Origin: Candidatus Hydrogenedentota bacterium
GTDB lineage: Bacteria; Hydrogenedentota; Hydrogenedentia; Hydrogenedentales; SLHB01
Direction of reading: 5' to 3'
Assembly (NCBI GenBank): GCA_035416745.1
Contig: DAOLNV010000002.1
Location: 111,250 to 175,249, forward strand
Length of the DNA: 64,000 nucleotides
A program made the translations under genes and the position numbers. The notes under the pieces were generated by a model that saw nothing but the letters and a program-made list of their open reading frames with translations, searched no databases and had not been told where the DNA came from. Positions within the stretch are counted from its first letter, which is position 1. Each line of letters begins with the position of its first letter. Shown here piece by piece: positions 1-64,000 of this stretch.

Positions 1-731
1 CTGATCGTGGCATCCAGCGCTTGTTTCGCGGGGTCCCACTGCCAGGTCGAGCCCGCCCATACGCTTACCTGCTGTTTGTCGTCACACAAGTGATGTCCGG
101 CAAGCCGCAACGGCTCGGGCGGTTCCACCAGCGCCGAGACCTTTCCCTCTTCTCCGGCATCGAGCGTGAACCGCACAAACGCCACGGCATGAGCCGCCAG
201 GGAAGGGTCGACGCTCACGAAGGTCTCTTGCCGGTATGTTGCATCCCCTTCGCGGTAGCTCATCTCGACGATGGGCAGGTAACCGCCGGCCAGCCGCGGC
301 CCGTCAAGGTTGGCCAGGTTCCCGCCAAACGCAACCTCGCCCGAGCCCACGCGAAAACAGACCGGAACTCCCGCGTCGTTCCACGTTTGTGCGCCACCCT
401 TCGCATTGATGGCGCTGCCATTACTCACCAGCCGGGCTTTGCATCCATTGCGGGGAGCCGCAAGAACGATGGGGTAGTGCCGGAACGCGGCGTTGACATA
501 ACGCAGCGGCGGCATTGCCTCAGCGAAGAACTCGTAGCTCGGCCCGCCGGCCTGGCGCATGGCGGCTTCGCCCAGGATGTCCGTTTTCGCCTCAATGATT
601 TCATCGATGCCCGGTAAGTCACATCCTGTCCTGGTTTGAGCGGAGGCGGCCGGTTGGCATACAGCGGCGCAGGAGCCGAAAACCATCATCACTGCCAGAG
701 GCGCCAAACCGAGTTTCAAAGCTCTACTCAT
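1..731 (-). CDS. Secreted hypothetical protein, N-terminal part only. The gene runs off the window start. It has a signal peptide (MSRALKLGLAPLAVMMVFGSCAAVC). Its ATG overlaps the stop of the upstream regulator gene.
   Basis: I translated the minus strand by hand from the ATG at complement 729-731. The reading frame stays open to position 1. The N-terminus is hydrophobic and signal-like. The start overlaps the stop of the 724..1863 gene by 8 bp (GATGAGTAG). No family recognised. Confidence 0.55.
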   Translation of the reverse strand, partial: MSRALKLGLAPLAVMMVFGSCAAVCQPAASAQTRTGCDLPGIDEIIEAKTDILGEAAMRQAGGPSYEFFAEAMPPLRYVNAAFRHYPIVLAAPRNGCKARLVSNGSAINAKGGAQTWNDAGVPVCFRVGSGEVAFGGNLANLDGPRLAGGYLPIVEMSYREGDATYRQETFVSVDPSLAAHAVAFVRFTLDAGEEGKVSALVEPPEPLRLAGHHLCDDKQQVSVWAGSTWQWDPAKQALDATI

Positions 732-1863
732 CGCTCATGCCCTTCTCTTCTTCACGGGGCCGTTTGAACTCGACGGGTATCAGAATCCTGTCCCGCTCCA
801 GAGGCTTGCCGTCAACCAGGTCTCTCAACATTGCGCCGATCATCGCGGCAACGTCTTCGACGGAGAGCCTGGGCTGAACGTGGGGGTAGGGCGAGTGTCT
901 CACCCGGACGGTGGCATGGTCCCAGAAGGCGATCTCGACGTCCCGGGGAACAGTCAGGCCCATGCTGGAAACGGTCGCGGCGACAACATGAGCGAGCCGT
1001 TCAGAAACGAGGAGGAAGGCGGTGGGGCGTTCGGGCATCTGGAGCAATTCGCCGGCCAGCTCGGGGACCACGCCGATGTCAGGTGGCAGGGACCGGTGGA
1101 TGAGCGCATTGTGCGGCAACTCCGCTGCCGTCAATGCTTCACTCACACCATCGAAAAAATCATTCGCGCCCGGCCCGCCCGTGGCCACCATGAACAACGC
1201 CATCCGCCGGTGCCCGCGGCTGACCAGGTACTCCGTCAGCAGTCTGCCCGCGCTGCGCCGATCCAGGTCCACCCAAGGATTCGAGCGGCCGCCGCCGTAA
1301 AATGAACCGAAGGCCACCAGAGGCAGGCCCGAACTGACCAGGCAACAGTTGACTTCACGAGGACAACCTATGGACACGATGCCGTCGACGCAGCCTGTTT
1401 CCTGAATGGCCGCTATCAACCGGCGGACGTAGTCAAGGCCGCCCTTGTCAGACACAAAGTTAAACTGGACATTCGCGCCCGGCACTTCTCGCCGAAGGCC
1501 CTCGAGCATCGGCTCGAAGGGAAAGTCGGACAGATTCCTCGCATTCTCAGACCGCAAGACACAGAATGTGCGGACCTTGACGGGATGCTCGACGGGGGCG
1601 CCAGGCCCGACGAAGGTGCCCGACCTGCGCCGCCGAACCAACACTTGACGGCCGGAGAGCAGCCGCAGCGCTCTATCCATGACCCCCTTGCCGACGCCGA
1701 ACAGGTGTTGCGCTTCCTCGCATGTCAGATACCGGTCACCGGGCTCCATGCGGCGAAGACGAATGTCCTCGACAACTTTCTCAGCCAATTCACGGACGGC
1801 TGACGAGTAATTGCTCTCAGACCCCGGTACGTCCTCGCGCTCTTTCGAAACGGACCCATCCAT
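724..1863 (-). CDS. Transcriptional regulator with an N-terminal GntR-type winged-helix HTH and a C-terminal LacI/periplasmic-binding-protein-like sugar-binding domain.
   Basis: The ORF-track protein (387 aa from a GTG at 1887) has a good internal ATG at 1863 (MDGSVSKE), preceded by GAGGGGCGG. The N-terminal segment NYSSAVRELAEKVVEDIRLRRMEPGDRYLTCEEAQHLFGVGKGVMDRALRLLSGRQVLVRRRRSGTFV is GntR-like. The rest has the alpha/beta pattern of LacI/PBP sugar-binding domains. It is divergent from a glycoside-hydrolase gene. Confidence 0.75.
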   Translation of the reverse strand: MDGSVSKEREDVPGSESNYSSAVRELAEKVVEDIRLRRMEPGDRYLTCEEAQHLFGVGKGVMDRALRLLSGRQVLVRRRRSGTFVGPGAPVEHPVKVRTFCVLRSENARNLSDFPFEPMLEGLRREVPGANVQFNFVSDKGGLDYVRRLIAAIQETGCVDGIVSIGCPREVNCCLVSSGLPLVAFGSFYGGGRSNPWVDLDRRSAGRLLTEYLVSRGHRRMALFMVATGGPGANDFFDGVSEALTAAELPHNALIHRSLPPDIGVVPELAGELLQMPERPTAFLLVSERLAHVVAATVSSMGLTVPRDVEIAFWDHATVRVRHSPYPHVQPRLSVEDVAAMIGAMLRDLVDGKPLERDRILIPVEFKRPREEEKGMSDE

Positions 1864-2430
1864 TACCGCCCCTCTTGCCAAAGGCACACGCTGCGGCCAT
1901 AGCGCGGAAATGGATGTGATTTTGTAGTTATTACTTGCATCCTACTCTTTCAAGGCCCTTAAGAGCTGCCGAACTGGTGCTTTTAGAAGATTATAACATG
2001 CTTGTGTTAAAGAACATCTATTGGTCTTGCGCGTTCTCTGTGTAATAGTGGAAATCATTATAGAGCGCTATTGTGCCGTCGTTACTCGAGGAAAATCAAC
2101 TGTCTTGGAGATTCGTCATCGTTTGCGGTGGGATGATTCCGCGAAAGCAACCGGGAATCGGGGGCTTTCCCGAAGAGAATAGCGACCGGGATGTCCCCAA
2201 TCGCGTGCACGCCATGGAATGACTGGGACGCCGCTTGTTTACCTTCACAGGCACGTGTTCTACTGGCTGCGGGGGCATTTCTGCGGCTCATGTTGTCGTG
2301 GCGGTTGACCTCTTTCCTTGAATCGTGCTCAAATGCCCGTCAACGACACACGACGCCTTGATCGGGTGCTCCGTCCGTCATTTCTGCATTCGCCAGACGC
2401 TGGCTCCGTGTGCAGCCAACGGGAGAACGC
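1864..2430. promoter_or_regulatory. AT-rich divergent intergenic region between the GntR/PBP regulator and the large GH gene. It probably holds divergent promoters and an operator.
   Basis: This is a sharp AT-rich stretch (e.g. ttgtagttattacttgcatcc...gattataacatgcttgtgttaaagaacatctattgg...taatagtggaaatcattatagagcgctattgtg) in a ~63% GC background. It lies between two divergently transcribed genes and contains the short palindrome AGCGCT and the TGTGTAATAG/CTATTGTG elements. Confidence 0.3.
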
Positions 2431-5400
2431 CGTGGAAAAGAAACTAGCCGCCACAGTCGGCACTGCTTTGTTCTTGGTTGTGCTGGCCGGTGTTGCCGCC
2501 GCATCGGAAGCATCGTTGGACGATATCCGTTCGGCCTTCGCGCAGCCGCCGGTGGACTGCAAACCCCACACGCGGTGGTGGTGGATGGGAAACGCCCTGC
2601 GCAAGGAAGACATCGCTTGGCAGCTCGACCAGATGCAGGCCCAGGGCATCGGCGGCGTTGAACAGATCACCATGGGAGCCGTCTATGAGAAGGGCAACCA
2701 TGATTACCTTTCGCCGGAGTACTTTGAACTGCTCCGGTATGCCGTCGAACAGGCGCGCGACCGCGGCATGGAGTTCTCGGTCAACTTCGGCGGCCCGGGC
2801 TGGATTTGGGGCGGCGACTGGGTTCCGAAAGAGGACCAGAGCAAGGTCCTGCTGGCCAGCATGATTGCTCTTGACGGGCCCCGGACATACGCGGGACCGC
2901 TCCCGCTGGCGGCTGCGCCCAATCCAAACGACCTCCCGCGTTCTACGCCCGCCATCGCCCCCGAGGACCGGCTCCTCAAGGTAGTTGCCGCGCGTGTTGT
3001 GGACGGGCGCCTTGAAGCGGGTTCCGTGGTTGACATCTCTTCGCTGGCCCGAGGCAGAGACATAACCTGGGAGGTGCCGGACGGGCGGTGGCAGCTCATG
3101 GCGTTCTGGCTGACTCAGAGAGACAACGCCAACGCGGTCGACCATCTCAGCGAGGAGGCCATGGGCCGCTATTGCGAGGCGCTGGGCGCCCAGTACGCGG
3201 CGGCAATCGGTCGGCACTTCGGCAAGACCGTCGAGTCGTTCTTCGGCGACAGTTTCGAGGTGCCCATCTACCGCAACGGGATCTATTGGACCGATGGCCT
3301 ATTCGACCGGTTCAAGGAAGAGAAGGGTTACGACCTCGTACCATGGCTTCCGGCCTTGTGGTGGGATGTGGACAACTTTTCTCCGAAGGTCCGTTACGAC
3401 GTGAACGAGTTTCTTCACGAACAGGGCATGCGCGCCTTTTTTGGAACCTTTCTCGCATGGTGCGGGCGGCACAACGTGCGCGCCCGCATCCAGCCCTATG
3501 GGTTCGTCACGGACGTACTTGAAGGAGCCGGCGCCGCCGATATCCCGGAGGCCGAAATCACGGCCGGCGAGAAAGACGCGGTTCCCTGGTTTGATGCGCG
3601 GATTGGGCCCAGGGAGTACGTGGCTTCCGGCGCGCACCTCTATGGACGCCAGGTCGTCACGGCCGAAGCGTTCACGTATCTCCACTGGGAGCCCTATCGC
3701 GCCACCCTCGAGGAACTGAAGATTGCTTCCGACGGCTACTTCCGCGCGGGCGTCAATAAGCTGTATAATCACGGATATATCGCTTCGCCGGAGCGCGGCA
3801 TCGTTCCCACGCGCGGCTTCTTCGCAGCCATCCGCATCAGCCACGAAAACATCTGGTGGCCCTACTATCACTGTCTGGCCGAGTACACCGCGCGGTGTTG
3901 CGTCCTGCTTCGCCAAGGCCAGTTCGCGGCCGATGTCGCGCTCTACTCTCCCCTGGCTAACCAGTGGACGAAAAGCGCGCTCAACGCGCGCAAGTGGACG
4001 CGCGAGTTCGACTGGGGCGGCATGGGCCAGTTGCTGATGGCCAACGGATACAGTTTCGATCTCGTCAATGACGACATGCTGCAACACGGGTATGCGGCGG
4101 AAGGCGCCCAACTCCGGCTGGGCCCGATGAGCTACGGCGTCCTCATCTTACCCGATGTCTCCGCGCTCCCGGTGGAGACGTACAGGAACATAGAGGCCTT
4201 CGTGCGGCAGGGCGGCAAGGTAATTGCTCTCGAGCAAGTCCCCGGCGCATCCACCGGTATGCGGGACTACGCGCAGAACGACGAGGAGGTGCGGCGAATC
4301 AGCGCGGACCTGTTTGAGAAATCCGCGGGCCGGAACGGCGTTGGCGCGAAGGACTGCGGGAAGGGACATACATGCTGCCTCCGGCTTGTGATGCATCGCG
4401 ACGACCAACTCGATTGGCGCAGCGCTCCCCTCGACCCGTTCCTCAAGGTCTTGCGGCAGTATATCCTCCCCGGCCTGGACATTGATCTGGTGGCTGCGGG
4501 CCTGAGAAACAACGAAGGCCTGACCTTCACTCACCGCCGCGCTCAAGAAGCCGACATCTACTTTGTGGCAAACATACAGCCGGCGCCGATCAACCTGCGG
4601 ACAGGTTTCCGCGTGACGGAGGGACAGCCCTGCTGGTGGAACGCTTACTCTGGCGAACGCCGGCCCATTCTCGAGTTCACACGCGATGGCGAGTACACGC
4701 GCATCCGCCTGGCAATGGACCCCTACGAGTCGCGCTTCATCGTGTTCGAGCGCGCGCCCGGCGCGTCTGAGCCCGCCCATGTAACTCAAAGCGATTTTGT
4801 GGAGATTCAGAGCGTTGAGGACGGAACGATTGTCGCCTTGGCCGCGCGCAATGGTTCCCACACCTATGAGATTGCCAAGGGTGACGCAGCCCGAAACGGC
4901 ATCGAGGCGGTTGAGGGCCTGCCGGCCGTGTATGAGGTGAACGGTCCTTGGGAGGTCGCGTTCTCAGGCGAGGATGCGCCCTCCGAAGTCCAGATATGGC
5001 CGGCCCTCAAGTCGTGGACGGATGACGCCCGCCTGCGCCATTTCAGCGGCCGGGCACACTATACCGCCGCATTCGACCTGCCGTCCGGCTACGTCTCCGA
5101 AGATACGCGCCTCGAATTGTCGTTGGGTTGCGTAGGGGCCGTTGCCGAAATCAGCCTGAACGGCCAGAATCTGGGCGTCCACTGGATTCGCGGGCAGGAT
5201 TTCGTCCTCGACGGCGCGGCCCAGCCCGGACGCAACATCCTTGAAGTTGACGTAACCAATACCCTTATCAACCGCGTATCAGGACTCAAATCGTTTCCCG
5301 AAGTCCCGATTGATCTGCAACCTACGTTTGGCAAGGCCATCCACGAGTCCACCCCGTCAGCGGACGCCCTGCTCGGGTTCGAACCGCTGCCGCCGTCGGG

Positions 5401-5467
5401 GTTGTTGGGACCGGTCCGCATCACACCGCTAAGGCGGGTAAGAATCAGTCTGGGTGAGGAAAAGTAA
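2318..5467 (+). CDS. Large secreted glycoside hydrolase, possibly a GH106-like alpha-L-rhamnosidase family member. It has a C-terminal GH2-type sugar-binding jelly-roll.
   Basis: The ORF is 1049 aa. The signal peptide (KKLAATVGTALFLVVLAGVAAASEA) suggests the true start is near the GTG at 2431. The N-terminal motif KPHTRWWWMGNA and the C-terminal galactose-binding-like segment (AHYTAAFDLP...LSLGCVGAVAEISLNGQNLGV...NILEVDVTN) fit the RWWW-motif glycosidase family, which I recall as Pfam Glyco_hydro_106. The family call is from memory and not checked. Confidence 0.8.
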   Translation: MNRAQMPVNDTRRLDRVLRPSFLHSPDAGSVCSQRENAVEKKLAATVGTALFLVVLAGVAAASEASLDDIRSAFAQPPVDCKPHTRWWWMGNALRKEDIAWQLDQMQAQGIGGVEQITMGAVYEKGNHDYLSPEYFELLRYAVEQARDRGMEFSVNFGGPGWIWGGDWVPKEDQSKVLLASMIALDGPRTYAGPLPLAAAPNPNDLPRSTPAIAPEDRLLKVVAARVVDGRLEAGSVVDISSLARGRDITWEVPDGRWQLMAFWLTQRDNANAVDHLSEEAMGRYCEALGAQYAAAIGRHFGKTVESFFGDSFEVPIYRNGIYWTDGLFDRFKEEKGYDLVPWLPALWWDVDNFSPKVRYDVNEFLHEQGMRAFFGTFLAWCGRHNVRARIQPYGFVTDVLEGAGAADIPEAEITAGEKDAVPWFDARIGPREYVASGAHLYGRQVVTAEAFTYLHWEPYRATLEELKIASDGYFRAGVNKLYNHGYIASPERGIVPTRGFFAAIRISHENIWWPYYHCLAEYTARCCVLLRQGQFAADVALYSPLANQWTKSALNARKWTREFDWGGMGQLLMANGYSFDLVNDDMLQHGYAAEGAQLRLGPMSYGVLILPDVSALPVETYRNIEAFVRQGGKVIALEQVPGASTGMRDYAQNDEEVRRISADLFEKSAGRNGVGAKDCGKGHTCCLRLVMHRDDQLDWRSAPLDPFLKVLRQYILPGLDIDLVAAGLRNNEGLTFTHRRAQEADIYFVANIQPAPINLRTGFRVTEGQPCWWNAYSGERRPILEFTRDGEYTRIRLAMDPYESRFIVFERAPGASEPAHVTQSDFVEIQSVEDGTIVALAARNGSHTYEIAKGDAARNGIEAVEGLPAVYEVNGPWEVAFSGEDAPSEVQIWPALKSWTDDARLRHFSGRAHYTAAFDLPSGYVSEDTRLELSLGCVGAVAEISLNGQNLGVHWIRGQDFVLDGAAQPGRNILEVDVTNTLINRVSGLKSFPEVPIDLQPTFGKAIHESTPSADALLGFEPLPPSGLLGPVRITPLRRVRISLGEEK

Positions 5468-5607
5468 CCGTCTCTAACGCCCCTTGTTTGAGCTGGGGCT
5501 CATAGCTTTCACCGGGAGTTCCGGCATGCGCCCGCTTGCCGTAACGCGAGGTCCGGAACACAAACCGGTCGGCGCCATGTGGACTTTCGGGAACAATAGC
5601 CACTATC

Positions 5608-7488
5608 ATGTTGGGCATAATGAGCTTATACACGCTAGCCCTGATCTTGATGATGGCGCCGTTGGCCGCCGATGAGCCGGCGCCGCTCCGGCTCGGACAA
5701 GATGCCCAGGGGCCGTGGTGGATGCAGCAGACGGCCCTTACGCCCACCGGCGGGTTGCGCCTCGACGGCAAGCCGTGGTGGGAGAAGGCCGCCGCGATTG
5801 AGCCGGGGGATTCTTTTCTTATCGATGATGGCCGCGGCCTTGTGCGGCGCGAAACGTTCAAGGATCGCGGAGGACGTACCCAGGACGCCATTGTCTGGGT
5901 GATTGACGACGATGAAGACCAGAGTCTCGCGGCGGGCGGCGACCGGGATTCGGATTGTTACGTCGCGGATTACAACCGCGACGGGACGGTCGACCGCATC
6001 GTCGACTACATCGACAATGACGGCGATAACGACCCTGACGAGATGGACATCCGCTACTTCGTGGGCGGCGAACTTCGCTACTGCTGGTTCGGCATGGACC
6101 TCGATGACGACGACCTCATGTGGAGTCTGCGCGGCTACGAATACGGCGGCGAAAGCTTCTTCGAGAGTGACCCCCACGGCGACAACATGATCTTCATGAA
6201 CAAACTGAACACGGTGTCTGGGGGCTGGTCGGCGATCTCCGAATGTCCTTTTGCGTTCTATGACACCGACGCCGACGGTTACAGCGAGATCGCGGTCCGG
6301 TGCAGCGCCGTCCCGCTCGATTACGACCCCAATGTGGACCCCGATTACGCGAACGATTACGGCCATTTTGGCGCTCCATGGGACGCTTCCCTCGCCCGCA
6401 TCGGTATCGTGAACATCCGCTATAGTTTCGATGTTGACGGAGGGAGTTCGGCAGCCACGCCGCTCCACTATGATGTAGGCTTCAATCTTGTCGGCGCCGC
6501 GCCCTACGAGTATCCGGGAATGGAGCATTTCAACCCGAAGCGCCGCCCTCCTCAGGTCGCAATCGTCACGCCGTGGGAGGGTCTGCGTGCCATCTGCGAT
6601 GCCTATGCCGCGCGCGAAACCGGCTTGAGCTGGCACGAACACAGCGACGACACCATCGCCATTGGCCATGGAGAAAACCGCGACGCGGATTTCCGGTGGG
6701 AAGGGGTGTTCTGGACCTGGGAACGGCGCTTCATGGAGAACACCGGCGGGCCGAATCAAAAGTGGAACGTGCGGCGCGAATTCAGCGCCACGCCCGCCGT
6801 GGAACGCGCACTCTACTACAGCGGCATCGACCGCCGCATCCATCTCAAGCACGCCAGAGAAGGGTGGTTGCAGGTGGGGCATTTCGCGGGCCTTGGAGCC
6901 ATAGGCGAAATCCGTATGTTTGATACCGACGGCAACGGTTACTTTGACCGGTGGGAATACGACTTCGGCGACTGGCGCCGGGTGGCGAGCGTGTCCGACG
7001 AACGAGCCGAGAACTTGACTTGGAACTTCCAGGACCTGAGCAAGCGCTACATGGAAACTGTCCTGCCGGCGGCCACCGCCGCCAACCGGCTTCTCATGGA
7101 TGCGATGTCCGCGGTACGGCCATTCGGGCCCGAGCCCAGACTCGCTGAGGCCGCAAGTGGAAATCCCGGCAACTTCCAGCGCTATTCCCAGGATGTGCTT
7201 CGGGAATTGCAGTACGCCGATTTCTACACCTACTGGTCAGGGATTGCTGCGCACGTTCTCACGAACCAGCCTGTGGATGACTTGCGTCAACTGGATGCTC
7301 AAACGCGCGCATCACAGCGCACCTCGCAGACGGCCTGGGAACTGCGCTGCCTGTTGTCGCGCATCGATGCGCTGTACTACCAGGGGGAATTGGAGGAGGC
7401 CGCCAAGCTCATCCAATCCTCCGAGGCGTCTTTCAGCATTTTCGCCGAGGAACGCGGGCAGGAACAGCAATCCAAGGCGTCTGATTAG
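5608..7488 (+). CDS. Secreted Asp-rich calcium-binding protein with several EF-hand/dockerin-like DxDxDG loops. Function unknown.
   Basis: It has a signal peptide (MSLYTLALILMMAPLAADEP). It carries repeated loops DYNRDGTVDRIVD, DNDGDNDPDE, DTDADGYSE and DTDGNGYFDRWE; the last matches the 12-residue EF-hand loop. It is 626 aa. Confidence 0.7.
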   Translation: MLGIMSLYTLALILMMAPLAADEPAPLRLGQDAQGPWWMQQTALTPTGGLRLDGKPWWEKAAAIEPGDSFLIDDGRGLVRRETFKDRGGRTQDAIVWVIDDDEDQSLAAGGDRDSDCYVADYNRDGTVDRIVDYIDNDGDNDPDEMDIRYFVGGELRYCWFGMDLDDDDLMWSLRGYEYGGESFFESDPHGDNMIFMNKLNTVSGGWSAISECPFAFYDTDADGYSEIAVRCSAVPLDYDPNVDPDYANDYGHFGAPWDASLARIGIVNIRYSFDVDGGSSAATPLHYDVGFNLVGAAPYEYPGMEHFNPKRRPPQVAIVTPWEGLRAICDAYAARETGLSWHEHSDDTIAIGHGENRDADFRWEGVFWTWERRFMENTGGPNQKWNVRREFSATPAVERALYYSGIDRRIHLKHAREGWLQVGHFAGLGAIGEIRMFDTDGNGYFDRWEYDFGDWRRVASVSDERAENLTWNFQDLSKRYMETVLPAATAANRLLMDAMSAVRPFGPEPRLAEAASGNPGNFQRYSQDVLRELQYADFYTYWSGIAAHVLTNQPVDDLRQLDAQTRASQRTSQTAWELRCLLSRIDALYYQGELEEAAKLIQSSEASFSIFAEERGQEQQSKASD

Positions 7489-7598
7489 ATTCGATGGTGC
7501 GGGCTTGAGATGCCCGCCCAATGGTCATATCGTACGGCTCGTTGTCTGTGGCCATACCCAGTTGCAGCCAGGTTTGCCCCACTGAAGGAGTCTTTCCG

Positions 7599-10331
7599 AT
7601 GAGAACGCTGACGGTGTTTGGCTCTTTCACAATGCTTTCGTTGACGCTGTGGACTGCGGCCCCGGTTGCCGAGCCAATGGCCGCGGCCGAACTGGAGAGC
7701 CTTGTCGGGCAGCCGGTCGATATCGCGCCGTGGACGTATGCGTGGCGCGCCAATCTGGCGGTCCAGGACAAGCCGGAAGCCTATTTCATCCCGCGGCGCT
7801 TAGAGCGCCTCGACAAAGTCTACCGAACGGCATTCACCGCGCTTCCGCGGGAAGAATTGAAGAGCATCTACTACGACATGCCGGATTTGTTGAGCCCGTT
7901 GCCCCCGCAGCCCAAGGGCCTGTTGCAGGCGGGGTTGCTTTGGACAGGAGGCGTGGTGGATTGCCGCGTGGAACTCCAATGGCCGGCCGGCGCAACGCGG
8001 ATTCCGTCGCCCGAGGCCGTTGAGGTTCGCATTTATCCCACGTCGTACGGCTGGTTTGGATGGACCGTCGACAAGATTCTCAGCAATCCCGAAGTTTCCC
8101 AAGATGGGCGCACGTGGACCTACAAGGGTGATCCGGCGGCGAAGATGGACTGGGCCTACAGCACCCGGGTCGATGCCGCTACGGAAATGGTTGCCGTATT
8201 CTATGAAAAGGCCGAAACGGGGGACAGTGCTCCTTATCCCGTGCCCGATATCCGCGTAACCGGCCCGGGTATAGGGACCTGGAACCGGATGGATGTGGAA
8301 ATCGAGTGGGGGTTCCAGCCGGGAGCCGAGAAGTGGGACTTTGACGGCTGGCTCGAGGCCTCGGTGGCAATAGTTGGTCCCGTCGCGCCCCTGCCGGAAG
8401 ACAAAGGAGTGACCGTCACCGGCGGGTGCAGGTGGCAGTCGCGAGCGGGGGATGGCGCAGCACGGCGAGGCATTGTCGTGCCGGTGCTTTATGCCTCCGG
8501 CAACCGTCCGGGACTGGATAGCCGCGTCACGGTCTGGATGAGAACGACAGGCTTCACGTTTCGCGTGAGCGACCTGGAAAACGGCTCGATCCTGCTTCCC
8601 CGCCACGGCGTTTTTGTGACGCGAGCCGGCAGCGGGCAAACCGCCCGCCAGTTCTCCGCGGAGCTGGCCGCGAGAAACCTCAAGAGCGTCCGGCAGATGA
8701 CCCGCGAACACCGCGAGGCCGCATCCTGGAACGAGCTGATGCAGGAGGTCAGATTGTGGACCTGCCCGGACGGCGCCGCCCTCATGCCGTTTCCTCCGGT
8801 CGAGGACCCGCCCATGCAGGTGCAATTGCCGGATCCCGGCTGGGCCGGCGCCTGGCGGGCCGCGGCCTTCCAGTTGAGAGGCGAGCACATGTGGGGCGGC
8901 CTGGCATTCGAGGTGGGCCGCGTCGCCCACGAGATGGACATGGTCGGTCTGCACGCCGAGGCCGACAAAGTCTATGAACACTTCTTGAAAGCCCCGGGTG
9001 CGAAGCCCGACGGCGATTATACGGATGGCGACGGCGCCCTGGAGTGGGCTACGTCCATGAGACATGACATGGGATACAGCCACGATGGCACGCATGCCTC
9101 GACAGGCAGACTTCTCTTCGCCATGGCGGAACGCTGTTTCCTCACAGGCGACAAGGAGTGGTTCCAGCGGAACCGTGCCCGGATGCAAGCAGCGGCGGAT
9201 TGGATTATTCGCCAGCGGACCCTTTACATGGAGGATGTCCCCAACCGGGAGAAGTTGCAGGTTGCCGGGCTGATGCCGCCCTGCATGTTGGGCGATTATG
9301 CAATCCCCAGCTGCGACTGGCATTGGTACTACATCGACAACGTCTTGTCCCTGCAGGGGCTCCAGCGCTTTGCCGACGCCCTATCGGAGTTCGAGCCGGA
9401 AACCGGCCGCACCTACCGCGACCAGGCCGAGGCGTTTCGGGAAGACCTGCGCCGCGCGGTCGAGCGGGAAGCGGTCCTGGCGCCGGTGAGACTCGGGCGC
9501 GACGGCATGTTTCACAGTTACCTTCCGCGCATGGCGTACGCCCGAGGCCTCACGGGTCCGGAGTTGGGCGCTCCCCAGTTTCCGGAGTGCGACCGATTTA
9601 TGGGGGCGCTGCCGCTGGCCGAACCGTTTGCCGCGCTGGATGCGACAGATCCCCGCATGGTTGATACCCTGGACCTGATGGAGGAGCTGGGGACATCGGC
9701 CAGCGCGGTGCAGGAAAAGGAAGAAGCGCGAAAGAGCAAGGGACTTCCAACTGAGGACGCCTGGTTCTGGAACTGTTTTGTCATTCTGCCCAAGGCCTCG
9801 TACAACGCCAACACCTACCTCCTGCAAGACGACGTGCCCAACTTCCTGCGGTTCTGGATGAACTCGTACGCGTCCGTGGTGGGCGCCGATGGAAAGCTCT
9901 GGGAACATTGGCATCTGGGCAACTACGACCCGTGCAGCGCCCCCGACAACGGCACTGCGGGCTGGTTCATGGAAAACTTCCGCAACCTGTTGGTGATGGA
10001 GGAAGGCCAGTCCCTGTGGGCGGCACGGGCAACGCCGCGGGTCTGGCTCGAGCAGGGCAAGAAGATTGCCGTTAAGAATGCCCCGACTTACTTCGGTCCG
10101 TTCGCTTACGAGATCGTCTCGGACGTCGACAACGGGAAGATTGCCGCCACAGTCGATATCCCCTCTCGCACCCCTCCGCAATCGGTGCTGCTGCGGCTTC
10201 GCCATCCGAAGACGACGCTTATCAAGAGCGTGACGGTCAACGGCCAACCTTGGACCGATTTTGACGCGGAAAAGGAATTGGTTTGCCTGCAAGGCCTCCA
10301 AGGCCCCGCCAAGGTGGAGACCTTCTACTGA
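7599..10331 (+). CDS. Large secreted hypothetical protein of about 910 aa. It may be glycosidase-like.
   Basis: The ATG at 7599 (MRTLTVFGSFTMLSLTLWTAAPVA) is preceded by AAGGAG. This is a long uninterrupted frame. Its composition is protein-like, in contrast to the Arg/Pro-rich antisense ORFs. No family recognised. Confidence 0.7.
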   Translation: MRTLTVFGSFTMLSLTLWTAAPVAEPMAAAELESLVGQPVDIAPWTYAWRANLAVQDKPEAYFIPRRLERLDKVYRTAFTALPREELKSIYYDMPDLLSPLPPQPKGLLQAGLLWTGGVVDCRVELQWPAGATRIPSPEAVEVRIYPTSYGWFGWTVDKILSNPEVSQDGRTWTYKGDPAAKMDWAYSTRVDAATEMVAVFYEKAETGDSAPYPVPDIRVTGPGIGTWNRMDVEIEWGFQPGAEKWDFDGWLEASVAIVGPVAPLPEDKGVTVTGGCRWQSRAGDGAARRGIVVPVLYASGNRPGLDSRVTVWMRTTGFTFRVSDLENGSILLPRHGVFVTRAGSGQTARQFSAELAARNLKSVRQMTREHREAASWNELMQEVRLWTCPDGAALMPFPPVEDPPMQVQLPDPGWAGAWRAAAFQLRGEHMWGGLAFEVGRVAHEMDMVGLHAEADKVYEHFLKAPGAKPDGDYTDGDGALEWATSMRHDMGYSHDGTHASTGRLLFAMAERCFLTGDKEWFQRNRARMQAAADWIIRQRTLYMEDVPNREKLQVAGLMPPCMLGDYAIPSCDWHWYYIDNVLSLQGLQRFADALSEFEPETGRTYRDQAEAFREDLRRAVEREAVLAPVRLGRDGMFHSYLPRMAYARGLTGPELGAPQFPECDRFMGALPLAEPFAALDATDPRMVDTLDLMEELGTSASAVQEKEEARKSKGLPTEDAWFWNCFVILPKASYNANTYLLQDDVPNFLRFWMNSYASVVGADGKLWEHWHLGNYDPCSAPDNGTAGWFMENFRNLLVMEEGQSLWAARATPRVWLEQGKKIAVKNAPTYFGPFAYEIVSDVDNGKIAATVDIPSRTPPQSVLLRLRHPKTTLIKSVTVNGQPWTDFDAEKELVCLQGLQGPAKVETFY

Positions 10332-10450
10332 CATTCAGCCCCGGTGACGTTCCGCCAGCCGTGTGCGCCGGGCGGCCGCGTGTCCTCGGAGCTATAACCG
10401 CATAAGTTCATTCCTGTAAACTGTTCACGGGAGGAACAAAGAGTGGTGTC

Positions 10451-11452
10451 ATGATTGCGATTGGAACGAGATTCTCGCGCGCCGCCTGGGTCGTGGTTGT
10501 CGTTCTCTGTCTCGGCAACGTCCATGCGGCGGAGACGGACCAGTACATGACCTGGGGGGTGATACTCAAAGACTCCTCAGAAGCCATCAACGCCCATGTG
10601 AACGCCGAGATCGAGAGCTTTCTCGCTGAGATGAACGCTGAGGAGAAGACGCCCTGCACGCCCGAAAACGTGACGCGGAAGATCTATCTGCACCTGTTCA
10701 AAGGGCTTCATGCGTCTCAATTCCGGAATTGGCTCCATCATTCCAGCGCGGTGGACCGCTACCCCGATTCCTCCGTTTCCCATTTTCGATATGAGCGAAT
10801 GAGCATTTACCGGGCACGGTCGTTTCCCTACATGCTTCCCCTGTCGCGTACGGTTCGCCTCGGCGACGTATATTGCGGGACGGACAAATTCGGGCATTTC
10901 TTCGGGTTTGGGCGCCGCTACTACAACCAGTACCTGCGGCTGCGGACCTTCGGCAAGACCGAGAACGACGCCATGGAACAGATCATCCGCGACGGGCTGA
11001 GGCGCGAGCGCGTAACGGTCGGGGGACTTGTGGACGGCATCGTCTCCTATGCCGATATCGAAGCGGGTTTTCAGGGGTTCCTTATGGCGCGCGACTTGTG
11101 CGGCGGCGAAAAGCCGTTCCTGAAACTCGAGAATGGCAAGTGGACCATGGTTCGCCCGATTGACATGCGGCAATACGTGGTTCCGGATTTCGACGAATCG
11201 TTCAATCCGTCTCATTACCAAGCGCTTCGCAAACGGTTCGTGCTGCCTCTGTTAGAACGGGAATACCGCGACAAGATGGCGTTGCCGGAGGTGCAGGCAC
11301 GTTTCGCCCAGTACAAACTCCGCGAACCCAGCTTCTGCCGCCAGACGATCCAGGCGTATCTCGGCGAAAGGAAAAAGAATCCTCAACGGGACCAGCACCT
11401 GCGAGCCTTCGGCGTCGAACCGGGATGCATGAGCTCCTGCGCCTCTCAGTAG
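10451..11452 (+). CDS. Secreted hypothetical protein of 333 aa.
   Basis: It has a signal peptide (MIAIGTRFSRAAWVVVVVLCLGNVHAAE), an AAAGAG ribosome-binding site (RBS), and protein-like composition with a TDKFGHFFGFG motif. No family assigned. Confidence 0.65.
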   Translation: MIAIGTRFSRAAWVVVVVLCLGNVHAAETDQYMTWGVILKDSSEAINAHVNAEIESFLAEMNAEEKTPCTPENVTRKIYLHLFKGLHASQFRNWLHHSSAVDRYPDSSVSHFRYERMSIYRARSFPYMLPLSRTVRLGDVYCGTDKFGHFFGFGRRYYNQYLRLRTFGKTENDAMEQIIRDGLRRERVTVGGLVDGIVSYADIEAGFQGFLMARDLCGGEKPFLKLENGKWTMVRPIDMRQYVVPDFDESFNPSHYQALRKRFVLPLLEREYRDKMALPEVQARFAQYKLREPSFCRQTIQAYLGERKKNPQRDQHLRAFGVEPGCMSSCASQ

Positions 11453-11483
11453 GGGTCTTTTGGCGCCGGACTGATACCCGACG

Positions 11484-11500
11484 CCTGGCGCAAAGCCAGG
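11484..11500. terminator. Hairpin (CCTGGC-GCAAA-GCCAGG) between convergent genes. It may be a bidirectional terminator, but there is no U-tract.
   Basis: It is a perfect 6-bp inverted repeat with a 5-nt loop, located between the convergent 10451..11452(+) and 11595..12485(-) genes. Confidence 0.25.
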
Positions 11501-11594
11501 TGCTGCGCTTCGCTGACATTGGCGGGGCATGTAAGCCCTCATGCGAAAGGGCGAGACTATTCCGGGGTGGCAATCGAAACTCACATGAGAAGAC

Positions 11595-12485
11595 TCAGTG
11601 CCAGAAATGCTTTGCCCCATTCTTCTTGATCGAGGTCATAAAAGCGACCTGTTCGTCGCGGCTGAGGCGTTTCACGAGCTGGTTCGAGTAGTGATCCCAG
11701 GAAAACCGAAGGATGTCGGCTTCCCCGTCGGCCATCGCCGTGGCCGACCATTCTTTGCCTTTCTCCCCCTTGTTGGGGAAGATGCCGATGAGATCAGGTG
11801 CGCTGGTGGACTTTGCGCCGACGTCCTTGCGAATAAGCTTCAGCTTGCCCCGGACCAGCAAGTAGCCGAGGCTCTTGCAGGGCGCGCCCTGCGTGAACAG
11901 CGTATCAATCTCTTTCAGGCGAACACGCTCGGCGAAACAAGGGAAGGGAAGACATACGCGAAACCGCAACTCCTCAGGAAGATCCGCGAAAAGAGGCAGG
12001 TTCACAATCTCCTTGAACTCGAACCGTTCCCAGATCTGCCGCTCGACCGCATTGCGAAAGGCGCGGTGAGCGTCCTCCGGGAGCTCCTGCTCGGCCGCTC
12101 GATAGAGGTCCTCCCAGTAGAATTGCGCCGCTACCGCGCTACCCTGCGCACGCACCGTAGCTGACCGGATGTCAAACGTCTTGAACTGGGCCATTTCGCC
12201 GAGCAGGGCCGGCGCCGCAATGGTGATGGACTCCTTTTGGCCAGCCTCGACGACGACGCGGCCATCCACCAACACGTACCCCGTGTCAAAGGAAAGATAG
12301 CCTTGGTTGATGAGCGGTTCACCGTCGTCATATTGAAGGAGATCGGAAACATCAAGGAAGACCTCCGCTGCTTGATTTCGGGCCTCCTGTGGCAGTTTGC
12401 TGAGCAGTTCGAGTTCGGCTATGCGTTGTATAGCAACCGCTGTTTCCACGATGGCCTCCTCAGGCGGCGCAGCCATGCCGCTCAT
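11595..12485 (-). CDS. Protein with tandem cyclic-nucleotide-binding (cNMP) domains and no DNA-binding domain.
   Basis: LLGEMAQF...IRSATVRA matches the cNMP-binding signature (FGE[LM]A...R[ST]A[ST]V). A second, more degenerate copy (IGIFPN...SATAMADGEADIL) follows. It is 296 aa. Confidence 0.65.
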   Translation of the reverse strand: MSGMAAPPEEAIVETAVAIQRIAELELLSKLPQEARNQAAEVFLDVSDLLQYDDGEPLINQGYLSFDTGYVLVDGRVVVEAGQKESITIAAPALLGEMAQFKTFDIRSATVRAQGSAVAAQFYWEDLYRAAEQELPEDAHRAFRNAVERQIWERFEFKEIVNLPLFADLPEELRFRVCLPFPCFAERVRLKEIDTLFTQGAPCKSLGYLLVRGKLKLIRKDVGAKSTSAPDLIGIFPNKGEKGKEWSATAMADGEADILRFSWDHYSNQLVKRLSRDEQVAFMTSIKKNGAKHFWH

Positions 12486-12593
12486 CCGGGTCCTGAAACG
12501 AAGCTCCGCCTTATCCCCGGATGCTATCTTGCCGATGCGTTTCCCGGTGTTATAATAATCCCGTCACCGCCACCGTTCAAAGGAGGTACGCTG

Positions 12594-13742
12594 ATGGCCC
12601 CAGAACTCCTCTTCCAAGCGCGGCACGGTCGGAGTCCGCTTAATTTGCGGCGCATTTTGTCCTACGCCGTTAAACTGGGCGCGTCGGACGTCCATCTCAA
12701 GGTTTCACGGCCGCCCGTGTTGCGCGTCGATGGCGCCTGCCGGTTCGCCGGGGAAACGCCTATTACTCAAGAGAACATGCTCGGGTTCCTTGACGAACTC
12801 ATGACCGAGACGGAGAAGCTGCGGTTTCTCGAAACGGGAGACGCCGACCTTGCCATGAATATGGACGACGTCGGACGGTTTCGGGTCAATGTACTCAAAC
12901 AGCGCGGAACAATCGCCATTATCATGCGCCACGTAAAGGGGAAAATACCTAACTTCCGGGGGCTGAATCTGCCCGCGGACGCGGTCCAGAAGATTGCTGA
13001 TTTCCGCCGGGGCCTCATTCTCGTGACGGGAACGACGGGCAGCGGCAAGTCCACCACGCTTGCGGCGATCATCGACATTATCAACCGGAGCCGCCCTGAC
13101 CATATTGTGAGCCTTGAAGACCCCATCGAGTTCGTCCATGAGGACATAATGAGCACCATAACCCAGAGGGAAGTCGGCATCGACACCCGGGATTTCAAGA
13201 CAGCCCTCCGGGCGCTTATGCGCGAGGACCCCGACGTGATCCTCATCGGCGAAATGCGTGATGTGGAGACCTTCGAGGCAGCCATACATGCCTCCGAGAC
13301 GGGGCACCTTGTCTTCAGCACGGTTCACACCACGAATGTGATGCTGACCATCGACCGTATCATCGACCTGTTTCCGCCCGCGCAGCACCAGCAAGTCCGC
13401 GCCCAGTTGTCGCATCAATTGCGGGCGATCATGTGCCAGCGGCTTGTGCCGGCGGCGGACGGTTCGGGGCGCATCCCGGCCGTCGAGATCATGTTCAACA
13501 ACCCCGGCATCAGCGCGCTTATCCGCGACAACAACATCAAGCAAATCCCGGGGGCGCTGGTCTCGGGAAGAGAAGACCATATGCAGACCTTCAACATGAG
13601 CCTTGTCGCGCTTACGAAACAGGGTCTTATCACCGAGCAGGACGCGAGCGCCGCATCCGACAACCAGGAAGAATTCAAGATGAACATGCAAGGCATCTAT
13701 GCCAGCTCGGGAGGCGGCGGCATTCTGAAGAAGAAAGGGTGA
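12594..13742 (+). CDS. pilT: Type IV pilus retraction ATPase of the PilT/PilU family.
   Basis: It has Walker A (GTTGSGKSTT), an Asp box (ILIGEMRD) and a His box (GHLVFSTVHT), plus a PilT-like AIRxLIRE-type segment (ISALIRDNNI). The ATG at 12594 is preceded by AAAGGAGG. The longer upstream extension in the ORF track overlaps the opposite-strand gene, so I rejected it. Confidence 0.85.
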   Translation: MAPELLFQARHGRSPLNLRRILSYAVKLGASDVHLKVSRPPVLRVDGACRFAGETPITQENMLGFLDELMTETEKLRFLETGDADLAMNMDDVGRFRVNVLKQRGTIAIIMRHVKGKIPNFRGLNLPADAVQKIADFRRGLILVTGTTGSGKSTTLAAIIDIINRSRPDHIVSLEDPIEFVHEDIMSTITQREVGIDTRDFKTALRALMREDPDVILIGEMRDVETFEAAIHASETGHLVFSTVHTTNVMLTIDRIIDLFPPAQHQQVRAQLSHQLRAIMCQRLVPAADGSGRIPAVEIMFNNPGISALIRDNNIKQIPGALVSGREDHMQTFNMSLVALTKQGLITEQDASAASDNQEEFKMNMQGIYASSGGGGILKKKG

Positions 13743-14170
13743 TAACCGCGGGCGCGCTCACCCGGTCTTCCGAGAGGCTTCTTTGTCGAGGGACAAGGAC
13801 GCGCATCGCAGACGGCGTTTCTTGAGCCCGTGGCGCTTCGGCTTCGCTTATCCCCGGTTTCGGCAACGACCGCAAGAACAGGACCCTTAACCTGCCTTCC
13901 GGCCAAGGCAAGGGCAGAAATGCCCCGAAGCAATTCGTATCGCTGCGGCCTGTCCGTTTCGTGGACGACAATCAACACATGGCCGTCCATTACAATCAAT
14001 GCGATCTTCTGACCGAACTGACTCCTCTCCCTGAAGGGGGCCACTGAGTCCAGAAGCGGGCAAGCATCCCCATTTGAAGTCCAGTGGGGTATTCTGGTCC
14101 ACTCATGGAAAGGCCTCGTTCGATTGTCGACGCGGCGCCTTCTGCCCGCGGCCTTTGGAGAAAAACGAGA

Positions 14171-17100
14171 ATGCGAATTATCTTGCGGTGTGTGCTTGTC
14201 AGCGCGGCGTTTGCGAGTCTGGCCTCCGCCTTCGCGGAACCGGCGGCCCTCGAGAACCGGCGCGGCAACATTGAGGGCCTGTGGCGGTTCCGTGCCGATC
14301 CTGAGAATACGGGAGAGCAGGAAGGATTTGCCCGCCTGGACTATGACGATTCCGCCTGGCGGTCCATGAATGTGCCGGGCGCATGGGAGACGCAAGCGGA
14401 AGCGGCAAACGAGCCTTCGATAGCGGCATACGACGGAGTCGCATGGTATCGCCTCCGGTTTGTCGTTCCGCTCGAATGGCGTGAAAAGGACCTCGAGCTC
14501 TTTCTGGGAACTGTAGACGACGAGGACCGCACATACCTGAACGGAACGGTTGTGGGCGAAACGGGACCAGGCGTCGAGCGGGCGGCGGTCAAGCTCCGGC
14601 GTTACACCATCCCCGCATCCTGTCCCCGGCCCGGCGAGCAAAATGTCCTGGCGATATGCGTACGAGATGTGGGCGGCCCGGGAGGGATCGTTGGTCCCGT
14701 CCTGTTCTTGCTGCCCAAGGACGAGGTGAATCAAATGATGCGACTGCCGCAATCCGACAGGCCCCTCGAGGAACGTTTCGAAAACCCGCCTGCCGACGCC
14801 CGGATTCTCAAGATCGTGCACGCTCTTCCGGATGCCCCTGATGACCAGGACCGTCTGTTCCTGTCGCTGATATCGCAAGGTTTTGGCGGGATTGTCACCA
14901 ACGTAGCCTTCGACGAATATATGGCCAGCGATGCCAAATGGGAGGCATTCGTCCGGGGGGTCGACGCCGCGAAGAAGCTCGGAATGTCGTTGTGGCTTTA
15001 TGACGAATGCGGGTATCCCTCTGGCGCAGCGGGCGGAATCACTCTGCGTGACCATCCCGAGTATGAAGCCAGCGGTCTCCACGTCGTTGATGCACCGGTC
15101 GACGGGGGAACATGTACCCTCGATGTGCCGAAGGGCGTCTTGTTCCGCGCGGTTGCTGTCCCGATGAAAGACGGCGTCGCATCCTCGCAAGGCGCTGTCG
15201 ATATATCCTCGTTCGTGCACGACGGCAAGCTCGTCTGGGAAGCGCCCCCGGGCCCCTGGCATGCCTTTGTCTTCACGGAGGACGTGCTGTACGAAGGCAC
15301 CCATGCAGCGGTGAGTCTGGCCTACAAGCTGCCGTATATCAACCTCGTTCCTCCGGAACCCACGGCTCGTTTCATCGAAGTCACGCACGCGGAATACGCG
15401 CGCAGGCTCGGAACAGACCTCGGACAGTACTTCGTGGCCACCTTCACGGACGAACCGTCGCTCATGAGCATGTTCATGACCAGGCAGGACCGCCGGGTGC
15501 TGCCTTGGGCCGATAACGCCGCCACCGAATTTCAGAGGCGGCGCGGCTATGCCCTCGAGCCCAATCTGCCGGCCCTTTTCGTCAATATGGGGCCGGAAGG
15601 AAGGCGCGTTCGCTACGACTACTGGAATACCATAGGCGAACTCGTGTCCGAGAGTTTTTTCGGACAGATACAGGCGTGGTGCCAGGGCCACAACATTCTG
15701 AGCGGCGGCCACCTGCTTTGCGAAGAGGCGTTCCTGGCCAGCATTCCCCTGTACGGGGATTCTTTCCGCTGCATGCGGCGTCTTGACGCGCCAAGCATCG
15801 ACTGTCTGACAAGCATTCCCGACGATGTCCCGTGGTTCGTCGCCCGGCTCATCAGCAGTGCCGCCGAACTCGAGGGCCGCACCGTCACCATGTGCGAGAC
15901 GTCCGACCACGCGCAGCGGTACCGGCCCAAGGGCGATACGCGTCCCGTGCGGGTAGTCACCGAGGAGGAGATACGCGGCACCTGCAACCGGCTCATCCTG
16001 AACGGCATTAACACCATCACCAGCTACTATTCCTTCAGCGGATTGACCGCCGGGCAGATGACACGGCTCAACGAGTGGGTGGGACGCTGCTGTACGATGG
16101 TGCGGGGCGGCCATCAAGTGACGGATATCGCGCTGCTGCATCCCATCGAGACCGCCTGGGTGCGGTTCACCCCCGCGCGCCACTGGGTCGCCGAATCGTC
16201 TGTTGAAGCCCACCGCGTCGAGAGGGTGTTTCACGATGCCGAAAACAATCTGTTCCGTTCCAGGCGCGATTTCACGCACGTGGATTCTCGTACTTTGACG
16301 GAGGCGAAAGCAGTCGATGGCGCGCTCGAATTCCGCGAACTTCGTTGGCGCATCGTCATTCTGCCGGACGCGGATACACTGCCGCTTGCGGCATGGGAGA
16401 ACCTCGAACGATTCTACCAGTCCGGCGGCGTTGTTGTCGCATTGACGTCCATGCCAGCCAACAGCGAAACGGAATTCCCATCGCCTCGCGTTCTCCAGAT
16501 TGCCGGGGCGATGTTCGGCGATAGCCCCAAACCCCACATCACCACGAACGGCGGTGGCGGAGCGGGAATCTTCCTCCCCCCCGGCGCGGAAGCGCTTCTG
16601 CCGCTGGTGCTCGATGCGCTGCTCGAACCCGATGTGCGAGTGTCCGCCGCGGACGCCCCTCTCCGTATAGCCCACCGGCGCATCGACGACAACGACGTCT
16701 ATTTTGTCATCAACGACAGCGGCCAGCCGTGGGAAGGTGAACTCGATTTCTCCCCTACAGGCGGCGGCGCGCAGTGGGAGCCCGCTACGGGACGCATGAC
16801 CGCAATAGAACCGGGCGCAGGAGTGCCCGTCCGCTTGGATTCCTACGGCGCAATGCTTTACACCTTCAAGAGCGCTGTCCCGCGGCCCCGCAAGGAGGTG
16901 CAAGCCGGGGACTTGCCCCAAGTGGCTGTAACTGCGCTGCCTGAAACGTCTCCTGTCCCATCACACGGCGAATTCGTGACGGCATCGATCGAGACTGCCC
17001 CGTCATTGGCCTCCGCAGACCAGACCGCGTGGCGTGTTTCGGGAACCATTACCAAAGGGAACGTGGACACCTTCGTTTTCGCCGCGTTCAACTATCCGGC

Positions 17101-17434
17101 GCCCGCCGGTCTGCACGAAGCTGCCTACATCGTTTTTGACGCGTGGCTCCCCGAAGCTCAGCAGGCTGCCGTGCCGCTTCTGGTCATCCTCCGTGACAAT
17201 TCCGGAGTGGAATACATGGCGGACACGGGCATTCCCATGAATGCGCCGGGCCACCACGCGTGTTACGTGGCGTTGAACCGTTTCCGGCGGGCAGGATGGT
17301 GCCCCATAACGGACCGCCCGCTCGACCTGTCCAACATCTCGGCGATCAACATCGGTTGGGGGGGCTACTACGGTTCGGAGAACGAGAACGTGACATTCAG
17401 CCTGAGCCCGCCCCGGCTGGCTTCACACCCTTGA
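14171..17434 (+). CDS. Large secreted glycoside-hydrolase-like protein with an N-terminal GH2-type sugar-binding jelly-roll domain.
   Basis: The ATG at 14171 (MRIILRCVLVSAAFASLASAFA) is preceded by GGAGAAAAACGAG. The N-terminal region (DYDDSAWRSMNVPGAWE...YDGVAWYRLRFVVP...LELFLGTVDDEDRTYLNGTVVG) is a classic beta-galactosidase-type jelly roll. The 1074-aa ORF on the opposite strand is Arg-rich shadow. Confidence 0.75.
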   Translation: MRIILRCVLVSAAFASLASAFAEPAALENRRGNIEGLWRFRADPENTGEQEGFARLDYDDSAWRSMNVPGAWETQAEAANEPSIAAYDGVAWYRLRFVVPLEWREKDLELFLGTVDDEDRTYLNGTVVGETGPGVERAAVKLRRYTIPASCPRPGEQNVLAICVRDVGGPGGIVGPVLFLLPKDEVNQMMRLPQSDRPLEERFENPPADARILKIVHALPDAPDDQDRLFLSLISQGFGGIVTNVAFDEYMASDAKWEAFVRGVDAAKKLGMSLWLYDECGYPSGAAGGITLRDHPEYEASGLHVVDAPVDGGTCTLDVPKGVLFRAVAVPMKDGVASSQGAVDISSFVHDGKLVWEAPPGPWHAFVFTEDVLYEGTHAAVSLAYKLPYINLVPPEPTARFIEVTHAEYARRLGTDLGQYFVATFTDEPSLMSMFMTRQDRRVLPWADNAATEFQRRRGYALEPNLPALFVNMGPEGRRVRYDYWNTIGELVSESFFGQIQAWCQGHNILSGGHLLCEEAFLASIPLYGDSFRCMRRLDAPSIDCLTSIPDDVPWFVARLISSAAELEGRTVTMCETSDHAQRYRPKGDTRPVRVVTEEEIRGTCNRLILNGINTITSYYSFSGLTAGQMTRLNEWVGRCCTMVRGGHQVTDIALLHPIETAWVRFTPARHWVAESSVEAHRVERVFHDAENNLFRSRRDFTHVDSRTLTEAKAVDGALEFRELRWRIVILPDADTLPLAAWENLERFYQSGGVVVALTSMPANSETEFPSPRVLQIAGAMFGDSPKPHITTNGGGGAGIFLPPGAEALLPLVLDALLEPDVRVSAADAPLRIAHRRIDDNDVYFVINDSGQPWEGELDFSPTGGGAQWEPATGRMTAIEPGAGVPVRLDSYGAMLYTFKSAVPRPRKEVQAGDLPQVAVTALPETSPVPSHGEFVTASIETAPSLASADQTAWRVSGTITKGNVDTFVFAAFNYPAPAGLHEAAYIVFDAWLPEAQQAAVPLLVILRDNSGVEYMADTGIPMNAPGHHACYVALNRFRRAGWCPITDRPLDLSNISAINIGWGGYYGSENENVTFSLSPPRLASHP

Positions 17435-17525
17435 CGCAGATGAGCAGGATCTTCAGGGCCGGCGCGTCAACCTTTCTGTTATCCAGCTGGAATTCCTCTA
17501 GCAGTTTCTTTTCCTCTTTTGGGAG

Positions 17526-18524
17526 CTATTCGCCCAAACTGAACAAAGCCGCCACGGCCGCGAAGGAGGGCGAGGCTGGAAATTCGTCCGGGTACCGGTT
17601 GAACTGCACATGACCGTCCATATAAAGCGTGTTTGCTCCGCCGGGGATATGGTTGAACTGGGCGCTCGCCGACGTGGTTGCAGACACGATATCCCACATG
17701 ACCGGCATCATGCTTTGTGCCGTGGCCGACGAGGCAGGGTTGTTAATATCGGTGATCACGAACCGTTCAATCCCTTCCCTCAGCCTGTAGAGAGTTGTCC
17801 CGCCGCCATTTCCAAAAGGAACGCCCGGGGGCGTTGACATCGCTGAGAACATGCCATATACCGCTGCGTCGTCAAGATCCTTGTCCATCTGCGAATCGTT
17901 ATCGGGATTCTTGTCGCCCAAGGCGCCACTGAATGTCGGCGGGTAATACGACAGGCACGCCATCAGGTACGCCATCTGTGTGGAAACCAGTGCAGAAGGC
18001 ATGCCAAACGCACTCACATCAAAGCTGGGGTCCTTTTCCGAAACCTTGTCGAGCAGGAAACCGTAATAGAGATAGCTCGCATCGGACTTCGAAGGAAGAC
18101 CCCTATACTCTGGGCATGTTTGACCCGGTGCGTCTTCAACGATACCCAAAGGGTCCGCGCTACTGGCCTGCGGGTCGGAAGGACACACCAGAACGTTGAG
18201 GTCAGACAAGTACTCCGGGAAAATGGCGCGCATCTGGGGAGCCAGGTTGGCGCGCGTGCTTCCGTTCTGGCAAGTTACAGGCAAGGCGCTGCCCCATGGC
18301 TGGTCACCGTGAACTCGCGGGAAGAGTTCCCTGGACTCGCCAGCGTACATTTTGAATACTAGCCCCATTTGCTTGAGGTTGTTCGCGCAACTGGCCCGTC
18401 TCGCTGCTTCACGGGCACGGGCCAGAGCGGGCAACAGGATGGCCGCCAGGATACCGATGATGGCAATTACGACCAGCAGTTCAATCAGCGTGAATCCATG
18501 TCTTTTCATGATTGCGTCTTTCAT
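17526..18524 (-). CDS. DUF1559-family protein with a prepilin-type N-terminal cleavage/methylation domain (type II secretion pseudopilin-like, H-X9-DG family).
   Basis: The N-terminus [52 protein letters not shown] is typical. The C-terminal segment ...[14 protein letters not shown] matches the DUF1559 H-X9-DG signature. The GAAGGA RBS and ATG overlap the PadR stop (ATGA). Confidence 0.85.
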
Positions 18525-18973
18525 TTCGCGTTCCTTCTAATAGGCACACAACATGGGTGAATGATTTCTTGCCGGATTTCCTTGGATACGGGTTGCGGGC
18601 TGCGTTCGATGAAGGTCACCGTCTGTTCAAGGTTGCGCGAGTGAGCATCCAAGGTGTTCTTCCAACGTTGAAGGCAGTTCCAACCCTCTTCCGTCAACGC
18701 GTAAACGCGTTTAGCCGGGCTGCTGCCTTCCGTGTCCCAGTCCGACCTGAAATACCCCTCCTTCTCCATGGCCTTAAGAACCCGATCGAGGCCCATGGCA
18801 TCAGGCGGGCTATCGCTAATAATGGCTGCGTCCCGAAGATGCTGGGAGATCACATACGCATGCAGCCCGGCAGGCGCGCGAGCCAAAACAGCCATAACCG
18901 CCGGCCGGAGAAAATGATCGAGCGTGGCGCCGGAACAGGGGCAGTGACTCTGTTTCATTCTATTGGACCCCAT
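18521..18973 (-). CDS. PadR-family transcriptional regulator.
   Basis: [21 protein letters not shown]...[14 protein letters not shown] fits the PadR winged-helix consensus. Its stop overlaps the start of the downstream DUF1559 gene by 4 bp. Confidence 0.7.
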
Positions 18974-19425
18974 CGGCTATTCCACTTTGTTTAGTATATC
19001 CTGCCGGGCAGAGGGCTGCAAGGTTCTGACCCATGACGGCCATACTTGCCCCTCTGCATCTATGGTGACTGGGCTCATTTGCAGCGGCGTTGAACTCGAC
19101 CCCATGGGGCTTCATGGGTGGTGAATCCCGGAAGACATGGGCTGGAGAGCAGCGATTGACCAGGGGCTCGCTATCAAGTGCAGTGAGGGACGGAACACGA
19201 GGTCCAAGAAGATGGCTGTAACGGCGCAGTTTCCGCGTCTCAAGGACGGCATTTCCCGCACTATAAACAGAGAAGTTGAATAGATTTCGCTTCCGCGCAG
19301 GCGCCATTTCCTCCGCGTCCTTTGTGTGGGTTTGTCCAATCGCCGTGTTACCCGGATTGGGGCCAAATCTCAATTGAACGGCACGAGAGTTTCGGATAAA
19401 GTTCAGTGTCGGCACAACGGAGGGG

Positions 19426-20706
19426 GTGATGCAGAACGAAAAGCGCAGGCCGCTGGGCAGGATGTTGGAAGTCCTCGGGCCCGGCCTGTTCCTGATCGGC
19501 TATAACATCGGCACCGGCAGCGTGACGACGATGGCTTCGGCGGGTTCGCGCTGGGGGATGTCGTTGACCTGGACGGTGGTACTATCCTGCGTGTTCACCT
19601 ACGTTGGCATCCTCACGTTCGGCCGGTACACGCTCGTCACAGGAGACACGATCCTGTACGCCATCAAGCGAAGGCTTCCCTTTGGCAAGGGTATCAGCCT
19701 GTTTCTGCTTGCCGCCGTGACCATGGCCGAGTTCGCGGGCATCACAGGACTTATGGCCATCATCGTAGACCTTGTGCTTGAATGGATCCGGTTCGCGACC
19801 GGCTACTACAACGGCGCCATCAAATTTCTGGTTACTGGTATAGGCACCGGGCTGCTGTTCTGGGTGTTATGGCGAGGCGGCTACGCCTTTTTGGAAAAAC
19901 TGCTGTCCATATTGGTCGCGGTGATGGGGGTGTCTTTCGTTCTCACGGCGCTTCTGCTTGTACCGTCCTGGCGAGACATTCTGGTGGGCCTCGTGCCGCG
20001 TGTTCCCCAAGAGCCCGGCGCGTCACTGCTTGTGGCCGGGATGGCGGGCACCACGTTCAGCTCGGCCATCCTCTACTGCAGAAGCATCACTTTGAAGCAG
20101 AAAGGATGGAAAGCGGATGACGAGAAACGCTCCCGGACGGACGCGATTGTGTCCGTAGGCACGATGTTTATCCTGAGTATTGCCGTCATGATATGTGCGG
20201 CCGGCACGCTATATATTGCCCGTCAACCCGTCGAAGCCGCTGTTGACATGGTCAGAACAATTGAACCGTTGGCGGGACGGTTCGCGATCACGCTCTTCGT
20301 GGTGGGAATTATCGGGGCGGGGGTCTCCAGTCTCATTCCGACCATTCTGATTGGCCCGTGGCTGATCTCCGACTACACCAATAAGCCCCTCAATCCCCGG
20401 TCGACTTCGAGCAGGGTTCTCGTGTCGATTGGCAGTTTGATCGCGTTAGGCGCTCCGTACTTTCCCCCGACCATCGCCAAACCGGTATTCCTCATGATAC
20501 TTACGATGGCGCTTCTGGCGGTTATTCTGCCGTTTTCAACGATTGCCATAACCGTGCTTCTGAACCAGAAGAAGTATATGGGGGCGCGGGCCAACTCTGC
20601 CGTCATGAACGTAGCGTGCCTGGCCACCATCCTGTTTTCGATGGTGATGTCGTACTACGCCATCATCGGACTCTGGGAGTATGTCCAGACGAAGCTCCCC
20701 GCCTAG
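19426..20706 (+). CDS. NRAMP-fold (MntH-related) membrane transporter with non-canonical substrate-site residues.
   Basis: It has 10-12 predicted transmembrane helices. The N-terminal LGPGLFLIGYNIGTGS aligns with the MntH LGPGFLMSIAYIDPGN. The canonical D-P-G-N is replaced by G-T-G-S, and the TM6 MPH-type motif is absent. Confidence 0.8.
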   Translation: MMQNEKRRPLGRMLEVLGPGLFLIGYNIGTGSVTTMASAGSRWGMSLTWTVVLSCVFTYVGILTFGRYTLVTGDTILYAIKRRLPFGKGISLFLLAAVTMAEFAGITGLMAIIVDLVLEWIRFATGYYNGAIKFLVTGIGTGLLFWVLWRGGYAFLEKLLSILVAVMGVSFVLTALLLVPSWRDILVGLVPRVPQEPGASLLVAGMAGTTFSSAILYCRSITLKQKGWKADDEKRSRTDAIVSVGTMFILSIAVMICAAGTLYIARQPVEAAVDMVRTIEPLAGRFAITLFVVGIIGAGVSSLIPTILIGPWLISDYTNKPLNPRSTSSRVLVSIGSLIALGAPYFPPTIAKPVFLMILTMALLAVILPFSTIAITVLLNQKKYMGARANSAVMNVACLATILFSMVMSYYAIIGLWEYVQTKLPA

Positions 20707-21442
20707 AGCGACGGCTGGAAAGAGACCAAACGTCTGGAAGCGCCGGGGCACGGTGATGTTGAAATCGCGTAGCCGTCAGGATTGGCATCAAAGCATTGCG
20801 TGTCCGTCGCTGGATACTTATCCGCTAGGGACTTACCAGCCGGGATCTTCAGTCAAGGGGCGCATAATCCGGATCCGTTATCCGCTGGTTATCTTGACCA
20901 AAAGCCATGGACTCTCTTCCGCCGAGCAACGCCTGGGACTTCAGGGACTAAACCCCGTCCGTGGTGTGTTCTTGGGGTAATACCTCGTTTCGTGTGTCGA
21001 GCAGGGCGAAACAGACCGTAAGGATAAGACTTCGGGCCCGGGCGGGTCGGGAATGTCCGAAGACGTTGGGAATCTGCAATGAACAGGGCGAAAGCCAGAG
21101 AACATCCCAAGATTGCTTTGACCATGATTGCCGCCGCCATCCTTGGCGTACAGTCTTTTGGCGCAGCGGACACATCAACGTCCTTGGCCGTGGATATTGG
21201 GCTTGGACCAAAGTCCGGCGGCGAAGATTGGCATCAAATGGCGATCTGGGTCCAGTGTCTGGCGCGATTACGCGGGCACCAAGACAGCCGTTCTACTTCT
21301 TACTGCAGCAACCAGCCTGTCATTGAGTCGTTTCCGGCATGTCAAGCTGTTGAAGCTGGCGCACAAATACGGTGGCTTCGTGCTTGTCGTGATAGCGTTG
21401 ACGCGCGGAGTTCGCGCTTTGTTTTTCGCGGGAAATTGGGCC

Positions 21443-22120
21443 ATGACACGCACGACAAGGAATGAAACGGAATTCCCCGATGTCCTCCCGACCCGGGGGC
21501 GTGTATTGGCGAAAGCCGCAGCCGTGTATGATTGGGTTCAACCATTCGTCACGCTGGGCCAGGAAACCAAGTTGAACCATTGGGTGGCGGACAGTCTCGC
21601 GCTCGATGGGGAAGAGTATGTACTGGATATAGGCTGCGGCACGGGTTTGTTGACGGTTGCGATTGCGGAACGGTATCCGCGCGCAACCGTGGTGGGCATT
21701 GATGCTTCAAAACCGATGATTCGCGTGGCCAACCGCAAGCGGAGGCGCGACAACTGCAACTACCGCCAGGCGCTGGCCGAGGAATTGCCCTATGATGCGG
21801 AGACCTTCGATGCGGTCACATCAGCCCTTTTCTTTCACCACGTGGACCGTGAACTCAAAGTGCGTTGTTTGTGTGAAGTGTTGCGCGTCTTGAAACCGGG
21901 CGGCAGGCTCATCGTGGCGGACATGGATCGGCCGTACACGGCGCTTGGGCGGGCGATGTCGGTGGTCGCGTGGCGCCTGTTTCGGCAACCAGAGATCAAA
22001 GAAAACATGGATGGAATAATGAGGTCGCTTATTCCCGAAGCAGGATTTGTGGACATGGTTGAATTGGCTCGGTTTTCGGGGTACATCAGCGTCCTGTCCG
22101 CAAGGAAACCTCAGGTATGA
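21443..22120 (+). CDS. Class I SAM-dependent methyltransferase (UbiE/COQ5-like, Methyltransf_11 type).
   Basis: It has SAM-binding motif I (VLDIGCGTGLLT), post-I acidic (GIDAS), and motif II/III (FDAVTSALFFHHV...VLKPGGRLIV). The start could lie further upstream in the same frame (ORF from 21128). Its stop overlaps the next gene's ATG (ATGA). Confidence 0.75.
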   Translation: MTRTTRNETEFPDVLPTRGRVLAKAAAVYDWVQPFVTLGQETKLNHWVADSLALDGEEYVLDIGCGTGLLTVAIAERYPRATVVGIDASKPMIRVANRKRRRDNCNYRQALAEELPYDAETFDAVTSALFFHHVDRELKVRCLCEVLRVLKPGGRLIVADMDRPYTALGRAMSVVAWRLFRQPEIKENMDGIMRSLIPEAGFVDMVELARFSGYISVLSARKPQV

Positions 22121-23160
22121 AAGACGCACTACGTACGCTTGCGGGTTGCCCTGTGTGGGCAGAGAGCCTTGAAATCCAGCAGGAGACCGTGCGGGCCTTT
22201 CATCGTCGATGTGCGAGTATCCTTGGCGGCTCATGTGGTTTGAGGCCGCTGGAAGAACGGCTGCTCCTTCCGGAGCGCAATCTTTTCTCAACGCTGTTTA
22301 TAGCAGCGGCAAAGTCGTTGGGCTTGTCTGACGCCAAGGTCCGATTTTATGCGATGGTGAATCAGTGCATACGGGCGCTGGTAACCGGATGCGACAATCT
22401 GTTGGACGACGAATACAAGGAGGTCATTCCGTTCGATTTGCCAGGCGACGGAACCCGGTTTCGTTCCGTGCTTATGGTCATGACGGCTGACCGCGTGCTC
22501 TCGGAGCTGGCCGCCAAGATGATGCATGAAGGCCGGTTCTCGTTGGCTCAGGCGAATCGGCTCATGCGCACGGCAGTTCGGGTCTTAATGCCGAGCGGAC
22601 TCGAGGAGCACGAGGAAGAATCAGGGGCGGCAAGGACCGTACCGACACCCGAAGCCATATGTGACGATGTGCATTATCGCAAGACCGGCCTGCTGTTTGA
22701 AGCGCCTTTGTCTCTCATTGAGGAAATGGGCGACGCATACGCAGGGCAGACACGATGCGCAAGAGAGGCATTGAGCGGTCTCGGGCTGGCCTGCCAGGCG
22801 CTGGACGACATCAAGGATATCGCGCGGGATCTGCAACGAGGGCAACATAACGCCGTGGTTTCGTATGCTTATTACGGCGGATCGGAGGCGGAACGGGGCC
22901 TTCTGCTATCGTTCCTGCGGCCGGGCGCAGGCGCCCTGCCGTCCCCCGAACACGTCGCGGCCGGGTTGATTACCGCGCGCTCCAGGACATTTGCGCATGC
23001 CGCGCAGCTCTTCGATGAGGTGGAAACGATGCTGTGCACCGCCATCCCAGGTTTCGAAAAGGAGCACGCTGTTGCGTTGACCGGCGCCATCAGGGGAACG
23101 TTGGGATTTGACCCCGATCCCGTATGGCGCCATGCCGCCAAACAGGAGATTCTCGTGTGA
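22117..23160 (+). CDS. Squalene/phytoene synthase-family (SQS_PSY, head-to-head prenyl transferase-like) protein.
   Basis: The first Asp-rich segment is RFYAMVNQCIRALVTGCDNLLDDE (compare YAFCRxADDIVD). The second motif is GLACQALDDIKDIARDLQRGQ (compare GxAFQLTNILRDVxEDxxRGR). The isoprenoid-synthase fold pattern is all-helical. It is 347 aa. The family call is by motif only. Confidence 0.65.
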   Translation: MKDALRTLAGCPVWAESLEIQQETVRAFHRRCASILGGSCGLRPLEERLLLPERNLFSTLFIAAAKSLGLSDAKVRFYAMVNQCIRALVTGCDNLLDDEYKEVIPFDLPGDGTRFRSVLMVMTADRVLSELAAKMMHEGRFSLAQANRLMRTAVRVLMPSGLEEHEEESGAARTVPTPEAICDDVHYRKTGLLFEAPLSLIEEMGDAYAGQTRCAREALSGLGLACQALDDIKDIARDLQRGQHNAVVSYAYYGGSEAERGLLLSFLRPGAGALPSPEHVAAGLITARSRTFAHAAQLFDEVETMLCTAIPGFEKEHAVALTGAIRGTLGFDPDPVWRHAAKQEILV

Positions 23161-24341
23161 TGTTCTGGTTGCGGTTCGCGTTTCGTTCGTGTGTGCGGCG
23201 GCGCAAGAGGACGGGTATCACCCTGCTTGGGGTTGCGTTCGCCGTAGGCACGCTGGTGGTGCTCGGAGCGATCATGGTGGGCGTGAACGACACGATGATC
23301 GAAAATGCCGTGGCCATGCACGCGGGGCATGTAGCGAGCGTTGCGGGGCCCATGCCGATGCACGACGCGCTGGACCGCGCCCGGACACCCGAAGACCCGG
23401 CAGGAGACTTGGAATTGGCCGGCACTCTGCGCCGTTGCCGGTTCAGCGCAATGCTCAAAAGCGACCATGGAACACTACCCGCGACGATTTGGGCGGTCGA
23501 CCCGAAACGGGAAGCCCTGTTTACGCCCATTGAGCGCGCCATGGTGAACGGCCAGTATCTGGCAGCCCCCCTGGACCTTCTGATTGGAAAAGCGGCTGCA
23601 GAAGAGCTTTCCTTGAACGTAGGCGATTCGGTGCTCGTCACGACGCCGTCGGAGCAGTGGGAACGGCGTGTTGGCGGGATCTACAGTTCCGGCATTGGCG
23701 CCTTTGACCTCGGGGTCTCGTTCATGACGCTTGAGGCCGCATCCGAGTTGAATGAACCGCAGGTGTTCTTTGAAAAGGCGTACTTTCTGCTTCGGGGAGC
23801 CGACCCTGAAAATGTCCGCACCCGCCTGTCCGATGCTGCAGCAGCGGACGAGAAGTTGTCGACATGGCCGGAGCTCTTGCCGGAAGTGGCACAGTTAGTG
23901 GACCTGAACGCGTTTTCAATGAGCATCATGATTGCGCTTGTGGTGCTCATCTTGGGTTTTGGTGTTGCGAACGCGCTGCTGATCTCGGTAATGGATCGAT
24001 ACCGGCATTTCGCGGTCTTGAAGGCGATTGGAGTGCGTCCGAGCGAAGTGATTCGAATCGTCGTGTTCGAAGCGCTGCTGATGTGTCTGGCGGCCGGACT
24101 GCTCGGTACGGGGCTGGGCTGGGCGATTGGTACCGCATGGGGCCATGTGGGCCTCGATCTGTCGGCATACACTTCCTCCAATCCCCACTTCAGCGTGAAT
24201 CCGATCGTCTACCCGCGTGTCACACCCTTCATGACCTTTGCTCCTCAGGCACTTGCGCTGTGCGCCGCGGCCGGCGCAGCTATCTGGCCTGCCATAGTGG
24301 CGGCGCGAAGGCCCGTGAGCCATGCGATGAGGGACATATGA
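23160..24341 (+). CDS. ABC transporter permease of the FtsX/MacB/LolCE family.
   Basis: The N-terminal MFWLRFAFRSCVRRRKRTGITLLGVAFAVGTLVVLGAIMVG is a typical FtsX-family first TM. It has a large extracytoplasmic domain and three C-terminal TMs. There is a TGATG overlap with the upstream gene. Confidence 0.8.
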   Translation: MFWLRFAFRSCVRRRKRTGITLLGVAFAVGTLVVLGAIMVGVNDTMIENAVAMHAGHVASVAGPMPMHDALDRARTPEDPAGDLELAGTLRRCRFSAMLKSDHGTLPATIWAVDPKREALFTPIERAMVNGQYLAAPLDLLIGKAAAEELSLNVGDSVLVTTPSEQWERRVGGIYSSGIGAFDLGVSFMTLEAASELNEPQVFFEKAYFLLRGADPENVRTRLSDAAAADEKLSTWPELLPEVAQLVDLNAFSMSIMIALVVLILGFGVANALLISVMDRYRHFAVLKAIGVRPSEVIRIVVFEALLMCLAAGLLGTGLGWAIGTAWGHVGLDLSAYTSSNPHFSVNPIVYPRVTPFMTFAPQALALCAAAGAAIWPAIVAARRPVSHAMRDI

Positions 24342-25075
24342 CGCCGAACGCAGCCATATCGCTCGAGAATGTGACACGCCGTTTCCTGACGGGGGGACAG
24401 CCTTTCGCCGCGATAGACAATGTCTGTCTGGACGTGCGGCCTGGGCAACGGCTTGCGTTGGTAGGCCCGAGCGGTTCCGGCAAGACGACGCTGTTGAACC
24501 TGATGGGAGCGTTGGATCGTCCGGATAGCGGCACGGTTCATTGCCTGGGCATCGAGTTGTCTGGCATCTCCGAAAGAAAAACAGCTGCATTTCGGCGCGC
24601 GCGCCTGGGATTCATTTTTCAGCAAGATGCGCTCATGCCGGAACTCACCGTCCGAGAGAACGTCGAGCTGCCCCTGGTGCTGTTAAGGAAAGAGCCGGCC
24701 GCCCGAAGATCCAAGGTCGGCCTCCTGCTTGAATCGCTTGGTCTTGCCGAAAAGGCGGCCGAGCTTCCCGCCGTGCTTTCGGCGGGTGAGAAACAGCGGG
24801 TGGCCGTTGCGCGAGCGGTAGTACATGACCCGGATGTCCTCCTGGCAGATGAACCGACGGCCAACCTCGACGGAGCGACGGCTGGACGGGTCCTCGACAC
24901 CATCGAGGCATTGGCGGGCCAGAAGAGCTTGACCGTTGTCTTGGCAACGCACGACGCGCGGGTATTTGGCCGGTTCGAGGCGATTGCCCGGCTGGAAGAC
25001 GGCCGGTTGGTGGAAGTGCGCACGGCGAAGGCAACAGAGGAGATCCGGGCCGTGGGCCATGCAGAGCTTTTTTGA
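24338..25075 (+). CDS. ABC transporter ATP-binding protein (MacB/LolD-type).
   Basis: It has Walker A (GPSGSGKTT), a Q-loop, the ABC signature (LSAGEKQRVAVARA), Walker B (LLADEP) and an H-loop (ATHD). There is an ATGA overlap with the permease. Confidence 0.85.
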   Translation: MTPNAAISLENVTRRFLTGGQPFAAIDNVCLDVRPGQRLALVGPSGSGKTTLLNLMGALDRPDSGTVHCLGIELSGISERKTAAFRRARLGFIFQQDALMPELTVRENVELPLVLLRKEPAARRSKVGLLLESLGLAEKAAELPAVLSAGEKQRVAVARAVVHDPDVLLADEPTANLDGATAGRVLDTIEALAGQKSLTVVLATHDARVFGRFEAIARLEDGRLVEVRTAKATEEIRAVGHAELF

Positions 25076-25291
25076 TGGGGGCATTATCCTGACACGCCGC
25101 CTCTGCTTCGCAGTCGGGGCGTGCGATGCTCTCCTCAACGTGTCGCCGGGAGCCCTGGGACTGAAGATCGCGGTCAGTCTGCAACAAGACTCCTCCGGCC
25201 GTGACCTGGACCTCGATGACAATGAAATACCCGTATCTGATGTATTCAGCATTGCACATGGTCATCAGGAGCTCATTGAAGCCGCCGGCGT

Positions 25292-26842
25292 TCACTTCGG
25301 AGCAGGCCGCGCCCAGCGTTGCGGCGGCAGGTGGCGGAAGTCAATATCGAGCGTGTCATTGCGTTGCGGCGCGCCCGGCGTGCTGCGCCCTTCGTCCACG
25401 TAAGACTCGAGCAGCACGGTCAGGCGCTGTACAATATCCGGGTGCTGGCTGCTCACGTCTTCTGTTTCGGCGATATCGTTCGCGAAATCATACAGCTCAA
25501 ATTTGGGGTCGCCCTCCTTCTCGGAGAGAATGACCAGCTTCCAGGGACCTTGTCGAATCGCGAAGCCTCCTCGGACACTGTGGTGCACGAGGGCTTCACG
25601 CAACGGCCGCCTCGCTCGTCCGACAAACGCGGGCAACATGTTCACGCTGTCTTCGGCCGCGTTATCCGGCAGCTTTTCGCCGACAATCGCGGCGCACGTG
25701 GCCATCACGTCATTCAAGCTGATGAGCTGGCTGCACCGGGACCCGGCCTTCACCTTGCCCGGCCACCGGACGATGAAGGGCACTCGGTGGCCGCCTTCCC
25801 AGATTTCGCCTTTCCAACCGCGATAGGGGCCGCTGGGCCGATGACCGTGTTCTACCAGCAACTCCCAGCCGGTATAGTGCGAATGACCATTGTCCCCAGC
25901 GAATATCACGAGCGTGTTCTCCGCGACTCCGGCTTCACTCAACGCGTTTATGACTTGCCCCGCCGACCAGTCCGTCTCCATCAAGAAATCGGCGATTGGG
26001 GCGATGCCGCTCTTGCCCTTGAACTGCTCGGACGGCGAGATCGGTTCATGCGGCGACGTCATGGGGAAATAAAGAAAGAACGGCCTCTTGCTGGAGGCCT
26101 GCTCGTGAATGTAGCCCACCGCACGTTCGGTGAGGGCCGGTAAGATCCGATCGAAACGCCAGCCCGGGGCCATCGGCGCGTTGTCGAACCCGATATGAAT
26201 CGCGGGGTCTGGCTTGTTCTTGCCAGTCGGCTGCACCGTTACCCGGTCGTTCTCGATGAAGGCGAACGGGGGAAAATTCGGTACGTCCGTGCCGAAGTAG
26301 TAATCGAAGCCTCGAGTGGTGGGCCCCGACCCGATCGGCACGGTGAAATCGGCTTTCTTTGCGCGACCTTCCCCGTCGCCGGCCCAGTCCCAGCCAAGGT
26401 GCCACTTGCCGATGCACGCCGTATGATAGCCGTGAGTCCGGAGAAGTTGCGGCAGGGTTAAGCGGTCGGGTGCGATGAGCGGCGGCTCGTAGGCGTCAAG
26501 CACCCATTCCTGCAGCCGCGTCCGCCAACAGTAACGCCCTGTCAGCAAACCGTAGCGGCTGGGCGAACATACCGCTGAAGCGCTGTGCGCGTCGGTGAAG
26601 ACGACCCCCTCATGAACCAGACGATCAAGATTCGGCGTCGGGATTGGATTGCCGGGCGTAAGCGCCTGAATATCGCCCACCCCGAAGTCGTCCGCGATAA
26701 TTACTACGATATTTGGAGGAGGGCGCCTTTCCGTAACTGTCGTGCGGGTTGTTGTGCACGCCGCCGCGAACAGTGCCGGCGCCGCCGCAACAAATTGCCG
26801 GCGATTGATGAGACCCGAATCGGGTTTTCCGTGATTGTTCAT
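25292..26842 (-). CDS. Arylsulfatase-family sulfatase (formylglycine-dependent) with a TAT signal.
   Basis: It has the C-x-P-x-R motif (CSPSRYGLLTGRY), GKWHLG, and a twin-arginine signal (RRQFVAAAPALFAAA). The ATG at 26842 (MNNHGK) is preceded by GAGGGGGTGG. Confidence 0.85.
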   Translation of the reverse strand: MNNHGKPDSGLINRRQFVAAAPALFAAACTTTRTTVTERRPPPNIVVIIADDFGVGDIQALTPGNPIPTPNLDRLVHEGVVFTDAHSASAVCSPSRYGLLTGRYCWRTRLQEWVLDAYEPPLIAPDRLTLPQLLRTHGYHTACIGKWHLGWDWAGDGEGRAKKADFTVPIGSGPTTRGFDYYFGTDVPNFPPFAFIENDRVTVQPTGKNKPDPAIHIGFDNAPMAPGWRFDRILPALTERAVGYIHEQASSKRPFFLYFPMTSPHEPISPSEQFKGKSGIAPIADFLMETDWSAGQVINALSEAGVAENTLVIFAGDNGHSHYTGWELLVEHGHRPSGPYRGWKGEIWEGGHRVPFIVRWPGKVKAGSRCSQLISLNDVMATCAAIVGEKLPDNAAEDSVNMLPAFVGRARRPLREALVHHSVRGGFAIRQGPWKLVILSEKEGDPKFELYDFANDIAETEDVSSQHPDIVQRLTVLLESYVDEGRSTPGAPQRNDTLDIDFRHLPPQRWARPAPK

Positions 26843-27371
26843 AGGCCACCCCCTCGGCACACCCATGCTGGCACGGGCTTGATTTCGATGTCAATGGCGA
26901 TGGTTCGGAGTTATCCGTTTCCGTCACGACGGCCCGGAGCCCGGCCATGTCCTGGTTGTTTCGCGCGTCAGGCGGAATCGCATAATTAAATCGCCGGAAC
27001 CGAGCCTCCGAATCCAGGAGCCGCTTGCACTGCTAACGAAAGGCTGTATCGTGCCTTACGAGGATGGATACACCCTTGCATACGGTCCAGACCGTGGCCC
27101 CTCGAATCCGGAAAATCCTGACAGGAGTCTTGACTTTTGGGCTCTTGACTTCGGGTCAATTCCCGCGAAACTGGTGGCCAAGTAGTCATAAACCCTTGTT
27201 GTTGAATCGTGATGTGTTCTCGAAGACCATACGCGATATGAGATTCGTGATTGACGTTTGGGCCTCCGATCGGCACCATAGTAAGCGTGTGGGTACAGAT
27301 GAATGCTGGCCGGTTTATAGGGTAGACTTGCCGGAGTGATTTGAGGCGGTTCAGGGGAAGGGGTTTTATCC

Positions 27372-30300
27372 ATGAGATCGCGATTGTTGTCCACAGCGTG
27401 TGTCGCCGTCTTGAGCGTTGTCTGCGCGGCGATTTTTGTGGGGTGTCCAGCCGGCCAGAATGCGTCCGTGGCCCTGATTGTCTCTCCAACGTCTCTGGAT
27501 TTCGGCACTTCCGAAACGTCATTGACCTTCGAGGTGCGAAAGAATTACACCAGCGTTCCGCTGGGGCAGTTCCGGGTCTCGAGCGGCAATGCGTGGGTCG
27601 CCGTTTCTCCCGAGACCGGCACAAGTACCGGCCCCGACGATCCGGTCACCATCACGGTTACCCTTGACCGTAACCTCATGAATGTGGGCTCGAACACCGG
27701 CACAATCAATGTGACCGCCGAAGGGGTTTCCCGAGTGCAGGTGCTGGTCCAGGCCACGCGACAGCTAGGGGCATCCTTCTCCGTGAGCAGTAACACTGCT
27801 TTTACCGATGAGGAGCTGCAATTCACCGATCATTCGCAAGTTGTTGCTGACGCTCCGGCCATTGTCAGTTGGTTGTGGGAGTTCGGCGACGGCGCGTCCA
27901 GCACGGAGCAGAATCCCCGGCATGCATATGCATCCGAGGGCTCTTACGACGTCTCGCTTACCGTATCCAACGACAACGAGACTGCAATGCTGACAAGGCG
28001 CGGGTATGTCTTGGTGAGCGCCAAGCGCCCGCCGTCCGCCGAATTTGCTGCCGATCCGGTCAACACGTCTCCCGGCGTGAGCGTTCAGTTCACCAGTCTT
28101 TCGAGTCCGGGCACTAGTGCCATCACCTCTTACGCGTGGGATTTCGGCGACGGGGGGTCGAGCGCGGCCGAGAACCCCGTGCATGCTTACAGCAGTATCG
28201 GCACTTATAGTGTGTCTCTAACCGTTCAGACCGCACACGGCCAGGACACGGTGACCAAACAGAACTATATCACCGTTGAGCCGGTGGCCCCCGAAGCGGC
28301 GTTCTCCGCGGTGTCCCGCGAGCCGGTTCCGGGCCCTTCGGGTGCTGTTGTGGTTTTCCAAGACGAATCCATAGCGGGAACCTTCCCCATTGTCGAATGG
28401 TTCTGGGAGTTCGGCGACGGCTCGACGAGCACGGAAACCGACCCCCAGCACGCGTATCAGGAGCTGGGCGTCTTTACCGTATCCTTGACTGTCACGTCTG
28501 AAAACGGCCAGACGGACACGGAGACGAAAGAGAATTACATCACCGTTGTGCCGGTCCAGGTGCCTTCGGTGGAAGGTTTACCACAGGCGGCCGCGGAATC
28601 GGCGATCCGCGCGGCAGGCTTGGTGGTAGGCGCGGTGACACAGGCCCATAGCAGGACCGTGCCTCTGGGCAGTGTGATCAGTCAGGACCCGGCGGCGGGC
28701 ACCCTGGTGCGTCCGGGCAGCGCTGTGGCCCTTGTGGTATCGGCCGGGGTTTCGCCCGCGGATTTCAGCGCGGTCCGAACGCTGGGCGAACCGCCTCTGA
28801 CGGTTTCTTTCCAGACCCTTTCCGAAAACCCGGATACGCCCATAAGGTCGTGGTTGTGGAACTTCGGCGACGGCACGTCAGGCACAGACCAGTATCCTGT
28901 GCACGTGTACACCAGACCCGGTGGCTATACTGTGTCATTGACGGTCGCCACGGCGGCGGGCACATTCACGGCTGTGAGGGAGGGCTATGTTCAAGTGGCG
29001 AATGCCGACACCCCGGCTACGGGGGCGATAGACCTCACGAACGCCGTGTTGGCCTTGAACCCGGGACCGCTGCAGACAGCGGAAGACAAAGCCGCTGCAG
29101 CACTTGTGGAGGAGGTCCAGTCGCGGACGGGGCTGCTCTGGCCGGCTGTTGACACCTGGCCGGATTCGGGCACGGTCATTGCCCTGACGGCCCAACCGGA
29201 ACACCCCGCGCTGTCTGCCGAGGGATATCACCTCTTTGTGGAGGCGCGCACAACGGGTCCTACGGTAGTCTGGGCCATTGGCGCGGACCCGCGCGGCGTG
29301 TTGTATGGCGTGGGTAAGCTGCTGCGCAGCCTGGATTGGACCACGGGCGCTGCCACGCTTCCGGCCGCGCCCAATATCACCACTGCGCCCGCATTCCCAC
29401 TGCGGGGACATCAAATTGGGTACCGCAACACGGCCAACAGCTACGACGCATGGGATGTAGCGCGGTATGAGCAGTACATCCGCGAATTGGTGCTATTCGG
29501 GGCAAATGCCATCGAGAATATCCCGTTCGAGCCCGCGGACAACAGCGTCCATTTCTCCATTCCTCCCGCGGAGATGGCGGCTTCCCTGAGCCAGCTATGC
29601 CAGGACTACGACATCGAGTATTGGGTATGGACCCCGGCCGATTTTGACTTGCAGGACCCGGTGCAGCGCGCCGCGGGTTTGGCCGAGCAGGAGCAACTGT
29701 ATAAGGACTGCGTGCGTATCGACGGCGTGTTTGTGCCGGGCGGCGATCCGGGCTCAAACTCCCCGGACTTGGTGATGGCCTTCTTGGAAGACCTGGCCGA
29801 ACTGTTGCATGAAGGCCACCCGGATGCGGGCGTCTGGGTCTCGAACCAGGGGTTCGAGCATGCGCAGAATGACTGGTTCTTCAACTACCTCGATAGGGAG
29901 CGGCCCGATTGGCTTGCGGGAGTGGTGTTCGGCCCATGGACCAAACATTCGCTGGCTGAGCAGAGGATGCGCACGCCAGCCCAGTATCCCATCCGGCACT
30001 ATCCCGACATCTGCCACAATGTCCGCTGTCAATACCCGGTGGACCAGTGGGACGAGGCGCTTGCACACACATTGAACCGCGAGGCGCCCAACCCGCGCCC
30101 GGCTGAATTTGCCCATGTCCACAACTGGACCGCACCCGATACGACGGGGTTCCTGAGCTATTCGGATGGGATAACCGACGATGTGAACAAGATTGTATGG
30201 ACCATGCGAGGATGGGACCCGGCGATCTCCGTCGAGGAGATCCTGACCGATTATGCGCGGTTCTTCTTTGGTCCTGAGGCGGCGGATACCGCTGTTGACG

Positions 30301-31313
30301 GCATCTTGGGACTCGAGAACAACTGGGTCGGCACCCTGGCGGATAACACTGGGGTGGACGACACGTGGACACTTTGGAGCCAGCTCGAGTCCGCCCACCC
30401 GGAACTCGAGGAGAACTGGCGCTGGCAACTGCTGCTTCTCAGGGCATACTACGACCGGTATATCCGCGCACGGCTTACGAATGAAACCGCGCTTGAGGAG
30501 AACGCGTACGGGGCCTTGGCCACAGGCGGCAGCGTGGGCGCCAACGCGGCCATGGACAGCGCGGCAGCTTTCCTTGCCCAGCCGGACACCGCGCCGGTTC
30601 AGGCCGCTCTGCGCACCCGCATCGAAGACCTGTGTGAGGCTCTGTTCGAGTCGATCGGGCTACAGACAAGCGTTTCCTCCCCGTACGTTGCCGCGGGGCT
30701 GGAGCGGGGCGCCATACTGGACACCGTGGACTGGCCCGTGAACAACCGCTGGTGGCTTGAGAACCGTTTCGCCGCCATACGCGCCCTTGCTACGGAGCAA
30801 GAGAAACTGGCTGCAATAAACGTGATTCTGAACTGGGAGAATCCTGGAGCAGGCGGGTATTACGACGACTTGGGGAACGCGGCGAAGCAACCGCACCTGG
30901 TCCAGCAGCTTCCTTGGGCTGAGGACCCTGGCCGCGTCAGTTCCACCCAGAACGAGTTTGCGTGGCACGGCGGCGATTCGAGCGACCCGCAAAAGGGCGG
31001 CGGCAGGCTCTCCTGGCAATCCAGCGCAACCACGCTGTTTAACACGCCTCTCGAGGTGGAATACACAGGATTGGACACCAGCGCGGGATACATCCTGCGA
31101 GTGCTGTACGCGGGCCGGTTCCGGCCGTCAATGACGTTGACAGCCAACCAAGGCTATCTGGTTCACCCTGCCCTTGAGCAACCACCCCAGCCCACCGTGC
31201 TCGAATACGCGTTGCCCAAGGCGGTGACCGCAAGTGGCACACTGCGGCTCCGGTGGGACCTGGTGAGCGGGCGGGGCTGTCAGGTGGCGGAGCTCTGGCT
31301 TGTGAAGGAGTGA
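27372..31313 (+). CDS. Large lipoprotein/secreted protein with about 4 PKD repeats, one PASTA domain and a C-terminal glycoside-hydrolase-like module (GH20b-like subdomain + TIM barrel, GH20/67/115-like).
   Basis: It has a lipobox signal (...IFVGC). Four PKD repeats match at both DNA and protein level (WxFGDG...HxY...G.Y.V.LTV). The PASTA-like segment is VPSVEGLPQAAAESAIRAAGLVVGAVTQAHSRTVPLGSVISQDPAAGTLVRPGSAVALVVSAG. The GH20b-like segment is GADPRGVLYGVGKLLRSL. It is 1313 aa. Confidence 0.8.
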   Translation: MRSRLLSTACVAVLSVVCAAIFVGCPAGQNASVALIVSPTSLDFGTSETSLTFEVRKNYTSVPLGQFRVSSGNAWVAVSPETGTSTGPDDPVTITVTLDRNLMNVGSNTGTINVTAEGVSRVQVLVQATRQLGASFSVSSNTAFTDEELQFTDHSQVVADAPAIVSWLWEFGDGASSTEQNPRHAYASEGSYDVSLTVSNDNETAMLTRRGYVLVSAKRPPSAEFAADPVNTSPGVSVQFTSLSSPGTSAITSYAWDFGDGGSSAAENPVHAYSSIGTYSVSLTVQTAHGQDTVTKQNYITVEPVAPEAAFSAVSREPVPGPSGAVVVFQDESIAGTFPIVEWFWEFGDGSTSTETDPQHAYQELGVFTVSLTVTSENGQTDTETKENYITVVPVQVPSVEGLPQAAAESAIRAAGLVVGAVTQAHSRTVPLGSVISQDPAAGTLVRPGSAVALVVSAGVSPADFSAVRTLGEPPLTVSFQTLSENPDTPIRSWLWNFGDGTSGTDQYPVHVYTRPGGYTVSLTVATAAGTFTAVREGYVQVANADTPATGAIDLTNAVLALNPGPLQTAEDKAAAALVEEVQSRTGLLWPAVDTWPDSGTVIALTAQPEHPALSAEGYHLFVEARTTGPTVVWAIGADPRGVLYGVGKLLRSLDWTTGAATLPAAPNITTAPAFPLRGHQIGYRNTANSYDAWDVARYEQYIRELVLFGANAIENIPFEPADNSVHFSIPPAEMAASLSQLCQDYDIEYWVWTPADFDLQDPVQRAAGLAEQEQLYKDCVRIDGVFVPGGDPGSNSPDLVMAFLEDLAELLHEGHPDAGVWVSNQGFEHAQNDWFFNYLDRERPDWLAGVVFGPWTKHSLAEQRMRTPAQYPIRHYPDICHNVRCQYPVDQWDEALAHTLNREAPNPRPAEFAHVHNWTAPDTTGFLSYSDGITDDVNKIVWTMRGWDPAISVEEILTDYARFFFGPEAADTAVDGILGLENNWVGTLADNTGVDDTWTLWSQLESAHPELEENWRWQLLLLRAYYDRYIRARLTNETALEENAYGALATGGSVGANAAMDSAAAFLAQPDTAPVQAALRTRIEDLCEALFESIGLQTSVSSPYVAAGLERGAILDTVDWPVNNRWWLENRFAAIRALATEQEKLAAINVILNWENPGAGGYYDDLGNAAKQPHLVQQLPWAEDPGRVSSTQNEFAWHGGDSSDPQKGGGRLSWQSSATTLFNTPLEVEYTGLDTSAGYILRVLYAGRFRPSMTLTANQGYLVHPALEQPPQPTVLEYALPKAVTASGTLRLRWDLVSGRGCQVAELWLVKE

Positions 31314-31997
31314 CGATTCCGTGTGTCTTTGCAGGGAATTCCCACTTGGGGGCTGACAAGACGTAGGGAAGGTGGGATAGCGCGAAGACTTCGCCAATAA
31401 CCGCGGCGAAAGCGGCTTTGGTCCGGCGCAGGGCCCCTTTCCCCTGGGATAGGCTTCCGGCGCAGCTGGGGGTATGCTCGGGCACAAGCTCATCGGCCGT
31501 GCTGGACACCTATTCTCTCCCCTCTCCTACCCGAAGAGAGCATCCATTAGCAGCTTTTTGACTGAAACTCCGTCTCGCGGACCTGGAGCGAAAAACGTTA
31601 CTGCTTACCCGTTCGATAATTAAGTCACAAAAACTGAAGAAAATGATGGATATGAAAACGGTGAAATGTGTGATTAACAACGAAAACACCGATAAATGAG
31701 GATATTGACAATTTAGATGCCGTGTGATAGCTTGGCTTTCGGTATCGGGGGCTTTCAAAGAAACTCAAGCAAGTGTCGGGTTGGAGATACGGGAGGAAGG
31801 TTTTGTGTCGCCGGTCATGGAGACCGATTACCACAAGAGATGCGCACACACCGCGCTCCCTCCTGCACTCTCTTCGAAATCTCCATCCCGTCCCATCGAA
31901 AGGGGGTGATACGGAGGGCAAAGAACGGATTTCGCCTTGCGGCAGTTCCATGCGGGGTTCGAACAACAATTGCAGCTTAAAGACAAGGAATGTGGTT

Positions 31998-33395
31998 ATG
32001 ATGAACATTTCACGCGGTTCGAAGTGTTGGTCACGTTGCATTGTGTTCGTGGGAGTAATGCTGGCGGTTGCAGTGATGAGTCCGCCGGCCGGGGCGGTGA
32101 ATTACAACTCAAGCACCGCGATCATGGTTTACATTCATGGCTTCGACAATGACGGTTGGACCTACACGACTGAATTTGGCAACGATTCGACCATTGACGA
32201 CATCGCCGGGCCTGTCAGCCAGATCGCGGCGTTTACGGGCCGTCCCACCAACATCGCGAATCCAACCGCGCCCAATCAGGTGTGCGGCGCCACGTACTAC
32301 GGAACGGTTCCTCCGCCCTGGTACACGGCCGATGACATCGCGGCGGATAACGCAGCCCCGCAGAGGGTGCCGAAGTACGCGTTGCGCATGGCCAAGTACA
32401 TCAAGCACGTGATCACACGCTCGGGCGCTACGTCGGCAATCATCCTGTCGGGCAGTTTCGGCACGGAAATCACGCGCTACATGATCGAGCACAATCTGTG
32501 CAATCTGGCGAGCGATCAGCTTGTCTCCCGCTGGATGCCGATCGTGGGCGTATTGTGCGGCAACTGGGCGGCCAGCAGTCTCCCGTACAACGATTTGGCG
32601 TGGATCTTCGGTGAGAACCCCTCCCCCGACATCGACGATATGCAATATGACTGGGTGAGCGCCAACATCTCGGCCAACGAAACGATGAACTCGGCGTATT
32701 ACGGGCCGATCATCATTAACCAGTTTGTGGCCACCGCGGACGGCGACGGCTATATCACGGCGCTGTGCAACCAACCCAACGACGGGACAAACAACGTCGA
32801 TGACTGCAAGTTTCACGGGTACACAACGTCCGCGGCGCTGCATGCGGCCACCGACGGCACCCTGCAGATGCCGGGACTCGCGTACTACCCGACCGTTCAC
32901 ACGGGCATCGTTGATCATATGGGCATGTGGGCCGGCGTCGTGTCCGCCGCGGAAAACAACATCCGCGTCACGATTACGCTCACAAGCTTCTATGCTAAGG
33001 TGAATGGAGACCTGTTCGGCGACAGCGAATGGATTTTCTCGGCCCGCACGACTTCTCCCCGGGCAGCCACGTTGTGGGGGGTTACGGTTCCGATGTCCGA
33101 TTTGAACGCGGATGACGGCGTGTCCATCAAGCTCGAGATGAAGAAGGGCAAGACGAAGTACCCGAATTGGACGGTGTTCGACATGATCATCCCGCCCGGC
33201 GAAACGCAGCTCAATTTCGCGTTCAATCCTTATGAAATCGACTTCTATAACAAGTTCTACGATGAGTACGAAATCGGCTCGACGAAGAACATGGGCCTTA
33301 CCACGGCGACCCTTACTGGCAGCACTTCGACGTTTACGCTGAGCAACAGCAACTATACCGCTGTGTTCAGCGTGGCCATCAAGGCCGTCTACTGA
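31998..33395 (+). CDS. Secreted alpha/beta-hydrolase (lipase class 2/esterase-like) with a C-terminal beta-rich domain.
   Basis: The ATG ATG at 31998 comes after an AAGGAA RBS. It has a signal peptide (CWSRCIVFVGVMLAVAVMSPPAGA). IMVYIHGFDNDGW and AIILSGSFGTE resemble the Bacillus LipA VMVHGIGG / VDIVAHSMGG nucleophile elbow (AxSxG variant). The gene is lower-GC than its neighbours and has an AT-rich upstream region. Confidence 0.65.
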   Translation: MMNISRGSKCWSRCIVFVGVMLAVAVMSPPAGAVNYNSSTAIMVYIHGFDNDGWTYTTEFGNDSTIDDIAGPVSQIAAFTGRPTNIANPTAPNQVCGATYYGTVPPPWYTADDIAADNAAPQRVPKYALRMAKYIKHVITRSGATSAIILSGSFGTEITRYMIEHNLCNLASDQLVSRWMPIVGVLCGNWAASSLPYNDLAWIFGENPSPDIDDMQYDWVSANISANETMNSAYYGPIIINQFVATADGDGYITALCNQPNDGTNNVDDCKFHGYTTSAALHAATDGTLQMPGLAYYPTVHTGIVDHMGMWAGVVSAAENNIRVTITLTSFYAKVNGDLFGDSEWIFSARTTSPRAATLWGVTVPMSDLNADDGVSIKLEMKKGKTKYPNWTVFDMIIPPGETQLNFAFNPYEIDFYNKFYDEYEIGSTKNMGLTTATLTGSTSTFTLSNSNYTAVFSVAIKAVY

Positions 33396-33423
33396 GCCGC
33401 CGGAATCAGAAGACGCAAAGAGG

Positions 33424-33462
33424 CGAACCGTGCATTTCGGTGCATGGTTCGCTTCCTTTTTG
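33424..33462 (+). terminator. Putative Rho-independent terminator: a hairpin with a UUCG tetraloop followed by a T-run.
   Basis: CGAACCGTGCAT-TTCG-GTGCATGGTTCG is a ~10-bp interrupted stem with a TTCG loop, at 33424-33451. It is followed by CTTCCTTTTTG and lies 29 nt after the stop of the lipase-like gene. Confidence 0.4.
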
Positions 33463-33736
33463 TCACTGCTTGCCGCCGGCACATCGTTCAAACGGACGCG
33501 AGGACATGCGCATTTCACCTTCCGGGACATGGACGCCAAACACCCGTGTTTCCGGAAACCGCATCTGTGGTCTGGCATTCCCCGGCGCTCCCTGGCCCCA
33601 ATGACGGGACGCACGACGGCAAGGCGGAGCCGTCGGGGGATGATCGTGTTTCGGGCGATTGGCAAAAGGCTTCTGTTGACAGCGCTTCGCGTGGTCAAGG
33701 GATGGATTCGACAGGCGTCAGGGTTGCCGCAAGTCC

Positions 33737-36568
33737 CTATGTCCCATCTTTGACAGCCACAGGTTCCAGAGCAAGCAAGACGGGCTCCATCGGCAATACA
33801 GTCAACGGGAACGTGACTTCCTCGCGGTTGATCAAATCGACTGCGCGTTGAATCGGCGTTTCCGCGACGAGCCGCACAGGCCTTGACTCCCGGGTCACGT
33901 TCAGCACGCTTACCAACAACCGGCCGCGATGCTCCGCCGCCCGCACATTCACTCCCCAGACCGGTTCGCCGTATGGACCCACGAGCCGAAGGGGCCGTGC
34001 CGCGCACGCGGCGTCGAGCAGGCGGTCAATAACGTCGCGGTACGCTTGCGGCGTCAAGGGATCGGGGTAGTCAACCAGCCTCCCGCTCCCGGACTGGACA
34101 AGTCCTTGGCTCCGGACCCGGCCGTACTCGTCGTGCGTGAAGCAGGGTCCGACGGTCATGACCACGCCGCCGGCTCCGATGTACTCCTGGAACGCACTCA
34201 TGACTGCGTCGGGCGTATGCGCCGCCCGCGGCACGATCACGAGCTTGTACTGCGCCAGCGCACCGGCTTCGATTTGCCGTTCGGTGACGAAATCGCAAAC
34301 CGCCCCAGTGAAATACGTCCCCTCGAAGGCGGCCCGGGCTTCTTCGACATAGTCCATGGACGGCAGGAGGGAAGAGTATGCGTACAGGACCGCGAGCGGC
34401 GCCTTGGCGCGGCTCAGCGCGTAGACCTCGGGTGCGAGCCGGTTCAGGTCGAGCGCCACCCGGCCGAGTGCGCGGACGCAGTTGGCCCGCGTGAGGATGT
34501 TTTCGGCGAAATCCCCGTCTTGCGCGCGTTCCCACACCCAGGTGGTGGTGGCGCCCTGCCCGTGGAGCGCCTCGTGCCAGTACACGGTGCGGATGTAGGA
34601 TTCCGGCATGTAGCGCGCGTCCCCATCGGCGATCAGATGGTTCTCCGAGTTGAAGATGGGATTATCCGGCGCCGTACAGTGCTGGAGCGAGTAGTTCATG
34701 GCCATGTTGAGCCATTCGCATGCATATGGGCCCGGCTGCTCGCCGCGGAAGGCATACGTGCAATCGTTGCCGGCGATTCGGTCAATCTGGTTGAATCGTT
34801 CATAGTCGATGCCGACTTCGAACCGGCCAGGATCTTCGAAGGCATGCGACATGACCTTCGCATGCACCGGCAAGTCCGGAGCGTAGCGGTGAATGCGTTC
34901 GCGCAACATCTCATGAAACGCCAGGAACTGCTCCTGGTTGAAGCGGCAGGCGTCAAAGAACAGCCCGTACCCGCACGACGCGTCCTTGGGGAGCTCGACG
35001 TCTTCAAACTGGCGAAAACCGGTCCCATACGCATCGTTTGCCGCTTGGATGGGGCCCCATTTCTCCTTCAGCCAGGTCTGAAACAGGGCACGTTCATAGG
35101 CGCATTTGCCTTTGTATTGCGGCTCGTTGGAAAGGCAGATGCTGTGCAAAGCGGGATGTCCGGCTATCAGCGGCATCAACGCGTCCAGCCACTTTTCCAT
35201 CACGGGGCGCGTATTCGGCGCCTCGATGCAGAACTTGAGGAACCCTTCGCCGCAGAGTCCGTGCGCCGGGTCCGCGTCTTTCGCCCATTGCGGGAAATAG
35301 TGCGGCGAGATCAGGAGGTTCACCGCCACGTTGTGTTCCGCCGCTCGGTCTAACCATCGCACGACGTTTTCCCGGATGGCGTTGACGTCGACCGTAGACG
35401 AGTCCGGGAGGCCATTACTCGGCCCCATCTCGATCTGGATGATATTGAGCCCGTACTCGTTGAGGATGGGGATGTCGTTGCGGACCTGTCCAAAGTGGCC
35501 GACGCCGGTGAAATAGACCGGCCGGCCGTGCTGCCAGAATGCCCCGTCCCTGATCGTGACCGGCGCGGTTTCGTACCGGGGCGCGGAAAGGCCCGGCGCG
35601 GCATCCGACACAAGCAGTTCCGCTTCCCGAATCGCGCCGGCGCACACGCGGTCAAGGTACGCGGCCGCCTTCAATCCACGGAGTTGGTGGGTGAAATTGC
35701 TCGCGGCCAGATCGTCACGCACGTATTGGAGAAAGCTCTCGACGACGCGCGCATCGGCGGCCGGATACGCCATGTCGCGGCCGGCCGCGCGGCCCTGGCT
35801 GAGCCGCTCTTTGAGCGCGGCAAGCTGCCGCGCCGTCTGACCAAGGCGCTCTTCGAGGCCGGCGCGATCGCTCAACAGGATGTCGCGGGCAGCGGCCACC
35901 GAAGCGAGAAACGCATCAGGATTGCATGCCTGGTAGGCGGTCATGTCAAGCGCATGTATCGCCTCCTGCACCAGGACGCGCCAATGCGCCGCTTCCGGCC
36001 CGGGCACGTAGGCAGCGTCCTGCACTGCCGCGTCAAGGTCTTTTACGAGCGCGCGCAGCGCGTCCACCATAGCCTCGCTGGCGCTGCAGACCAGATACGT
36101 CTCGTACAGCTTGCCGTAACCGGCCCGGTTAACCGCTTGCAGCGCGACCGTAATGGTCTCGCCGGGTTGCGCGTTCTCCGTCAGAACAAAATCGCCGTTC
36201 GCCCATTCGAACTCCTGCCGGAACACGCCGTTTACATAGGCCTTGGCGCCGTTGTCGACGCCCGCCTTCATTCGTATGACAGCGCCTTTGGCGGGAATCC
36301 CGTTGACCTGCTCCGGCACGGTCACACGCACACGAAACCATCCCGTGGAATCGTGCGGCCGCCATTCGAACCCCAAGCCGGCGGCCTGCCACTGCGAATC
36401 GTCAAAACCAGCTTGTTCCGCTCCCGGCGCATCGCCCAAATGCCAGCGCCAGCCGAGAATGCGCGAGTCCAGCAATTGATCCAACTGCTCGCGCGTCACT
36501 TCCGCCAGGCTCGTTGGAGCGATGCCCAAGAGCAGGACCGCCGCGCACAGACACATTCGCTTTCCCAT
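33737..36568 (-). CDS. GH42-like beta-galactosidase-family glycoside hydrolase with an N-terminal sugar-binding extension. It has a signal peptide.
   Basis: The start MGKRMCLCAAVLLLGIAPTSLA is at 36568 (RBS AAGTAAGGGGA). The clan GH-A acid/base region is HSICLSNEPQY. The GH42 central-domain-like segment is YKLVIVPRAAHTPDAVMSAFQEYIGAGGVVMTVGP. The overlapping plus-strand ORFs are shadow. Confidence 0.75.
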   Translation of the reverse strand: MGKRMCLCAAVLLLGIAPTSLAEVTREQLDQLLDSRILGWRWHLGDAPGAEQAGFDDSQWQAAGLGFEWRPHDSTGWFRVRVTVPEQVNGIPAKGAVIRMKAGVDNGAKAYVNGVFRQEFEWANGDFVLTENAQPGETITVALQAVNRAGYGKLYETYLVCSASEAMVDALRALVKDLDAAVQDAAYVPGPEAAHWRVLVQEAIHALDMTAYQACNPDAFLASVAAARDILLSDRAGLEERLGQTARQLAALKERLSQGRAAGRDMAYPAADARVVESFLQYVRDDLAASNFTHQLRGLKAAAYLDRVCAGAIREAELLVSDAAPGLSAPRYETAPVTIRDGAFWQHGRPVYFTGVGHFGQVRNDIPILNEYGLNIIQIEMGPSNGLPDSSTVDVNAIRENVVRWLDRAAEHNVAVNLLISPHYFPQWAKDADPAHGLCGEGFLKFCIEAPNTRPVMEKWLDALMPLIAGHPALHSICLSNEPQYKGKCAYERALFQTWLKEKWGPIQAANDAYGTGFRQFEDVELPKDASCGYGLFFDACRFNQEQFLAFHEMLRERIHRYAPDLPVHAKVMSHAFEDPGRFEVGIDYERFNQIDRIAGNDCTYAFRGEQPGPYACEWLNMAMNYSLQHCTAPDNPIFNSENHLIADGDARYMPESYIRTVYWHEALHGQGATTTWVWERAQDGDFAENILTRANCVRALGRVALDLNRLAPEVYALSRAKAPLAVLYAYSSLLPSMDYVEEARAAFEGTYFTGAVCDFVTERQIEAGALAQYKLVIVPRAAHTPDAVMSAFQEYIGAGGVVMTVGPCFTHDEYGRVRSQGLVQSGSGRLVDYPDPLTPQAYRDVIDRLLDAACAARPLRLVGPYGEPVWGVNVRAAEHRGRLLVSVLNVTRESRPVRLVAETPIQRAVDLINREEVTFPLTVLPMEPVLLALEPVAVKDGT

Positions 36569-36821
36569 TTCGAATCCCCTTACTTTCCGCCGGATTCTAA
36601 TCCCATGGTCTTGAAAGCCGCAATCCGTCGCACTATGCACAGAGCGGGTGCAGCCGTGCCGCGGCGCGCCGCGATTCCGGCATACGGGCACATCTCGATA
36701 TGGCCGAATCCTTGATCAAGCCAGCGAGTATACGACAAAATGGTGCCGTTTCTCCGTCTATTGGCGCAAGGCTGGCACCTGCCGGGGGAATCCTCGGGCA
36801 AAATTTCCGGAAAGGATTGGC

Positions 36822-39800
36822 AATGAGACACGGAATGAGCGTCTTGAATGGGCTTGTCATTCTCACAATCTGTTTGGTTTGTCCGGTCACATACGGTGCG
36901 CCGGCCCCCCCGAACCCGGTGATATCCCTCGACGGGGAATGGCTGTTGGCAACCGATCCCGGAAACGTCGGGCAGGCGGAGAAGTGGTGGTCGTCGCCCC
37001 GGGCCGACGCCAAACCAACCAAGGTGCCATGGATTATCCAGGACGCCTTTCCCGGCTACCACGGGGTGGCCTGGTACTGGAGGAGCTTCGAGGCGCCCGT
37101 CAACCCGCATCCCAACGGCCGGACCCTGCTCCGCTTCTGGCAGGTGGACTACAAGGCCGACGTGTGGCTGAACGACACTCCCGCTGGCTCGCACGAAGGC
37201 GGGGAATCGGTGTTCATATTCGATGTGACAGACATCGTCAAGCCGGGCGAAACAAACCGCCTGGCCGTGCGGGTGCTTAACCCCACGCACGAGCCGATCG
37301 ATGGAATCGTGCTAAAAGAGACGGCGCACCGGAACAAGGCCCTCCCCTATTCGTCCGGCAGCGCCTGGGACCAGGGCGGCATCTGGGACTCGGTCGAACT
37401 GTTGCTCGTGCCCCAGGTCTGGATTGAGGACCTCTTCGTCCGGCCCGACTGGAAGACTGGCCAGATTCGGGTCCAGACCAATATACGTAACGCCGGGTCC
37501 GATACAGTCACGCCGCATCTTCAATTTGCGGTGGCGCCAGCCGCCAGCGGCGAAACGCTGGCCGTTGCCGGCCTCTCGCCCGAGGCGGCCGCCGGTGACA
37601 CGCTCGTCGAGACCACCCTGCACGTGGACCATCCGCATCTTTGGAACCTGAACGACCCGTTTCTCTACCGCGTGACCGCCCGGGTGTCCACGGCCCAGCC
37701 GCCGGAAAAGAATCCGCAACTGGGCGTCCACGAGCACTCGGTCCGCTGCGGCTTTCGCGACTTCCGTCTTGAGGACGGCTACTTCCGGCTGAACGGCAAA
37801 CGGCTCTACCTGCGATGCTCACACACGGGCAATTGTTGCCCCATTGGCCTCGAGATGCCGCACGACCCCGACTTTCTGCGGCGCGACCTGATCAATCAGA
37901 AGATGTTGGGGTACAACGCCATCCGGTTCATCTCGGGCGTGCCCAAACGATACCAGCTCGACATGGCCGACGAGATCGGCTTGATGGTTTATCCCGAGGC
38001 CTATGCGGCCTGGTGCCTGGCCGACTCGCCGAAGATGAAGGAGCGCTATAACGAATCGGTTTTCGGCATGGTCCGCCGGGACCGCAACCATCCCTGCATC
38101 ACGATGTGGGGGCTGCTGAATGAGACGCCTGACGGGCCGGTCCTTCGCCACGCCGTCAGTGTCCTGCCGGAACTGCGAAAGCTGGACGACTCGCGCGTCG
38201 TGCTGCTTAACAGCGGCAGTTGGCATTCTCACGGGGGTACCACGGCAGGCATCAGGGTATGGTCCCCGAACGACCGGGACAACCCGTGCGTTACGCTCAA
38301 CGGGACGGACCACGTCATCAAAGCGCTTGGCATCACGTGGCAGCCCGGACAAATGGCCTTCCATCCGGGCCGTGACGGAGAATATGCCGTGGTCCGCTGG
38401 ACCGCCCCGGCCGATGATACGGTCGATTTCTCGGCCGTATACAAGACCATCGCAGAAAAGGCCACCACCAGCGTGCATGTCCTGCACAACGGCAAGCCCC
38501 TATTCGAAAGCCTGATCAACCTCGAAGACAAGGGGCCCGAGTGCAGCTACTCCGCCTCTCTCGAAGTCCGGGCGGGCGATACGATCGACTCTGCCTGCGG
38601 CTGGGGAAACGGGGACTACGGCGCGGACACCACGGCGTTAACGGTCACGATCACGTCCGCCTCGGGCAAAGCCTGGAACGCCGAGAAAGATTTCTCGATC
38701 GAGCACAATCCCAACGGCGCGTGGAGCTACGGCGTCCTCCAGCCGGCTGACAAGCCCGCCGCCGGGAGTTTCGCCCTGTTTCCGTTCGGCAAGACGGAGG
38801 AAAGCATTGGATCCATCAGCAACCCGAATTCGAATGTCTGGGAAGACATCCTGAGCGACCAACACCCCTATCAGCGGGTGCCGCATACGGCCTCCGTCAT
38901 CCAGACCCTTCGCACGGTCAGCGGCAACGGCAAACCCGTGTTCATTTCGGAATGCGGCATCGGCAGCGCGATGGACCTGCTCAGAATCGTCCGAAAGTAC
39001 GAGCAGGCGGGCAAGACCGAGGTCGAGGACGCGCAGCTCTACCGAAGCTGGCGCGACCAGTACATGGCCGATTGGGAGCGGTATCGCCTCGCCGAGGTCT
39101 TCGACCGGCCCGAGGACTTTTTCCAGCAGAGCCTCGCGCGGATGGCCGGACAACGGCTGCTCAGCGTCAACGCGGTGCGCGCGAACCCGAACTGCATCGG
39201 CCATAGCCTGACCGGCACGGTCGACCAGGGCATGACCGGCGAGGGCGTGTGGACGACGTTCCGCGAGCTCAAACCGGGCGCCACGGATGCCCTGTTCGAC
39301 GCGTGGGCGCCGTTGCGGTGGTGCTTGTTCGTCGAGCCCGTGAACGTCTATCGCAACACGCCCGTCAAGTTGGAAGCTGTCTTGGCTAATGAAGACGCCC
39401 TGGCGCCGGGCGACTATCCCGTCCGTCTGCAGGTGGCCGGCCCGGACCTTGCCCGGGTCTTCGATAAGACGATCACCGTCACCATTGCCGATCCGGCCAG
39501 CAAGCCGGAGCCGCCGATGGTCATGCCGGTGTTCTCCGAGGATGTGGTCATCGACGGTCCTCCGGGGACCTATCGTTTCCTGGCCACGTTCGAGAAGGGC
39601 GCGGCCGCTTGCGGCGAGGAAGTCAAGTTCTTCGTCGACGTGGCGCCGGAGGATATGCCCAAGGTCGATACCGAAATCGTGCTGATGAGCCACGACAGCG
39701 AGCTGTCCGAGTGGCTCACACAGCGCGGCATCAAGAACCGTCCATACGCGCCGGGACAGCAGACCGCCCGCGAGGTGATCCTGGCATCGGGCGCGCCCAC

Positions 39801-40335
39801 TGCCGAGCCCGGCGTCGTTTTCAAGGACCTCGCACAGCGGATCGCGCGCGGTTCGACCGTCATCTTCCTGACGACGGACACGTACGCCAAGGAAAACGAA
39901 TCAACGGGCTGGCTGCCGCTCAGAACCAAGGGTAACGTGTCCGGCATCGCCCGGTGGCTCTATCACTCCGACGAGTGGTGCAAAAGCCACCCGATCTTCG
40001 AAGGCATGCAGGCGGGCGGTTTGATGGACTACAGCTATTACCGCGAACTGATCCCCGACGTGGTTTTCATGGGCATCGAGCCAGCCGCCGACCCGGTCGC
40101 TGGCGGGATCAATGCCTCGTGGGGCTACCAATCCGGCCTTATGGTTGCGGTATACAAGCTGGGCGCGGGCGAGTTCATCCTGAACTCGCTGCTCATTCGC
40201 GACAACTTGGGCCGGGTTCCGCAGGCTGAACGATTGCTCCGCAACATGCTCCGGTTCGCCGGTCGCGACGTGGCCCAGCCGCTGGCAGACCTGCCGGCTG
40301 GGTTCGACGAAGAGCTCAAAGCGATGGGCTACTGA
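36822..40335 (+). CDS. GH2-family glycoside hydrolase (beta-galactosidase/beta-mannosidase/beta-glucuronidase-like) with a long C-terminal extension.
   Basis: It has a signal peptide (MRHGMSVLNGLVILTICLVCPVTYGA). Its N-terminal jelly roll is followed by an Ig-like domain and a TIM barrel carrying the GH2 acid/base motif NHPCITMWGLLNE (compare LacZ NHPSVIIWSLGNE). It is about 1171 aa. Confidence 0.85.
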
Positions 40336-40636
40336 CGAAGAAAGCAGGCGATGGAGAATCCGAGCCACCCCGCGGCGGCGCGGCACTCGTGCCCCTCCGG
40401 GGCTGAGGAGGCGGTCATGGGCTACGGCCTGCCGCCCCTACGGGGCTCCGGAAGCCGCTTTCTTCACGCGCTGTTGTGGCGTGGTGTTCCTGGGAGCGCC
40501 GAGCGCCAGCTCTGCTCATTCCTACGACCAAAGCGTCCAAGAAACAATGATTCGCGGGCGAGTGCGCGCAACTTGTTCAATGGGCGGGCGGGAAAACCCG
40601 CCCTCCGTTGCGCCAGTCTTGTTGTGGCAGGGGCAG

Positions 40637-43357
40637 TCATCCCCTGGCCTCTCCCCGCGGCTGACCTGTGGGTCGTACCCAGATGACTCGAAAGTCCAGC
40701 GAGTTCAGTCTCTGCTGGATTACTCCCTCTGCGGTTACGCCGATGTCGCGTTCCGATATGACGTCCCATGCGGACAGCTCTCCCGATAGTTGGAGGTTCT
40801 CCAGATTCAAGCGCACCTGGACAACCCGGGGTTCTCGCGCAAGGTTCGCGATTACGGCGACCACGCCTTGGCTGCCGCGGCTGTACAGACTCACTTTGGT
40901 GCCGCCGGAATCGGTCGTCACGGCGTTCTCATTGTTCCAATAGGGCAGCCACGCGGCCTGATGCCGTCCAAATTCGTCCATGGCGTGCCAGAGTTTCGAC
41001 TCAAGCTCGAGGCCTCCGTTCAGACTGCCTCGCACTAAGACGTCGTGGAGGAGCGAGAAGGACATGGCTTCCGAGTAGGTATAGGGCTGGCCGTAACACA
41101 GCAACTCCGCGGGAATGCCCCATTGATGCCCCATGAACTCGCATCGGAACGTTTCCAGCGGCAGCACATCGAGGGGCCACGGGCCTTGCTGGACGCCGCC
41201 AAGCTGTTCCCCGTCCCAGTAGCTGGTGGCAAACGCGAGAGTGGGTGTCGTCATGCAGGTAGACGAGTGCACGTTGACGATTCCGTCGGGCTTCCGGCTC
41301 TTTACGATGGTCCAGATGCGTTTCATGAGGTCGCGCGTCGAGAAGAAGGTGTATGTTGGGCCGACAGTCCCGTCCGGCCGCGCATAACCGCAACCGTGCT
41401 TTACGTTGCTGCACGGCCAGGGGTATTCGGTACCATCGAGGTACACGCCGTCGATGCCGTATTCGTCCATGGCCCGCGCGATGCCGTCCGCCAGGAAGTT
41501 CTGCCAAACGCTTCTATAACAGACGCTGTAGGCGTGTTGTTCCGGCATGCGGTGGTATTCGCCCGTTCTCGGGTAGACGAGGCATTCATCGCTGTAATCC
41601 GGCCACTCGGGCGCAATGTCGGACATCTGATAGCCGAAGTAGAGAACCATCCGGATACCTTTCTCATGACATGCCTGGACGAGGTTATGTAGTTCGGCTT
41701 CGTGCGTCGTGCTCGTGTAGTTCTGTATGTCCGTCCAGTGTTCGTGGAAGCAGACTGTCCGGACACCGAGTTCGGCCAACCGGTCCAGCACGGTTTTCGG
41801 ACGGTCTTCGCCGCTTGCGCCGAACGATTCGCCGAACTTGCCGGGCTTGGCGACGGCGTCCGTGAGCCTGCCGGGAATGCCTTTTGCAGGGAGCGTGTTC
41901 TCGAGCGAAGCGGTCAATCCGTCGAGATGGTCCAGCAACAGAGTGTGTTCATCGGCTTCCGGCGGTTTCGTCAGATCGAAGGTTTGACGGGGGATATCGG
42001 AGATTCGCAGCTCATCCATGTCGAAATGCCCGATCAGGCTTTTAAGAATCATCTGAGCGTTATCGAGGGAGGCCGCGAGCGTACCCTTCCAGGGGCTCTC
42101 GGCAACCTTCTTGCCGTCATTCCACACGGCCATCGAGTCGCCCCATGTAAGCGCAACGTGATGCCATTCGCCTTTCTGCCAGTCGCATTTCGAGCACACA
42201 AGGAGCGGGAAGGTGTCCTTCTGTTTCAGGTAGGCCCGCATCCCGCGGTCGTCGATGTTCCAATAGAACCCGATGGTGCTGTCCGAGTCGGGAAGCGTCA
42301 GAGTAAAGAATTCGCGGTTGTATACCCCCCGGGTTGCCTGGTCCTTGATTTCGACGCCGGGGTCAAAGTTGACCTTCAGCCATGCTTCGAGCGTCCCCTG
42401 GTCCAGATTGAAGTTGCCCTGGGCGGGGTAGGCGATGCTCGCCGCCGGATTGTACGGGGCGTCCTGGATGCCGTAGCCGCCGTGGTGGCAGATGCGGAAG
42501 TCCCACACGTCCTGGGGATTGTCGCGGACGGGCGTTGCCTGAAATCCGAACGTGTAGTCGAGGGGTTTGTCGAACTCGATGGGCTGGGTCACGAGGTTGA
42601 CGCGCAGCAACGTCTCGCCGTCGCCGGGGACAATTTGCGTCGCCTTGTTCGCGTCCGCGAGGAAGAAATTGCGGTCAGACTCGGAGTACCAGCCGAGACC
42701 CCTGGACTCGTCACCGAGCCAGACGTAGGGCAGGAAAGGCACATCGAGCGGTTCTGTCGGCGCGGGGCCGGCATTATTCACTTTCCCCCAGCCGCCGGGG
42801 AACGTGTAGAGATAGCGGGCATGCTCGCGCTTGACCGGCACCTCCAGGGCGAGTCTCTGAAGCGTGGTCTTCCCGTTCGGGACGAGTTGCCAGTCCGAAC
42901 GGATCATGCCATCGAACTCCACGGCCACCGTGCCGTTCAGTTGCGTCTTGTCGGAGCCCGCCTCCGTGAACACCCGTACAACGCCGTCGTTGATCTTCCG
43001 GACCTCGGTCTTGCGGGGAGTCCAGGAGACCTCTTGCCCGCCGATGACTGCGACAAACCGGATGGGACCGGTCAAGAGGGAGGCTTCCGCGCTTGTCACT
43101 TCTACGGGAGCGGGCAGCCCATCGAAACGGTATCGCCGGCCCCAGGGCCGCACGACGGTGTCTTGGATTCCAACAGGTTCCCATCCCGGCAACAGGCCCT
43201 CGTTCACGCCCGCCTTTGAATCAAGCCAAACCGGCGGGGACGGCGTGCCTTGGGCGTCTGCGGCCGCCGCGAGCAGCTCATCCTCTGCCGCGCCCGCCTG
43301 ATTTGCCGCGCATAGAATGCAGAGTGCCAAGACCACCCGACACAGCATCCGTTTCAT
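40637..43357 (-). CDS. Secreted protein with a concanavalin/LamG-like region and a C-terminal glycoside-hydrolase-like TIM-barrel region.
   Basis: The start at 43357 (MKRMLCRVVLALCILCAANQAGAA) follows a perfect AGGAGGA RBS. It is about 906 aa. The middle section has a beta-sandwich-type pattern. The C-terminal half (VCFHEHWTD...GIRMVLYFGY...GVYLDG) has an alternating beta/alpha TIM-like pattern. The overlapping plus-strand 505-aa ORF is shadow. Confidence 0.7.
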   Translation of the reverse strand: MKRMLCRVVLALCILCAANQAGAAEDELLAAAADAQGTPSPPVWLDSKAGVNEGLLPGWEPVGIQDTVVRPWGRRYRFDGLPAPVEVTSAEASLLTGPIRFVAVIGGQEVSWTPRKTEVRKINDGVVRVFTEAGSDKTQLNGTVAVEFDGMIRSDWQLVPNGKTTLQRLALEVPVKREHARYLYTFPGGWGKVNNAGPAPTEPLDVPFLPYVWLGDESRGLGWYSESDRNFFLADANKATQIVPGDGETLLRVNLVTQPIEFDKPLDYTFGFQATPVRDNPQDVWDFRICHHGGYGIQDAPYNPAASIAYPAQGNFNLDQGTLEAWLKVNFDPGVEIKDQATRGVYNREFFTLTLPDSDSTIGFYWNIDDRGMRAYLKQKDTFPLLVCSKCDWQKGEWHHVALTWGDSMAVWNDGKKVAESPWKGTLAASLDNAQMILKSLIGHFDMDELRISDIPRQTFDLTKPPEADEHTLLLDHLDGLTASLENTLPAKGIPGRLTDAVAKPGKFGESFGASGEDRPKTVLDRLAELGVRTVCFHEHWTDIQNYTSTTHEAELHNLVQACHEKGIRMVLYFGYQMSDIAPEWPDYSDECLVYPRTGEYHRMPEQHAYSVCYRSVWQNFLADGIARAMDEYGIDGVYLDGTEYPWPCSNVKHGCGYARPDGTVGPTYTFFSTRDLMKRIWTIVKSRKPDGIVNVHSSTCMTTPTLAFATSYWDGEQLGGVQQGPWPLDVLPLETFRCEFMGHQWGIPAELLCYGQPYTYSEAMSFSLLHDVLVRGSLNGGLELESKLWHAMDEFGRHQAAWLPYWNNENAVTTDSGGTKVSLYSRGSQGVVAVIANLAREPRVVQVRLNLENLQLSGELSAWDVISERDIGVTAEGVIQQRLNSLDFRVIWVRPTGQPRGEARG

Positions 43358-43500
43358 GATCTCCTCCTGAAAGTCAGCGTTGAAACCAGGTTTGGCGCCT
43401 ATTCGAGCCGCTGAAAGCGGCTGTTTGACAACCAACGGCGCCGACCTCGAGTACGGGATCAGCCCGACACGCCGGGGATACGCCGTGTTCTTGCTCGAGG

Positions 43501-45039
43501 TCACGCCGGCTCGCTGTAGTTGACCCATTCCATGCCGCCCAGCTTCTTGAGTGCGTAACCGGCCTCTCGCAGGTAGTCTCCATAGACCACCTGTGCATGA
43601 AATCCCTCGATGCGCTCGGTAATGCGCTTGACATCGCCGTCTATGGCAATATCCATCTGCGAGCGGCACATCGGCAGCGCGGGGGAATCAACAATCGTGC
43701 CGCGGAATCCGTGCCAGCGTGTGCAGTGCAGGTCCGGCTGGATCAACGTGACGGTCTGGCCCTTGGCATACTCGACCTTGCTGGCCACGCCATAGTCGGA
43801 TTCGAAGTGCGTCATAAGGGTGACGGGTTCCAGGTTATGGCCGTCCATCTTCATGGGCGCGGCGCAATGGGCCACCGTGTAGATGCCGTGGTGTGGAAAG
43901 TGCGTGTTGCACACGAACGACGGCCTGGATGCAATCCAGCGGAGCAATACGCCGGGCATGGTGTGGCTGAGGTCGGTGTGGCAATAGGCCGTGTAGCCCG
44001 CATCGTTCGCCAGCGCCAGAATCAGGCATGGCGGCGTATCGAGCATGGCGATCACGTCATGGTTCATGCAGCGGTCGAACCCGAAATTGAATGCCTTCTT
44101 CTCCTCGAGTAACGATTGGCAGACTTTCCAGGCTGCGAAAGAATTGACCACGAATCTCCGCTCGGTTTGAAGCGAGATTTGTGGATTGGAGAGAAAGCGG
44201 TCTGTCTGTTCTTCGACCGATTTCATGAACTCAACGTCATCCCGTGCTCTTTGAAGCCTCTGCGCGAAATCCTCGCGGGGAACCACTTCAATTTCGTAAC
44301 CCCAGAGGTCTTTGGCAACGCGCGGGCCGTTTTCCTGAGCGGGACCGCTGTATGCGGTCAAGCTGCCGATGGCAAGGACCTTCGTGCCTCGAGCATTCTT
44401 CAGCCCGTACAGAGCACGCAGCCGCCATTGGAGCTCGGCATAGTCGTCCACGACCACATCCCAAACATCGAAATTGGGCTCGGCCATGGCGTCCTCGTGA
44501 TGTCGAAGCACCCGCCAATGGACAATCTCGTGGTAGAGATAGTAGGGTCCCGACTTGTGGCGCAGGAACATGATGTTCGGCTTCCCGCAATTGGCCAGTT
44601 TCCAGAACCACTCGACCGCGCCGCCCGCGGCATACGGCATCAGCACGTCCGCGTCGGATTCGGCGATGACCTTGTCTATGGCAGCCTCATTTTCGGCCAG
44701 AACCACCGGCCGGGGGGTAAGGGGGAACTCGGACGTCTCAGCCAACGCTTTCAACTCGGCTTCGATGCGCCGCGCTTCAGCGGCAGCCAGCTCCGCGGAG
44801 TGGATCGCGCCATAGGGGCGCCAGCTCGTCTTTTCCCCGCGTTGGGGCGTGTCGTAGCTCAGAATGGGCTGGACAACGATGGGTTTGCCCGGGGGCCAGT
44901 CCTCAGGCTGGACTTGTGAAGCCGGTTGAGAACCGGCGCCGGAAGCCAGCAACAGTCCGCCAACCGTTGCCGAGCCGCCCAGGAAACCCCGCCGTGTCAT
45001 TGCGAAACTGGACCCAGGCTGTTGGTCTTGGTGCTTCAT
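43501..45039 (-). CDS. TAT-signal hypothetical protein of 512 aa.
   Basis: It has a twin-arginine signal (MTRRGFLGGSATVGGLLLASGAG). Its RBS is GAGAGGGG. Composition is protein-like. No family recognised. Confidence 0.65.
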   Translation of the reverse strand: MKHQDQQPGSSFAMTRRGFLGGSATVGGLLLASGAGSQPASQVQPEDWPPGKPIVVQPILSYDTPQRGEKTSWRPYGAIHSAELAAAEARRIEAELKALAETSEFPLTPRPVVLAENEAAIDKVIAESDADVLMPYAAGGAVEWFWKLANCGKPNIMFLRHKSGPYYLYHEIVHWRVLRHHEDAMAEPNFDVWDVVVDDYAELQWRLRALYGLKNARGTKVLAIGSLTAYSGPAQENGPRVAKDLWGYEIEVVPREDFAQRLQRARDDVEFMKSVEEQTDRFLSNPQISLQTERRFVVNSFAAWKVCQSLLEEKKAFNFGFDRCMNHDVIAMLDTPPCLILALANDAGYTAYCHTDLSHTMPGVLLRWIASRPSFVCNTHFPHHGIYTVAHCAAPMKMDGHNLEPVTLMTHFESDYGVASKVEYAKGQTVTLIQPDLHCTRWHGFRGTIVDSPALPMCRSQMDIAIDGDVKRITERIEGFHAQVVYGDYLREAGYALKKLGGMEWVNYSEPA

Positions 45040-45230
45040 CGTGAACCCCTCTCGTATGTTTGCCCGCTCCCGTGATACGTAGTGAAATCCTACGTTCTCG
45101 CGCCGAAAGCTTCAATTTTCCCTGGCTGCGCGGGCTGTTCTCACTCTTCGAAGGTTCCATGTATGATGAGGACCGTGGGCGGTAGGATGCTGGCTGGCCG
45201 GTGTAGAATCGCCCGGAAAGGGTATTGGAC

Positions 45231-47834
45231 ATGCTCTGTGGAACACGTGTGCTGACACGCGGCAGGTTCGGCTTGCTCTTTGGCGCAATGGGTTTTGTTG
45301 CACTCGTGCGCGCCGCAGCGGCGGCTGAAACCCTCCCCTTTTACTACGCCCACGCGATTGTGGAAGACGGTTTGGGCGTGGCCGCACCTTGGTACAGTGG
45401 CCAGAATGGGCAGATAGATTATCGAATCCAGCGCGCGGCTGAGGTGCTGTTGAACTCCGGGTGGTCCGTCAGGAAGGTGGGCAATGGAACGTCCGTGACG
45501 ACCCCCACGTGTTTCTGGGGCGAAGGCGACCTCGACCCGGGATGCGTCCAGCGCGCGGCGCGCGCCCTGTTCGCACTCGTTGAATACTATCACTATTCTG
45601 GCGACCCGGCCGCCCTCGGCCACGCGGAGAGCATCGCGAACACGGTTCTGGACCTCTGCCAGACGGCACCGGACCACCCGTGGCCCCAATTCCTCATGAG
45701 CGTCCCCTACGGCGGCATAGGGAAGGACGGGAAGGTTACTTCCGCGGCATACATCCAACTGGACATCGCGGCGGAGTTTGGGGTAGCGCTGCTTCGCGCT
45801 TACCAATTGCTTGGAAACGAGCGATGGCTCACGGCGGCCCAACATTGGGCCGAGGTGCTTGCCGAGAAGCGCGACCACGACCCGGGCGCCCGCCCGTGGC
45901 CCCGTTACGCCAATCCGGAGGTGGTGCCGTGGGCGAAAGACAATCCCGCCGGCAACCTCCAGACGGGAGGCGTCGTCTACCTGCTGGCGTTGTTCGATGA
46001 ACTAATCAAGCTGGGGCATACAGGACGGGAGAATGGTCTCGTTTCCGCACGGGAGGCGGGCATGGCGTACCTCCGGGATGTTCTGCTTCCAGCCTGGGCC
46101 GTCAACGATACGTGGGGCCGCAACTACTGGGACTGGGAGAATCCGGTCCAAGCCCAGGTGACGACGGATTGGGCCGCCCGCTACCTCATGAACCACAAGG
46201 AGGAATTCCCGAATTGGAGGAATGACGTCCGCAACATCCTGTCGCTCTTCCTCAACCATTCCAGCGCCTCGCCTGAATCGCGGGGGAATGTCTATCACGG
46301 GGCTTGGCAGTTTCCCGAAGGGTGTGGATGCTGCGGGCGCTCGCTGGCGTGGGGTCCAATGGAGCTCGCCCTCGATTTCGCTCAGTATGGTGTGGAGGCG
46401 GATAGTGAATGGGCCCGGGAACTTGGACGGCGCATGGTGTTACTCGCGACCTATGACGTGGACGCATCAGGCGCCTACCAAGACAACATTGATGGCGGCG
46501 TCACGGTCGGGGATTTCCCGATCGTCCAGTACACGACCCTCAAGTGGGTGCACAGGACCATGTCGTGGTTGCCGGAGCTCCTTGGGCCGAGTCGCGAGAA
46601 TCACATCATGCGCAGCACCGAAGTAGTCAATACCGTGCAATATGGGGCGGGCCGGGTTGCGTATAGCGTGTTCGCCGCGCCGGCAAACACCACGGACGTC
46701 TTGCGCCTGGCATTTGAGCCCGAACGTGTGACGGCGGACGGCGAACAGCTGCCGTCCCGCTCCGACCTGGCCGAGAACGGCTATGTCGCGAAGGCGCTTG
46801 CAGGCGGGGATTACCTGGTGACGATACGGCACGACGGCCGGCTGCGCGTCGAGGTGACCGGAAATGATCCACAGGCCGCGGTCGACGATGCCCAGCTGGC
46901 ATATGAAGGCGAGTGGACGGCGCGCCCACAGGAACAAACCTTCGAAGAGGGAATCCACACCACCGCATCCCGAGGGGCAAGGGCAAGTTGTACGTTCGTT
47001 GGCAATCAGGTGCGGATTGTAGGCTCCGTGGGCCCCGAAGGCGGATTGGCTGATGTTTATATCGATGGGGAGAAACAGGCGTACGCGATCGATTTCTGGA
47101 ACCCGCGCACGTTGCACCAGCAGCTCGTGTACCGGAAAAACGGCTTGACGAACACGCAACACACGGTCCAGCTCGTAGCGCGCGGAGAGAAGAACCCTTT
47201 GTCGGCTGGCGCCGTGGTTGCCGTAGACAGCGTCCAGTACTCTGCCGCCGGGCACGAGAACGATTTCGGCGAAGGGGGCGGCCCGACCACTGTGCAGCGA
47301 ATGATCTTCGGCTACACGGGCCGTACGGATTACCGGGATACCCAAGGCAACTTGTGGCGTCCGGGCACCGAGTTTGCAGCGCTGACCGGGCATTTGACCG
47401 ATACTGTCGCAAAGACATGGTGGACCACGAAGCAGGCCGTTGCCGTTGCAGGAACACCGGACGGCGAACTTTACAGCTACGGCGTTCACTGGCCTGAATT
47501 CGTCGTGAATGTCACGGTTGGCCCCGGGACCTACTATGTTCGCCTGAAGTTCGCGGAAACGCAGTATGCGCAAGCGGGACAACGCGGAATCACTGTCGAG
47601 ATCAACAAACAGCCCGTAGTTGAGGATTTCGACGTGTTCGCCACGGCAGGCGGCGCCAACAAGGCTGTAGACCTTGTGTTCAACGGTATCGAACCCAGGA
47701 ACGGCGTCATTGACATTCGGTTTAGAGGCAATGTGATTGAGAGTTGTCCGCGTGAAGCGATGGTTCAAGCAATAGAAGTTGGCCCCGGAGACGGCGGCCG
47801 GGGCGCTGTCCCGCAATGTTTGCCGGGAGGTTGA
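45231..47834 (+). CDS. Secreted protein with an N-terminal helical ((alpha/alpha)6-like) glycosidase-like region and a C-terminal malectin-like carbohydrate-binding domain.
   Basis: The C-terminal segment TYYVRLKFAETQYAQAGQRGITVEINKQPVVEDFDVFATAGGANKAVDLVFNGIEPRNGVIDIRF matches the malectin/di-glucose-binding consensus (Y.vrLhFaE...RvFdVyiNg..v..dfDi.a.aGg). The N-terminus is helix-rich. The overlapping minus-strand 499-aa ORF is shadow. Confidence 0.7.
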   Translation: MLCGTRVLTRGRFGLLFGAMGFVALVRAAAAAETLPFYYAHAIVEDGLGVAAPWYSGQNGQIDYRIQRAAEVLLNSGWSVRKVGNGTSVTTPTCFWGEGDLDPGCVQRAARALFALVEYYHYSGDPAALGHAESIANTVLDLCQTAPDHPWPQFLMSVPYGGIGKDGKVTSAAYIQLDIAAEFGVALLRAYQLLGNERWLTAAQHWAEVLAEKRDHDPGARPWPRYANPEVVPWAKDNPAGNLQTGGVVYLLALFDELIKLGHTGRENGLVSAREAGMAYLRDVLLPAWAVNDTWGRNYWDWENPVQAQVTTDWAARYLMNHKEEFPNWRNDVRNILSLFLNHSSASPESRGNVYHGAWQFPEGCGCCGRSLAWGPMELALDFAQYGVEADSEWARELGRRMVLLATYDVDASGAYQDNIDGGVTVGDFPIVQYTTLKWVHRTMSWLPELLGPSRENHIMRSTEVVNTVQYGAGRVAYSVFAAPANTTDVLRLAFEPERVTADGEQLPSRSDLAENGYVAKALAGGDYLVTIRHDGRLRVEVTGNDPQAAVDDAQLAYEGEWTARPQEQTFEEGIHTTASRGARASCTFVGNQVRIVGSVGPEGGLADVYIDGEKQAYAIDFWNPRTLHQQLVYRKNGLTNTQHTVQLVARGEKNPLSAGAVVAVDSVQYSAAGHENDFGEGGGPTTVQRMIFGYTGRTDYRDTQGNLWRPGTEFAALTGHLTDTVAKTWWTTKQAVAVAGTPDGELYSYGVHWPEFVVNVTVGPGTYYVRLKFAETQYAQAGQRGITVEINKQPVVEDFDVFATAGGANKAVDLVFNGIEPRNGVIDIRFRGNVIESCPREAMVQAIEVGPGDGGRGAVPQCLPGG

Positions 47835-47915
47835 CACGGAATCAGCGTCTGGCAGCGAAGTGGGCCAACGGGTTTCCGGGGCCAGTGGCGGAATCTTGTA
47901 TTGGCGAGGAGGGCT

Positions 47916-50900
47916 GCGTATGTCCGGTTTTCTGTTCTCCGTAGCGATAGCTGCGCAGATGGTCACGGGTGCGGGAGAACCCCTCGCGGTGCTCGCCCTC
48001 TACAACCCCACGCAATGGGAGGGTCCCTGCCCCGTCGAAATCGCCACGGGCCGCATCGCGACGCCCGGTCTTATCGACTGGGGAAGCGTCGCGCTCCGAT
48101 TGAACGGCGCAGACCTGCCCTTCGCTCTCCGGGAAGGGCGTGCCCATTGGAAGGCGGGGCTGGCCGCCCCCATTGAATCGCCAAAGGCAGAGGACTTGCT
48201 GGTGTTCTCGTGCAGCGTGCCGCCAGAGACGTGGGCGCGGGTCGAGATCGTGCCGGGGATGGCGGACGGCACGCCGGCCGTGTCGCGCGCAGACGGCCTC
48301 GTGACGGTTCGTTACGAGAGGCTCGAGGCCGTAATCGGGGAAGACACGAGCATCCTGGCGAAGCTCTCGCTGTTTGGCACGCCCGTGCTGGCCGGGCCGC
48401 TGGCCATCGCGCCGCGGGCGCTGCCGGACAACGCCTATACGTTCACGGGTCCCATCGGTCCGGGCCACGCCCGCGCGGAGATCAGCATCGCGGACGGGAA
48501 GCCCTTGCCGTACACGGCACGGCTCGTCTCGGTCTCCTCCTCGCCAGTCTTCACGGAACTGAATTTCGTACTGACCTGTGCCGACAGATTTTCCCTGGGC
48601 CTGACTTACCGGTTTCGGTCGTGCGGGGTCGCGGAGATATGGGCCGATGAACGGCCCGTCGAAGGACCAAGCCCCTGGCGCCATCATGCCGTAACGTACG
48701 CCCTCCTCTTGACGGGCGACTGGGAACCCCTCCCCTATCTCGAAGACCGGCTGGTTTTCTACGGCTTCAAAGACTTCGCGGCTGCAATCCAGCAGACCGC
48801 GCGTCATTACGGCCATTGTTTCGAGCTGGGCGAGGAATACGTCAACGGCCGCCGGTGGGTCCGGCGCCTGATTGGCATCCCGCCTGACAAACGCGACAAG
48901 GCGGATGCACTGCTCGAACTCATCGACAAGGGTTTCATTGTCGACGTGTCGCCGGTCACGGCCCCCGTGGCCGGCGGTCACGTGACGGGGCCTGAGGGTA
49001 CCGCGACGATCGTGCGCGATCTCCAGGAAGTCCTCGGCGCATCTCCCGGTGACGCGACTCCTGTAAAGCTTGAGCTTAGCGAAGATGCCCGGCTCGAGGG
49101 CGACGGCTTCGCGATCAGCTCCAACGGTGCCGGGGGCATTCTGGTCCGGGCGCGTACCCGCCTCGGGCTCGGTTCGGCCGTCAGCGCGATTGCAGATTGC
49201 CGCGGACGCCATCCCGAGTGTGGTGTCCCGCTGATTGCGCGCAATCCCGTGGTCTCCCTGCGCGGGGGCGGGTTTGGCGGAGGCACGTTCGAGGTCGATT
49301 TCCCCTATGGGACGGATGAAGAGTGGGAGCAAACGTTCGACAAGCTTCTCGATTCGGGCATGAACATGTTCTGGTGCCTTGGCATGTGGGGCAACTGGAA
49401 ACTGCCCGTCAGTTACAAATACATGCCTGAACTGCGCTCTGACGACCCCGAGGCCTATGACGAATCCTCGGGGACGCTGTTCCGCGAGTTCGCGCAACAC
49501 CGCGACCACGGCCTGAAACTCATTCACTACCTGCGCGAGCGGGGCGCGGCGGTGGGTCTGTGGCTGCCCATCGGCTGTGTGCCCACGACTTTCGCCCAAA
49601 AATACCCCGAAGCGATGATGCCGGAGAGCTTCGAGCAGTTCTGGGGCCGGGCCAAGGGCATCCCCTGCTTTACCCATCCCAAGTACATTGAATACCTCGA
49701 TGCATTCCTGCGCGAAGTGACCGAGACCTACCCACTCGACGCGATCATCATGGTCCGCGACGATAACGGCGGCTTGTGCACCTGCGACCGGTGCAAGCAG
49801 TTCGTAGCCCAGTCGCGCACCCAAAGCGGCGCATGGGAACAGTACCTGATCATCTATCAACGCCTGAAAGAGGCCGGTTTCGCCGGTAAAGTGGGCGTCT
49901 ACCCGTATTTCGACGGGCTGACCCCTGAGATCGACGCGCTGCTGCCGGAGGATTTGTTCCTCGCCGGTCATGGCGCTTCGACGGCCGCCCTGACACGCAA
50001 CCAGGAGCGGATCGGGCATATGGCCGACACCTGGCTCGACAATCTATACACGAACTTCCGCCTGCCGCCGTCGCCCCGCATGCGCCGGTTTCTCTCGGAC
50101 CGATGCACATTCTGGATAGGCGGAGCGTACCGCGGCACCGAGTTGCCGTGGGAGTCCATAGGCTACTTTGGCTGGGAACCGACGGCTACGCCCAACAGCC
50201 TGCGTTACGAGTGGGGCGTGCGCACCTTTGGCCGGGAGAACGCCCTGACCTTCGCAGGCATGTCCGATGCTTACGAACATCTGTGGGAGATTAACGCGCG
50301 GCACATGCTGCCCAAAGTCTGGTTGGAGCTGCGCCCCGGCGAACGCCAAGCGGTCACCGCCGAAGCAGAGGCCGCACTTGCCCGCTACGAGGAACAACTT
50401 GCGCAGCTTGAGCAGCAGGCGGGCGGCGAGAGGCACAGCGCGTGGTTCAAAACGGTCCGGGTCTTCCCTGCGTTCATGCGCTATCACCTGCGCCGGCTGG
50501 ATGCGTTCGCCAAGGTCTACAACACGGTCCGCGAGCATAGCGCGGCCATCGACGGCGGCGGCAATCTGCCTGAAGAAGTACGGCTGCAACTCCTGGCGGA
50601 GTACCAGTCGATGTATGCTTACGCCCGCAAATACGCGAACGCCCTCGAGCAGGCGCCGGGGGGGATGTTCGAGGCGACACGCAACATGACCATGCCGTAC
50701 AAGGAATGGATGGCCGGATATGACGGCTGGCTGGACCCCTTGCTTGACAGGCCCCAGTTCGCGGGGACGCTTGATGCCGAGCCCGTGACCCTGACGCCCG
50801 GCCAGCCGTTCACGTTGCGGCTCGTTCTGCGCAACACGGGCATCTGCCCATGGATTGCGGAGGCCGGACAGCGCTTGACCATCGAAGGCGCCAGCCAGGC

Positions 50901-51081
50901 CGGACTGCCCGAGGCATGGGTATACGATGGGGAGCCGGCGGCGCCGGGCGACACGCGAACAATCGAGTTCGAGGGTCGCGCCCCCGATACGCCCGGCAAA
51001 AGCGAACTGACCATCGTCTTCTACAACCCGTATCGTGTGGCCGGGAAGATCGCCGAGAAGAAAGTGGTGCTGTCACAATGA
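47916..51081 (+). CDS. Large hypothetical protein with a GH20-like (GH20b subdomain + TIM barrel) glycosidase-like core.
   Basis: It has a GAGGAGGG RBS. GILVRARTRLGLGSAVSAIAD resembles the GH20b-type subdomain. NPVVSLRGGGFGGG...KLLDSGMNMFWCLGMW resembles the start of the GH20 barrel (RG..lD..R.f...ma..K.N.lhwHl.D). The overlapping minus-strand 725-aa ORF is shadow. Confidence 0.7.
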
Positions 51082-51286
51082 TTCACAGGACCCGCAATAG
51101 AGGTGCTGCGCGTTCCGGGCGGGTGCTGCCCACATGACCCGGTTCTCTTTTCTCTCGTGAACCTGTTAGAGTACGGCTGGTGCCGATACGCCTGCACAAC
51201 GGTCTGGATAACAGGGATTTCGGGCAGGGCGCCGGTAGACATTTCAACACATGACAGGGGCTCGATTCCCGGGAGGTAACAGGCTC

Positions 51287-52144
51287 ATGCGCAATACGCT
51301 GCAACTCATGTGGACAATGCCCATGGCGCTTGTGGTTAGTGCCGCCGCAATAGCCAGCGAAGCCGGTGGAGAGGCCAGCGGGACCGTGCAGGCCCAAGTC
51401 ATCCTGACCGTTTCCGAAGGCAAACGGCTCATCGCCAAGGCCGTGGCACAGATGCCCGAGGTGAAGAAGGCGTTGCAGGACGGTATCGTCATTATCGGGA
51501 GGGGCACGACAAACACCTATGTGGCCGAGGAACTCACCGGCCAGAAGATTGCCCATGGTGCGTACGTCATCGGCTGGACCGGTCCGGCCCAAGGAACCAA
51601 AACCATGGATTCAGCAGAACGGATAGACGATATCGTGCTGGTGAAAGGCAAGGTGCAGCCGGGCTTGAGCATGGATGACGCTCTCAAGGAACTTAAAGCG
51701 GGCGATGTTGTGATCAAGGGAGCGAACGCGTTGAACCGTCAACGCAAGACGGCTGGAGTACTCATTGGCGGGGGGCCCAACAGCTCGTCCGGCACCACCG
51801 GCAAGTTCATGTCTGTCGTTGTGGGCCGGAAGGCGCACCTTATTATCCCCGTTGGTTTGGAGAAGCAAGTAGACGGCGACGTGGTCGATATTGCCAACAA
51901 GATGCGCGAACCGCTCGAAAGCCTGAACGACATTCCGTCGATGTTCCTGTTGAACGGCCAGATCCTGACTGAGATCGAAGCCCTGGAACTCCTGGCTGGC
52001 GTATCGGTCTTCCAGGCGGCCGCGGGCGGAGTCGGCGGCGCCGAGGGCGGGACTAGACTCATTTGCCGCGGAACGCGCGAGCAGGTGCAGCAGGCGCTTG
52101 CCATCGTCGAGTCTATCCAAGGCGAACCTATGTTCCTGGAATAA
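51287..52144 (+). CDS. Hypothetical protein with an N-terminal signal/anchor and Gly-rich nucleotide-binding-like loops.
   Basis: It has MRNTLQLMWTMPMALVVSAAAIASEA, then GIVIIGRGTTNTY and GVLIGGGPNSSSGTTGKF. Composition is protein-like. No family assigned. Confidence 0.55.
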   Translation: MRNTLQLMWTMPMALVVSAAAIASEAGGEASGTVQAQVILTVSEGKRLIAKAVAQMPEVKKALQDGIVIIGRGTTNTYVAEELTGQKIAHGAYVIGWTGPAQGTKTMDSAERIDDIVLVKGKVQPGLSMDDALKELKAGDVVIKGANALNRQRKTAGVLIGGGPNSSSGTTGKFMSVVVGRKAHLIIPVGLEKQVDGDVVDIANKMREPLESLNDIPSMFLLNGQILTEIEALELLAGVSVFQAAAGGVGGAEGGTRLICRGTREQVQQALAIVESIQGEPMFLE

Positions 52145-52383
52145 TCGCCACAAGAAAAACCGGCCGAGACATACATGTCAATCCGGGACGGTCTGCGCGT
52201 GTTATCCTGAGACCTTTGACGGGCAGCGCGTAACCGGTCCGTGTCCCGCGCCGCCGCCCCCTGCTGCACTATCCCTTCGTGGACTAAGGAACCTTTGGGT
52301 ATCTTCCCCATCATCCGTTGAAACCACCCGCAGAGCCCCTTTTCCGGCATCTAACCTTTCCGCGGCTCCCGGCATCAATTACA

Positions 52384-55122
52384 ATGGAAATAGTGGGAGA
52401 AATGGACATGACAGAACGCGATGCTGATCAGGTGCGGCGGGCGCGGGCGGGGGACCGTGCCGCATACGGGGCATTGGTGGACGCCTACCAGGGCATGGTG
52501 TTCGCCACGGCCCTGAATATCACCGGCAACTACAGCGACGCCGAGGACGTGGTGCAGGACGCGTTCCTGCGCGCGTTCGAACGGTTGGGCACGCTGGTAG
52601 AGCCGATGAAGTTCCCCGCATGGCTTCGCACACTGGCGAGCCGGTCGGCGCTGCAACTTCTCCGGAAGAAACGCCACGTGGCGGCGTTCGACTTGGACGA
52701 ATCGGCCGGCGAACAGACGGCATCCGGGGCCGAATCGCCCGCCGAGGCCTATGCGCGAGCGGAGTTCGCGCGGCTCTTGTGGCAAGAGGTGGGCGAACTC
52801 CCGCCCAAGACGCGGGAAGCGGTCCTTCTCTTCTACATGGAAGGCTATTCGGTCAGCCGCGCCGCAGCGTATTTGGACTGTTCCGAAGGGGCTTTGAAAA
52901 CACGGCTGCACTTTGGACGCGAGAAGCTCCGGCAAGCTTTGCTGGAGAAGGTGGAGGCTGAGTTGCGCGATCACCGGCCCACGGAGAAGACGCGAAACGC
53001 CGTACTGGCGGCCCTGCCGCTATCCGTTGGCGGCTCAACCGCGTTGATGGCGCCGGGCAAGGGTGCGGCCTCCGCAATGCTCACTCTGACCCCTTTCACG
53101 GTGGGGGTCACGGCCTGCATTGTTCTGGTGATGGCTGGTCTGGCGGCATTGGCGCTCTGGCCGAAGATTCCGGCGCCCGATAGTGCGCCTGTGGAACCGC
53201 TGTCTGTCGCGGACAGGGCGGATGACGAGCACTTGGCCGCATCCGAGCCGCCCGAATCGGAGAAACCGTTCGAGGACACGCCGCAGGCGGCGGCCCACGA
53301 GAATGCTCCCGCGGAAGAAGCGCCCGAAGGGGCTTGCAGCATCGCAGGGCGCGTTTTCAACGCGCAAACCGGCGAGGGGTTGCCGGGAGTCGAGTTGAGC
53401 GCGCGAGGCGGCGATACGCGCGTCTCCGCGACGACAGACGCGGCGGGCGCGTTCCGGTTCGAAAGATTGCCCGCCCAGCGGTATCGGGTGTTCTGCGGGA
53501 AGGCCAAAGGCTACTACGAACTCGAGCACGGCGAACTCCAGGAAGTCGATCTCGGGGAGAACGAGCAATTCGAGGGCCTGGACTTTGCGCTGCAGCCCGG
53601 CGTATTCGCCTCCGTGTCGGGACACGTGCTACTACCGGGCGGTTCACCGGCTTCGGGGGCCAAAGTCGTGGCATTCACGGATTTTTCGGCTCCCGGACGG
53701 CCGCAATCGGTCGAGTGTACGGCCAAAGAGGACGGCACCTTCCTTGCCGAGGAACTGCAAGTGGGGGCGGTATTGCATGCCAAGGCCAGCGCGGAGGGCT
53801 TTCGCAGCAGACGGCAGGGTCCGTTTCATCTGCCCGAGGACGGAATCGAGGACGTCACGATTTGCCTGTATCCTGCCGGGAGCATCTCGGGAGTGGTTGT
53901 GGACAAATCGGGGCGGCCCATTTCCGATACGGACATCGGGGTAAAGGCGCAGTGGTGGGAGAAATACGAGGGATCGACCGCCATCCAGGAAGCACAGGCT
54001 AAGACAAACGCGGACGGCACGTTTGTGTTTGAGGAACTTGAAGCGGGCGGCTACCTGTTATGGGCCACGTCAGAATCGGAAATGTCAATGTCGTATGACG
54101 GGCTTTGGCTGGAACCCGCCCCGGAGGACCTGGTGCAGGTGGACGAAGGCCAGCACGTGACCGGCGTTACCGTGGTGTTCGACTACGCCAAATACAAGCA
54201 GAGCCGCGAAGCCGAAGCGCGGACTGCGCCGCCCGAACCCTCGGTGGACGTTACGCCGTCCGATAGACCGGTCTGGGGGCGCATCGAAGGCCAGGTCGTG
54301 CGGGCCGGCTCCGGCGAGCCGGTGACGTCGTTTCGGCTCTCCGCGCGCGGAGACGGACGATATGCCGAGGCGGTCAATGATCCGGAGGGGCGGTTTGAGG
54401 TCGAGGGCGGAGAAGAGGCGCGGACCACCTTGCACGTGAGCGCAGCAGGCTTCGCTTCCGCTCAGACGCTGGTCGAGAGGCCCGAGGGTTCGGCGGCCGC
54501 CGTCCAGGTGACCATACGCATGGAAGCCGCCTGCATTGTTGACGGAAAAGTCGTCGATTGGAACGGGAACCCGGTTGCAGGGGCCGTCATCTACCTCGAC
54601 GGGCTCGGAAACCGGGAAGCCATCGACAATCGGGAAGACGCCCGCGTGAAAACCGGCGGCACGTTTCGCCTGGATGCCTTGGCGCCGGGCCTGCATCGCT
54701 TGTATGCGCTGCATCCGGACTTCGCGTTCGCCTGGGCGGATGTCGAGGCCAGAGCAGGCAGGCCCGCAAAGGTGACGATCCCTCTCGCCCGCGGCGGCAA
54801 CATCGAAGGAGCGGTGACGCGCGAAGGAGAACCTGCCGCCGAGATATGGGTGCGGGCGCTGCCCGATACGCTCCTGGATTGGCCCAATCTGCAAGATGTG
54901 GCTAACGAACTCATGGCTAAGCAGGTTTCCCGTCTATACGCACGAACCGACGCCTCCGGCGCTTATGCCCTCACAAACATCCCGCCGGGACGTTACCTGG
55001 TAGCCGCCGACAGCGAGTTCGGCGCCATACAGGAGAAAGCGAACCGGGCGGGGGCGGAGGGTTTGGTGGAGGCAACCGTTGAACCAGATATGGTTACGCA
55101 AGTTGACATCGCGCTAAATTGA
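52384..55122 (+). CDS. ECF (sigma-70 family) sigma factor fused in one polypeptide to a transmembrane segment and a large extracytoplasmic domain of about 6 CarboxypepD_reg-like repeats.
   Basis: Sigma70 region 2 is AEDVVQDAFLRAFERL...FPAWLRTLASRSALQLLRK. Region 4 is LPPKTREAVLLFYMEGYSVSRAAAYLDCSEGALKTRLHFGREKLRQAL. The TM helix is FTVGVTACIVLVMAGLAALALW. Repeats of the type GRVFNAQTGEGLPGVELS...TDAAGAFRFERLP follow. Confidence 0.75.
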   Translation: MEIVGEMDMTERDADQVRRARAGDRAAYGALVDAYQGMVFATALNITGNYSDAEDVVQDAFLRAFERLGTLVEPMKFPAWLRTLASRSALQLLRKKRHVAAFDLDESAGEQTASGAESPAEAYARAEFARLLWQEVGELPPKTREAVLLFYMEGYSVSRAAAYLDCSEGALKTRLHFGREKLRQALLEKVEAELRDHRPTEKTRNAVLAALPLSVGGSTALMAPGKGAASAMLTLTPFTVGVTACIVLVMAGLAALALWPKIPAPDSAPVEPLSVADRADDEHLAASEPPESEKPFEDTPQAAAHENAPAEEAPEGACSIAGRVFNAQTGEGLPGVELSARGGDTRVSATTDAAGAFRFERLPAQRYRVFCGKAKGYYELEHGELQEVDLGENEQFEGLDFALQPGVFASVSGHVLLPGGSPASGAKVVAFTDFSAPGRPQSVECTAKEDGTFLAEELQVGAVLHAKASAEGFRSRRQGPFHLPEDGIEDVTICLYPAGSISGVVVDKSGRPISDTDIGVKAQWWEKYEGSTAIQEAQAKTNADGTFVFEELEAGGYLLWATSESEMSMSYDGLWLEPAPEDLVQVDEGQHVTGVTVVFDYAKYKQSREAEARTAPPEPSVDVTPSDRPVWGRIEGQVVRAGSGEPVTSFRLSARGDGRYAEAVNDPEGRFEVEGGEEARTTLHVSAAGFASAQTLVERPEGSAAAVQVTIRMEAACIVDGKVVDWNGNPVAGAVIYLDGLGNREAIDNREDARVKTGGTFRLDALAPGLHRLYALHPDFAFAWADVEARAGRPAKVTIPLARGGNIEGAVTREGEPAAEIWVRALPDTLLDWPNLQDVANELMAKQVSRLYARTDASGAYALTNIPPGRYLVAADSEFGAIQEKANRAGAEGLVEATVEPDMVTQVDIALN

Positions 55123-55488
55123 ATTTATTGATTGCAACAGGCCTTGCCATTATGTTTGAATCAATAGTTTGTCAACTCTGAATAACTCTTAATGGAATTG
55201 CCGTTTCCTGCGGTACGCATGAAGCCTTACGCTGCTCGGCAGAGCAAGTTCACCCCAAAAGAATATAAACAAAAACCATAATATCAATTAGACCCTGCAT
55301 CGTCACAAGTCTTGTATTTCTAAGGCTTTCCGCACATTCTCTTAGAAATGGCAGACAAAATTTCTTGTGGCCGTCCTGAAATGGCGGAGTTGGCAAGACA
55401 CTTGCGTTCCCAAATGCAAATGTTCTTGTCGTGACCGAAACGGCGGGGGTTAGATTCCACCCACCCTGATTAGGAGGCATTAAGGGCC

Positions 55489-56310
55489 ATGAGAAACCGG
55501 GCAAACTTTGGACAAGGAACAATAGTAGTGCTTCTGGCGCTGTGCGCGCACGCGGCAAGCGGCACGATGATCGATCTCACCACGGCGGGGGCCAGCGGCG
55601 TGATCAACGACGCGATTTTCCAGCAGATAGACCCTCGGGCAACGGGCACGGGAGTGATCGATTCCTTCGCTCAGATTGGCGCAGCCAACCAGGTGGAAGT
55701 GCAGGCTTACAATACTACCGTTAACAATGTTCTCAACAACGGTGCTCCCGACAACTTCAATCACTCTATTACTTTGGGGATCGTGCCCATTGTGAGCATC
55801 GAAACTGTCGATTATTACCAATTCTTGCTGGACATCAACGAGAACAACAATGCGGCACTGGACCAGTACCTGTCGCTCGACGAGGTTCAGATTTTCGTCG
55901 GCGACACGCCCAATCCCAGTTCCACGTCGTTTGACGCTGACGGCATCTTGCAGGGTGTCGGCACGTTAGTCTATGACATGGAGAGCAACCTCAGGAATTG
56001 GGTGGCCCTGGATTATTCACTGAACACGGGCAGCGGCTCCGGCGACATGTTCCTGTACGTGCCCGTTTCCAATTTTGGCGGCGCTGGCGATGACGCCATC
56101 GTTACACTGTATTCATATTTCGGGCGCCAGGGGCTGAATCCCGCGGAATATGGCGAAGGCAACTTCGGCAATTTCTACAACAGCGACGGGTTTGAGGAAT
56201 GGGCCGTGCTTGTACAGGAAGACCCCATTGCTCCCGAGCCGGCTACGCTGTCATTGATCGGCCTTGGCATAGCGGGTCTCGTCGTGCGGCGTTTCACGCG
56301 CACGAGCTGA
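55489..56310 (+). CDS. PEP-CTERM sorting-domain protein (putative exosortase substrate).
   Basis: It has an N-terminal signal peptide and a C-terminal PEPATLSLIGLGIAGLVVRRFTRTS (PEP + TM + basic tail). The AGGAGG RBS is strong. The gene and its 366-bp upstream region have distinctly lower GC than the flanks. Confidence 0.8.
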   Translation: MRNRANFGQGTIVVLLALCAHAASGTMIDLTTAGASGVINDAIFQQIDPRATGTGVIDSFAQIGAANQVEVQAYNTTVNNVLNNGAPDNFNHSITLGIVPIVSIETVDYYQFLLDINENNNAALDQYLSLDEVQIFVGDTPNPSSTSFDADGILQGVGTLVYDMESNLRNWVALDYSLNTGSGSGDMFLYVPVSNFGGAGDDAIVTLYSYFGRQGLNPAEYGEGNFGNFYNSDGFEEWAVLVQEDPIAPEPATLSLIGLGIAGLVVRRFTRTS

Positions 56311-56411
56311 CGCGATAGACGCTGACAGACCCCCCCCGGGGACGTGAAACTCCTCCTGACGAGTGACGTTCACGTCCCCGAACCTTTTCCCGCCGCCCTA
56401 TTGCCTCATTG

Positions 56412-57752
56412 TCAGCCGAGCTTCCAGTCGCCGCGGTATTTGCGTGTCAGGAGGCCGTTGAGAGACGGTTCCTTGGAGAAGGTTTCGGTCTTGGGGTCCC
56501 AATGAAGTGTTGCGCCGAGTTCGCAGGCGATTTTCCCGAGATGGCCTATGGACGCCGAGCGATGGCCGGCATTGACCGGCGCGGCAGGATCCTGGCGCGA
56601 CTTCACACAGTTCAGGAAATCGCGCATGTGGTTTCCTTCCGAGCGGAACCGGAAATCGCTGTCTTTAACCGTGAGCTTCAGCAGTTCCTCGTTGCTGGCC
56701 CTGAATTCGCCGCGGTCCACGTAGATCCATTCACCGTCTCGTGCGATGAATTGCGTGCCGAGCCTGTCGCCCGCGGCTTGCTTGAATTCGGGAGGCATGT
56801 CGCTCGTGTTGGCGACGGTCATAGTGACCCCGCCCTTGTATTCGCACTCAAAAAGGTATCGCGCCGGGGCGTCGTAAAGGTTGTTGCGCTCGTTGAGCAT
56901 TTCCCAGCGCACCCCCTTGACCTCGAGCGGGCCGGTGTTGTCCCAGTCCATTGCCATATGGGCGATGTCGCCGTGATGGCCGATCCAGTCCATCATCTGA
57001 CCGCCGCCGAAGGCCATCCACCAGCGCCAATCCCAGTCGGACCGTTTCGGATGAAATGGGGTCCAGGTGGCGGGGCCCACGTAGAATTCCCAATCGAGGT
57101 AATCCGGCGCCTTGGGGAATTCGTCGACCCACATGCATTTGTCATAGTCGGGCAGGCTCACGTTGATGTGCTTGATCTTGCCAAGGTAACCGTTGCGGAC
57201 CAGCTCGCAGGCCCGCTTGAACCGTGGGTCCGAGCGCTGCATGCTTCCGACCTGGAACACGCGTTTGTTCTCGCGCACAGCCTTCACCACGGCTTGTCCT
57301 TCGCCCAGCGACCACGTCATGGGTTTTTCGCAGTAGATGTCCTTGGCGTGTTTTGCAGCGTCGATCGATGTCAGGGCGTGCCAGTGGTCGGGCGTACCGA
57401 TGATGACCGCGTCGATGTCGTCGCGCGCGTTCAGTTCGCGGAAGTCCCGGTAGGTCTGGCAGTCCTGGTTGCCGTAGAACTCGTCGACCTGTTTCTTCGC
57501 CTCCGCGACCGTGTTCGCGTTGACGTCGCACAGGGCCACGATCTGGGTGTCCGGCTGTTTGATGGCATTACCGGTGAGGCCGCGTGCCTGTCCGCCCGTG
57601 CCGATGACGCCGATGACAATGCGCTCGCTGGGGGCCGCGCTCCCCTCCTTGCCCAGGGCCGATGCCGGGATAATGTACGGCGCCGCGATAGCCGCGCCGG
57701 TTACCGCGACAAACGCCCGCCGCGATACCGTTGTTTTCTTGTTCTGCTGCAT
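56412..57752 (-). CDS. Gfo/Idh/MocA-family NAD(P)-dependent oxidoreductase with a TAT signal (candidate glycoside 3-dehydrogenase type).
   Basis: It has RRAFVAVTGAAIAAP (TAT). The Rossmann motif is IGVIGTGGQARG. Family motifs include EKPM and IGTPDHWHA. The GGAGGA RBS precedes the ATG at 57752. The overlapping plus-strand 521-aa ORF is shadow. Confidence 0.85.
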   Translation of the reverse strand: MQQNKKTTVSRRAFVAVTGAAIAAPYIIPASALGKEGSAAPSERIVIGVIGTGGQARGLTGNAIKQPDTQIVALCDVNANTVAEAKKQVDEFYGNQDCQTYRDFRELNARDDIDAVIIGTPDHWHALTSIDAAKHAKDIYCEKPMTWSLGEGQAVVKAVRENKRVFQVGSMQRSDPRFKRACELVRNGYLGKIKHINVSLPDYDKCMWVDEFPKAPDYLDWEFYVGPATWTPFHPKRSDWDWRWWMAFGGGQMMDWIGHHGDIAHMAMDWDNTGPLEVKGVRWEMLNERNNLYDAPARYLFECEYKGGVTMTVANTSDMPPEFKQAAGDRLGTQFIARDGEWIYVDRGEFRASNEELLKLTVKDSDFRFRSEGNHMRDFLNCVKSRQDPAAPVNAGHRSASIGHLGKIACELGATLHWDPKTETFSKEPSLNGLLTRKYRGDWKLG

Positions 57753-58083
57753 AAGAAGTATCCTCCGTTTCGGCCCTGTATGTCCGCCGGGCAACGATAC
57801 CCCCCGGCCGCAATAGTGGAACTCGTCTCAAGGAAAAACCTCAACCATCGTAGAGGCACGTTACCGCGGATTCAAGGCAGAATATGTGAAAACCCCAGCC
57901 CCGCTGTGATGCAGGCATCCACCCCGAATTCTGCGACAGGATTTCCAGGATTGACAGGAATCCGTTCCGCCTGAAACACGTATGCGCGAGTTCAGAGAAG
58001 AAGGGTCCAATTGGGAGATCTCGGCCGTAGGAATGGCGCGATCGGCGACCACGCCACAGCGAGGTTTTTCGGCCTCCTAGGCG

Positions 58084-58308
58084 TCACGCCTGCGTATGCG
58101 CCTGGTTGGGCGCCGCGCCGCCCCCCGCCCTCTCTCCCGCGCTGAACGCTTCCTGCGCCGCATCCACGATCATCACGGACATGACGCTGAACGCCACTAT
58201 GAGGGTCGGAACGCCGTCGAAAAGCCACTCGAGAATCCAGAGAACGATGAAGTATAAGAGAGGGCCTAGGACGCAGTTCCTGATCGCGATGAGTACGCCT
58301 TTGTTCAT
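58084..58308 (-). CDS. Small membrane protein with two TMs, about 74 aa.
   Basis: MNKGVLIAIRNCVLGPLLYFIVLWILEWLFDGVPTLIVAFSVMSVMIV has two hydrophobic helices. The RBS is GAGGGGG. The C-terminal Gly/Ala-rich tail lowers my confidence. Confidence 0.4.
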   Translation of the reverse strand: MNKGVLIAIRNCVLGPLLYFIVLWILEWLFDGVPTLIVAFSVMSVMIVDAAQEAFSAGERAGGGAAPNQAHTQA

Positions 58309-58961
58309 GGCAAAACCCCCTCGTTCGCCTCTAACGGGCAAAACCCACCGAACTCACAAGCTGTGGCACGGTATCCTGGCCGCGCCACCTTTGCGACCGT
58401 CAGGTCTCCATCTTGTCGGGCGCCTTTGGCGGCACCGACATTGACAGTGCGGAGCGCCTTTCGCATTCAGAGACTTCCCTGCGAGCTTACCACTTCTCCC
58501 CGTGCATTGCGCAAAAAGGAGGAAAAGGGGCATGCAAAGATGCAGGCGAGACGCCTGCGCTACGGTGTGTTTGAGATGACTCCACCGCAACCGGGAGGGA
58601 CGTTGGTTTGAACTGAATTCAATCTCCGTCGTCATGATGCCATTTGCACTGTCCATTCTGTGCAAGACCCGGGGGGGCAGTGCGTCCCGACCCGGCTTTC
58701 CAAGGGAAACGAGAGGTTTCCGGTTCACCACACTTTTCCTCAACTCGGCCGATCGGACGGACCGGACAAATCGGGCTTGGCCGGTTTCGCGAGAGCGGTC
58801 TATTACGCGTCCAGCTTGTTCGGATCCGCGGGGATACAACACTGGCTTGCCCCACCCGGCTGGGTCGCTGACGCCGGGCGAGTTCATGGTTGAAAATCGG
58901 CGCGGCGTGCATCATCCTGATGGGCGGGCGTCATGAGTCAGTTCAGCGGAGGAGTTGCGAC

Positions 58962-60122
58962 ATGTTTACACGTAATTGGCGAGTAGCGGTTTGCCTGGCG
59001 GCCGTTCTAGGCGTGTTTCCGGGATGCGCGACACAGGGAAACGGCGAAGAGGGTTCGGGCAGGCTGAGTATTGCGAAGGCGACGTACGGAACGGCGCCGG
59101 AAGGGGGCAACGCGGACCTGTATACGATCACGAACGCTAACGGGATGGTGGCGCAGATCACCAATTACGGCGGCACCGTGACGTCACTCCTGGTGCCTGA
59201 TGCCGCAGGAGCACTGGCCGACGTCACCCTGGGATATCCCAGCCTCGAGGGCTATTTCGAGAACAAACCCTATTTGGGGTGTCTTGTGGGACGTTTTGGC
59301 AATCGTATCGCGAAGGGACGCTTTACCCTTGACGGCAAAGAATATGTGCTGGCCGTGAACAACGAGTCCAACCATCTCCACGGCGGCATCAAGGGCTTCA
59401 ACAAAGTGCTGTGGGACGCGAAGCCTGCTTATCGCGAGGGCGCGGTCGGGCTCAAACTCACGTATGTCAGTGTTGACGGCGAAGAGGGGTATCCGGGCAC
59501 CCTCGAGACGACGGTCCACTACTGGCTGACCAATGCCAACGAACTCGAGATCGTCTACGAGGCCGTGACCGACAAGGCCACGCCGGTCAACTTGACCTAT
59601 CACGGGTATTTCAACCTGGACGGCCAGGGCGAAGGTGATATCCTGGACCACGTGATGATGATCAACGCGAGCCGCTACACGCCGGTGGACGAGACGCTGA
59701 TACCCACCGGCGAACTGGCGCCCGTGGCAAACACGCCGCTCGATTTCACGATGCCGGTGGCCATCGGCGAACGCATCAACGCGGACCACGAACAGATCAA
59801 GCGCGGAAATGGGTACGACCACAATTACGTTTTGAACAGTCAGGACGGCTCGCTCGCCCTGGCCGCGCGGGTGCTCGCGCCCGGGTCCGGCCGCGTTATG
59901 GAAGTCTACACGACCCAGCCCGGCGTGCAGTTCTATTCGGGCAATTTCCTCGATGGAACCATCACGGGGAAAGAGGGAAAGGTCTACAAGCAGCGTTACG
60001 GGTTCTGTCTCGAGACACAGCACTACCCCGACTCGGTCAATCAGCCGGGTTTCCCCTCGTGCATTCTAGAACCCGGCAAGAAGTACTATCAGAAGACCGT
60101 GTATCGTTTCACCACGCGGTAG
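58962..60122 (+). CDS. galM: Aldose 1-epimerase (galactose mutarotase), lipoprotein.
   Basis: It has a lipobox (FPGC). Mutarotase motifs are present: FGNRIAKGRFTLDGKEYVL, NHLHGG, YHGYFNL, FCLETQHYPDSVNQP. The RBS is GCGGAGGAG. Confidence 0.85.
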   Translation: MFTRNWRVAVCLAAVLGVFPGCATQGNGEEGSGRLSIAKATYGTAPEGGNADLYTITNANGMVAQITNYGGTVTSLLVPDAAGALADVTLGYPSLEGYFENKPYLGCLVGRFGNRIAKGRFTLDGKEYVLAVNNESNHLHGGIKGFNKVLWDAKPAYREGAVGLKLTYVSVDGEEGYPGTLETTVHYWLTNANELEIVYEAVTDKATPVNLTYHGYFNLDGQGEGDILDHVMMINASRYTPVDETLIPTGELAPVANTPLDFTMPVAIGERINADHEQIKRGNGYDHNYVLNSQDGSLALAARVLAPGSGRVMEVYTTQPGVQFYSGNFLDGTITGKEGKVYKQRYGFCLETQHYPDSVNQPGFPSCILEPGKKYYQKTVYRFTTR

Positions 60123-60197
60123 TTCGGCGCGGCGGCGCGTCCGTGCGTGCTGGTCCCCGCCGGCGTTACCTGAATCGCGCGATGGTTTCGAGTCTGG

Positions 60198-61739
60198 CTA
60201 TTTGTCTTCCGGGGGAAGTTCGACGAGCCAGATGTTGCGGAACCAGACGGGGTTTCCGTGGTCCTGGAGCGACAATGCATCGGGTTCCGAGGTGGCCGTC
60301 ACCTGCGAGCCCGTGGTCTTGTCGGGGATAGGCTGATTCTCGTGCACCGGCACGCCGTTATGCAAGACGGTGATGCGCGCGTCTTCCAACTTGTTCCAGT
60401 CGCTGTCGAACCGTGCGGCGCGGAATTCGATGTCGAATGTCTGCCATTGCAGCGGAGGCGCACACACGTTTACCCGCGGGGCGGCAAGTTTGTAGATTCC
60501 GCCGCAATCGTTGTTTTCGCCGGCAAGTCCGTAGCTGTCCAGAACCTGGACTTCATAGCGGTTCTGGAGAAAAACGCCGCTGTTGCCGCGTTTCTGCCCG
60601 TCCTGGTCGGGCAGGAAAGGCGTCCGAAACTCGACGTGCACTTTCTGGTCGATGAAGTTCTGCTTGGTCTGGATGCTGCCGCCGCGGACTTCCATGGCGC
60701 CGTTGCCGAGGATCAGCCAGGTTGCGGGGCCGGGCTCGGTCTGCTCGGGCAACGGCACGGGCTTCCATTCCGCATCGCCCTGTTCCGGGGCGAAAGCCAC
60801 ATCCATCAAGTCGGCGCCGGTCTTTCCTTCCGCGGTGTACGGGCCCGAGACTTCCCACAACGCGATATTGCCGTCAAACGACTCGAGCGGAAAGAGGTCC
60901 TGCCCGGGAGCGCCCACGAAGAAGCCAGCGACGGGGGATGCATCAAGACCGCGCAATCGGGCCGTAAAGGCCCATTCTTTGTCGTTCTGGACCACTTTTG
61001 CCAGGAAGAGGTTCCAGCCTTCGAGGAGGTCGACCGTAACCTTGTTTTGGCAGGGCGTAACCTTGCGATCTTCGATTATTGAATGTATCTCGGCATTGTT
61101 GAGCCAGACTTTTCCGCCGTCTTCGATGCCGTAGGCGAACTGTGCTTTGCCTGGCGCGGGCGCCCACACCCATGTGCGCAGATAGGCGACGCGGTTTTCG
61201 CCGCCGAGCGTTTTCTTGAGGTTGATACCCCACGGGTCGACGCCCCGCGCCACCCAGAGGTCAAGGTTGCTGCCGTCAAACAACACGATGGCTTCCTTCG
61301 GCGGCCGTGCGCCGAGCGTAGGAGAGAGACGTACGACGTGATGGAGCTCGAGGCCGCCGGATACCGCGCCTTCCACGCGCCCGGTCATGGTTTTGCCCCG
61401 GATGGAGACGGCAACCTTGGCGTCTTTCATGTCGCCGCTGGCGCCCGCCCCGGAGAAGTCCACGCCGCCTTGGACCGCTTTGCCGTCAAGCACGGCCAGC
61501 GCCGGTTCGCGCGTATCAAACGCCGGCAGCAGGTTCATACGGTAGGTTTTGCCCGCCAGCGGGATGACCTGGGCATATATCTTCGCGCTGCCCCATTTGC
61601 CCTCCCAGTCGCCCATGTGCGGGTCGCCCGGCGTGGTCTGAGCCGGGCTGGCTTCATCGCGAGCTCCCTGGAACGTGGCGCAACCGCCCAGGAGCGCTAC
61701 GGCCAGCAATGCAATCATCGGAAGATGACGGGTTTTCAT
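60198..61739 (-). CDS. Lipoprotein with a C-terminal DUF1080 domain (3-keto-disaccharide hydrolase-like, GH16-like fold).
   Basis: It has a lipobox (LLGGC). The C-terminal segment GNSGVFLQNRYEVQVLDSYG...CGGIYKLAAP...WQTFDIEFRAARF...ITVLHNGVPVHENQPIP...LSLQDHGNPVWFRNIWLVEL matches the DUF1080 signature closely. The RBS is AAGGAGAG. Confidence 0.8.
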   Translation of the reverse strand: MKTRHLPMIALLAVALLGGCATFQGARDEASPAQTTPGDPHMGDWEGKWGSAKIYAQVIPLAGKTYRMNLLPAFDTREPALAVLDGKAVQGGVDFSGAGASGDMKDAKVAVSIRGKTMTGRVEGAVSGGLELHHVVRLSPTLGARPPKEAIVLFDGSNLDLWVARGVDPWGINLKKTLGGENRVAYLRTWVWAPAPGKAQFAYGIEDGGKVWLNNAEIHSIIEDRKVTPCQNKVTVDLLEGWNLFLAKVVQNDKEWAFTARLRGLDASPVAGFFVGAPGQDLFPLESFDGNIALWEVSGPYTAEGKTGADLMDVAFAPEQGDAEWKPVPLPEQTEPGPATWLILGNGAMEVRGGSIQTKQNFIDQKVHVEFRTPFLPDQDGQKRGNSGVFLQNRYEVQVLDSYGLAGENNDCGGIYKLAAPRVNVCAPPLQWQTFDIEFRAARFDSDWNKLEDARITVLHNGVPVHENQPIPDKTTGSQVTATSEPDALSLQDHGNPVWFRNIWLVELPPEDK

Positions 61740-62047
61740 GATTCGGGTCTCTCCTTGTGCCGAGATGGCGGATTTGAGTAAATATACGCGATGGGAAAGA
61801 GTAGAATCTCAGGGCGCGCAATTTCAAGAACGCTGCAACGCGGCCAGCCACCACCGGGAACGACATCTCCCCCACTCCGCCGGCGCGGCCCCATCTCCGT
61901 CACCGCGGTCCGGTCGAATACCACGGACTGAATGGCGAGGGAGCTGGAGACCTGGCGGTCGCAAGAGCGGCGCGGCCGGGAGACCGTGCCACAGCGGAGA
62001 TGCCCTTGAGAATATCGCAGAAGCCGCGAGATAGCGGCATGAACGGG

Positions 62048-63670
62048 TCAAGGAGTGGCGGCCGTTTCCGCGTCGGATGCGACGAGCGTGCTGTCTTCGT
62101 CCCGTATCACGGTCTTTTGAGCCTGGCTCAGGTCGCAACCGGAAACGAACATGCGCGAGCTTTGCACCGCGTGCAGAAAAGCCGGAATGCCGGGCTCGGC
62201 GTCACAGTCGCGGACGCTGGCGGAAGTTCCCTTCAGACCGATCGCGGCCTGCGCAGGGAGCGAGACAAGGCCGCGAGTGCGAATGTTGCTCAGCGCAGCG
62301 CCGTAGACCTCGTCGCAGAACAGGCCATATCGCCATGCGCCGCGCGCCGCGCGCAAATCGATATCGACATCCTGAATCCGCAATCCGTCCACGCGCGCAC
62401 AATAGAGCGCATACGGGTTTGCAGGGGCGCCCCAGACCCCGCTGGCGGCAGGCGCGGCGCCTTCCGGCATATCGCCGGTCAGAAGAAACTGGATGTTGGA
62501 GAGAGTCACGTTTTCACAGTGTTTCTTGTCGAATCCGCCAACATAGCTGCCGTACCGTGATTGGGCAATGACGTTGGACACGAGGATATTCTTGAGGTGC
62601 ACCTGGGATTGCTCGCCCGTCTCGTTGCCCATCCAGAAGTAGAGCGCCTGATTGACGTTTCGCATGACAACGTTGTTGAAGGTGATGTTCTCACACCGGG
62701 TCCCCCTGACAATGTTGGGCCGCCCCGGCAAGATGCTGACGATGTCGAGTCCGATGTCCGTATCGAAGATTGTCAGGTTGCTGAATGAACAGTTTCGAAT
62801 GATGGAGTCGCCCTCATAACCGATTCGCACGCCACAGGCCGGCACGGAGCACAGAACACAATTGGTCACCGTGATATTCTCGCAGGGCTTGTCTTCCCCG
62901 AGCAGTCCCGCGTCGCTCTTGATGGCGATGGCGTCGTCGCCGCCATCGATCGAACAATTGGCGATGCGCACATCGCTGCAACAGTCGATGTCGATCCCGT
63001 CGGTGTTCGGACCGTCGTGAGGATTGCGAATGGTAATGCCGTCGATAGTGACGTTGTTGCAGCCGATCGTCCAAAGGGTATAACAGGACGAATTGGCCAG
63101 GGTAACATCACGGACCCGAAGGGAATCGCCTTTCACAATTGCTATTAGCGCCCGCGGACGGTTCGGCATGGGCTTTCTGACCATCGCAGAAAGCATCTCC
63201 TCGAACCAGAACTTCGAGCCTTGGCCATCAATGGTTCCCCGGCCTTCAATCGAGACGTTTTGGACGCCCTCGCCATAAATAAGAAACCCTCCCCCGACGA
63301 CTTCAGGGATTCCAAAGGATGGGGCATCGGGGTCTTGTCGAACAGCCGGAGGATAGTCTTCCGGGCGCGCGCTTCCTCGAAGCACGGCATTCGCTTCCAG
63401 CAGAAGGCGGACATTGTCTTTCAGGAACACGCTTCCTGAGAGATACACGCCCGGCGAAAAGTACACGGTTCCTCCGCCGGCCGCGGTGCACGCATCGATG
63501 GCCTTCTGGATGGCCGCCGTGTCGAGCGCGGTTCCATCTCCAACGGCGCCAAATTCCTGAACGCGAACCACCACGGGGGAAGGCGCTTCCAGGGCCTCAC
63601 GCTGCGATTCGGGCGACCCGGCAACCAGTGTGATGGCCAGGAGACGGAGGAAAAGTGTGCGGCTAATCAT
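62048..63670 (-). CDS. GH28-family glycoside hydrolase (polygalacturonase/rhamnogalacturonase-like), secreted.
   Basis: It has a signal peptide (MISRTLFLRLLAITLVAG). GAVGDGTALDTAAIQKAIDAC...GGGTVYFSPGVYLSG is the classic GH28 N-terminus. It also has NTDGIDID and GGDDAIAIKS motifs and a Cys-rich parallel beta-helix. The RBS is TAAGGAG. Confidence 0.85.
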   Translation of the reverse strand: MISRTLFLRLLAITLVAGSPESQREALEAPSPVVVRVQEFGAVGDGTALDTAAIQKAIDACTAAGGGTVYFSPGVYLSGSVFLKDNVRLLLEANAVLRGSARPEDYPPAVRQDPDAPSFGIPEVVGGGFLIYGEGVQNVSIEGRGTIDGQGSKFWFEEMLSAMVRKPMPNRPRALIAIVKGDSLRVRDVTLANSSCYTLWTIGCNNVTIDGITIRNPHDGPNTDGIDIDCCSDVRIANCSIDGGDDAIAIKSDAGLLGEDKPCENITVTNCVLCSVPACGVRIGYEGDSIIRNCSFSNLTIFDTDIGLDIVSILPGRPNIVRGTRCENITFNNVVMRNVNQALYFWMGNETGEQSQVHLKNILVSNVIAQSRYGSYVGGFDKKHCENVTLSNIQFLLTGDMPEGAAPAASGVWGAPANPYALYCARVDGLRIQDVDIDLRAARGAWRYGLFCDEVYGAALSNIRTRGLVSLPAQAAIGLKGTSASVRDCDAEPGIPAFLHAVQSSRMFVSGCDLSQAQKTVIRDEDSTLVASDAETAATP

Positions 63671-63858
63671 TCGATACTCCTTAGAAACGGGATCCAGGCC
63701 AAACCAACGCCGGCTGCCGGTTCCCGTCGAACGGACGGTCAGCGCGCGCCTCGCGTTGTCCTTCACGGAACATGGTAACCGAGCCTCGGGCGAATTGTAT
63801 CCGCAACGCAATTGTGGGATGCTTGCGTGTGTTTTATCAAATTGAGAGGTATCGTGCC

Positions 63859-64000
63859 ATGCTGCTTTCAGTCCTTTGCTTTGCGTCGCTTATCGTGTTG
63901 ACTGCGCCGGAACCCGAGGCCGTCTCGACGGGGCCGTTCCCTGACCCACTGGTTCTGGAGAACGGACAGCGCGTCGAGACAAAGGAGAACTGGGAGGCGC
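63859..64000 (+). CDS. Start of a secreted protein. It is truncated by the window end.
   Basis: MLLSVLCFASLIVLTAPEPEA is signal-like and a GAGAGG RBS precedes it. Only about 47 aa are visible. Confidence 0.35.
   Translation, partial: MLLSVLCFASLIVLTAPEPEAVSTGPFPDPLVLENGQRVETKENWEA

Follow-up and report, generated by a model that had tools for sequence, protein, structure and literature searches.

What might four overlapping genes for a methyltransferase, an isoprenoid-type enzyme and a two-part ABC machine do together? The question is raised by a locus in a 64,000-nt stretch of Candidatus Hydrogenedentota DNA (hereafter the window), whose features are listed in Table 1. An earlier note on this DNA had described four genes overlapping at every junction, and this is exact at all three: ATGA at 22117-22120 (gene 1/gene 2), TGATG at 23158-23162 (gene 2/gene 3; TGA and ATG have one base in common) and ATGA at 24338-24341 (gene 3/gene 4). 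Shine-Dalgarno-like purine runs (AAGGAAA, AGGAG and GAGGGA) precede the three internal starts, and because AGGAG stands before 23160 we favored this permease start over an alternative ATG at 23124. The four genes probably form one translationally coupled operon, as had been proposed, with the overlapping junctions themselves borne out. The framing of the source as a PVC genome has to be given up: it is Candidatus Hydrogenedentes/Hydrogenedentota, and no PVC genome.

Table 1. Positions of genes, motifs and gene remnants, counted from the first nucleotide of the window
Feature	Position (nt)	Strand	Remark
Remnant of DUF2271-like periplasmic protein	21118..21264	+	N-terminal ~48 codons; tblastn
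Remnant of small His-rich membrane protein	21260..21436	+	C-terminal 59 codons; tblastn
Gene 1, methyltransferase	21443-22120	+	225 aa ORF
SAM motif I, LDIGCGTG	21623-21646	+	gene 1
Gene 2, polyprenyl synthase-like	22117-23160	+	347 aa ORF
First Asp-rich motif (altered), CDNLLDDEYK	22390-22419	+	gene 2; DNLLDDE = aa 93-99, nt 22393-22413
Acidic helix, SGLEEHEEE	22594-22620	+	gene 2
KTG motif	22681-22689	+	gene 2
Second Asp-rich motif, DDIKDIARD	22804-22830	+	gene 2; DDIKD = aa 230-234, nt 22804-22818
Gene 3, FtsX/MacB permease	23160-24341	+	393 aa ORF
Gene 4, ABC ATPase	24338-25075	+	245 aa ORF
Walker A, GPSGSGKT	24464-24487	+	gene 4; read from translation

The arrangement is not peculiar to the window. 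Relatives of gene 2 are present in 172 species genomes, and the module as a whole is found in about 170 bacterial species, mostly anaerobic; cultured carriers are Malonomonas rubra DSM 5091 and Desulfospira joergensenii DSM 10085. Among 80 loci fetched from other genomes, 48 have the order methyltransferase, polyprenyl synthase-like gene, FtsX permease, ATPase, and three have the first two genes exchanged, so the gene order is conserved, where its absence would have told against the earlier note. In nearly all of 47 cassettes the junctions are overlapping or within 15 nt; the closest link is that between the methyltransferase gene and gene 2, which overlap by 4 nt in 23 of the 47. The pairwise-identity matrices of the four proteins correlate with each other (r = 0.90-0.96). 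The recurrent order, tight junctions and correlated matrices together place the arrangement beyond chance, and the cassette is a conserved, self-contained four-gene module. Two-component regulators are found near it in some loci. Literature searches turned up no published description of the cassette or of this gene combination, in agreement with the earlier note, which had named no such pathway; methyltransferase, polyprenyl and FtsX genes are likewise absent from the text of a survey of flavinylation (PMC8238504).

Gene 2 had been called squalene/phytoene-synthase-like. In profile searches, its product has no match to PF00494 (SQS_PSY) even at E <= 1, and 2 of 25 members of the gene 2 family reach an E-value of about 1e-3 (best 9.6e-4). 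PF00348 (polyprenyl_synt) is matched by all 25 members at E <= 1 (best 5.5e-10), with the product of the window itself at 22.7 bits (Pfam cut-off 27). A search of PDB profiles with gene 2 returned polyprenyl synthases only, and the predicted fold is not nearest to the SQS, CrtM or HpnC structures. A better match to polyprenyl synthases is the very outcome that the earlier note had named as speaking against its assignment, and, with neither a profile match nor the fold in its favor, we reject membership of the PF00494 family (SQS/PSY, including NDUFAF6). Profile-profile alignment (hhalign) of the gene 2 family with IspB, HepT and IspA is full-length (303 columns, probability 97.9%, E-value 2.4e-12). 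The product is 100% identical to a database entry named 'class 1 isoprenoid biosynthesis enzyme' (Candidatus Hydrogenedentes bacterium), and its family is discrete, with 143 clusters at E <= 1e-30 among 1.84 billion representatives. Gene 2 therefore encodes a divergent, soluble, all-alpha class I isoprenoid enzyme with the trans-prenyltransferase fold, whose presumed chemistry is considered below.

The two Asp-rich motifs noticed earlier are indeed present, but they are those of the polyprenyl synthase family rather than of the SQS/PSY family. The second motif and the KT motif are kept: C226-Q227-x-L-D230-D231-x-x-D234 and K189-T190-G191 vary little or not at all, and in the hhalign alignment CQxLDDxxD falls on FQxxDDxxD of the canonical synthases and K189 on the lysine of KT. 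The first motif is altered. Its D93/N94/D97 align with DDxxD, and the segment D93-N94-L-L-D97-D98-E-Y-K101-E-V retains the first and last Asp with an invariant Asn for the second; the canonical DDx(2-4)D followed by RRG is not found, the RRG position being K-E-V. Judging from this substitution, metal binding could be altered. Residues D93, N94, D97, D98, E99, K101, E164, E167, K189, Q227, D230, D238 and N245 are invariant in the family, and D231 and D234 are at least 90-95% conserved.

The basic residues of the canonical enzymes fare differently. The position of GGKRxRP (GGKRIRP) is occupied by a non-conserved G-S-C-G-L-x-P (GSCGLRP in the window), without a conserved Lys or Arg across the family; the 11-residue LGK loop that follows the second motif is missing, and the lysine of GK-x-T aligns to a variable position. 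The roles of the GGKRxR and Lys residues in binding IPP are established from structural work on FPPS. Because the conserved Lys and Arg that hold IPP are lost, gene 2 is presumed not to elongate chains and to use another acceptor than IPP or to form an irregular product; as far as its residues tell, chain elongation with IPP is doubtful. As compared to the trans-polyprenyl diphosphate synthases (IspB, HepT, solanesyl/nonaprenyl/decaprenyl-PP synthases, FPPS/GGPPS), gene 2 shares only 11-20% identity, reads DNxxDD for DDxxD, lacks or does not conserve the basic residues of GGKRxR, RRG and LGK...GKxT, has an ERNLFSTLF insertion of its own, and carries an invariant SGxEExEEE helix where they have GQxxD/GExxQ.

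Gene 1 is a UbiE-like class I methyltransferase, as first described: it is above cut-off for Pfam Methyltransf_11/25 (93 bits) and Ubie_methyltran (64.4 bits, cut-off 20.1), the latter over the N-terminal, family-specific part of the model. It stays below all NCBIfam equivalog cut-offs, including every UbiE/MenG model; the best single match is the uncharacterized CpaM/MM_2633 type (CpaM, 104 bits), followed by the quinone methylases MenG/UbiE (MenG_MenH_UbiE; 82 bits, cut-off 158), MpqE and UbiG. By comparison with the PDB it is generic. Across 52 cassettes, 43 positions are at least 95% conserved. The class I SAM fold is shared with the UbiE/MenG quinone C-methyltransferases, from which an invariant FFHH (aa 130-133) sets the methyltransferase of the cassette apart.

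The MacB/LolCDE-type permease and ATPase were likewise recognized correctly. The permease matches FtsX (58 bits) and MacB_PCD (33 bits) above the Pfam cut-offs, and hydropathy gives four TM segments (aa 17-47, 243-280, 294-324 and 363-383) with a periplasmic domain of ~195 aa between the first and second. The ATPase matches ABC_tran (120 bits), has 40 positions at least 95% conserved, and, besides Walker A, its translation reads LSAGEKQR (signature), LLADEP (Walker B) and ATHD (H-loop). A 4-TM FtsX permease with a MacB_PCD domain and an ATPase with intact Walker A/B, signature and H-loop make genes 3 and 4 a type VII (MacB/LolC-like) ABC machine, a class whose 'mechanotransmission' mechanism has been reviewed (PMC5985334). 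LolCDE proper (lipoprotein release) is not a match, since the scores for NCBIfam lolCE (67 bits, cut-off 362) and LolD (197 bits, cut-off 308) are below the equivalog cut-offs, and no LolA-like partner is encoded near the cassette. Nor is it a tripartite MacAB-TolC pump: no MacA-like membrane-fusion adaptor is encoded in the flanks in the window or among the conserved neighbors at 80 loci. Without any such adaptor, lipidated or hydrophobic ligands are pulled out of the membrane by LolCDE and HrtAB (PMC5985334). The cassette thus shares the 4-TM FtsX permease, the periplasmic MacB_PCD and a separate LolD/MacB-like ATPase with LolCDE, MacB, HrtAB and DevCA, and differs from them in scoring far below the MacB and DevC equivalog cut-offs as well, in a single permease gene (presumably for a homodimer), in the lack of a MacA/DevB adaptor gene nearby, and in the constant linkage to methyltransferase and polyprenyl synthase-like genes.

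In other lineages, periplasmic redox carriers are joined to the cassette. Directly after the ATPase gene, about 30 loci encode a lipobox protein of ~80 aa with two CxxCH motifs (a diheme lipoprotein). Hydrogenedentota, Spirochaetia and Planctomycetaceae have, on the flanks of the cassette, secreted DUF2271 or FMN_bind-like proteins that carry D-x-x-[ST]GA[ST] motifs. No redox protein adjoins the cassette in about half of the loci, among them the window and those of the Desulfuromonadales clade. In related Hydrogenedentota, a six-gene operon begins with an intact DUF2271-like gene; the intact homologue at locus L084 matches PF10029 (DUF2271) with 29.0 bits (cut-off 27.3) and has a DGMTGAT motif of the [S/T]GA[S/T] flavinylation type (PMC8238504).

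In the window, two remnants precede gene 1. By tblastn, the first corresponds to aa 1-48 of the 219-aa protein of L084 (41% identity, E-value 9e-7) and the second to aa 79-137 of its 137-aa protein (68% identity, E-value 1e-15), a small His-rich membrane protein that has 137-152 aa when intact. The second remnant is in frame with the methyltransferase start without an intervening stop, and the ORF starting at 21128 has one hydrophobic segment. About 0.8 kb is missing as compared to L084 and L004, and the 737-bp spacing from Nramp to the methyltransferase gene is identical in 8 independent contigs. Both redox-partner genes are deleted in the window genome, which keeps only the four-gene core intact. 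Related cassettes resemble flavinylated extracytosolic electron-transfer systems (DUF2271 with PepSY-like; Listeria flavin-based EET) in sharing operons with a DUF2271 [S/T]GA[S/T] protein and a small membrane protein, or in having FMN_bind-like secreted proteins beside them; one spirochaete locus adds MenA-like, HepT-like and NDH-2-like genes, a combination resembling DmkA/DmkB/Ndh2/PplA of Light et al. 2018. They differ in that no ApbE gene is found in the stretches fetched around cassettes, the small membrane protein matches no PepSY model, and the partner genes in the window are deleted remnants.

We tentatively propose that the module makes a small methylated prenyl lipid that is handled on the periplasmic side of the inner membrane. 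Gene 2 would bind an allylic prenyl diphosphate via Mg2+ (predicted ligands D93/D97 and D230/D231/D234, perhaps with E164/E167/E168 of the acidic helix peculiar to the family) and would transfer the prenyl chain to a non-IPP acceptor, or form an irregular product, without chain elongation. The UbiE-like methyltransferase would methylate the acceptor or the product, and the FtsX permease and ATPase may, like LolCDE/HrtAB, take the lipid out of the outer leaflet or hand it on to a partner in the periplasm or outer membrane. MacB-type pumps are not known to move substrates across the inner membrane, and a lipid made in the cytoplasm would need other means of flipping. Since periplasmic heme and flavin carriers are joined to the cassette in other lineages, we take it as most likely that the product is redox-related (quinone-like), or else that iron reduction or extracytosolic electron transfer depends on it. 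Of the sequence of synthesis, methylation and extraction or export of an isoprenoid suggested earlier, the prenyl, methylated and envelope parts are kept in this proposal, and the C30/C40 head-to-head product is not.

Tailoring of a quinone is an unlikely alternative. Gene 2 would then be a true, if divergent, polyprenyl-diphosphate synthase providing a special side chain; the methyltransferase would be a C-methylase of (demethyl)menaquinone of the MenG/UbiE type, and the ABC pair would insert the quinone into the outer leaflet or remove it from there. The Ubie_methyltran match, the quinone methylases following CpaM, the periplasmic redox partners in many loci and the top fold matches of gene 2, which are long-chain synthases, all fit. 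In one spirochaete locus (L003/L023), a MenA-like gene overlaps the methyltransferase start, beside a HepT-like synthase and an NDH-2-like flavoprotein. However, MenA adjacency is confined to this single genome, where the canonical HepT-like synthase makes a second side-chain synthase redundant, and both the methyltransferase scores and the unconserved IPP-binding residues of gene 2 argue against it.

Quite unlikely is a non-canonical (homo)terpenoid, for which the methyltransferase would C-methylate IPP, GPP or FPP, the class I enzyme convert the methylated diphosphate, as in the biosynthesis of 2-methylisoborneol, sodorifen or longestin, and the pump export the product. The known route to such terpenoids runs through paired methyltransferases and class I isoprenoid enzymes (PMC10881772), and these two genes are the tightest pair of the cassette.

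We consider it improbable that the product of gene 2 is a pseudo-enzyme that, comparable to the small non-catalytic subunits of heteromeric prenyl synthases, serves the ABC transporter or the methyltransferase by binding a ligand or by regulation, in a pump module for detoxification or envelope maintenance. The DN for DD in its first motif, the loss of several canonical basic residues and the regulators near some loci could be so explained, and its fold matches include non-catalytic subunits (GGPPS recruiting protein, GPPS small subunit, HepPPS component 1). However, at least 30 positions are invariant across phyla, among them the lysine of KT, the catalytic-type Gln of xQxxDD and every predicted metal ligand, a pattern typical of an active site, and in known non-catalytic prenyl synthase subunits the Asp-rich motifs are gone.

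Very unlikely is a ComQ/Ord1-like reaction in which a peptide or indole-type small molecule is prenylated, then methylated, and exported to serve as a signal or antibiotic. Ord1/XiaM, ComQ and MoeN5, which use non-IPP acceptors, keep a canonical first motif and have a degenerate 'pseudo' second one, the reverse of the gene 2 family. In the clade of the window, no small ORF is conserved at up to 700 bp from the cassette (among small genes, only that for the diheme lipoprotein, in a distant clade, was found to be conserved), and no protease, leader-type, indole, peptide or phosphoglycolipid pathway genes are found near it. The head-to-head synthase with a C30/C40 product that is methylated and exported, and its NDUFAF6-like non-catalytic variant, are contradicted already by the PF00494 and PF00348 results and are dropped together with the squalene/phytoene assignment on which both depended, leaving them hardly any probability.

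For the methylated prenyl lipid that we prefer, the methyltransferase varies. A PEMT-like membrane methyltransferase (PF04191) adjoins the polyprenyl synthase-like gene in 11 loci, and at L017, L028 and L073 the searches picked up no soluble enzyme next to it; a membrane PEMT/ICMT-like enzyme joins or replaces the soluble one in some genomes, and the PF04191 neighbor is a hint of a lipid product.

The 347-residue product of the second gene of the cassette (gene 2) was read in the earlier note as a squalene/phytoene synthase, an identity that did not survive comparison with Pfam: the window protein has no match to PF00494 at any threshold, and its sole Pfam match is to PF00348 (polyprenyl_synt; aa 179-238, 22.7 bits, below the 27-bit cut-off). 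All 25 aligned family members match PF00348 (best E-value 5.5e-10) and only two touch PF00494 (E-value about 1e-3); longer members (P0063, P0083, P0119, P0200 and others) match PF00348 only and carry no informative domain fusion. Searched against all PDB sequences, a profile of the gene-2 family retrieved only head-to-tail synthases (polyprenyl, FPP and GGPP; best E-value 4.6e-7). Global profile-profile alignment of gene 2 with E. coli IspB, IspA and a HepT-like synthase spanned 303 columns (probability 97.9%, E-value 2.4e-12), full coverage needing this three-sequence canonical profile and global mode, as hhalign against a single canonical synthase covered the C-terminal half only. AlphaFold2, given the family alignment, returned a confident model (mean pLDDT 93.5, pTM 0.91). 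A better match to polyprenyl synthases, seen here in the Pfam, PDB and profile-profile results, is what the earlier note had said would count against its assignment.

The signature of gene 2 was derived from the family alignment and an alignment of 52 cassettes. Invariant or nearly invariant residues are found in a block ERNLFSTLF (N55, F57, S58, F61), at R86 and then in VTGCDNLLDDEYK (D93, N94, D97, D98, E99, K101), in SGxEExEEE (S160, G161, E164, E167, E168), in KTGxLF (K189) and in GxxCQxLDDxxDxxxD (Q227, D230, D231, D234, D238), followed by N245 and S249. Compared with canonical synthases, D93-N94-x-x-D97 aligns with DDxxD of the first Asp-rich motif (in the AlphaFold2 model it lies at the C-terminal end of the corresponding helix), K189 with the KT lysine, and CQxLDDxxD with FQxxDDxxD. 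By contrast, the canonical GGKRxRP aligns with G-S-C-G-L-x-P, where no basic residue is conserved in the gene-2 family, RRG has become K-E-V, the 11-residue LGK-bearing loop after the second motif is deleted (in two separate alignments), the position aligned with the Lys of GK-x-T is variable, and GQxxD/GExxQ is replaced by an acidic helix. Structural work on FPP synthases has established that the Asp motifs and the KT lysine bind the allylic diphosphate via Mg2+, and that the diphosphate of IPP is held by the very Lys/Arg residues that gene 2 lacks. Since the latter are lost and the former kept, we infer from the alignments that gene 2 would still ionise or activate an allylic prenyl diphosphate, without condensing it with IPP. 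Known non-elongating prenyltransferases of the same fold show a motif pattern inverted relative to that of the gene-2 family.

The other three assignments of the earlier note were borne out by Pfam. The first gene encodes a class I SAM methyltransferase (MT; Methyltransf_11/25 93 bits; Ubie_methyltran 64 bits, cut-off 20), whose matches in the PDB are generic and identify no substrate; the third encodes an FtsX permease (FtsX 58 bits, MacB periplasmic core domain 33 bits) and the fourth an ABC ATPase (120 bits). By hydropathy the permease is laid out like a classical MacB/LolC protein, TM1 (aa 17-47) being followed by a periplasmic domain of ~195 residues and then by TM2-4, and the Walker A, signature, Walker B and H-loop motifs read from the translated ATPase are all intact. 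Type VII ABC machines of this kind act at the periplasmic side, and their substrates are not carried across the membrane (PMC5985334). The four genes are co-directional and overlap exactly as described before, at ATGA 22117-22120, TGATG 23158-23162 and ATGA 24338-24341, with purine-rich Shine-Dalgarno-like runs preceding all three internal starts. For the permease, the start at 23160 is favoured over another in-frame ATG upstream at 23124 because an AGGAG run lies nine bases 5' of it, and homologous permeases start at the equivalent position. A scan of window 20600-25400 for promoter and terminator consensus sequences returned nothing exceeding shuffled expectation.

Gene 2 matches, at 100% identity, a Candidatus Hydrogenedentes MAG protein annotated as 'class 1 isoprenoid biosynthesis enzyme', and the identical protein occurs on 20 contigs; local gene order was the same at all eight places examined among them (JGI, ENA and Logan samples). 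Among 1.84 billion representatives, an exhaustive HMM search found 143 clusters at E-value <= 1e-30 and only 616 at E-value <= 1e-3; the family is small, rare and discrete, well separated from the huge canonical synthase family. Relatives were found in 172 of about 185,000 species genomes (one genome per species), mostly of Desulfobacterota (Desulfuromonadales, Desulfobacterales, Desulfobulbales, Geobacter), the other carriers being Hydrogenedentota, Planctomycetota, Spirochaetia, NC10, one FCB-group bacterium and one gammaproteobacterium. Conservation of the neighbourhood, proposed earlier as a check, was found: of 80 homologous loci fetched from other genomes (L-numbers below), 48 have MT, gene 2, FtsX and ABC genes in the order of the window, three have gene 2 ahead of the MT gene with FtsX and ABC following, four have no soluble methyltransferase, and most of the remainder are cut by contig ends. 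Junctions overlap or are <=15 nt apart in nearly all of 47 cassettes, and pairwise identities of the four proteins, compared as matrices, correlate at r = 0.90-0.96; the four genes behave like a single inherited unit, and neighbours beyond them vary among loci.

Several further genes adjoin this unit in particular lineages. In 11 loci (including L007, L010, L017, L028, L039, L047, L066 and L073) a membrane PEMT/ICMT-type methyltransferase gene (PF04191, 38 bits) lies next to the gene-2 homolog, and beside it no soluble UbiE-like methyltransferase was detected in L017, L028 and L073, which suggests that the methyl acceptor is membrane-resident. A putative diheme c-type lipoprotein of ~80 residues is encoded immediately 3' of the ATPase gene in ~30 loci of the Desulfobacterota clade, its start lying on the ATPase stop codon or only a few bases from it, often with an overlap; it combines a signal peptide and lipobox Cys with two CxxCH haem-binding motifs, its matches to multihaem cytochrome families in Pfam are weak, and the window lacks the gene. 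In the Hydrogenedentota loci L002/L005 and L004/L084, two genes precede the MT gene within the same operon. The first encodes a DUF2271 protein with a D-x-x-[ST]GAT motif (L084: 29.0 bits, cut-off 27.3); DUF2271 has been shown experimentally to be a substrate of ApbE flavinylation at [S/T]GA[S/T] and belongs to proposed transmembrane electron-transfer systems (PMC8238504). The second encodes a His-rich membrane protein of 137-152 residues with no recognisable family; no Pfam match is significant (Ferric_reduct E-value 0.28 and DUF4405 E-value 1.4 are noise), so neither a PepSY-like nor a cytochrome b label is applied to it.

A secreted protein of 174-177 residues with DAVSGAT or DALTGAT and a weak FMN_bind match is encoded next to the ATPase gene in Spirochaetia and one Planctomycetaceae MAG. 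In the spirochaete locus L003 (= L023; 2306-11418), the cassette is embedded among genes for a HepT-like polyprenyl synthase, an NDH-2-like flavoprotein of 712 residues, a nitroreductase, secreted proteins (one of 251 aa with DAVSGAS, one FMN_bind-like of 174 aa with DAVSGAT) and a MenA-like DHNA prenyltransferase, whose gene overlaps the start of MT. It looks like a flavin- and quinone-based extracytosolic electron-transfer locus, and with its MenA-like, HepT-like and NDH-2-like genes it resembles the flavin-based extracellular electron-transfer locus of Listeria. Checked at every locus, MenA adjacency proved confined to this single genome, and MenA is therefore taken as a lead only and not as a general partner. 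Beside the cassette, different phyla (Desulfobacterota, Hydrogenedentota, Spirochaetia and Planctomycetota) have recruited periplasmic one- or two-electron carriers of three unrelated kinds; roughly half of the loci, Desulfuromonadales among them, have no such carrier.

In the window, the 737-bp gap between the Nramp and MT genes holds remnants of two pseudogenes, listed with the other features in the table. Relative to the related Hydrogenedentota loci L084/L004 and L002/L005, about 0.8 kb is deleted, and the deletion fuses both remnants, mutually out of frame. An assembly artefact was rejected because eight independent assemblies have the same spacing. Remnants and deletion beside an intact core (identical gene 2 on 20 contigs) mean that this lineage has kept the core and lost the redox partners beside it. 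From the membrane-protein remnant the reading frame runs without a stop into the MT ATG at 21443, which gives rise to an ORF of 330 codons from TTG at 21128 into MT and to the differing MT lengths chosen by gene callers on other contigs (305, 225 or 204 aa); an N-terminally extended, membrane-tethered MT may be made from it. The Rfam scan of the whole window found no RNA family at gathering thresholds, so the gap contains no riboswitch. A functional partnership of the DUF2271 remnant with Nramp in iron uptake was rejected as the primary link, because the intact pair in L002/L005 and L004/L084 lies in the cassette operon without any Nramp gene; nor is Nramp conserved as a cassette neighbour in other genomes.

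Features of the cassette, its upstream region and an accessory gene (window positions unless a locus is named)
Feature	Position	Strand	Basis or placement
MT ORF	21443-22120	+	reading frame, Pfam
Gene 2 ORF	22117-23160	+	reading frame
FtsX permease ORF	23160-24341	+	reading frame, Pfam
ABC ATPase ORF	24338-25075	+	reading frame, Pfam
PadR-family regulator, divergent from Nramp divalent-metal transporter	18521-20706	- (PadR), + (Nramp)	directly 5' of remnants
DUF2271-like remnant, first ~48 residues	21118-21264	+	homology to related Hydrogenedentota
Small His-rich membrane-protein remnant, last 59 residues	21260-21436	+	68% identity to L084
Putative diheme lipoprotein gene (examples, range L025-L079)	L042 10707-10946; L051 2767-3018		3' of ATPase gene

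Starting from what was directly observed (what the four proteins are and how they are built, an altered active-site signature in gene 2, a conserved module and the accessory genes associated with it), we propose that gene 2 would take a prenyl group from its allylic diphosphate and attach it to an acceptor other than IPP, or else make an irregular product, that the UbiE-like MT would methylate this compound, and that the MacB/LolCDE-like machine would draw the methylated lipid out of the outer leaflet or pass it on. Because periplasmic haem and flavin partners recur, our best guess at the physiology is that the product is redox-active and quinone-like, or that the cassette serves iron reduction or extracytosolic electron transfer. 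This combined picture of prenyl transfer, methylation, periplasmic-side handling and a redox-linked role is held tentatively, at somewhat short of an even chance. The repeated joining of three unrelated kinds of periplasmic redox protein to the cassette points towards a function in electron transfer, periplasmic or extracellular, which matters ecologically in sediments and digesters. That the cassette makes a new methylated prenyl redox lipid or cofactor, delivered periplasmically to small cytochromes or flavinylated proteins, is an unlikely extension; if true, anaerobes would possess a new route by which to reduce iron or move electrons outside the cytosol.

Among the alternatives, dedicated synthesis and methylation of a menaquinone side chain is unlikely but carries some weight: the best named relatives of MT, CpaM aside, are quinone methylases, every score being below its cut-off. 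A 'homoterpenoid' route via a methylated prenyl diphosphate, as in 2-methylisoborneol and longestin (review PMC10881772), would also pair a methyltransferase with gene 2, and we consider it distinctly unlikely. Gene 2 as a pseudo-enzyme accessory to the pump would accord with the lost Lys/Arg residues and is, with the Asp motifs and KT lysine kept, improbable. Peptide prenylation of the ComQ type is more improbable still, as no precursor gene was found: among conserved ORFs of 20-110 aa within 700 bp of the cassette at all loci, the window's clade has no ComX-like precursor, and the sole recurrent small gene is that of the diheme lipoprotein, in a distant clade. The original head-to-head (squalene/phytoene-type) model, set against the polyprenyl synthase matches, has next to no chance.

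The earlier note knew of no described pathway with this gene combination, and our literature searches likewise found no relevant description; a systematic survey of flavinylation-associated clusters makes no mention of methyltransferase, polyprenyl or FtsX genes (PMC8238504). All components come from known superfamilies, whereas their combination and the enzyme subfamily are uncharacterised. Under the unlikely redox-lipid extension, gene 2 would represent a new catalytic class of the polyprenyl-synthase fold (DNxxDD and EExEEE helix, no IPP site). Once worked out, the reaction of gene 2 would enlarge the known chemistry of the class I isoprenoid fold, and a MacB/LolCDE-type machine for an endogenous small lipid would lengthen the short list of natural substrates of type VII ABC transporters. 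The interest lies in this distinct catalytic subfamily, in the possible endogenous lipid substrate and in a testable electron-transfer link in anaerobes: cultured carriers exist (Malonomonas rubra, Desulfospira joergensenii and Desulforhopalus), so the function of the cassette can be tested directly.

The surroundings in the window (12237-18524 and 25292-43669) are glycan-degradation and secretion genes, encoding a 1116-aa GH106/GH2-like protein, a sulfatase, a 1313-aa PKD/PASTA/BACON protein, GH42-like, GH2 and GH123-like enzymes, a T2SSE ATPase and a DUF1559 protein with a prepilin-type N-terminus (pseudopilin). The window ORFs scanned included no further gene for isoprenoid, quinone or cytochrome functions, and the cassette is not within a larger isoprenoid cluster. 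Many long antisense ORFs on the minus strand overlap the four genes at 21320-25295 (e.g. 22872-23468, 23916-24590 and 24645-25295; longest 224 aa); they are coding-strand shadows in G+C-rich DNA, which is also why clusters of antisense ORFs are seen across other loci.

Follow-up and report, generated by a model that had tools for sequence, protein, structure and literature searches.

An ECF sigma factor fused to one transmembrane helix and six CarboxypepD_reg modules in Candidatus Hydrogenedentota

We identified, on the forward strand of a 64,000-nucleotide stretch of Candidatus Hydrogenedentota DNA (hereafter, the window), a gene encoding a 904-residue protein (52408..55122) in which an ECF sigma factor is followed by a single transmembrane (TM) helix and six CarboxypepD_reg modules. 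The fusion gene is real and is a variant of a known, barely studied type of one-protein signalling switch. With a probability of roughly one half, the protein would function as a transmembrane signalling sigma factor that is held inactive in cis and freed by regulated proteolysis, as IutY is. Within the third major bacterial signalling system, ECF sigma factors with fused regulatory extensions are the branch that is understood least; as of a 2022 review, IutY was the sole membrane-anchored one to have been investigated experimentally. A previous inspection of the letters alone (the sequence-only reading) had placed the sigma domains, the TM helix, and the sensor in one frame and in this order, and had regarded the product as an ECF with a C-terminal extension, a kind whose mechanism is poorly characterised. 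The uninterrupted reading frame, Pfam matches, hydrophobicity scan, and homologues described below bore this out.

The open reading frame runs without interruption from 52318 (TTG) or 52384 (ATG) to the TGA stop codon at 55120-55122. The most likely start, as judged from the sequence, is ATG 52408 (MTERD...), eight codons or 24 nt past ATG 52384. This start was preferred because a Shine-Dalgarno sequence, GGGAGA (52395..52400), is located 7 nt upstream and because the N-termini of all homologues align there; the start previously assigned at 52384 is thus probably 24 nt too early. In the other loci, a GGAG-type motif precedes the start codon by the same distance. Locus comparison further showed that in L006, L008, and L097 the counterpart of ATG 52384 does not share the frame of the gene; in the window, this ATG is in frame with the gene and probably unused. 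The upstream DNA, earlier described as 240 bp of non-coding sequence, is non-coding over 263 bp (52145-52407) and contains a conserved promoter-like element.

Domain searches against Pfam and NCBIfam were conducted with the 912-aa reading that starts at 52384. In this numbering, Sigma70_r2 matched aa 31-97 (PF04542, E=5e-14, 52 bits against a cutoff of 24) and Sigma70_r4_2 matched aa 131-182 (PF08281, E=7e-13, 48 bits against a cutoff of 25.7), in agreement with the earlier assignment of the N-terminus to these models. In the 904-aa numbering used hereafter, region 2 comprises aa 23-89 (52474..52674; AF2 pLDDT >93) and region 4.2 comprises aa 123-174 (52774..52929), the last helix of which runs on to aa 188 (nt 52971; AF2 helix 160-188, pLDDT >92). 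Region 2 of sigma-70 factors mediates core binding and −10 recognition, and region 4.2 mediates −35 recognition. The sigma70-ECF model TIGR02937 of NCBIfam scored 83 bits against a cutoff of 42.9, and the sigma1.1 and sigma3 domains (r1, r3) gave no Pfam match in the protein, indicating an ECF (group 4) sigma-70 factor, in which sigma2 and sigma4 are present and sigma1.1 and sigma3 are absent. Foldseek and phmmer matches of the sigma part were ECF sigma factors throughout, with SigW (5wuq_A, E=1.4e-21) as the nearest solved structure by sequence. The DxxQxxF motif, the W of region 2.3/2.4, and the R/L of region 4.2 were invariant in the sigma core. No named ECF subfamily of NCBIfam (SigW, RpoE, SigM, SigE, Planctomycetaceae subfamily 1, and the Rhodopirellula/Verrucomicrobium family) reached its curated cutoff; the best scores were 104 bits for PRK11922 (cutoff 204) and 103 bits for SigW PRK09641 (cutoff 209), followed by 70.7 for TIGR02989 (cutoff 124.6) and 63 for TIGR02984 (cutoff 184). 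In addition, the main text of Casas-Pastor et al. 2021 on ECF groups mentions no CarboxypepD_reg extension.

Downstream of region 4.2, a conserved juxtamembrane motif, RPTEKTRNAVLAALP (aa 190-204, 52975..53019; helix 193-202), is followed by a Gly/Ser/Ala-rich spacer (aa 205-226, 53020..53085), which is poorly conserved, has a pLDDT of ~50, and shows no predicted secondary structure in the AF2 model. The TM helix that had been proposed was recovered as the only hydrophobic segment above 1.6 in a Kyte-Doolittle scan (peak 2.55), with the sequence LTPFTVGVTACIVLVMAGLAALALWP (aa 227-252, 53086..53163); its orientation is predicted as N-in/C-out, an AF2 helix spans 229-249, and the clade alignment places one TM helix at the same position in 13/13 members. 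The adjoining extracytoplasmic linker (aa 253-309, 53164..53334) is rich in Ala, Pro, Glu, and Asp (A13, P10, E10, D5 of 57 residues), is predicted to be disordered (pLDDT <50), and is a plausible target of a site-1 protease. The remaining part matched CarboxypepD_reg (PF13620) in six stretches (E=2e-54, 182 bits against a cutoff of 32.3). Six domain starts were recognised, and the AF2 model shows six beta-sandwich modules. Modules 1-3 (aa 310-395, 400-489, and 491-590; 53335..54177), with AF2 strands of pLDDT 70-90, are separated by a partly helical, partly Pro-rich interdomain linker (aa 591-624, 54178..54279) from modules 4-6 (aa 625-705, 709-793, and 797-903; 54280..55116), for which the best Foldseek matches were tandem Ig/Cna-B-type stalks of pilins and adhesins.

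Twelve other proteins on independent contigs, at 98% to ~30% identity, share this architecture and have their single TM helix in the same position, and an exhaustive HMMER search yielded ~22 representative clusters. Named members of the fusion clade belong to Candidatus Hydrogenedentota, with Verrucomicrobiota among the wider relatives; the earlier attribution to Planctomycetes-type genomes was therefore not borne out. The wider relatives carry variable C-terminal extensions, and the nearest neighbours include polytopic proteins (5-7 hydrophobic segments) with the same post-sigma4 motif. A frameshift, misassembly, or chimeric contig could have joined an ECF gene to a gene for a membrane or secreted protein, and such errors do occur in this gene family, as in database entry P0005, which lacks the linker and TM helix and has a frameshifted tail. 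However, the uninterrupted fusion recurs over the same range of identities in >20 independent assemblies that differ in sample and source, GC3 is continuous over the sigma/extension junction (0.77 vs 0.73), and outside the sigma core no part is better conserved than the junction motif. These results effectively refuted an artefact.

Next, we analyzed the juxtamembrane motif, whose consensus before the TM helix is RPxxxxRNAVLAALP. The 13-member clade shows no variation at A198, A201, A202, L203, and P204, and P204 is nearly invariant among 108 wider relatives. The motif is conserved to the same degree as the sigma core, which would not be expected of a passive tether. It aligned with residues 58-73 of RsiW (APADFTANVMAKLP) in 104/120 real RsiW sequences, above shuffled and reversed controls; hhalign against helix 4 of RsiW-type anti-sigma factors gave P=2.3e-4 and a probability of 44%, for a short match of at most 10 bits. 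Nevertheless, the ZAS motif HxxxCxxC was absent from the protein and from all of its nearest relatives (0/142), zf-HC2 and RskA had no match in the protein, and the linker plus TM helix matched no anti-sigma domain of Pfam or NCBIfam at E<=10 and no anti-sigma structure in the PDB. Only ~50 residues lie between sigma4 and the TM helix, where a fused class I (ZAS-type) anti-sigma domain, a four-helix unit that usually carries HxxxCxxC, would be located. Furthermore, no separate anti-sigma gene adjoins the sigma-fusion gene in at least 10 loci, including the window, indicating that regulation either is built into the protein or comes from a distant gene.

The AF2 model of aa 1-270 showed a pLDDT of 85, a pTM of 0.70, and a linker-helix pLDDT of ~92. 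Its sigma2/sigma4 arrangement was close to those of CnrH-CnrY (rmsd 4.0 Å, TMt 0.72) and SigW-RsiW (TMt 0.68), compared with an rmsd of 26-27 Å for holoenzyme-bound ECFs. The model thus fits a closed state like that of anti-sigma-bound forms. AF2 may favour closed ECF conformations whatever the biology. In class I anti-sigma domains, helix 4 contacts regions 2.1/2.2 of sigma2 and thereby blocks core binding (PMC7406223), and the juxtamembrane motif is a candidate cis-acting module resembling this helix. The description of the protein as a sigma/anti-sigma fusion is therefore weakly supported: the helix-4-like 15-residue motif and the closed conformation argue for it, and the absence of the ZAS motif and of Pfam, NCBIfam, and PDB matches argues against it.

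Upstream of the gene, we observed a promoter-like element, CTAACCTTT-N12-GCATC followed by AATTACAATGGAA (52351..52388, + strand), in which CTAACCTTT is −35-like and GCATC is −10-like. An AAC in the −35 motif is typical of ECF promoters, and CTAACCTTT contains it. The element is perfectly conserved in the otherwise unalignable upstream DNA of L001-L003 and also lies 5' of distant members in different genomic contexts (L005, L006, L008, L009, L010, L011, and L097); altogether, it precedes the sigma-fusion gene in ~10/11 loci. The tight pattern occurred once in the window, with 0 matches expected, and a weight matrix found no other site of at least 14 bits in the window and the L001-L011 loci. 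Among GC-rich metagenome contigs with an exact match, the element was upstream of a sigma-fusion gene in 5/6. Its presence before the gene in ~10/11 loci and nowhere else nearby suggests a candidate autoregulatory promoter, which the gene's own sigma factor may read. Positive autoregulation from an ECF-type promoter (AAC −35, CGT-like −10) is typical of, not obligatory for, the ECF family. No regulon member beyond the sigma-fusion gene itself was found by the matrix scan of the window and L001-L011 or on the exact-match metagenome contigs. A TAnAAT-like hexamer is located just 3' of GCATC, and the element could be read by another factor.

The closed arrangement modelled here is best matched by the 'wrap-around' pairs SigW-RsiW of B. 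subtilis and CnrH-CnrY. These are separate proteins, whereas the remnant in the fusion protein is covalently joined to sigma4; RsiW possesses a helix-4 segment before its TM helix that resembles the linker motif, although it forms a full four-helix ZAS domain, of which helices 1-3 are missing in the fusion protein. RsiW is destroyed by site-1/site-2 proteolysis. IutY of Pseudomonas putida, in which a sigma factor is joined to a TM anti-sigma part and which is activated via Prc and RseP, is the only such protein experimentally shown to be activated by regulated proteolysis, according to a 2022 review (PMC8999054). Belonging to the cell-surface signalling subset ECF243, it likewise combines, in one polypeptide, an ECF sigma factor at the N-terminus with a single TM helix and a periplasmic sensor. 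However, IutY pairs a FecI-type sigma factor with an entire FecR-type anti-sigma factor, acts together with a TonB-dependent receptor, and comes from another phylum; neither FecR nor DUF4880 matched the fusion protein in Pfam, and no TonB-dependent receptor or STN partner adjoins the gene in the window or related loci. Proteolytic activation has also been predicted for the actinobacterial ECF48, ECF52, and ECF53, e.g., SCO4117 (PMC8999054, PMC5826349). These likewise carry C-terminal extensions with TM helices and an extracytoplasmic part, but their sigma4 and TM region are separated by a zinc-finger (ZAS) anti-sigma domain, in contrast to the 15-residue helix-4-like motif alone in the fusion protein. 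ECF263 (Casas-Pastor et al. 2021) similarly has a membrane-embedded extension fused to the ECF core without a separate anti-sigma factor; it has five or seven TM helices, whereas a single hydrophobic segment is present in the fusion protein, as in each of the 13 clade members, and is followed here by a large extracytoplasmic array. RsgI/SigI of cellulolytic Clostridia are a functional analogy only, in that a single-pass protein with extracellular modules controls a sigma factor by regulated intramembrane proteolysis (PMC10556640, PMC10575876); a genome rich in carbohydrate-active enzymes is a further likeness, as seen from the window context. SigI and RsgI are separate proteins with a sigma factor of another class, and neither RsgI-type carbohydrate-binding modules nor the autoproteolytic SEAL domain was detected in the fusion protein. 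Planctomycetal ECFs combine a conserved sigma2-sigma4 core with variable, often very long extensions of diverse Pfam content (PMC7671368), and those of ECF57 / ECF01-Gob (Pinto and da Fonseca 2020) recall the wider relatives of the fusion protein. Nevertheless, ECF57 extensions are dominated by WD40-like repeats, no WD40 family was among the 23 Pfam matches of the fusion protein at E<=1, and its lineage is Hydrogenedentota.

We propose the following mechanism. The cytoplasmic N-terminus would be a working ECF sigma factor with sigma2 and sigma4, and its last sigma4 helix would continue into the short conserved helix TRNAVLAAL. This helix would fold back on the sigma domains and keep them in a closed state unable to bind RNA polymerase, thereby taking the role of helix 4 of a class I anti-sigma domain, while the covalent link would stand in for the three-helix bundle that normally binds sigma4. 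The floppy spacer, the TM helix, and the disordered, acidic, Pro-rich linker would join the sigma part to the six modules, which may form a periplasmic rod ~20-25 nm long. A signal on this outer part, perhaps damage, a bound component of the envelope or of polysaccharides, or mechanical pulling, would expose the linker to a site-1 protease; an RseP-type site-2 protease would then cleave inside the TM helix and free the sigma part, which a cytoplasmic AAA+ protease may trim further. The freed sigma factor would transcribe from CTAACCTTT-N12-GCATC-type promoters including its own, resulting in positive feedback. The single N-in TM helix with Pro, Gly, and Thr and the disordered extracytoplasmic linker are compatible with regulated intramembrane proteolysis. 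No site-1 or site-2 protease gene was found within the 64-kb window. Further points weigh against this mechanism: the helix would stay covalently attached after site-2 cleavage, so that its removal without degradation of the sigma factor would also be needed, and no anti-sigma domain model matched, with a statistically weak likeness to RsiW.

Those last two facts on anti-sigma likeness also favour a simpler, doubtful but serious explanation, in which membrane anchoring alone keeps the sigma factor away from RNA polymerase and the nucleoid until regulated intramembrane proteolysis frees it, and the motif is no inhibitor. The motif could instead be a recognition or positioning element for a site-2 protease or adaptor, for which ~22 residues from the membrane is a plausible docking place, or a 'pro-sigma' element for activity after release, like a FecR-type N-tail; in IutY, the released fragment retains part of the anti-sigma region (PMC8999054). 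However, AF2 placed the helix with high confidence within the closed sigma2-sigma4 arrangement, and the alignment of the motif is specific to the helix-4 segment in a genuine anti-sigma family, both of which argue for cis inhibition.

Membrane-bound transcription factors of the ToxR, CadC, and TcpP type bind DNA at the membrane, and the sigma factor might similarly recruit RNA polymerase there and never be cleaved, with the array switching it by oligomerisation or conformational change upon ligand binding or contact. This reading agrees with the earlier assumption that the protein is permanently tethered. In holoenzymes the sigma4 C-terminus lies on the surface, large extensions at the C-terminus are tolerated in ECF41 and ECF42 (PMC7826278), and the flexible segment of ~50 residues between sigma4 and the TM helix could reach. 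We nonetheless consider activity at the membrane unlikely: the spacer between the motif and the TM helix is unconserved and disordered, which disfavours rigid or conformational coupling through a single TM helix and favours proteolysis; the ECF reviews consulted document no membrane-active sigma factor; and the sole characterised analogue, IutY, is released by proteolysis. Less probable still is that the sigma-like part is no transcription factor at all and serves as an anchor, decoy, or PhyR-like partner-switching module of a surface stalk protein for adhesion or envelope structure. The outer part does resemble adhesin and pilin stalks, and PhyR_sigma-like gave a weak Pfam match (E=3e-4, below cutoff). 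In contrast, the sigma2, sigma4, and ECF superfamily models exceeded their cutoffs, the core residues are invariant, no receiver domain is present, and the ECF-like promoter is conserved 5' of the gene in distant members.

More tentatively, the protein possibly belongs to a large, unnamed superfamily of 'one-component' transmembrane sigma factors, spread over Hydrogenedentota, Verrucomicrobiota, and many unnamed metagenomic lineages. Its anti-sigma domain would have shrunk to the sigma2-binding helix 4, because a covalent link to sigma4 would make the sigma4-binding bundle needless. A constant cassette of sigma factor, helix 4, and TM helix would be combined with interchangeable outer modules, such as CarboxypepD_reg rods of 6 to ~10 units, polytopic membrane domains, TPR, STN, or thioredoxin-like domains. 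Spanning the periplasm, the rod might probe envelope state or extracellular polymers, and its cleavage or pulling would trigger sigma release. Apart from this superfamily reading, our findings show that hundreds of proteins of 500-1400 aa whose annotation does not go beyond 'sigma-70 family RNA polymerase sigma factor' are membrane-anchored sensors. The system is very compact: one gene brings together a helix that is a clear candidate for cis inhibition, one TM helix, an outer part built of modules, and a defined candidate promoter. Whether a single helix-4-like helix is enough for autoinhibition, whether intramembrane proteolysis releases the sigma factor, and how a covalently attached inhibitor is removed are questions testable in a heterologous host, and sigma-plus-promoter pairs of this self-contained, orthogonal kind are also of interest as components in synthetic biology.

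The gene downstream had been regarded as a horizontally acquired-looking PEP-CTERM gene, and an ECF motif shared between the DNA upstream of 55489 and the sigma-fusion gene had been suggested as a point to search for. No such common motif was found, and the PEP-CTERM gene is probably not a target of the sigma factor, since it has its own conserved sigma54-type promoter. The PEP-CTERM motif itself is present. The idea of this neighbour as a target or as foreign DNA is thus corrected: the gene is syntenic in relatives, and its GC3 is near normal.

The sigma-fusion gene forms a single unbroken ORF on the plus strand, running from 52318 (TTG) or 52384 (ATG) to the stop codon at 55120-55122. On the 912-aa reading from ATG 52384, Pfam placed Sigma70_r2 at aa 31-97 (E=5e-14), Sigma70_r4_2 at aa 131-182 (E=7e-13) and CarboxypepD_reg in six stretches (E=2e-54). 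With 83 bits, the protein exceeded the 42.9-bit cutoff of TIGR02937, the NCBIfam model of the ECF superfamily, whereas the named NCBIfam ECF subfamily models all scored far under cutoff. A Kyte-Doolittle scan showed exactly one hydrophobic segment, and the six Pfam stretches corresponded to six [ILV]xGx[ILV] domain starts and to six beta-sandwich modules in the AlphaFold model. Thus, the domain order given in the sequence-only reading (sigma70 regions 2 and 4 at the N-terminus, a single-pass TM helix and six CarboxypepD_reg domains) was correct. Its start codon needs revision. ATG 52384 was rejected as the start because it sits within a conserved upstream block in which three related loci (L006, L008 and L097) have the corresponding ATG in a different frame from the gene, the N-termini of the homologues all align to the MTERD start at ATG 52408, and a GGAG-type Shine-Dalgarno sequence precedes that ATG in the window and in all compared loci. 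The gene most likely starts at 52408, 24 nt further downstream, and encodes 904 aa, the numbering used below. A simple scan showed no intrinsic terminator 3' of the gene.

Full-length searches, whose matches came from JGI, NCBI, ENA and Logan assemblies, retrieved proteins of the same architecture at 98, 71, 65 and 63% identity (905-907 aa) and a more distant set at 30-39% identity (1027-1302 aa). A word-indexed search for homologues of the first 260 aa gave few useful matches; an exhaustive HMMER search with aa 1-260 against 1.84 billion representatives was informative, yielding a tight clade of ~22 representatives that scored over 190 bits and were, with few exceptions, 900-1370 aa in length. 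CarboxypepD_reg was found in 14 of the 16 tight-clade representatives scanned, exactly one hydrophobic segment occurred at an identical position in 13/13 clade proteins, and GC3 was unbroken across the junction between sigma part and extension. The sigma fusion is real and no artefact. One NCBI entry, P0005 (~71% identical to the query), is missing the linker motif between sigma4 and the TM helix and a portion of that helix, and its Arg-rich terminal tail is frameshifted; faulty assembly or annotation of the source MAG is the probable cause. Genome matches and source names placed the clade in Candidatus Hydrogenedentota, which is not a planctomycetal lineage. As an exception, contig CAZFOG010000250.1 (L002) is labelled 'uncultured Nitrospiraceae bacterium', yet it is syntenic with the Hydrogenedentota loci (63% identity for the sigma-fusion protein and 71% for the PEP-CTERM protein), and it may be wrongly binned.

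The protein had been described as a sigma/anti-sigma fusion. Only ~50 residues lie between sigma4 and the TM helix, too few to accommodate a four-helix anti-sigma domain. HxxxCxxC was absent from the protein and from its 142 nearest representatives (already known matches left out), Pfam and NCBIfam searches with the linker plus TM segment were empty at E<=10, and the linker profile found no anti-sigma chain among PDB sequences. On account of this short gap and these three negative searches, the protein belongs neither to the ZAS-fused groups ECF48/52/53 nor to the IutY type. A full anti-sigma domain is missing, and only a helix-4-like motif is present. Few stretches of the protein are better conserved than this motif, RPTEKTRNAVLAALP (aa 190-204), and a related form, P-x3-F-T-x-A-V-L-A-A-L-P, is common to most of the wider relatives. 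B. subtilis RsiW carries APADFTANVMAKLP just N-terminal of its TM helix, as retrieval of the RsiW family (99% identity) confirmed. The motif columns of the linker profile landed on this segment in 104/120 RsiW-family proteins, reaching at most 10.1 bits, compared with 2.1 when the sequences were shuffled and -1.8 when they were reversed, and profile-profile comparison aligned 16 columns at P=2.3e-4 and a probability of 44%. RsiW and CnrY are of the 'wrap-around' type, and helix 4 of class I anti-sigma factors binds sigma2 regions 2.1/2.2, the surface for the beta-prime clamp, thereby blocking core binding (PMC7406223). The 860 kb of DNA scanned held no canonical ZAS anti-sigma factor with which to compare the pre-TM motif. 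An adjoining anti-sigma gene was likewise found neither in the window nor in any related locus. In a Rosetta-stone test, sigma-less CarboxypepD_reg proteins that matched the C-terminal part were considered as split anti-sigma partners and rejected, being ordinary secreted proteins with signal peptides.

Full-length AF2 modelling with 13 sequences left the sigma part unreliable (pLDDT ~50), and aa 1-270 were rerun with an alignment of 108 sequences, giving pLDDT 85 and pTM 0.70, with sigma2 and sigma4 above 93. In this model, the final sigma4 helix runs to residue 188 and is followed by a four-residue turn, a helix at 193-202 (pLDDT ~92), a disordered stretch at 203-228 and the TM helix at 229-249, the last at modest confidence. 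The modelled placement of sigma2 and sigma4 fitted closed, anti-sigma-bound states in Foldseek (CnrH-CnrY, rmsd 4.0 A and TMt 0.72; SigW-RsiW, TMt 0.68; RpoE-NepR, rmsd 5.4 A), with rmsd 26-27 A to holoenzyme-bound ECFs, although AF2 may have a general preference for closed ECF states. In its outer part, the protein resembled pilin and adhesin stalks built of tandem Ig/Cna-B-type domains and showed no likeness to a known ligand-binding sensor. At ~4 nm each, the six modules would form a rod of roughly 20-25 nm.

Upstream of the gene, a single block was all that could be aligned between the window and three orthologous loci: CTAACCTTT-N12-GCATC-NN-TTAnAATGGA. It comprises a -35-like part that contains AAC and, ~16-17 nt after the AAC, a -10-like part of the form C[AG]TC, which is the usual layout of ECF promoters, and it usually lies 56-57 nt ahead of the start codon. 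A TAnAAT-like hexamer immediately downstream of the GCATC element permits other readings. The variant CT[AT]ACCTTT-N12-nn[AG]TC was found 5' of distant members (L005, L006, L008-L011 and L097), which stand in unrelated genomic contexts. The tight pattern occurred once in the window (0 expected). In a scan of a metagenome collection, the exact element had 100 matches, of which 94 were chance matches on low-GC, unrelated contigs; in 5 of the 6 GC-rich contigs, it lay directly 5' of a sigma-fusion gene. The sixth GC-rich contig, L054, carries it at 1231-1261, with a glycosyltransferase-8-like ORF ~130 nt downstream and a divergent PAAR-like ORF alongside; this copy could be chance or a regulon member. 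The PWM returned no further site of at least 14 bits in the window and the L001-L011 loci, and no regulon member beyond the gene itself. We infer that the element is a candidate autoregulatory promoter of the sigma-fusion gene.

We propose that the helix-4-like motif would inhibit the sigma factor in cis, with the membrane anchor adding restraint. A site-1 protease would then cut the disordered, Ala/Pro/Glu-rich outer linker and, after it, a site-2 protease the TM helix; the released sigma factor would positively regulate its own gene. This combination of cis-inhibition, membrane anchoring, proteolytic release and positive autoregulation has, in our estimate, a probability of about 0.5. Release by proteolysis is supported by the precedent of IutY, which Prc and RseP set free and which is as yet the sole fused sigma factor to have been characterised (PMC8999054). 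The permanent tethering proposed in the sequence-only reading is an assumption. Rigid conformational signalling is disfavoured because the spacer between the motif and the TM helix is disordered and unconserved.

Other explanations were weighed against the same observations. The motif might be non-inhibitory, so that the TM helix acts as a pure tether; this is a possible but doubtful account. The sigma factor might instead be active while tethered, which we consider unlikely. It is very improbable that the sigma-like part serves as a non-transcriptional anchor. An artefact can be practically dismissed, since GC3 is continuous and the same architecture recurs in proteins from JGI, NCBI, ENA and Logan assemblies. 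Cis-inhibition with proteolytic release is the reading that we prefer.

Gene context is not kept among distant family members, and the only syntenic neighbour among close relatives is the downstream PEP-CTERM gene, adjacent to the sigma-fusion gene in L002 and beyond a 1.7-kb insertion in L001. The insertion (L001 10719-12466, Hydrogenedentes UBA2224) has a 379-aa ORF at 10987-12126 of the minus strand, whose translation looks Arg/Pro-rich and which may not be a real gene. The PEP-CTERM gene had been called horizontally acquired-looking; its synteny and its GC3 of 0.69, near the 0.72-0.79 of its neighbours, led us to reject such an origin. The sole AT-rich part is the 366-bp spacer at 55123-55488 (GC 0.44 vs 0.61 for the window), and this spacer, not the gene, accounts for the foreign-looking composition of the region. 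An ECF promoter common to both genes was rejected, since the pattern and PWM match upstream of the sigma gene only; where a shared motif 5' of 55489 had been envisaged, a sigma54-type -24/-12 element, TGGCAAGACACTTGC, was found instead. It lies at 55391-55405, 84 nt 5' of the PEP-CTERM start at 55489, and is kept at the same relative position in L001 (12425-12439) and L002 (3515-3529) amid otherwise diverged intergenic DNA, with matches at consistent positions on the minus strand of L032 (7055-7069) and L065 (1103-1117). PEP-CTERM genes are associated with sigma54-dependent regulators and enhancer-binding proteins (PrsK/PrsR). The conserved element suggests that the PEP-CTERM gene would depend on sigma54 and an enhancer-binding protein, and, as it fits this association, the gene is an unlikely target of the ECF sigma-fusion protein. 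A second conserved block, AATCAATAG..TT.TCA....TGAATAACT, at 55179-55187 (surroundings 55160-55190) and also in L001 and L002, lies ~300 nt 5' of the PEP-CTERM gene and may serve the sigma54 promoter as an upstream activator (enhancer) site. Directly 5' of the sigma-fusion gene lies a 297-aa ORF (51251-52144). Its N-terminus is hydrophobic and signal-like, Pfam has no match to it, and in L001-L003 it shows no synteny with the sigma-fusion gene.

Among the 142 nearest representatives, 132 were at least 300 aa long, 108 had a hydrophobic segment soon past sigma4 and 74 carried an xxALP-type motif. Their extensions were of two types, single-pass ones bearing an outer domain and polytopic ones of 5-7 segments; the polytopic type recalls ECF263 as described (PMC7826278). 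Pfam found CarboxypepD_reg in 14 of 74 of these relatives and STN, TPR or nuclease domains in a few; most had none. All source names, which came from Hydrogenedentota and Verrucomicrobiota, read 'sigma-70 family RNA polymerase sigma factor', a generic label. Planctomycetal ECFs likewise have variable C-terminal extensions (PMC7671368); unlike in those, the linker motif and TM helix belong to a constant cassette in the present relatives. Further long fusions from the full-length search (P0021, P0024, P0027, P0029 and P0030) join an ECF sigma factor to CarboxypepD_reg repeats and thioredoxin/AhpC-TSA-like domains (1223-1285 aa) or Sigma70_r4_2 to M16 zinc-protease domains (882 aa). The predicted domains suggest that membrane-anchored sigma factors carry outer modules of many kinds. 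Membrane-anchored, C-terminally extended ECFs are already known, and the present protein adds a minimal helix-4-like cis element, the CarboxypepD_reg rod and a well-defined candidate promoter; it contradicts no current concept and would make a good experimental model.

No RseP-type or DegS-type protease and no exosortase were encoded within the window. Its genes include a GH106 rhamnosidase (2318-5467), a DUF1559/N-methyl pseudopilin-like gene (17526-18524), a sulfatase (25292-26866), a PKD/PASTA/BACON protein (27372-31313), GH42-like genes (33737-36691 and 47779-51081), GH2 (36700-40335), a GH123-like gene (40637-43669), a malectin/CE2 protein (45225-47831), a 3-keto-disaccharide hydrolase (60198-61739) and GH28 (62048-63811). 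This richness in carbohydrate-active and surface genes is consistent with a polysaccharide-degrading lifestyle.
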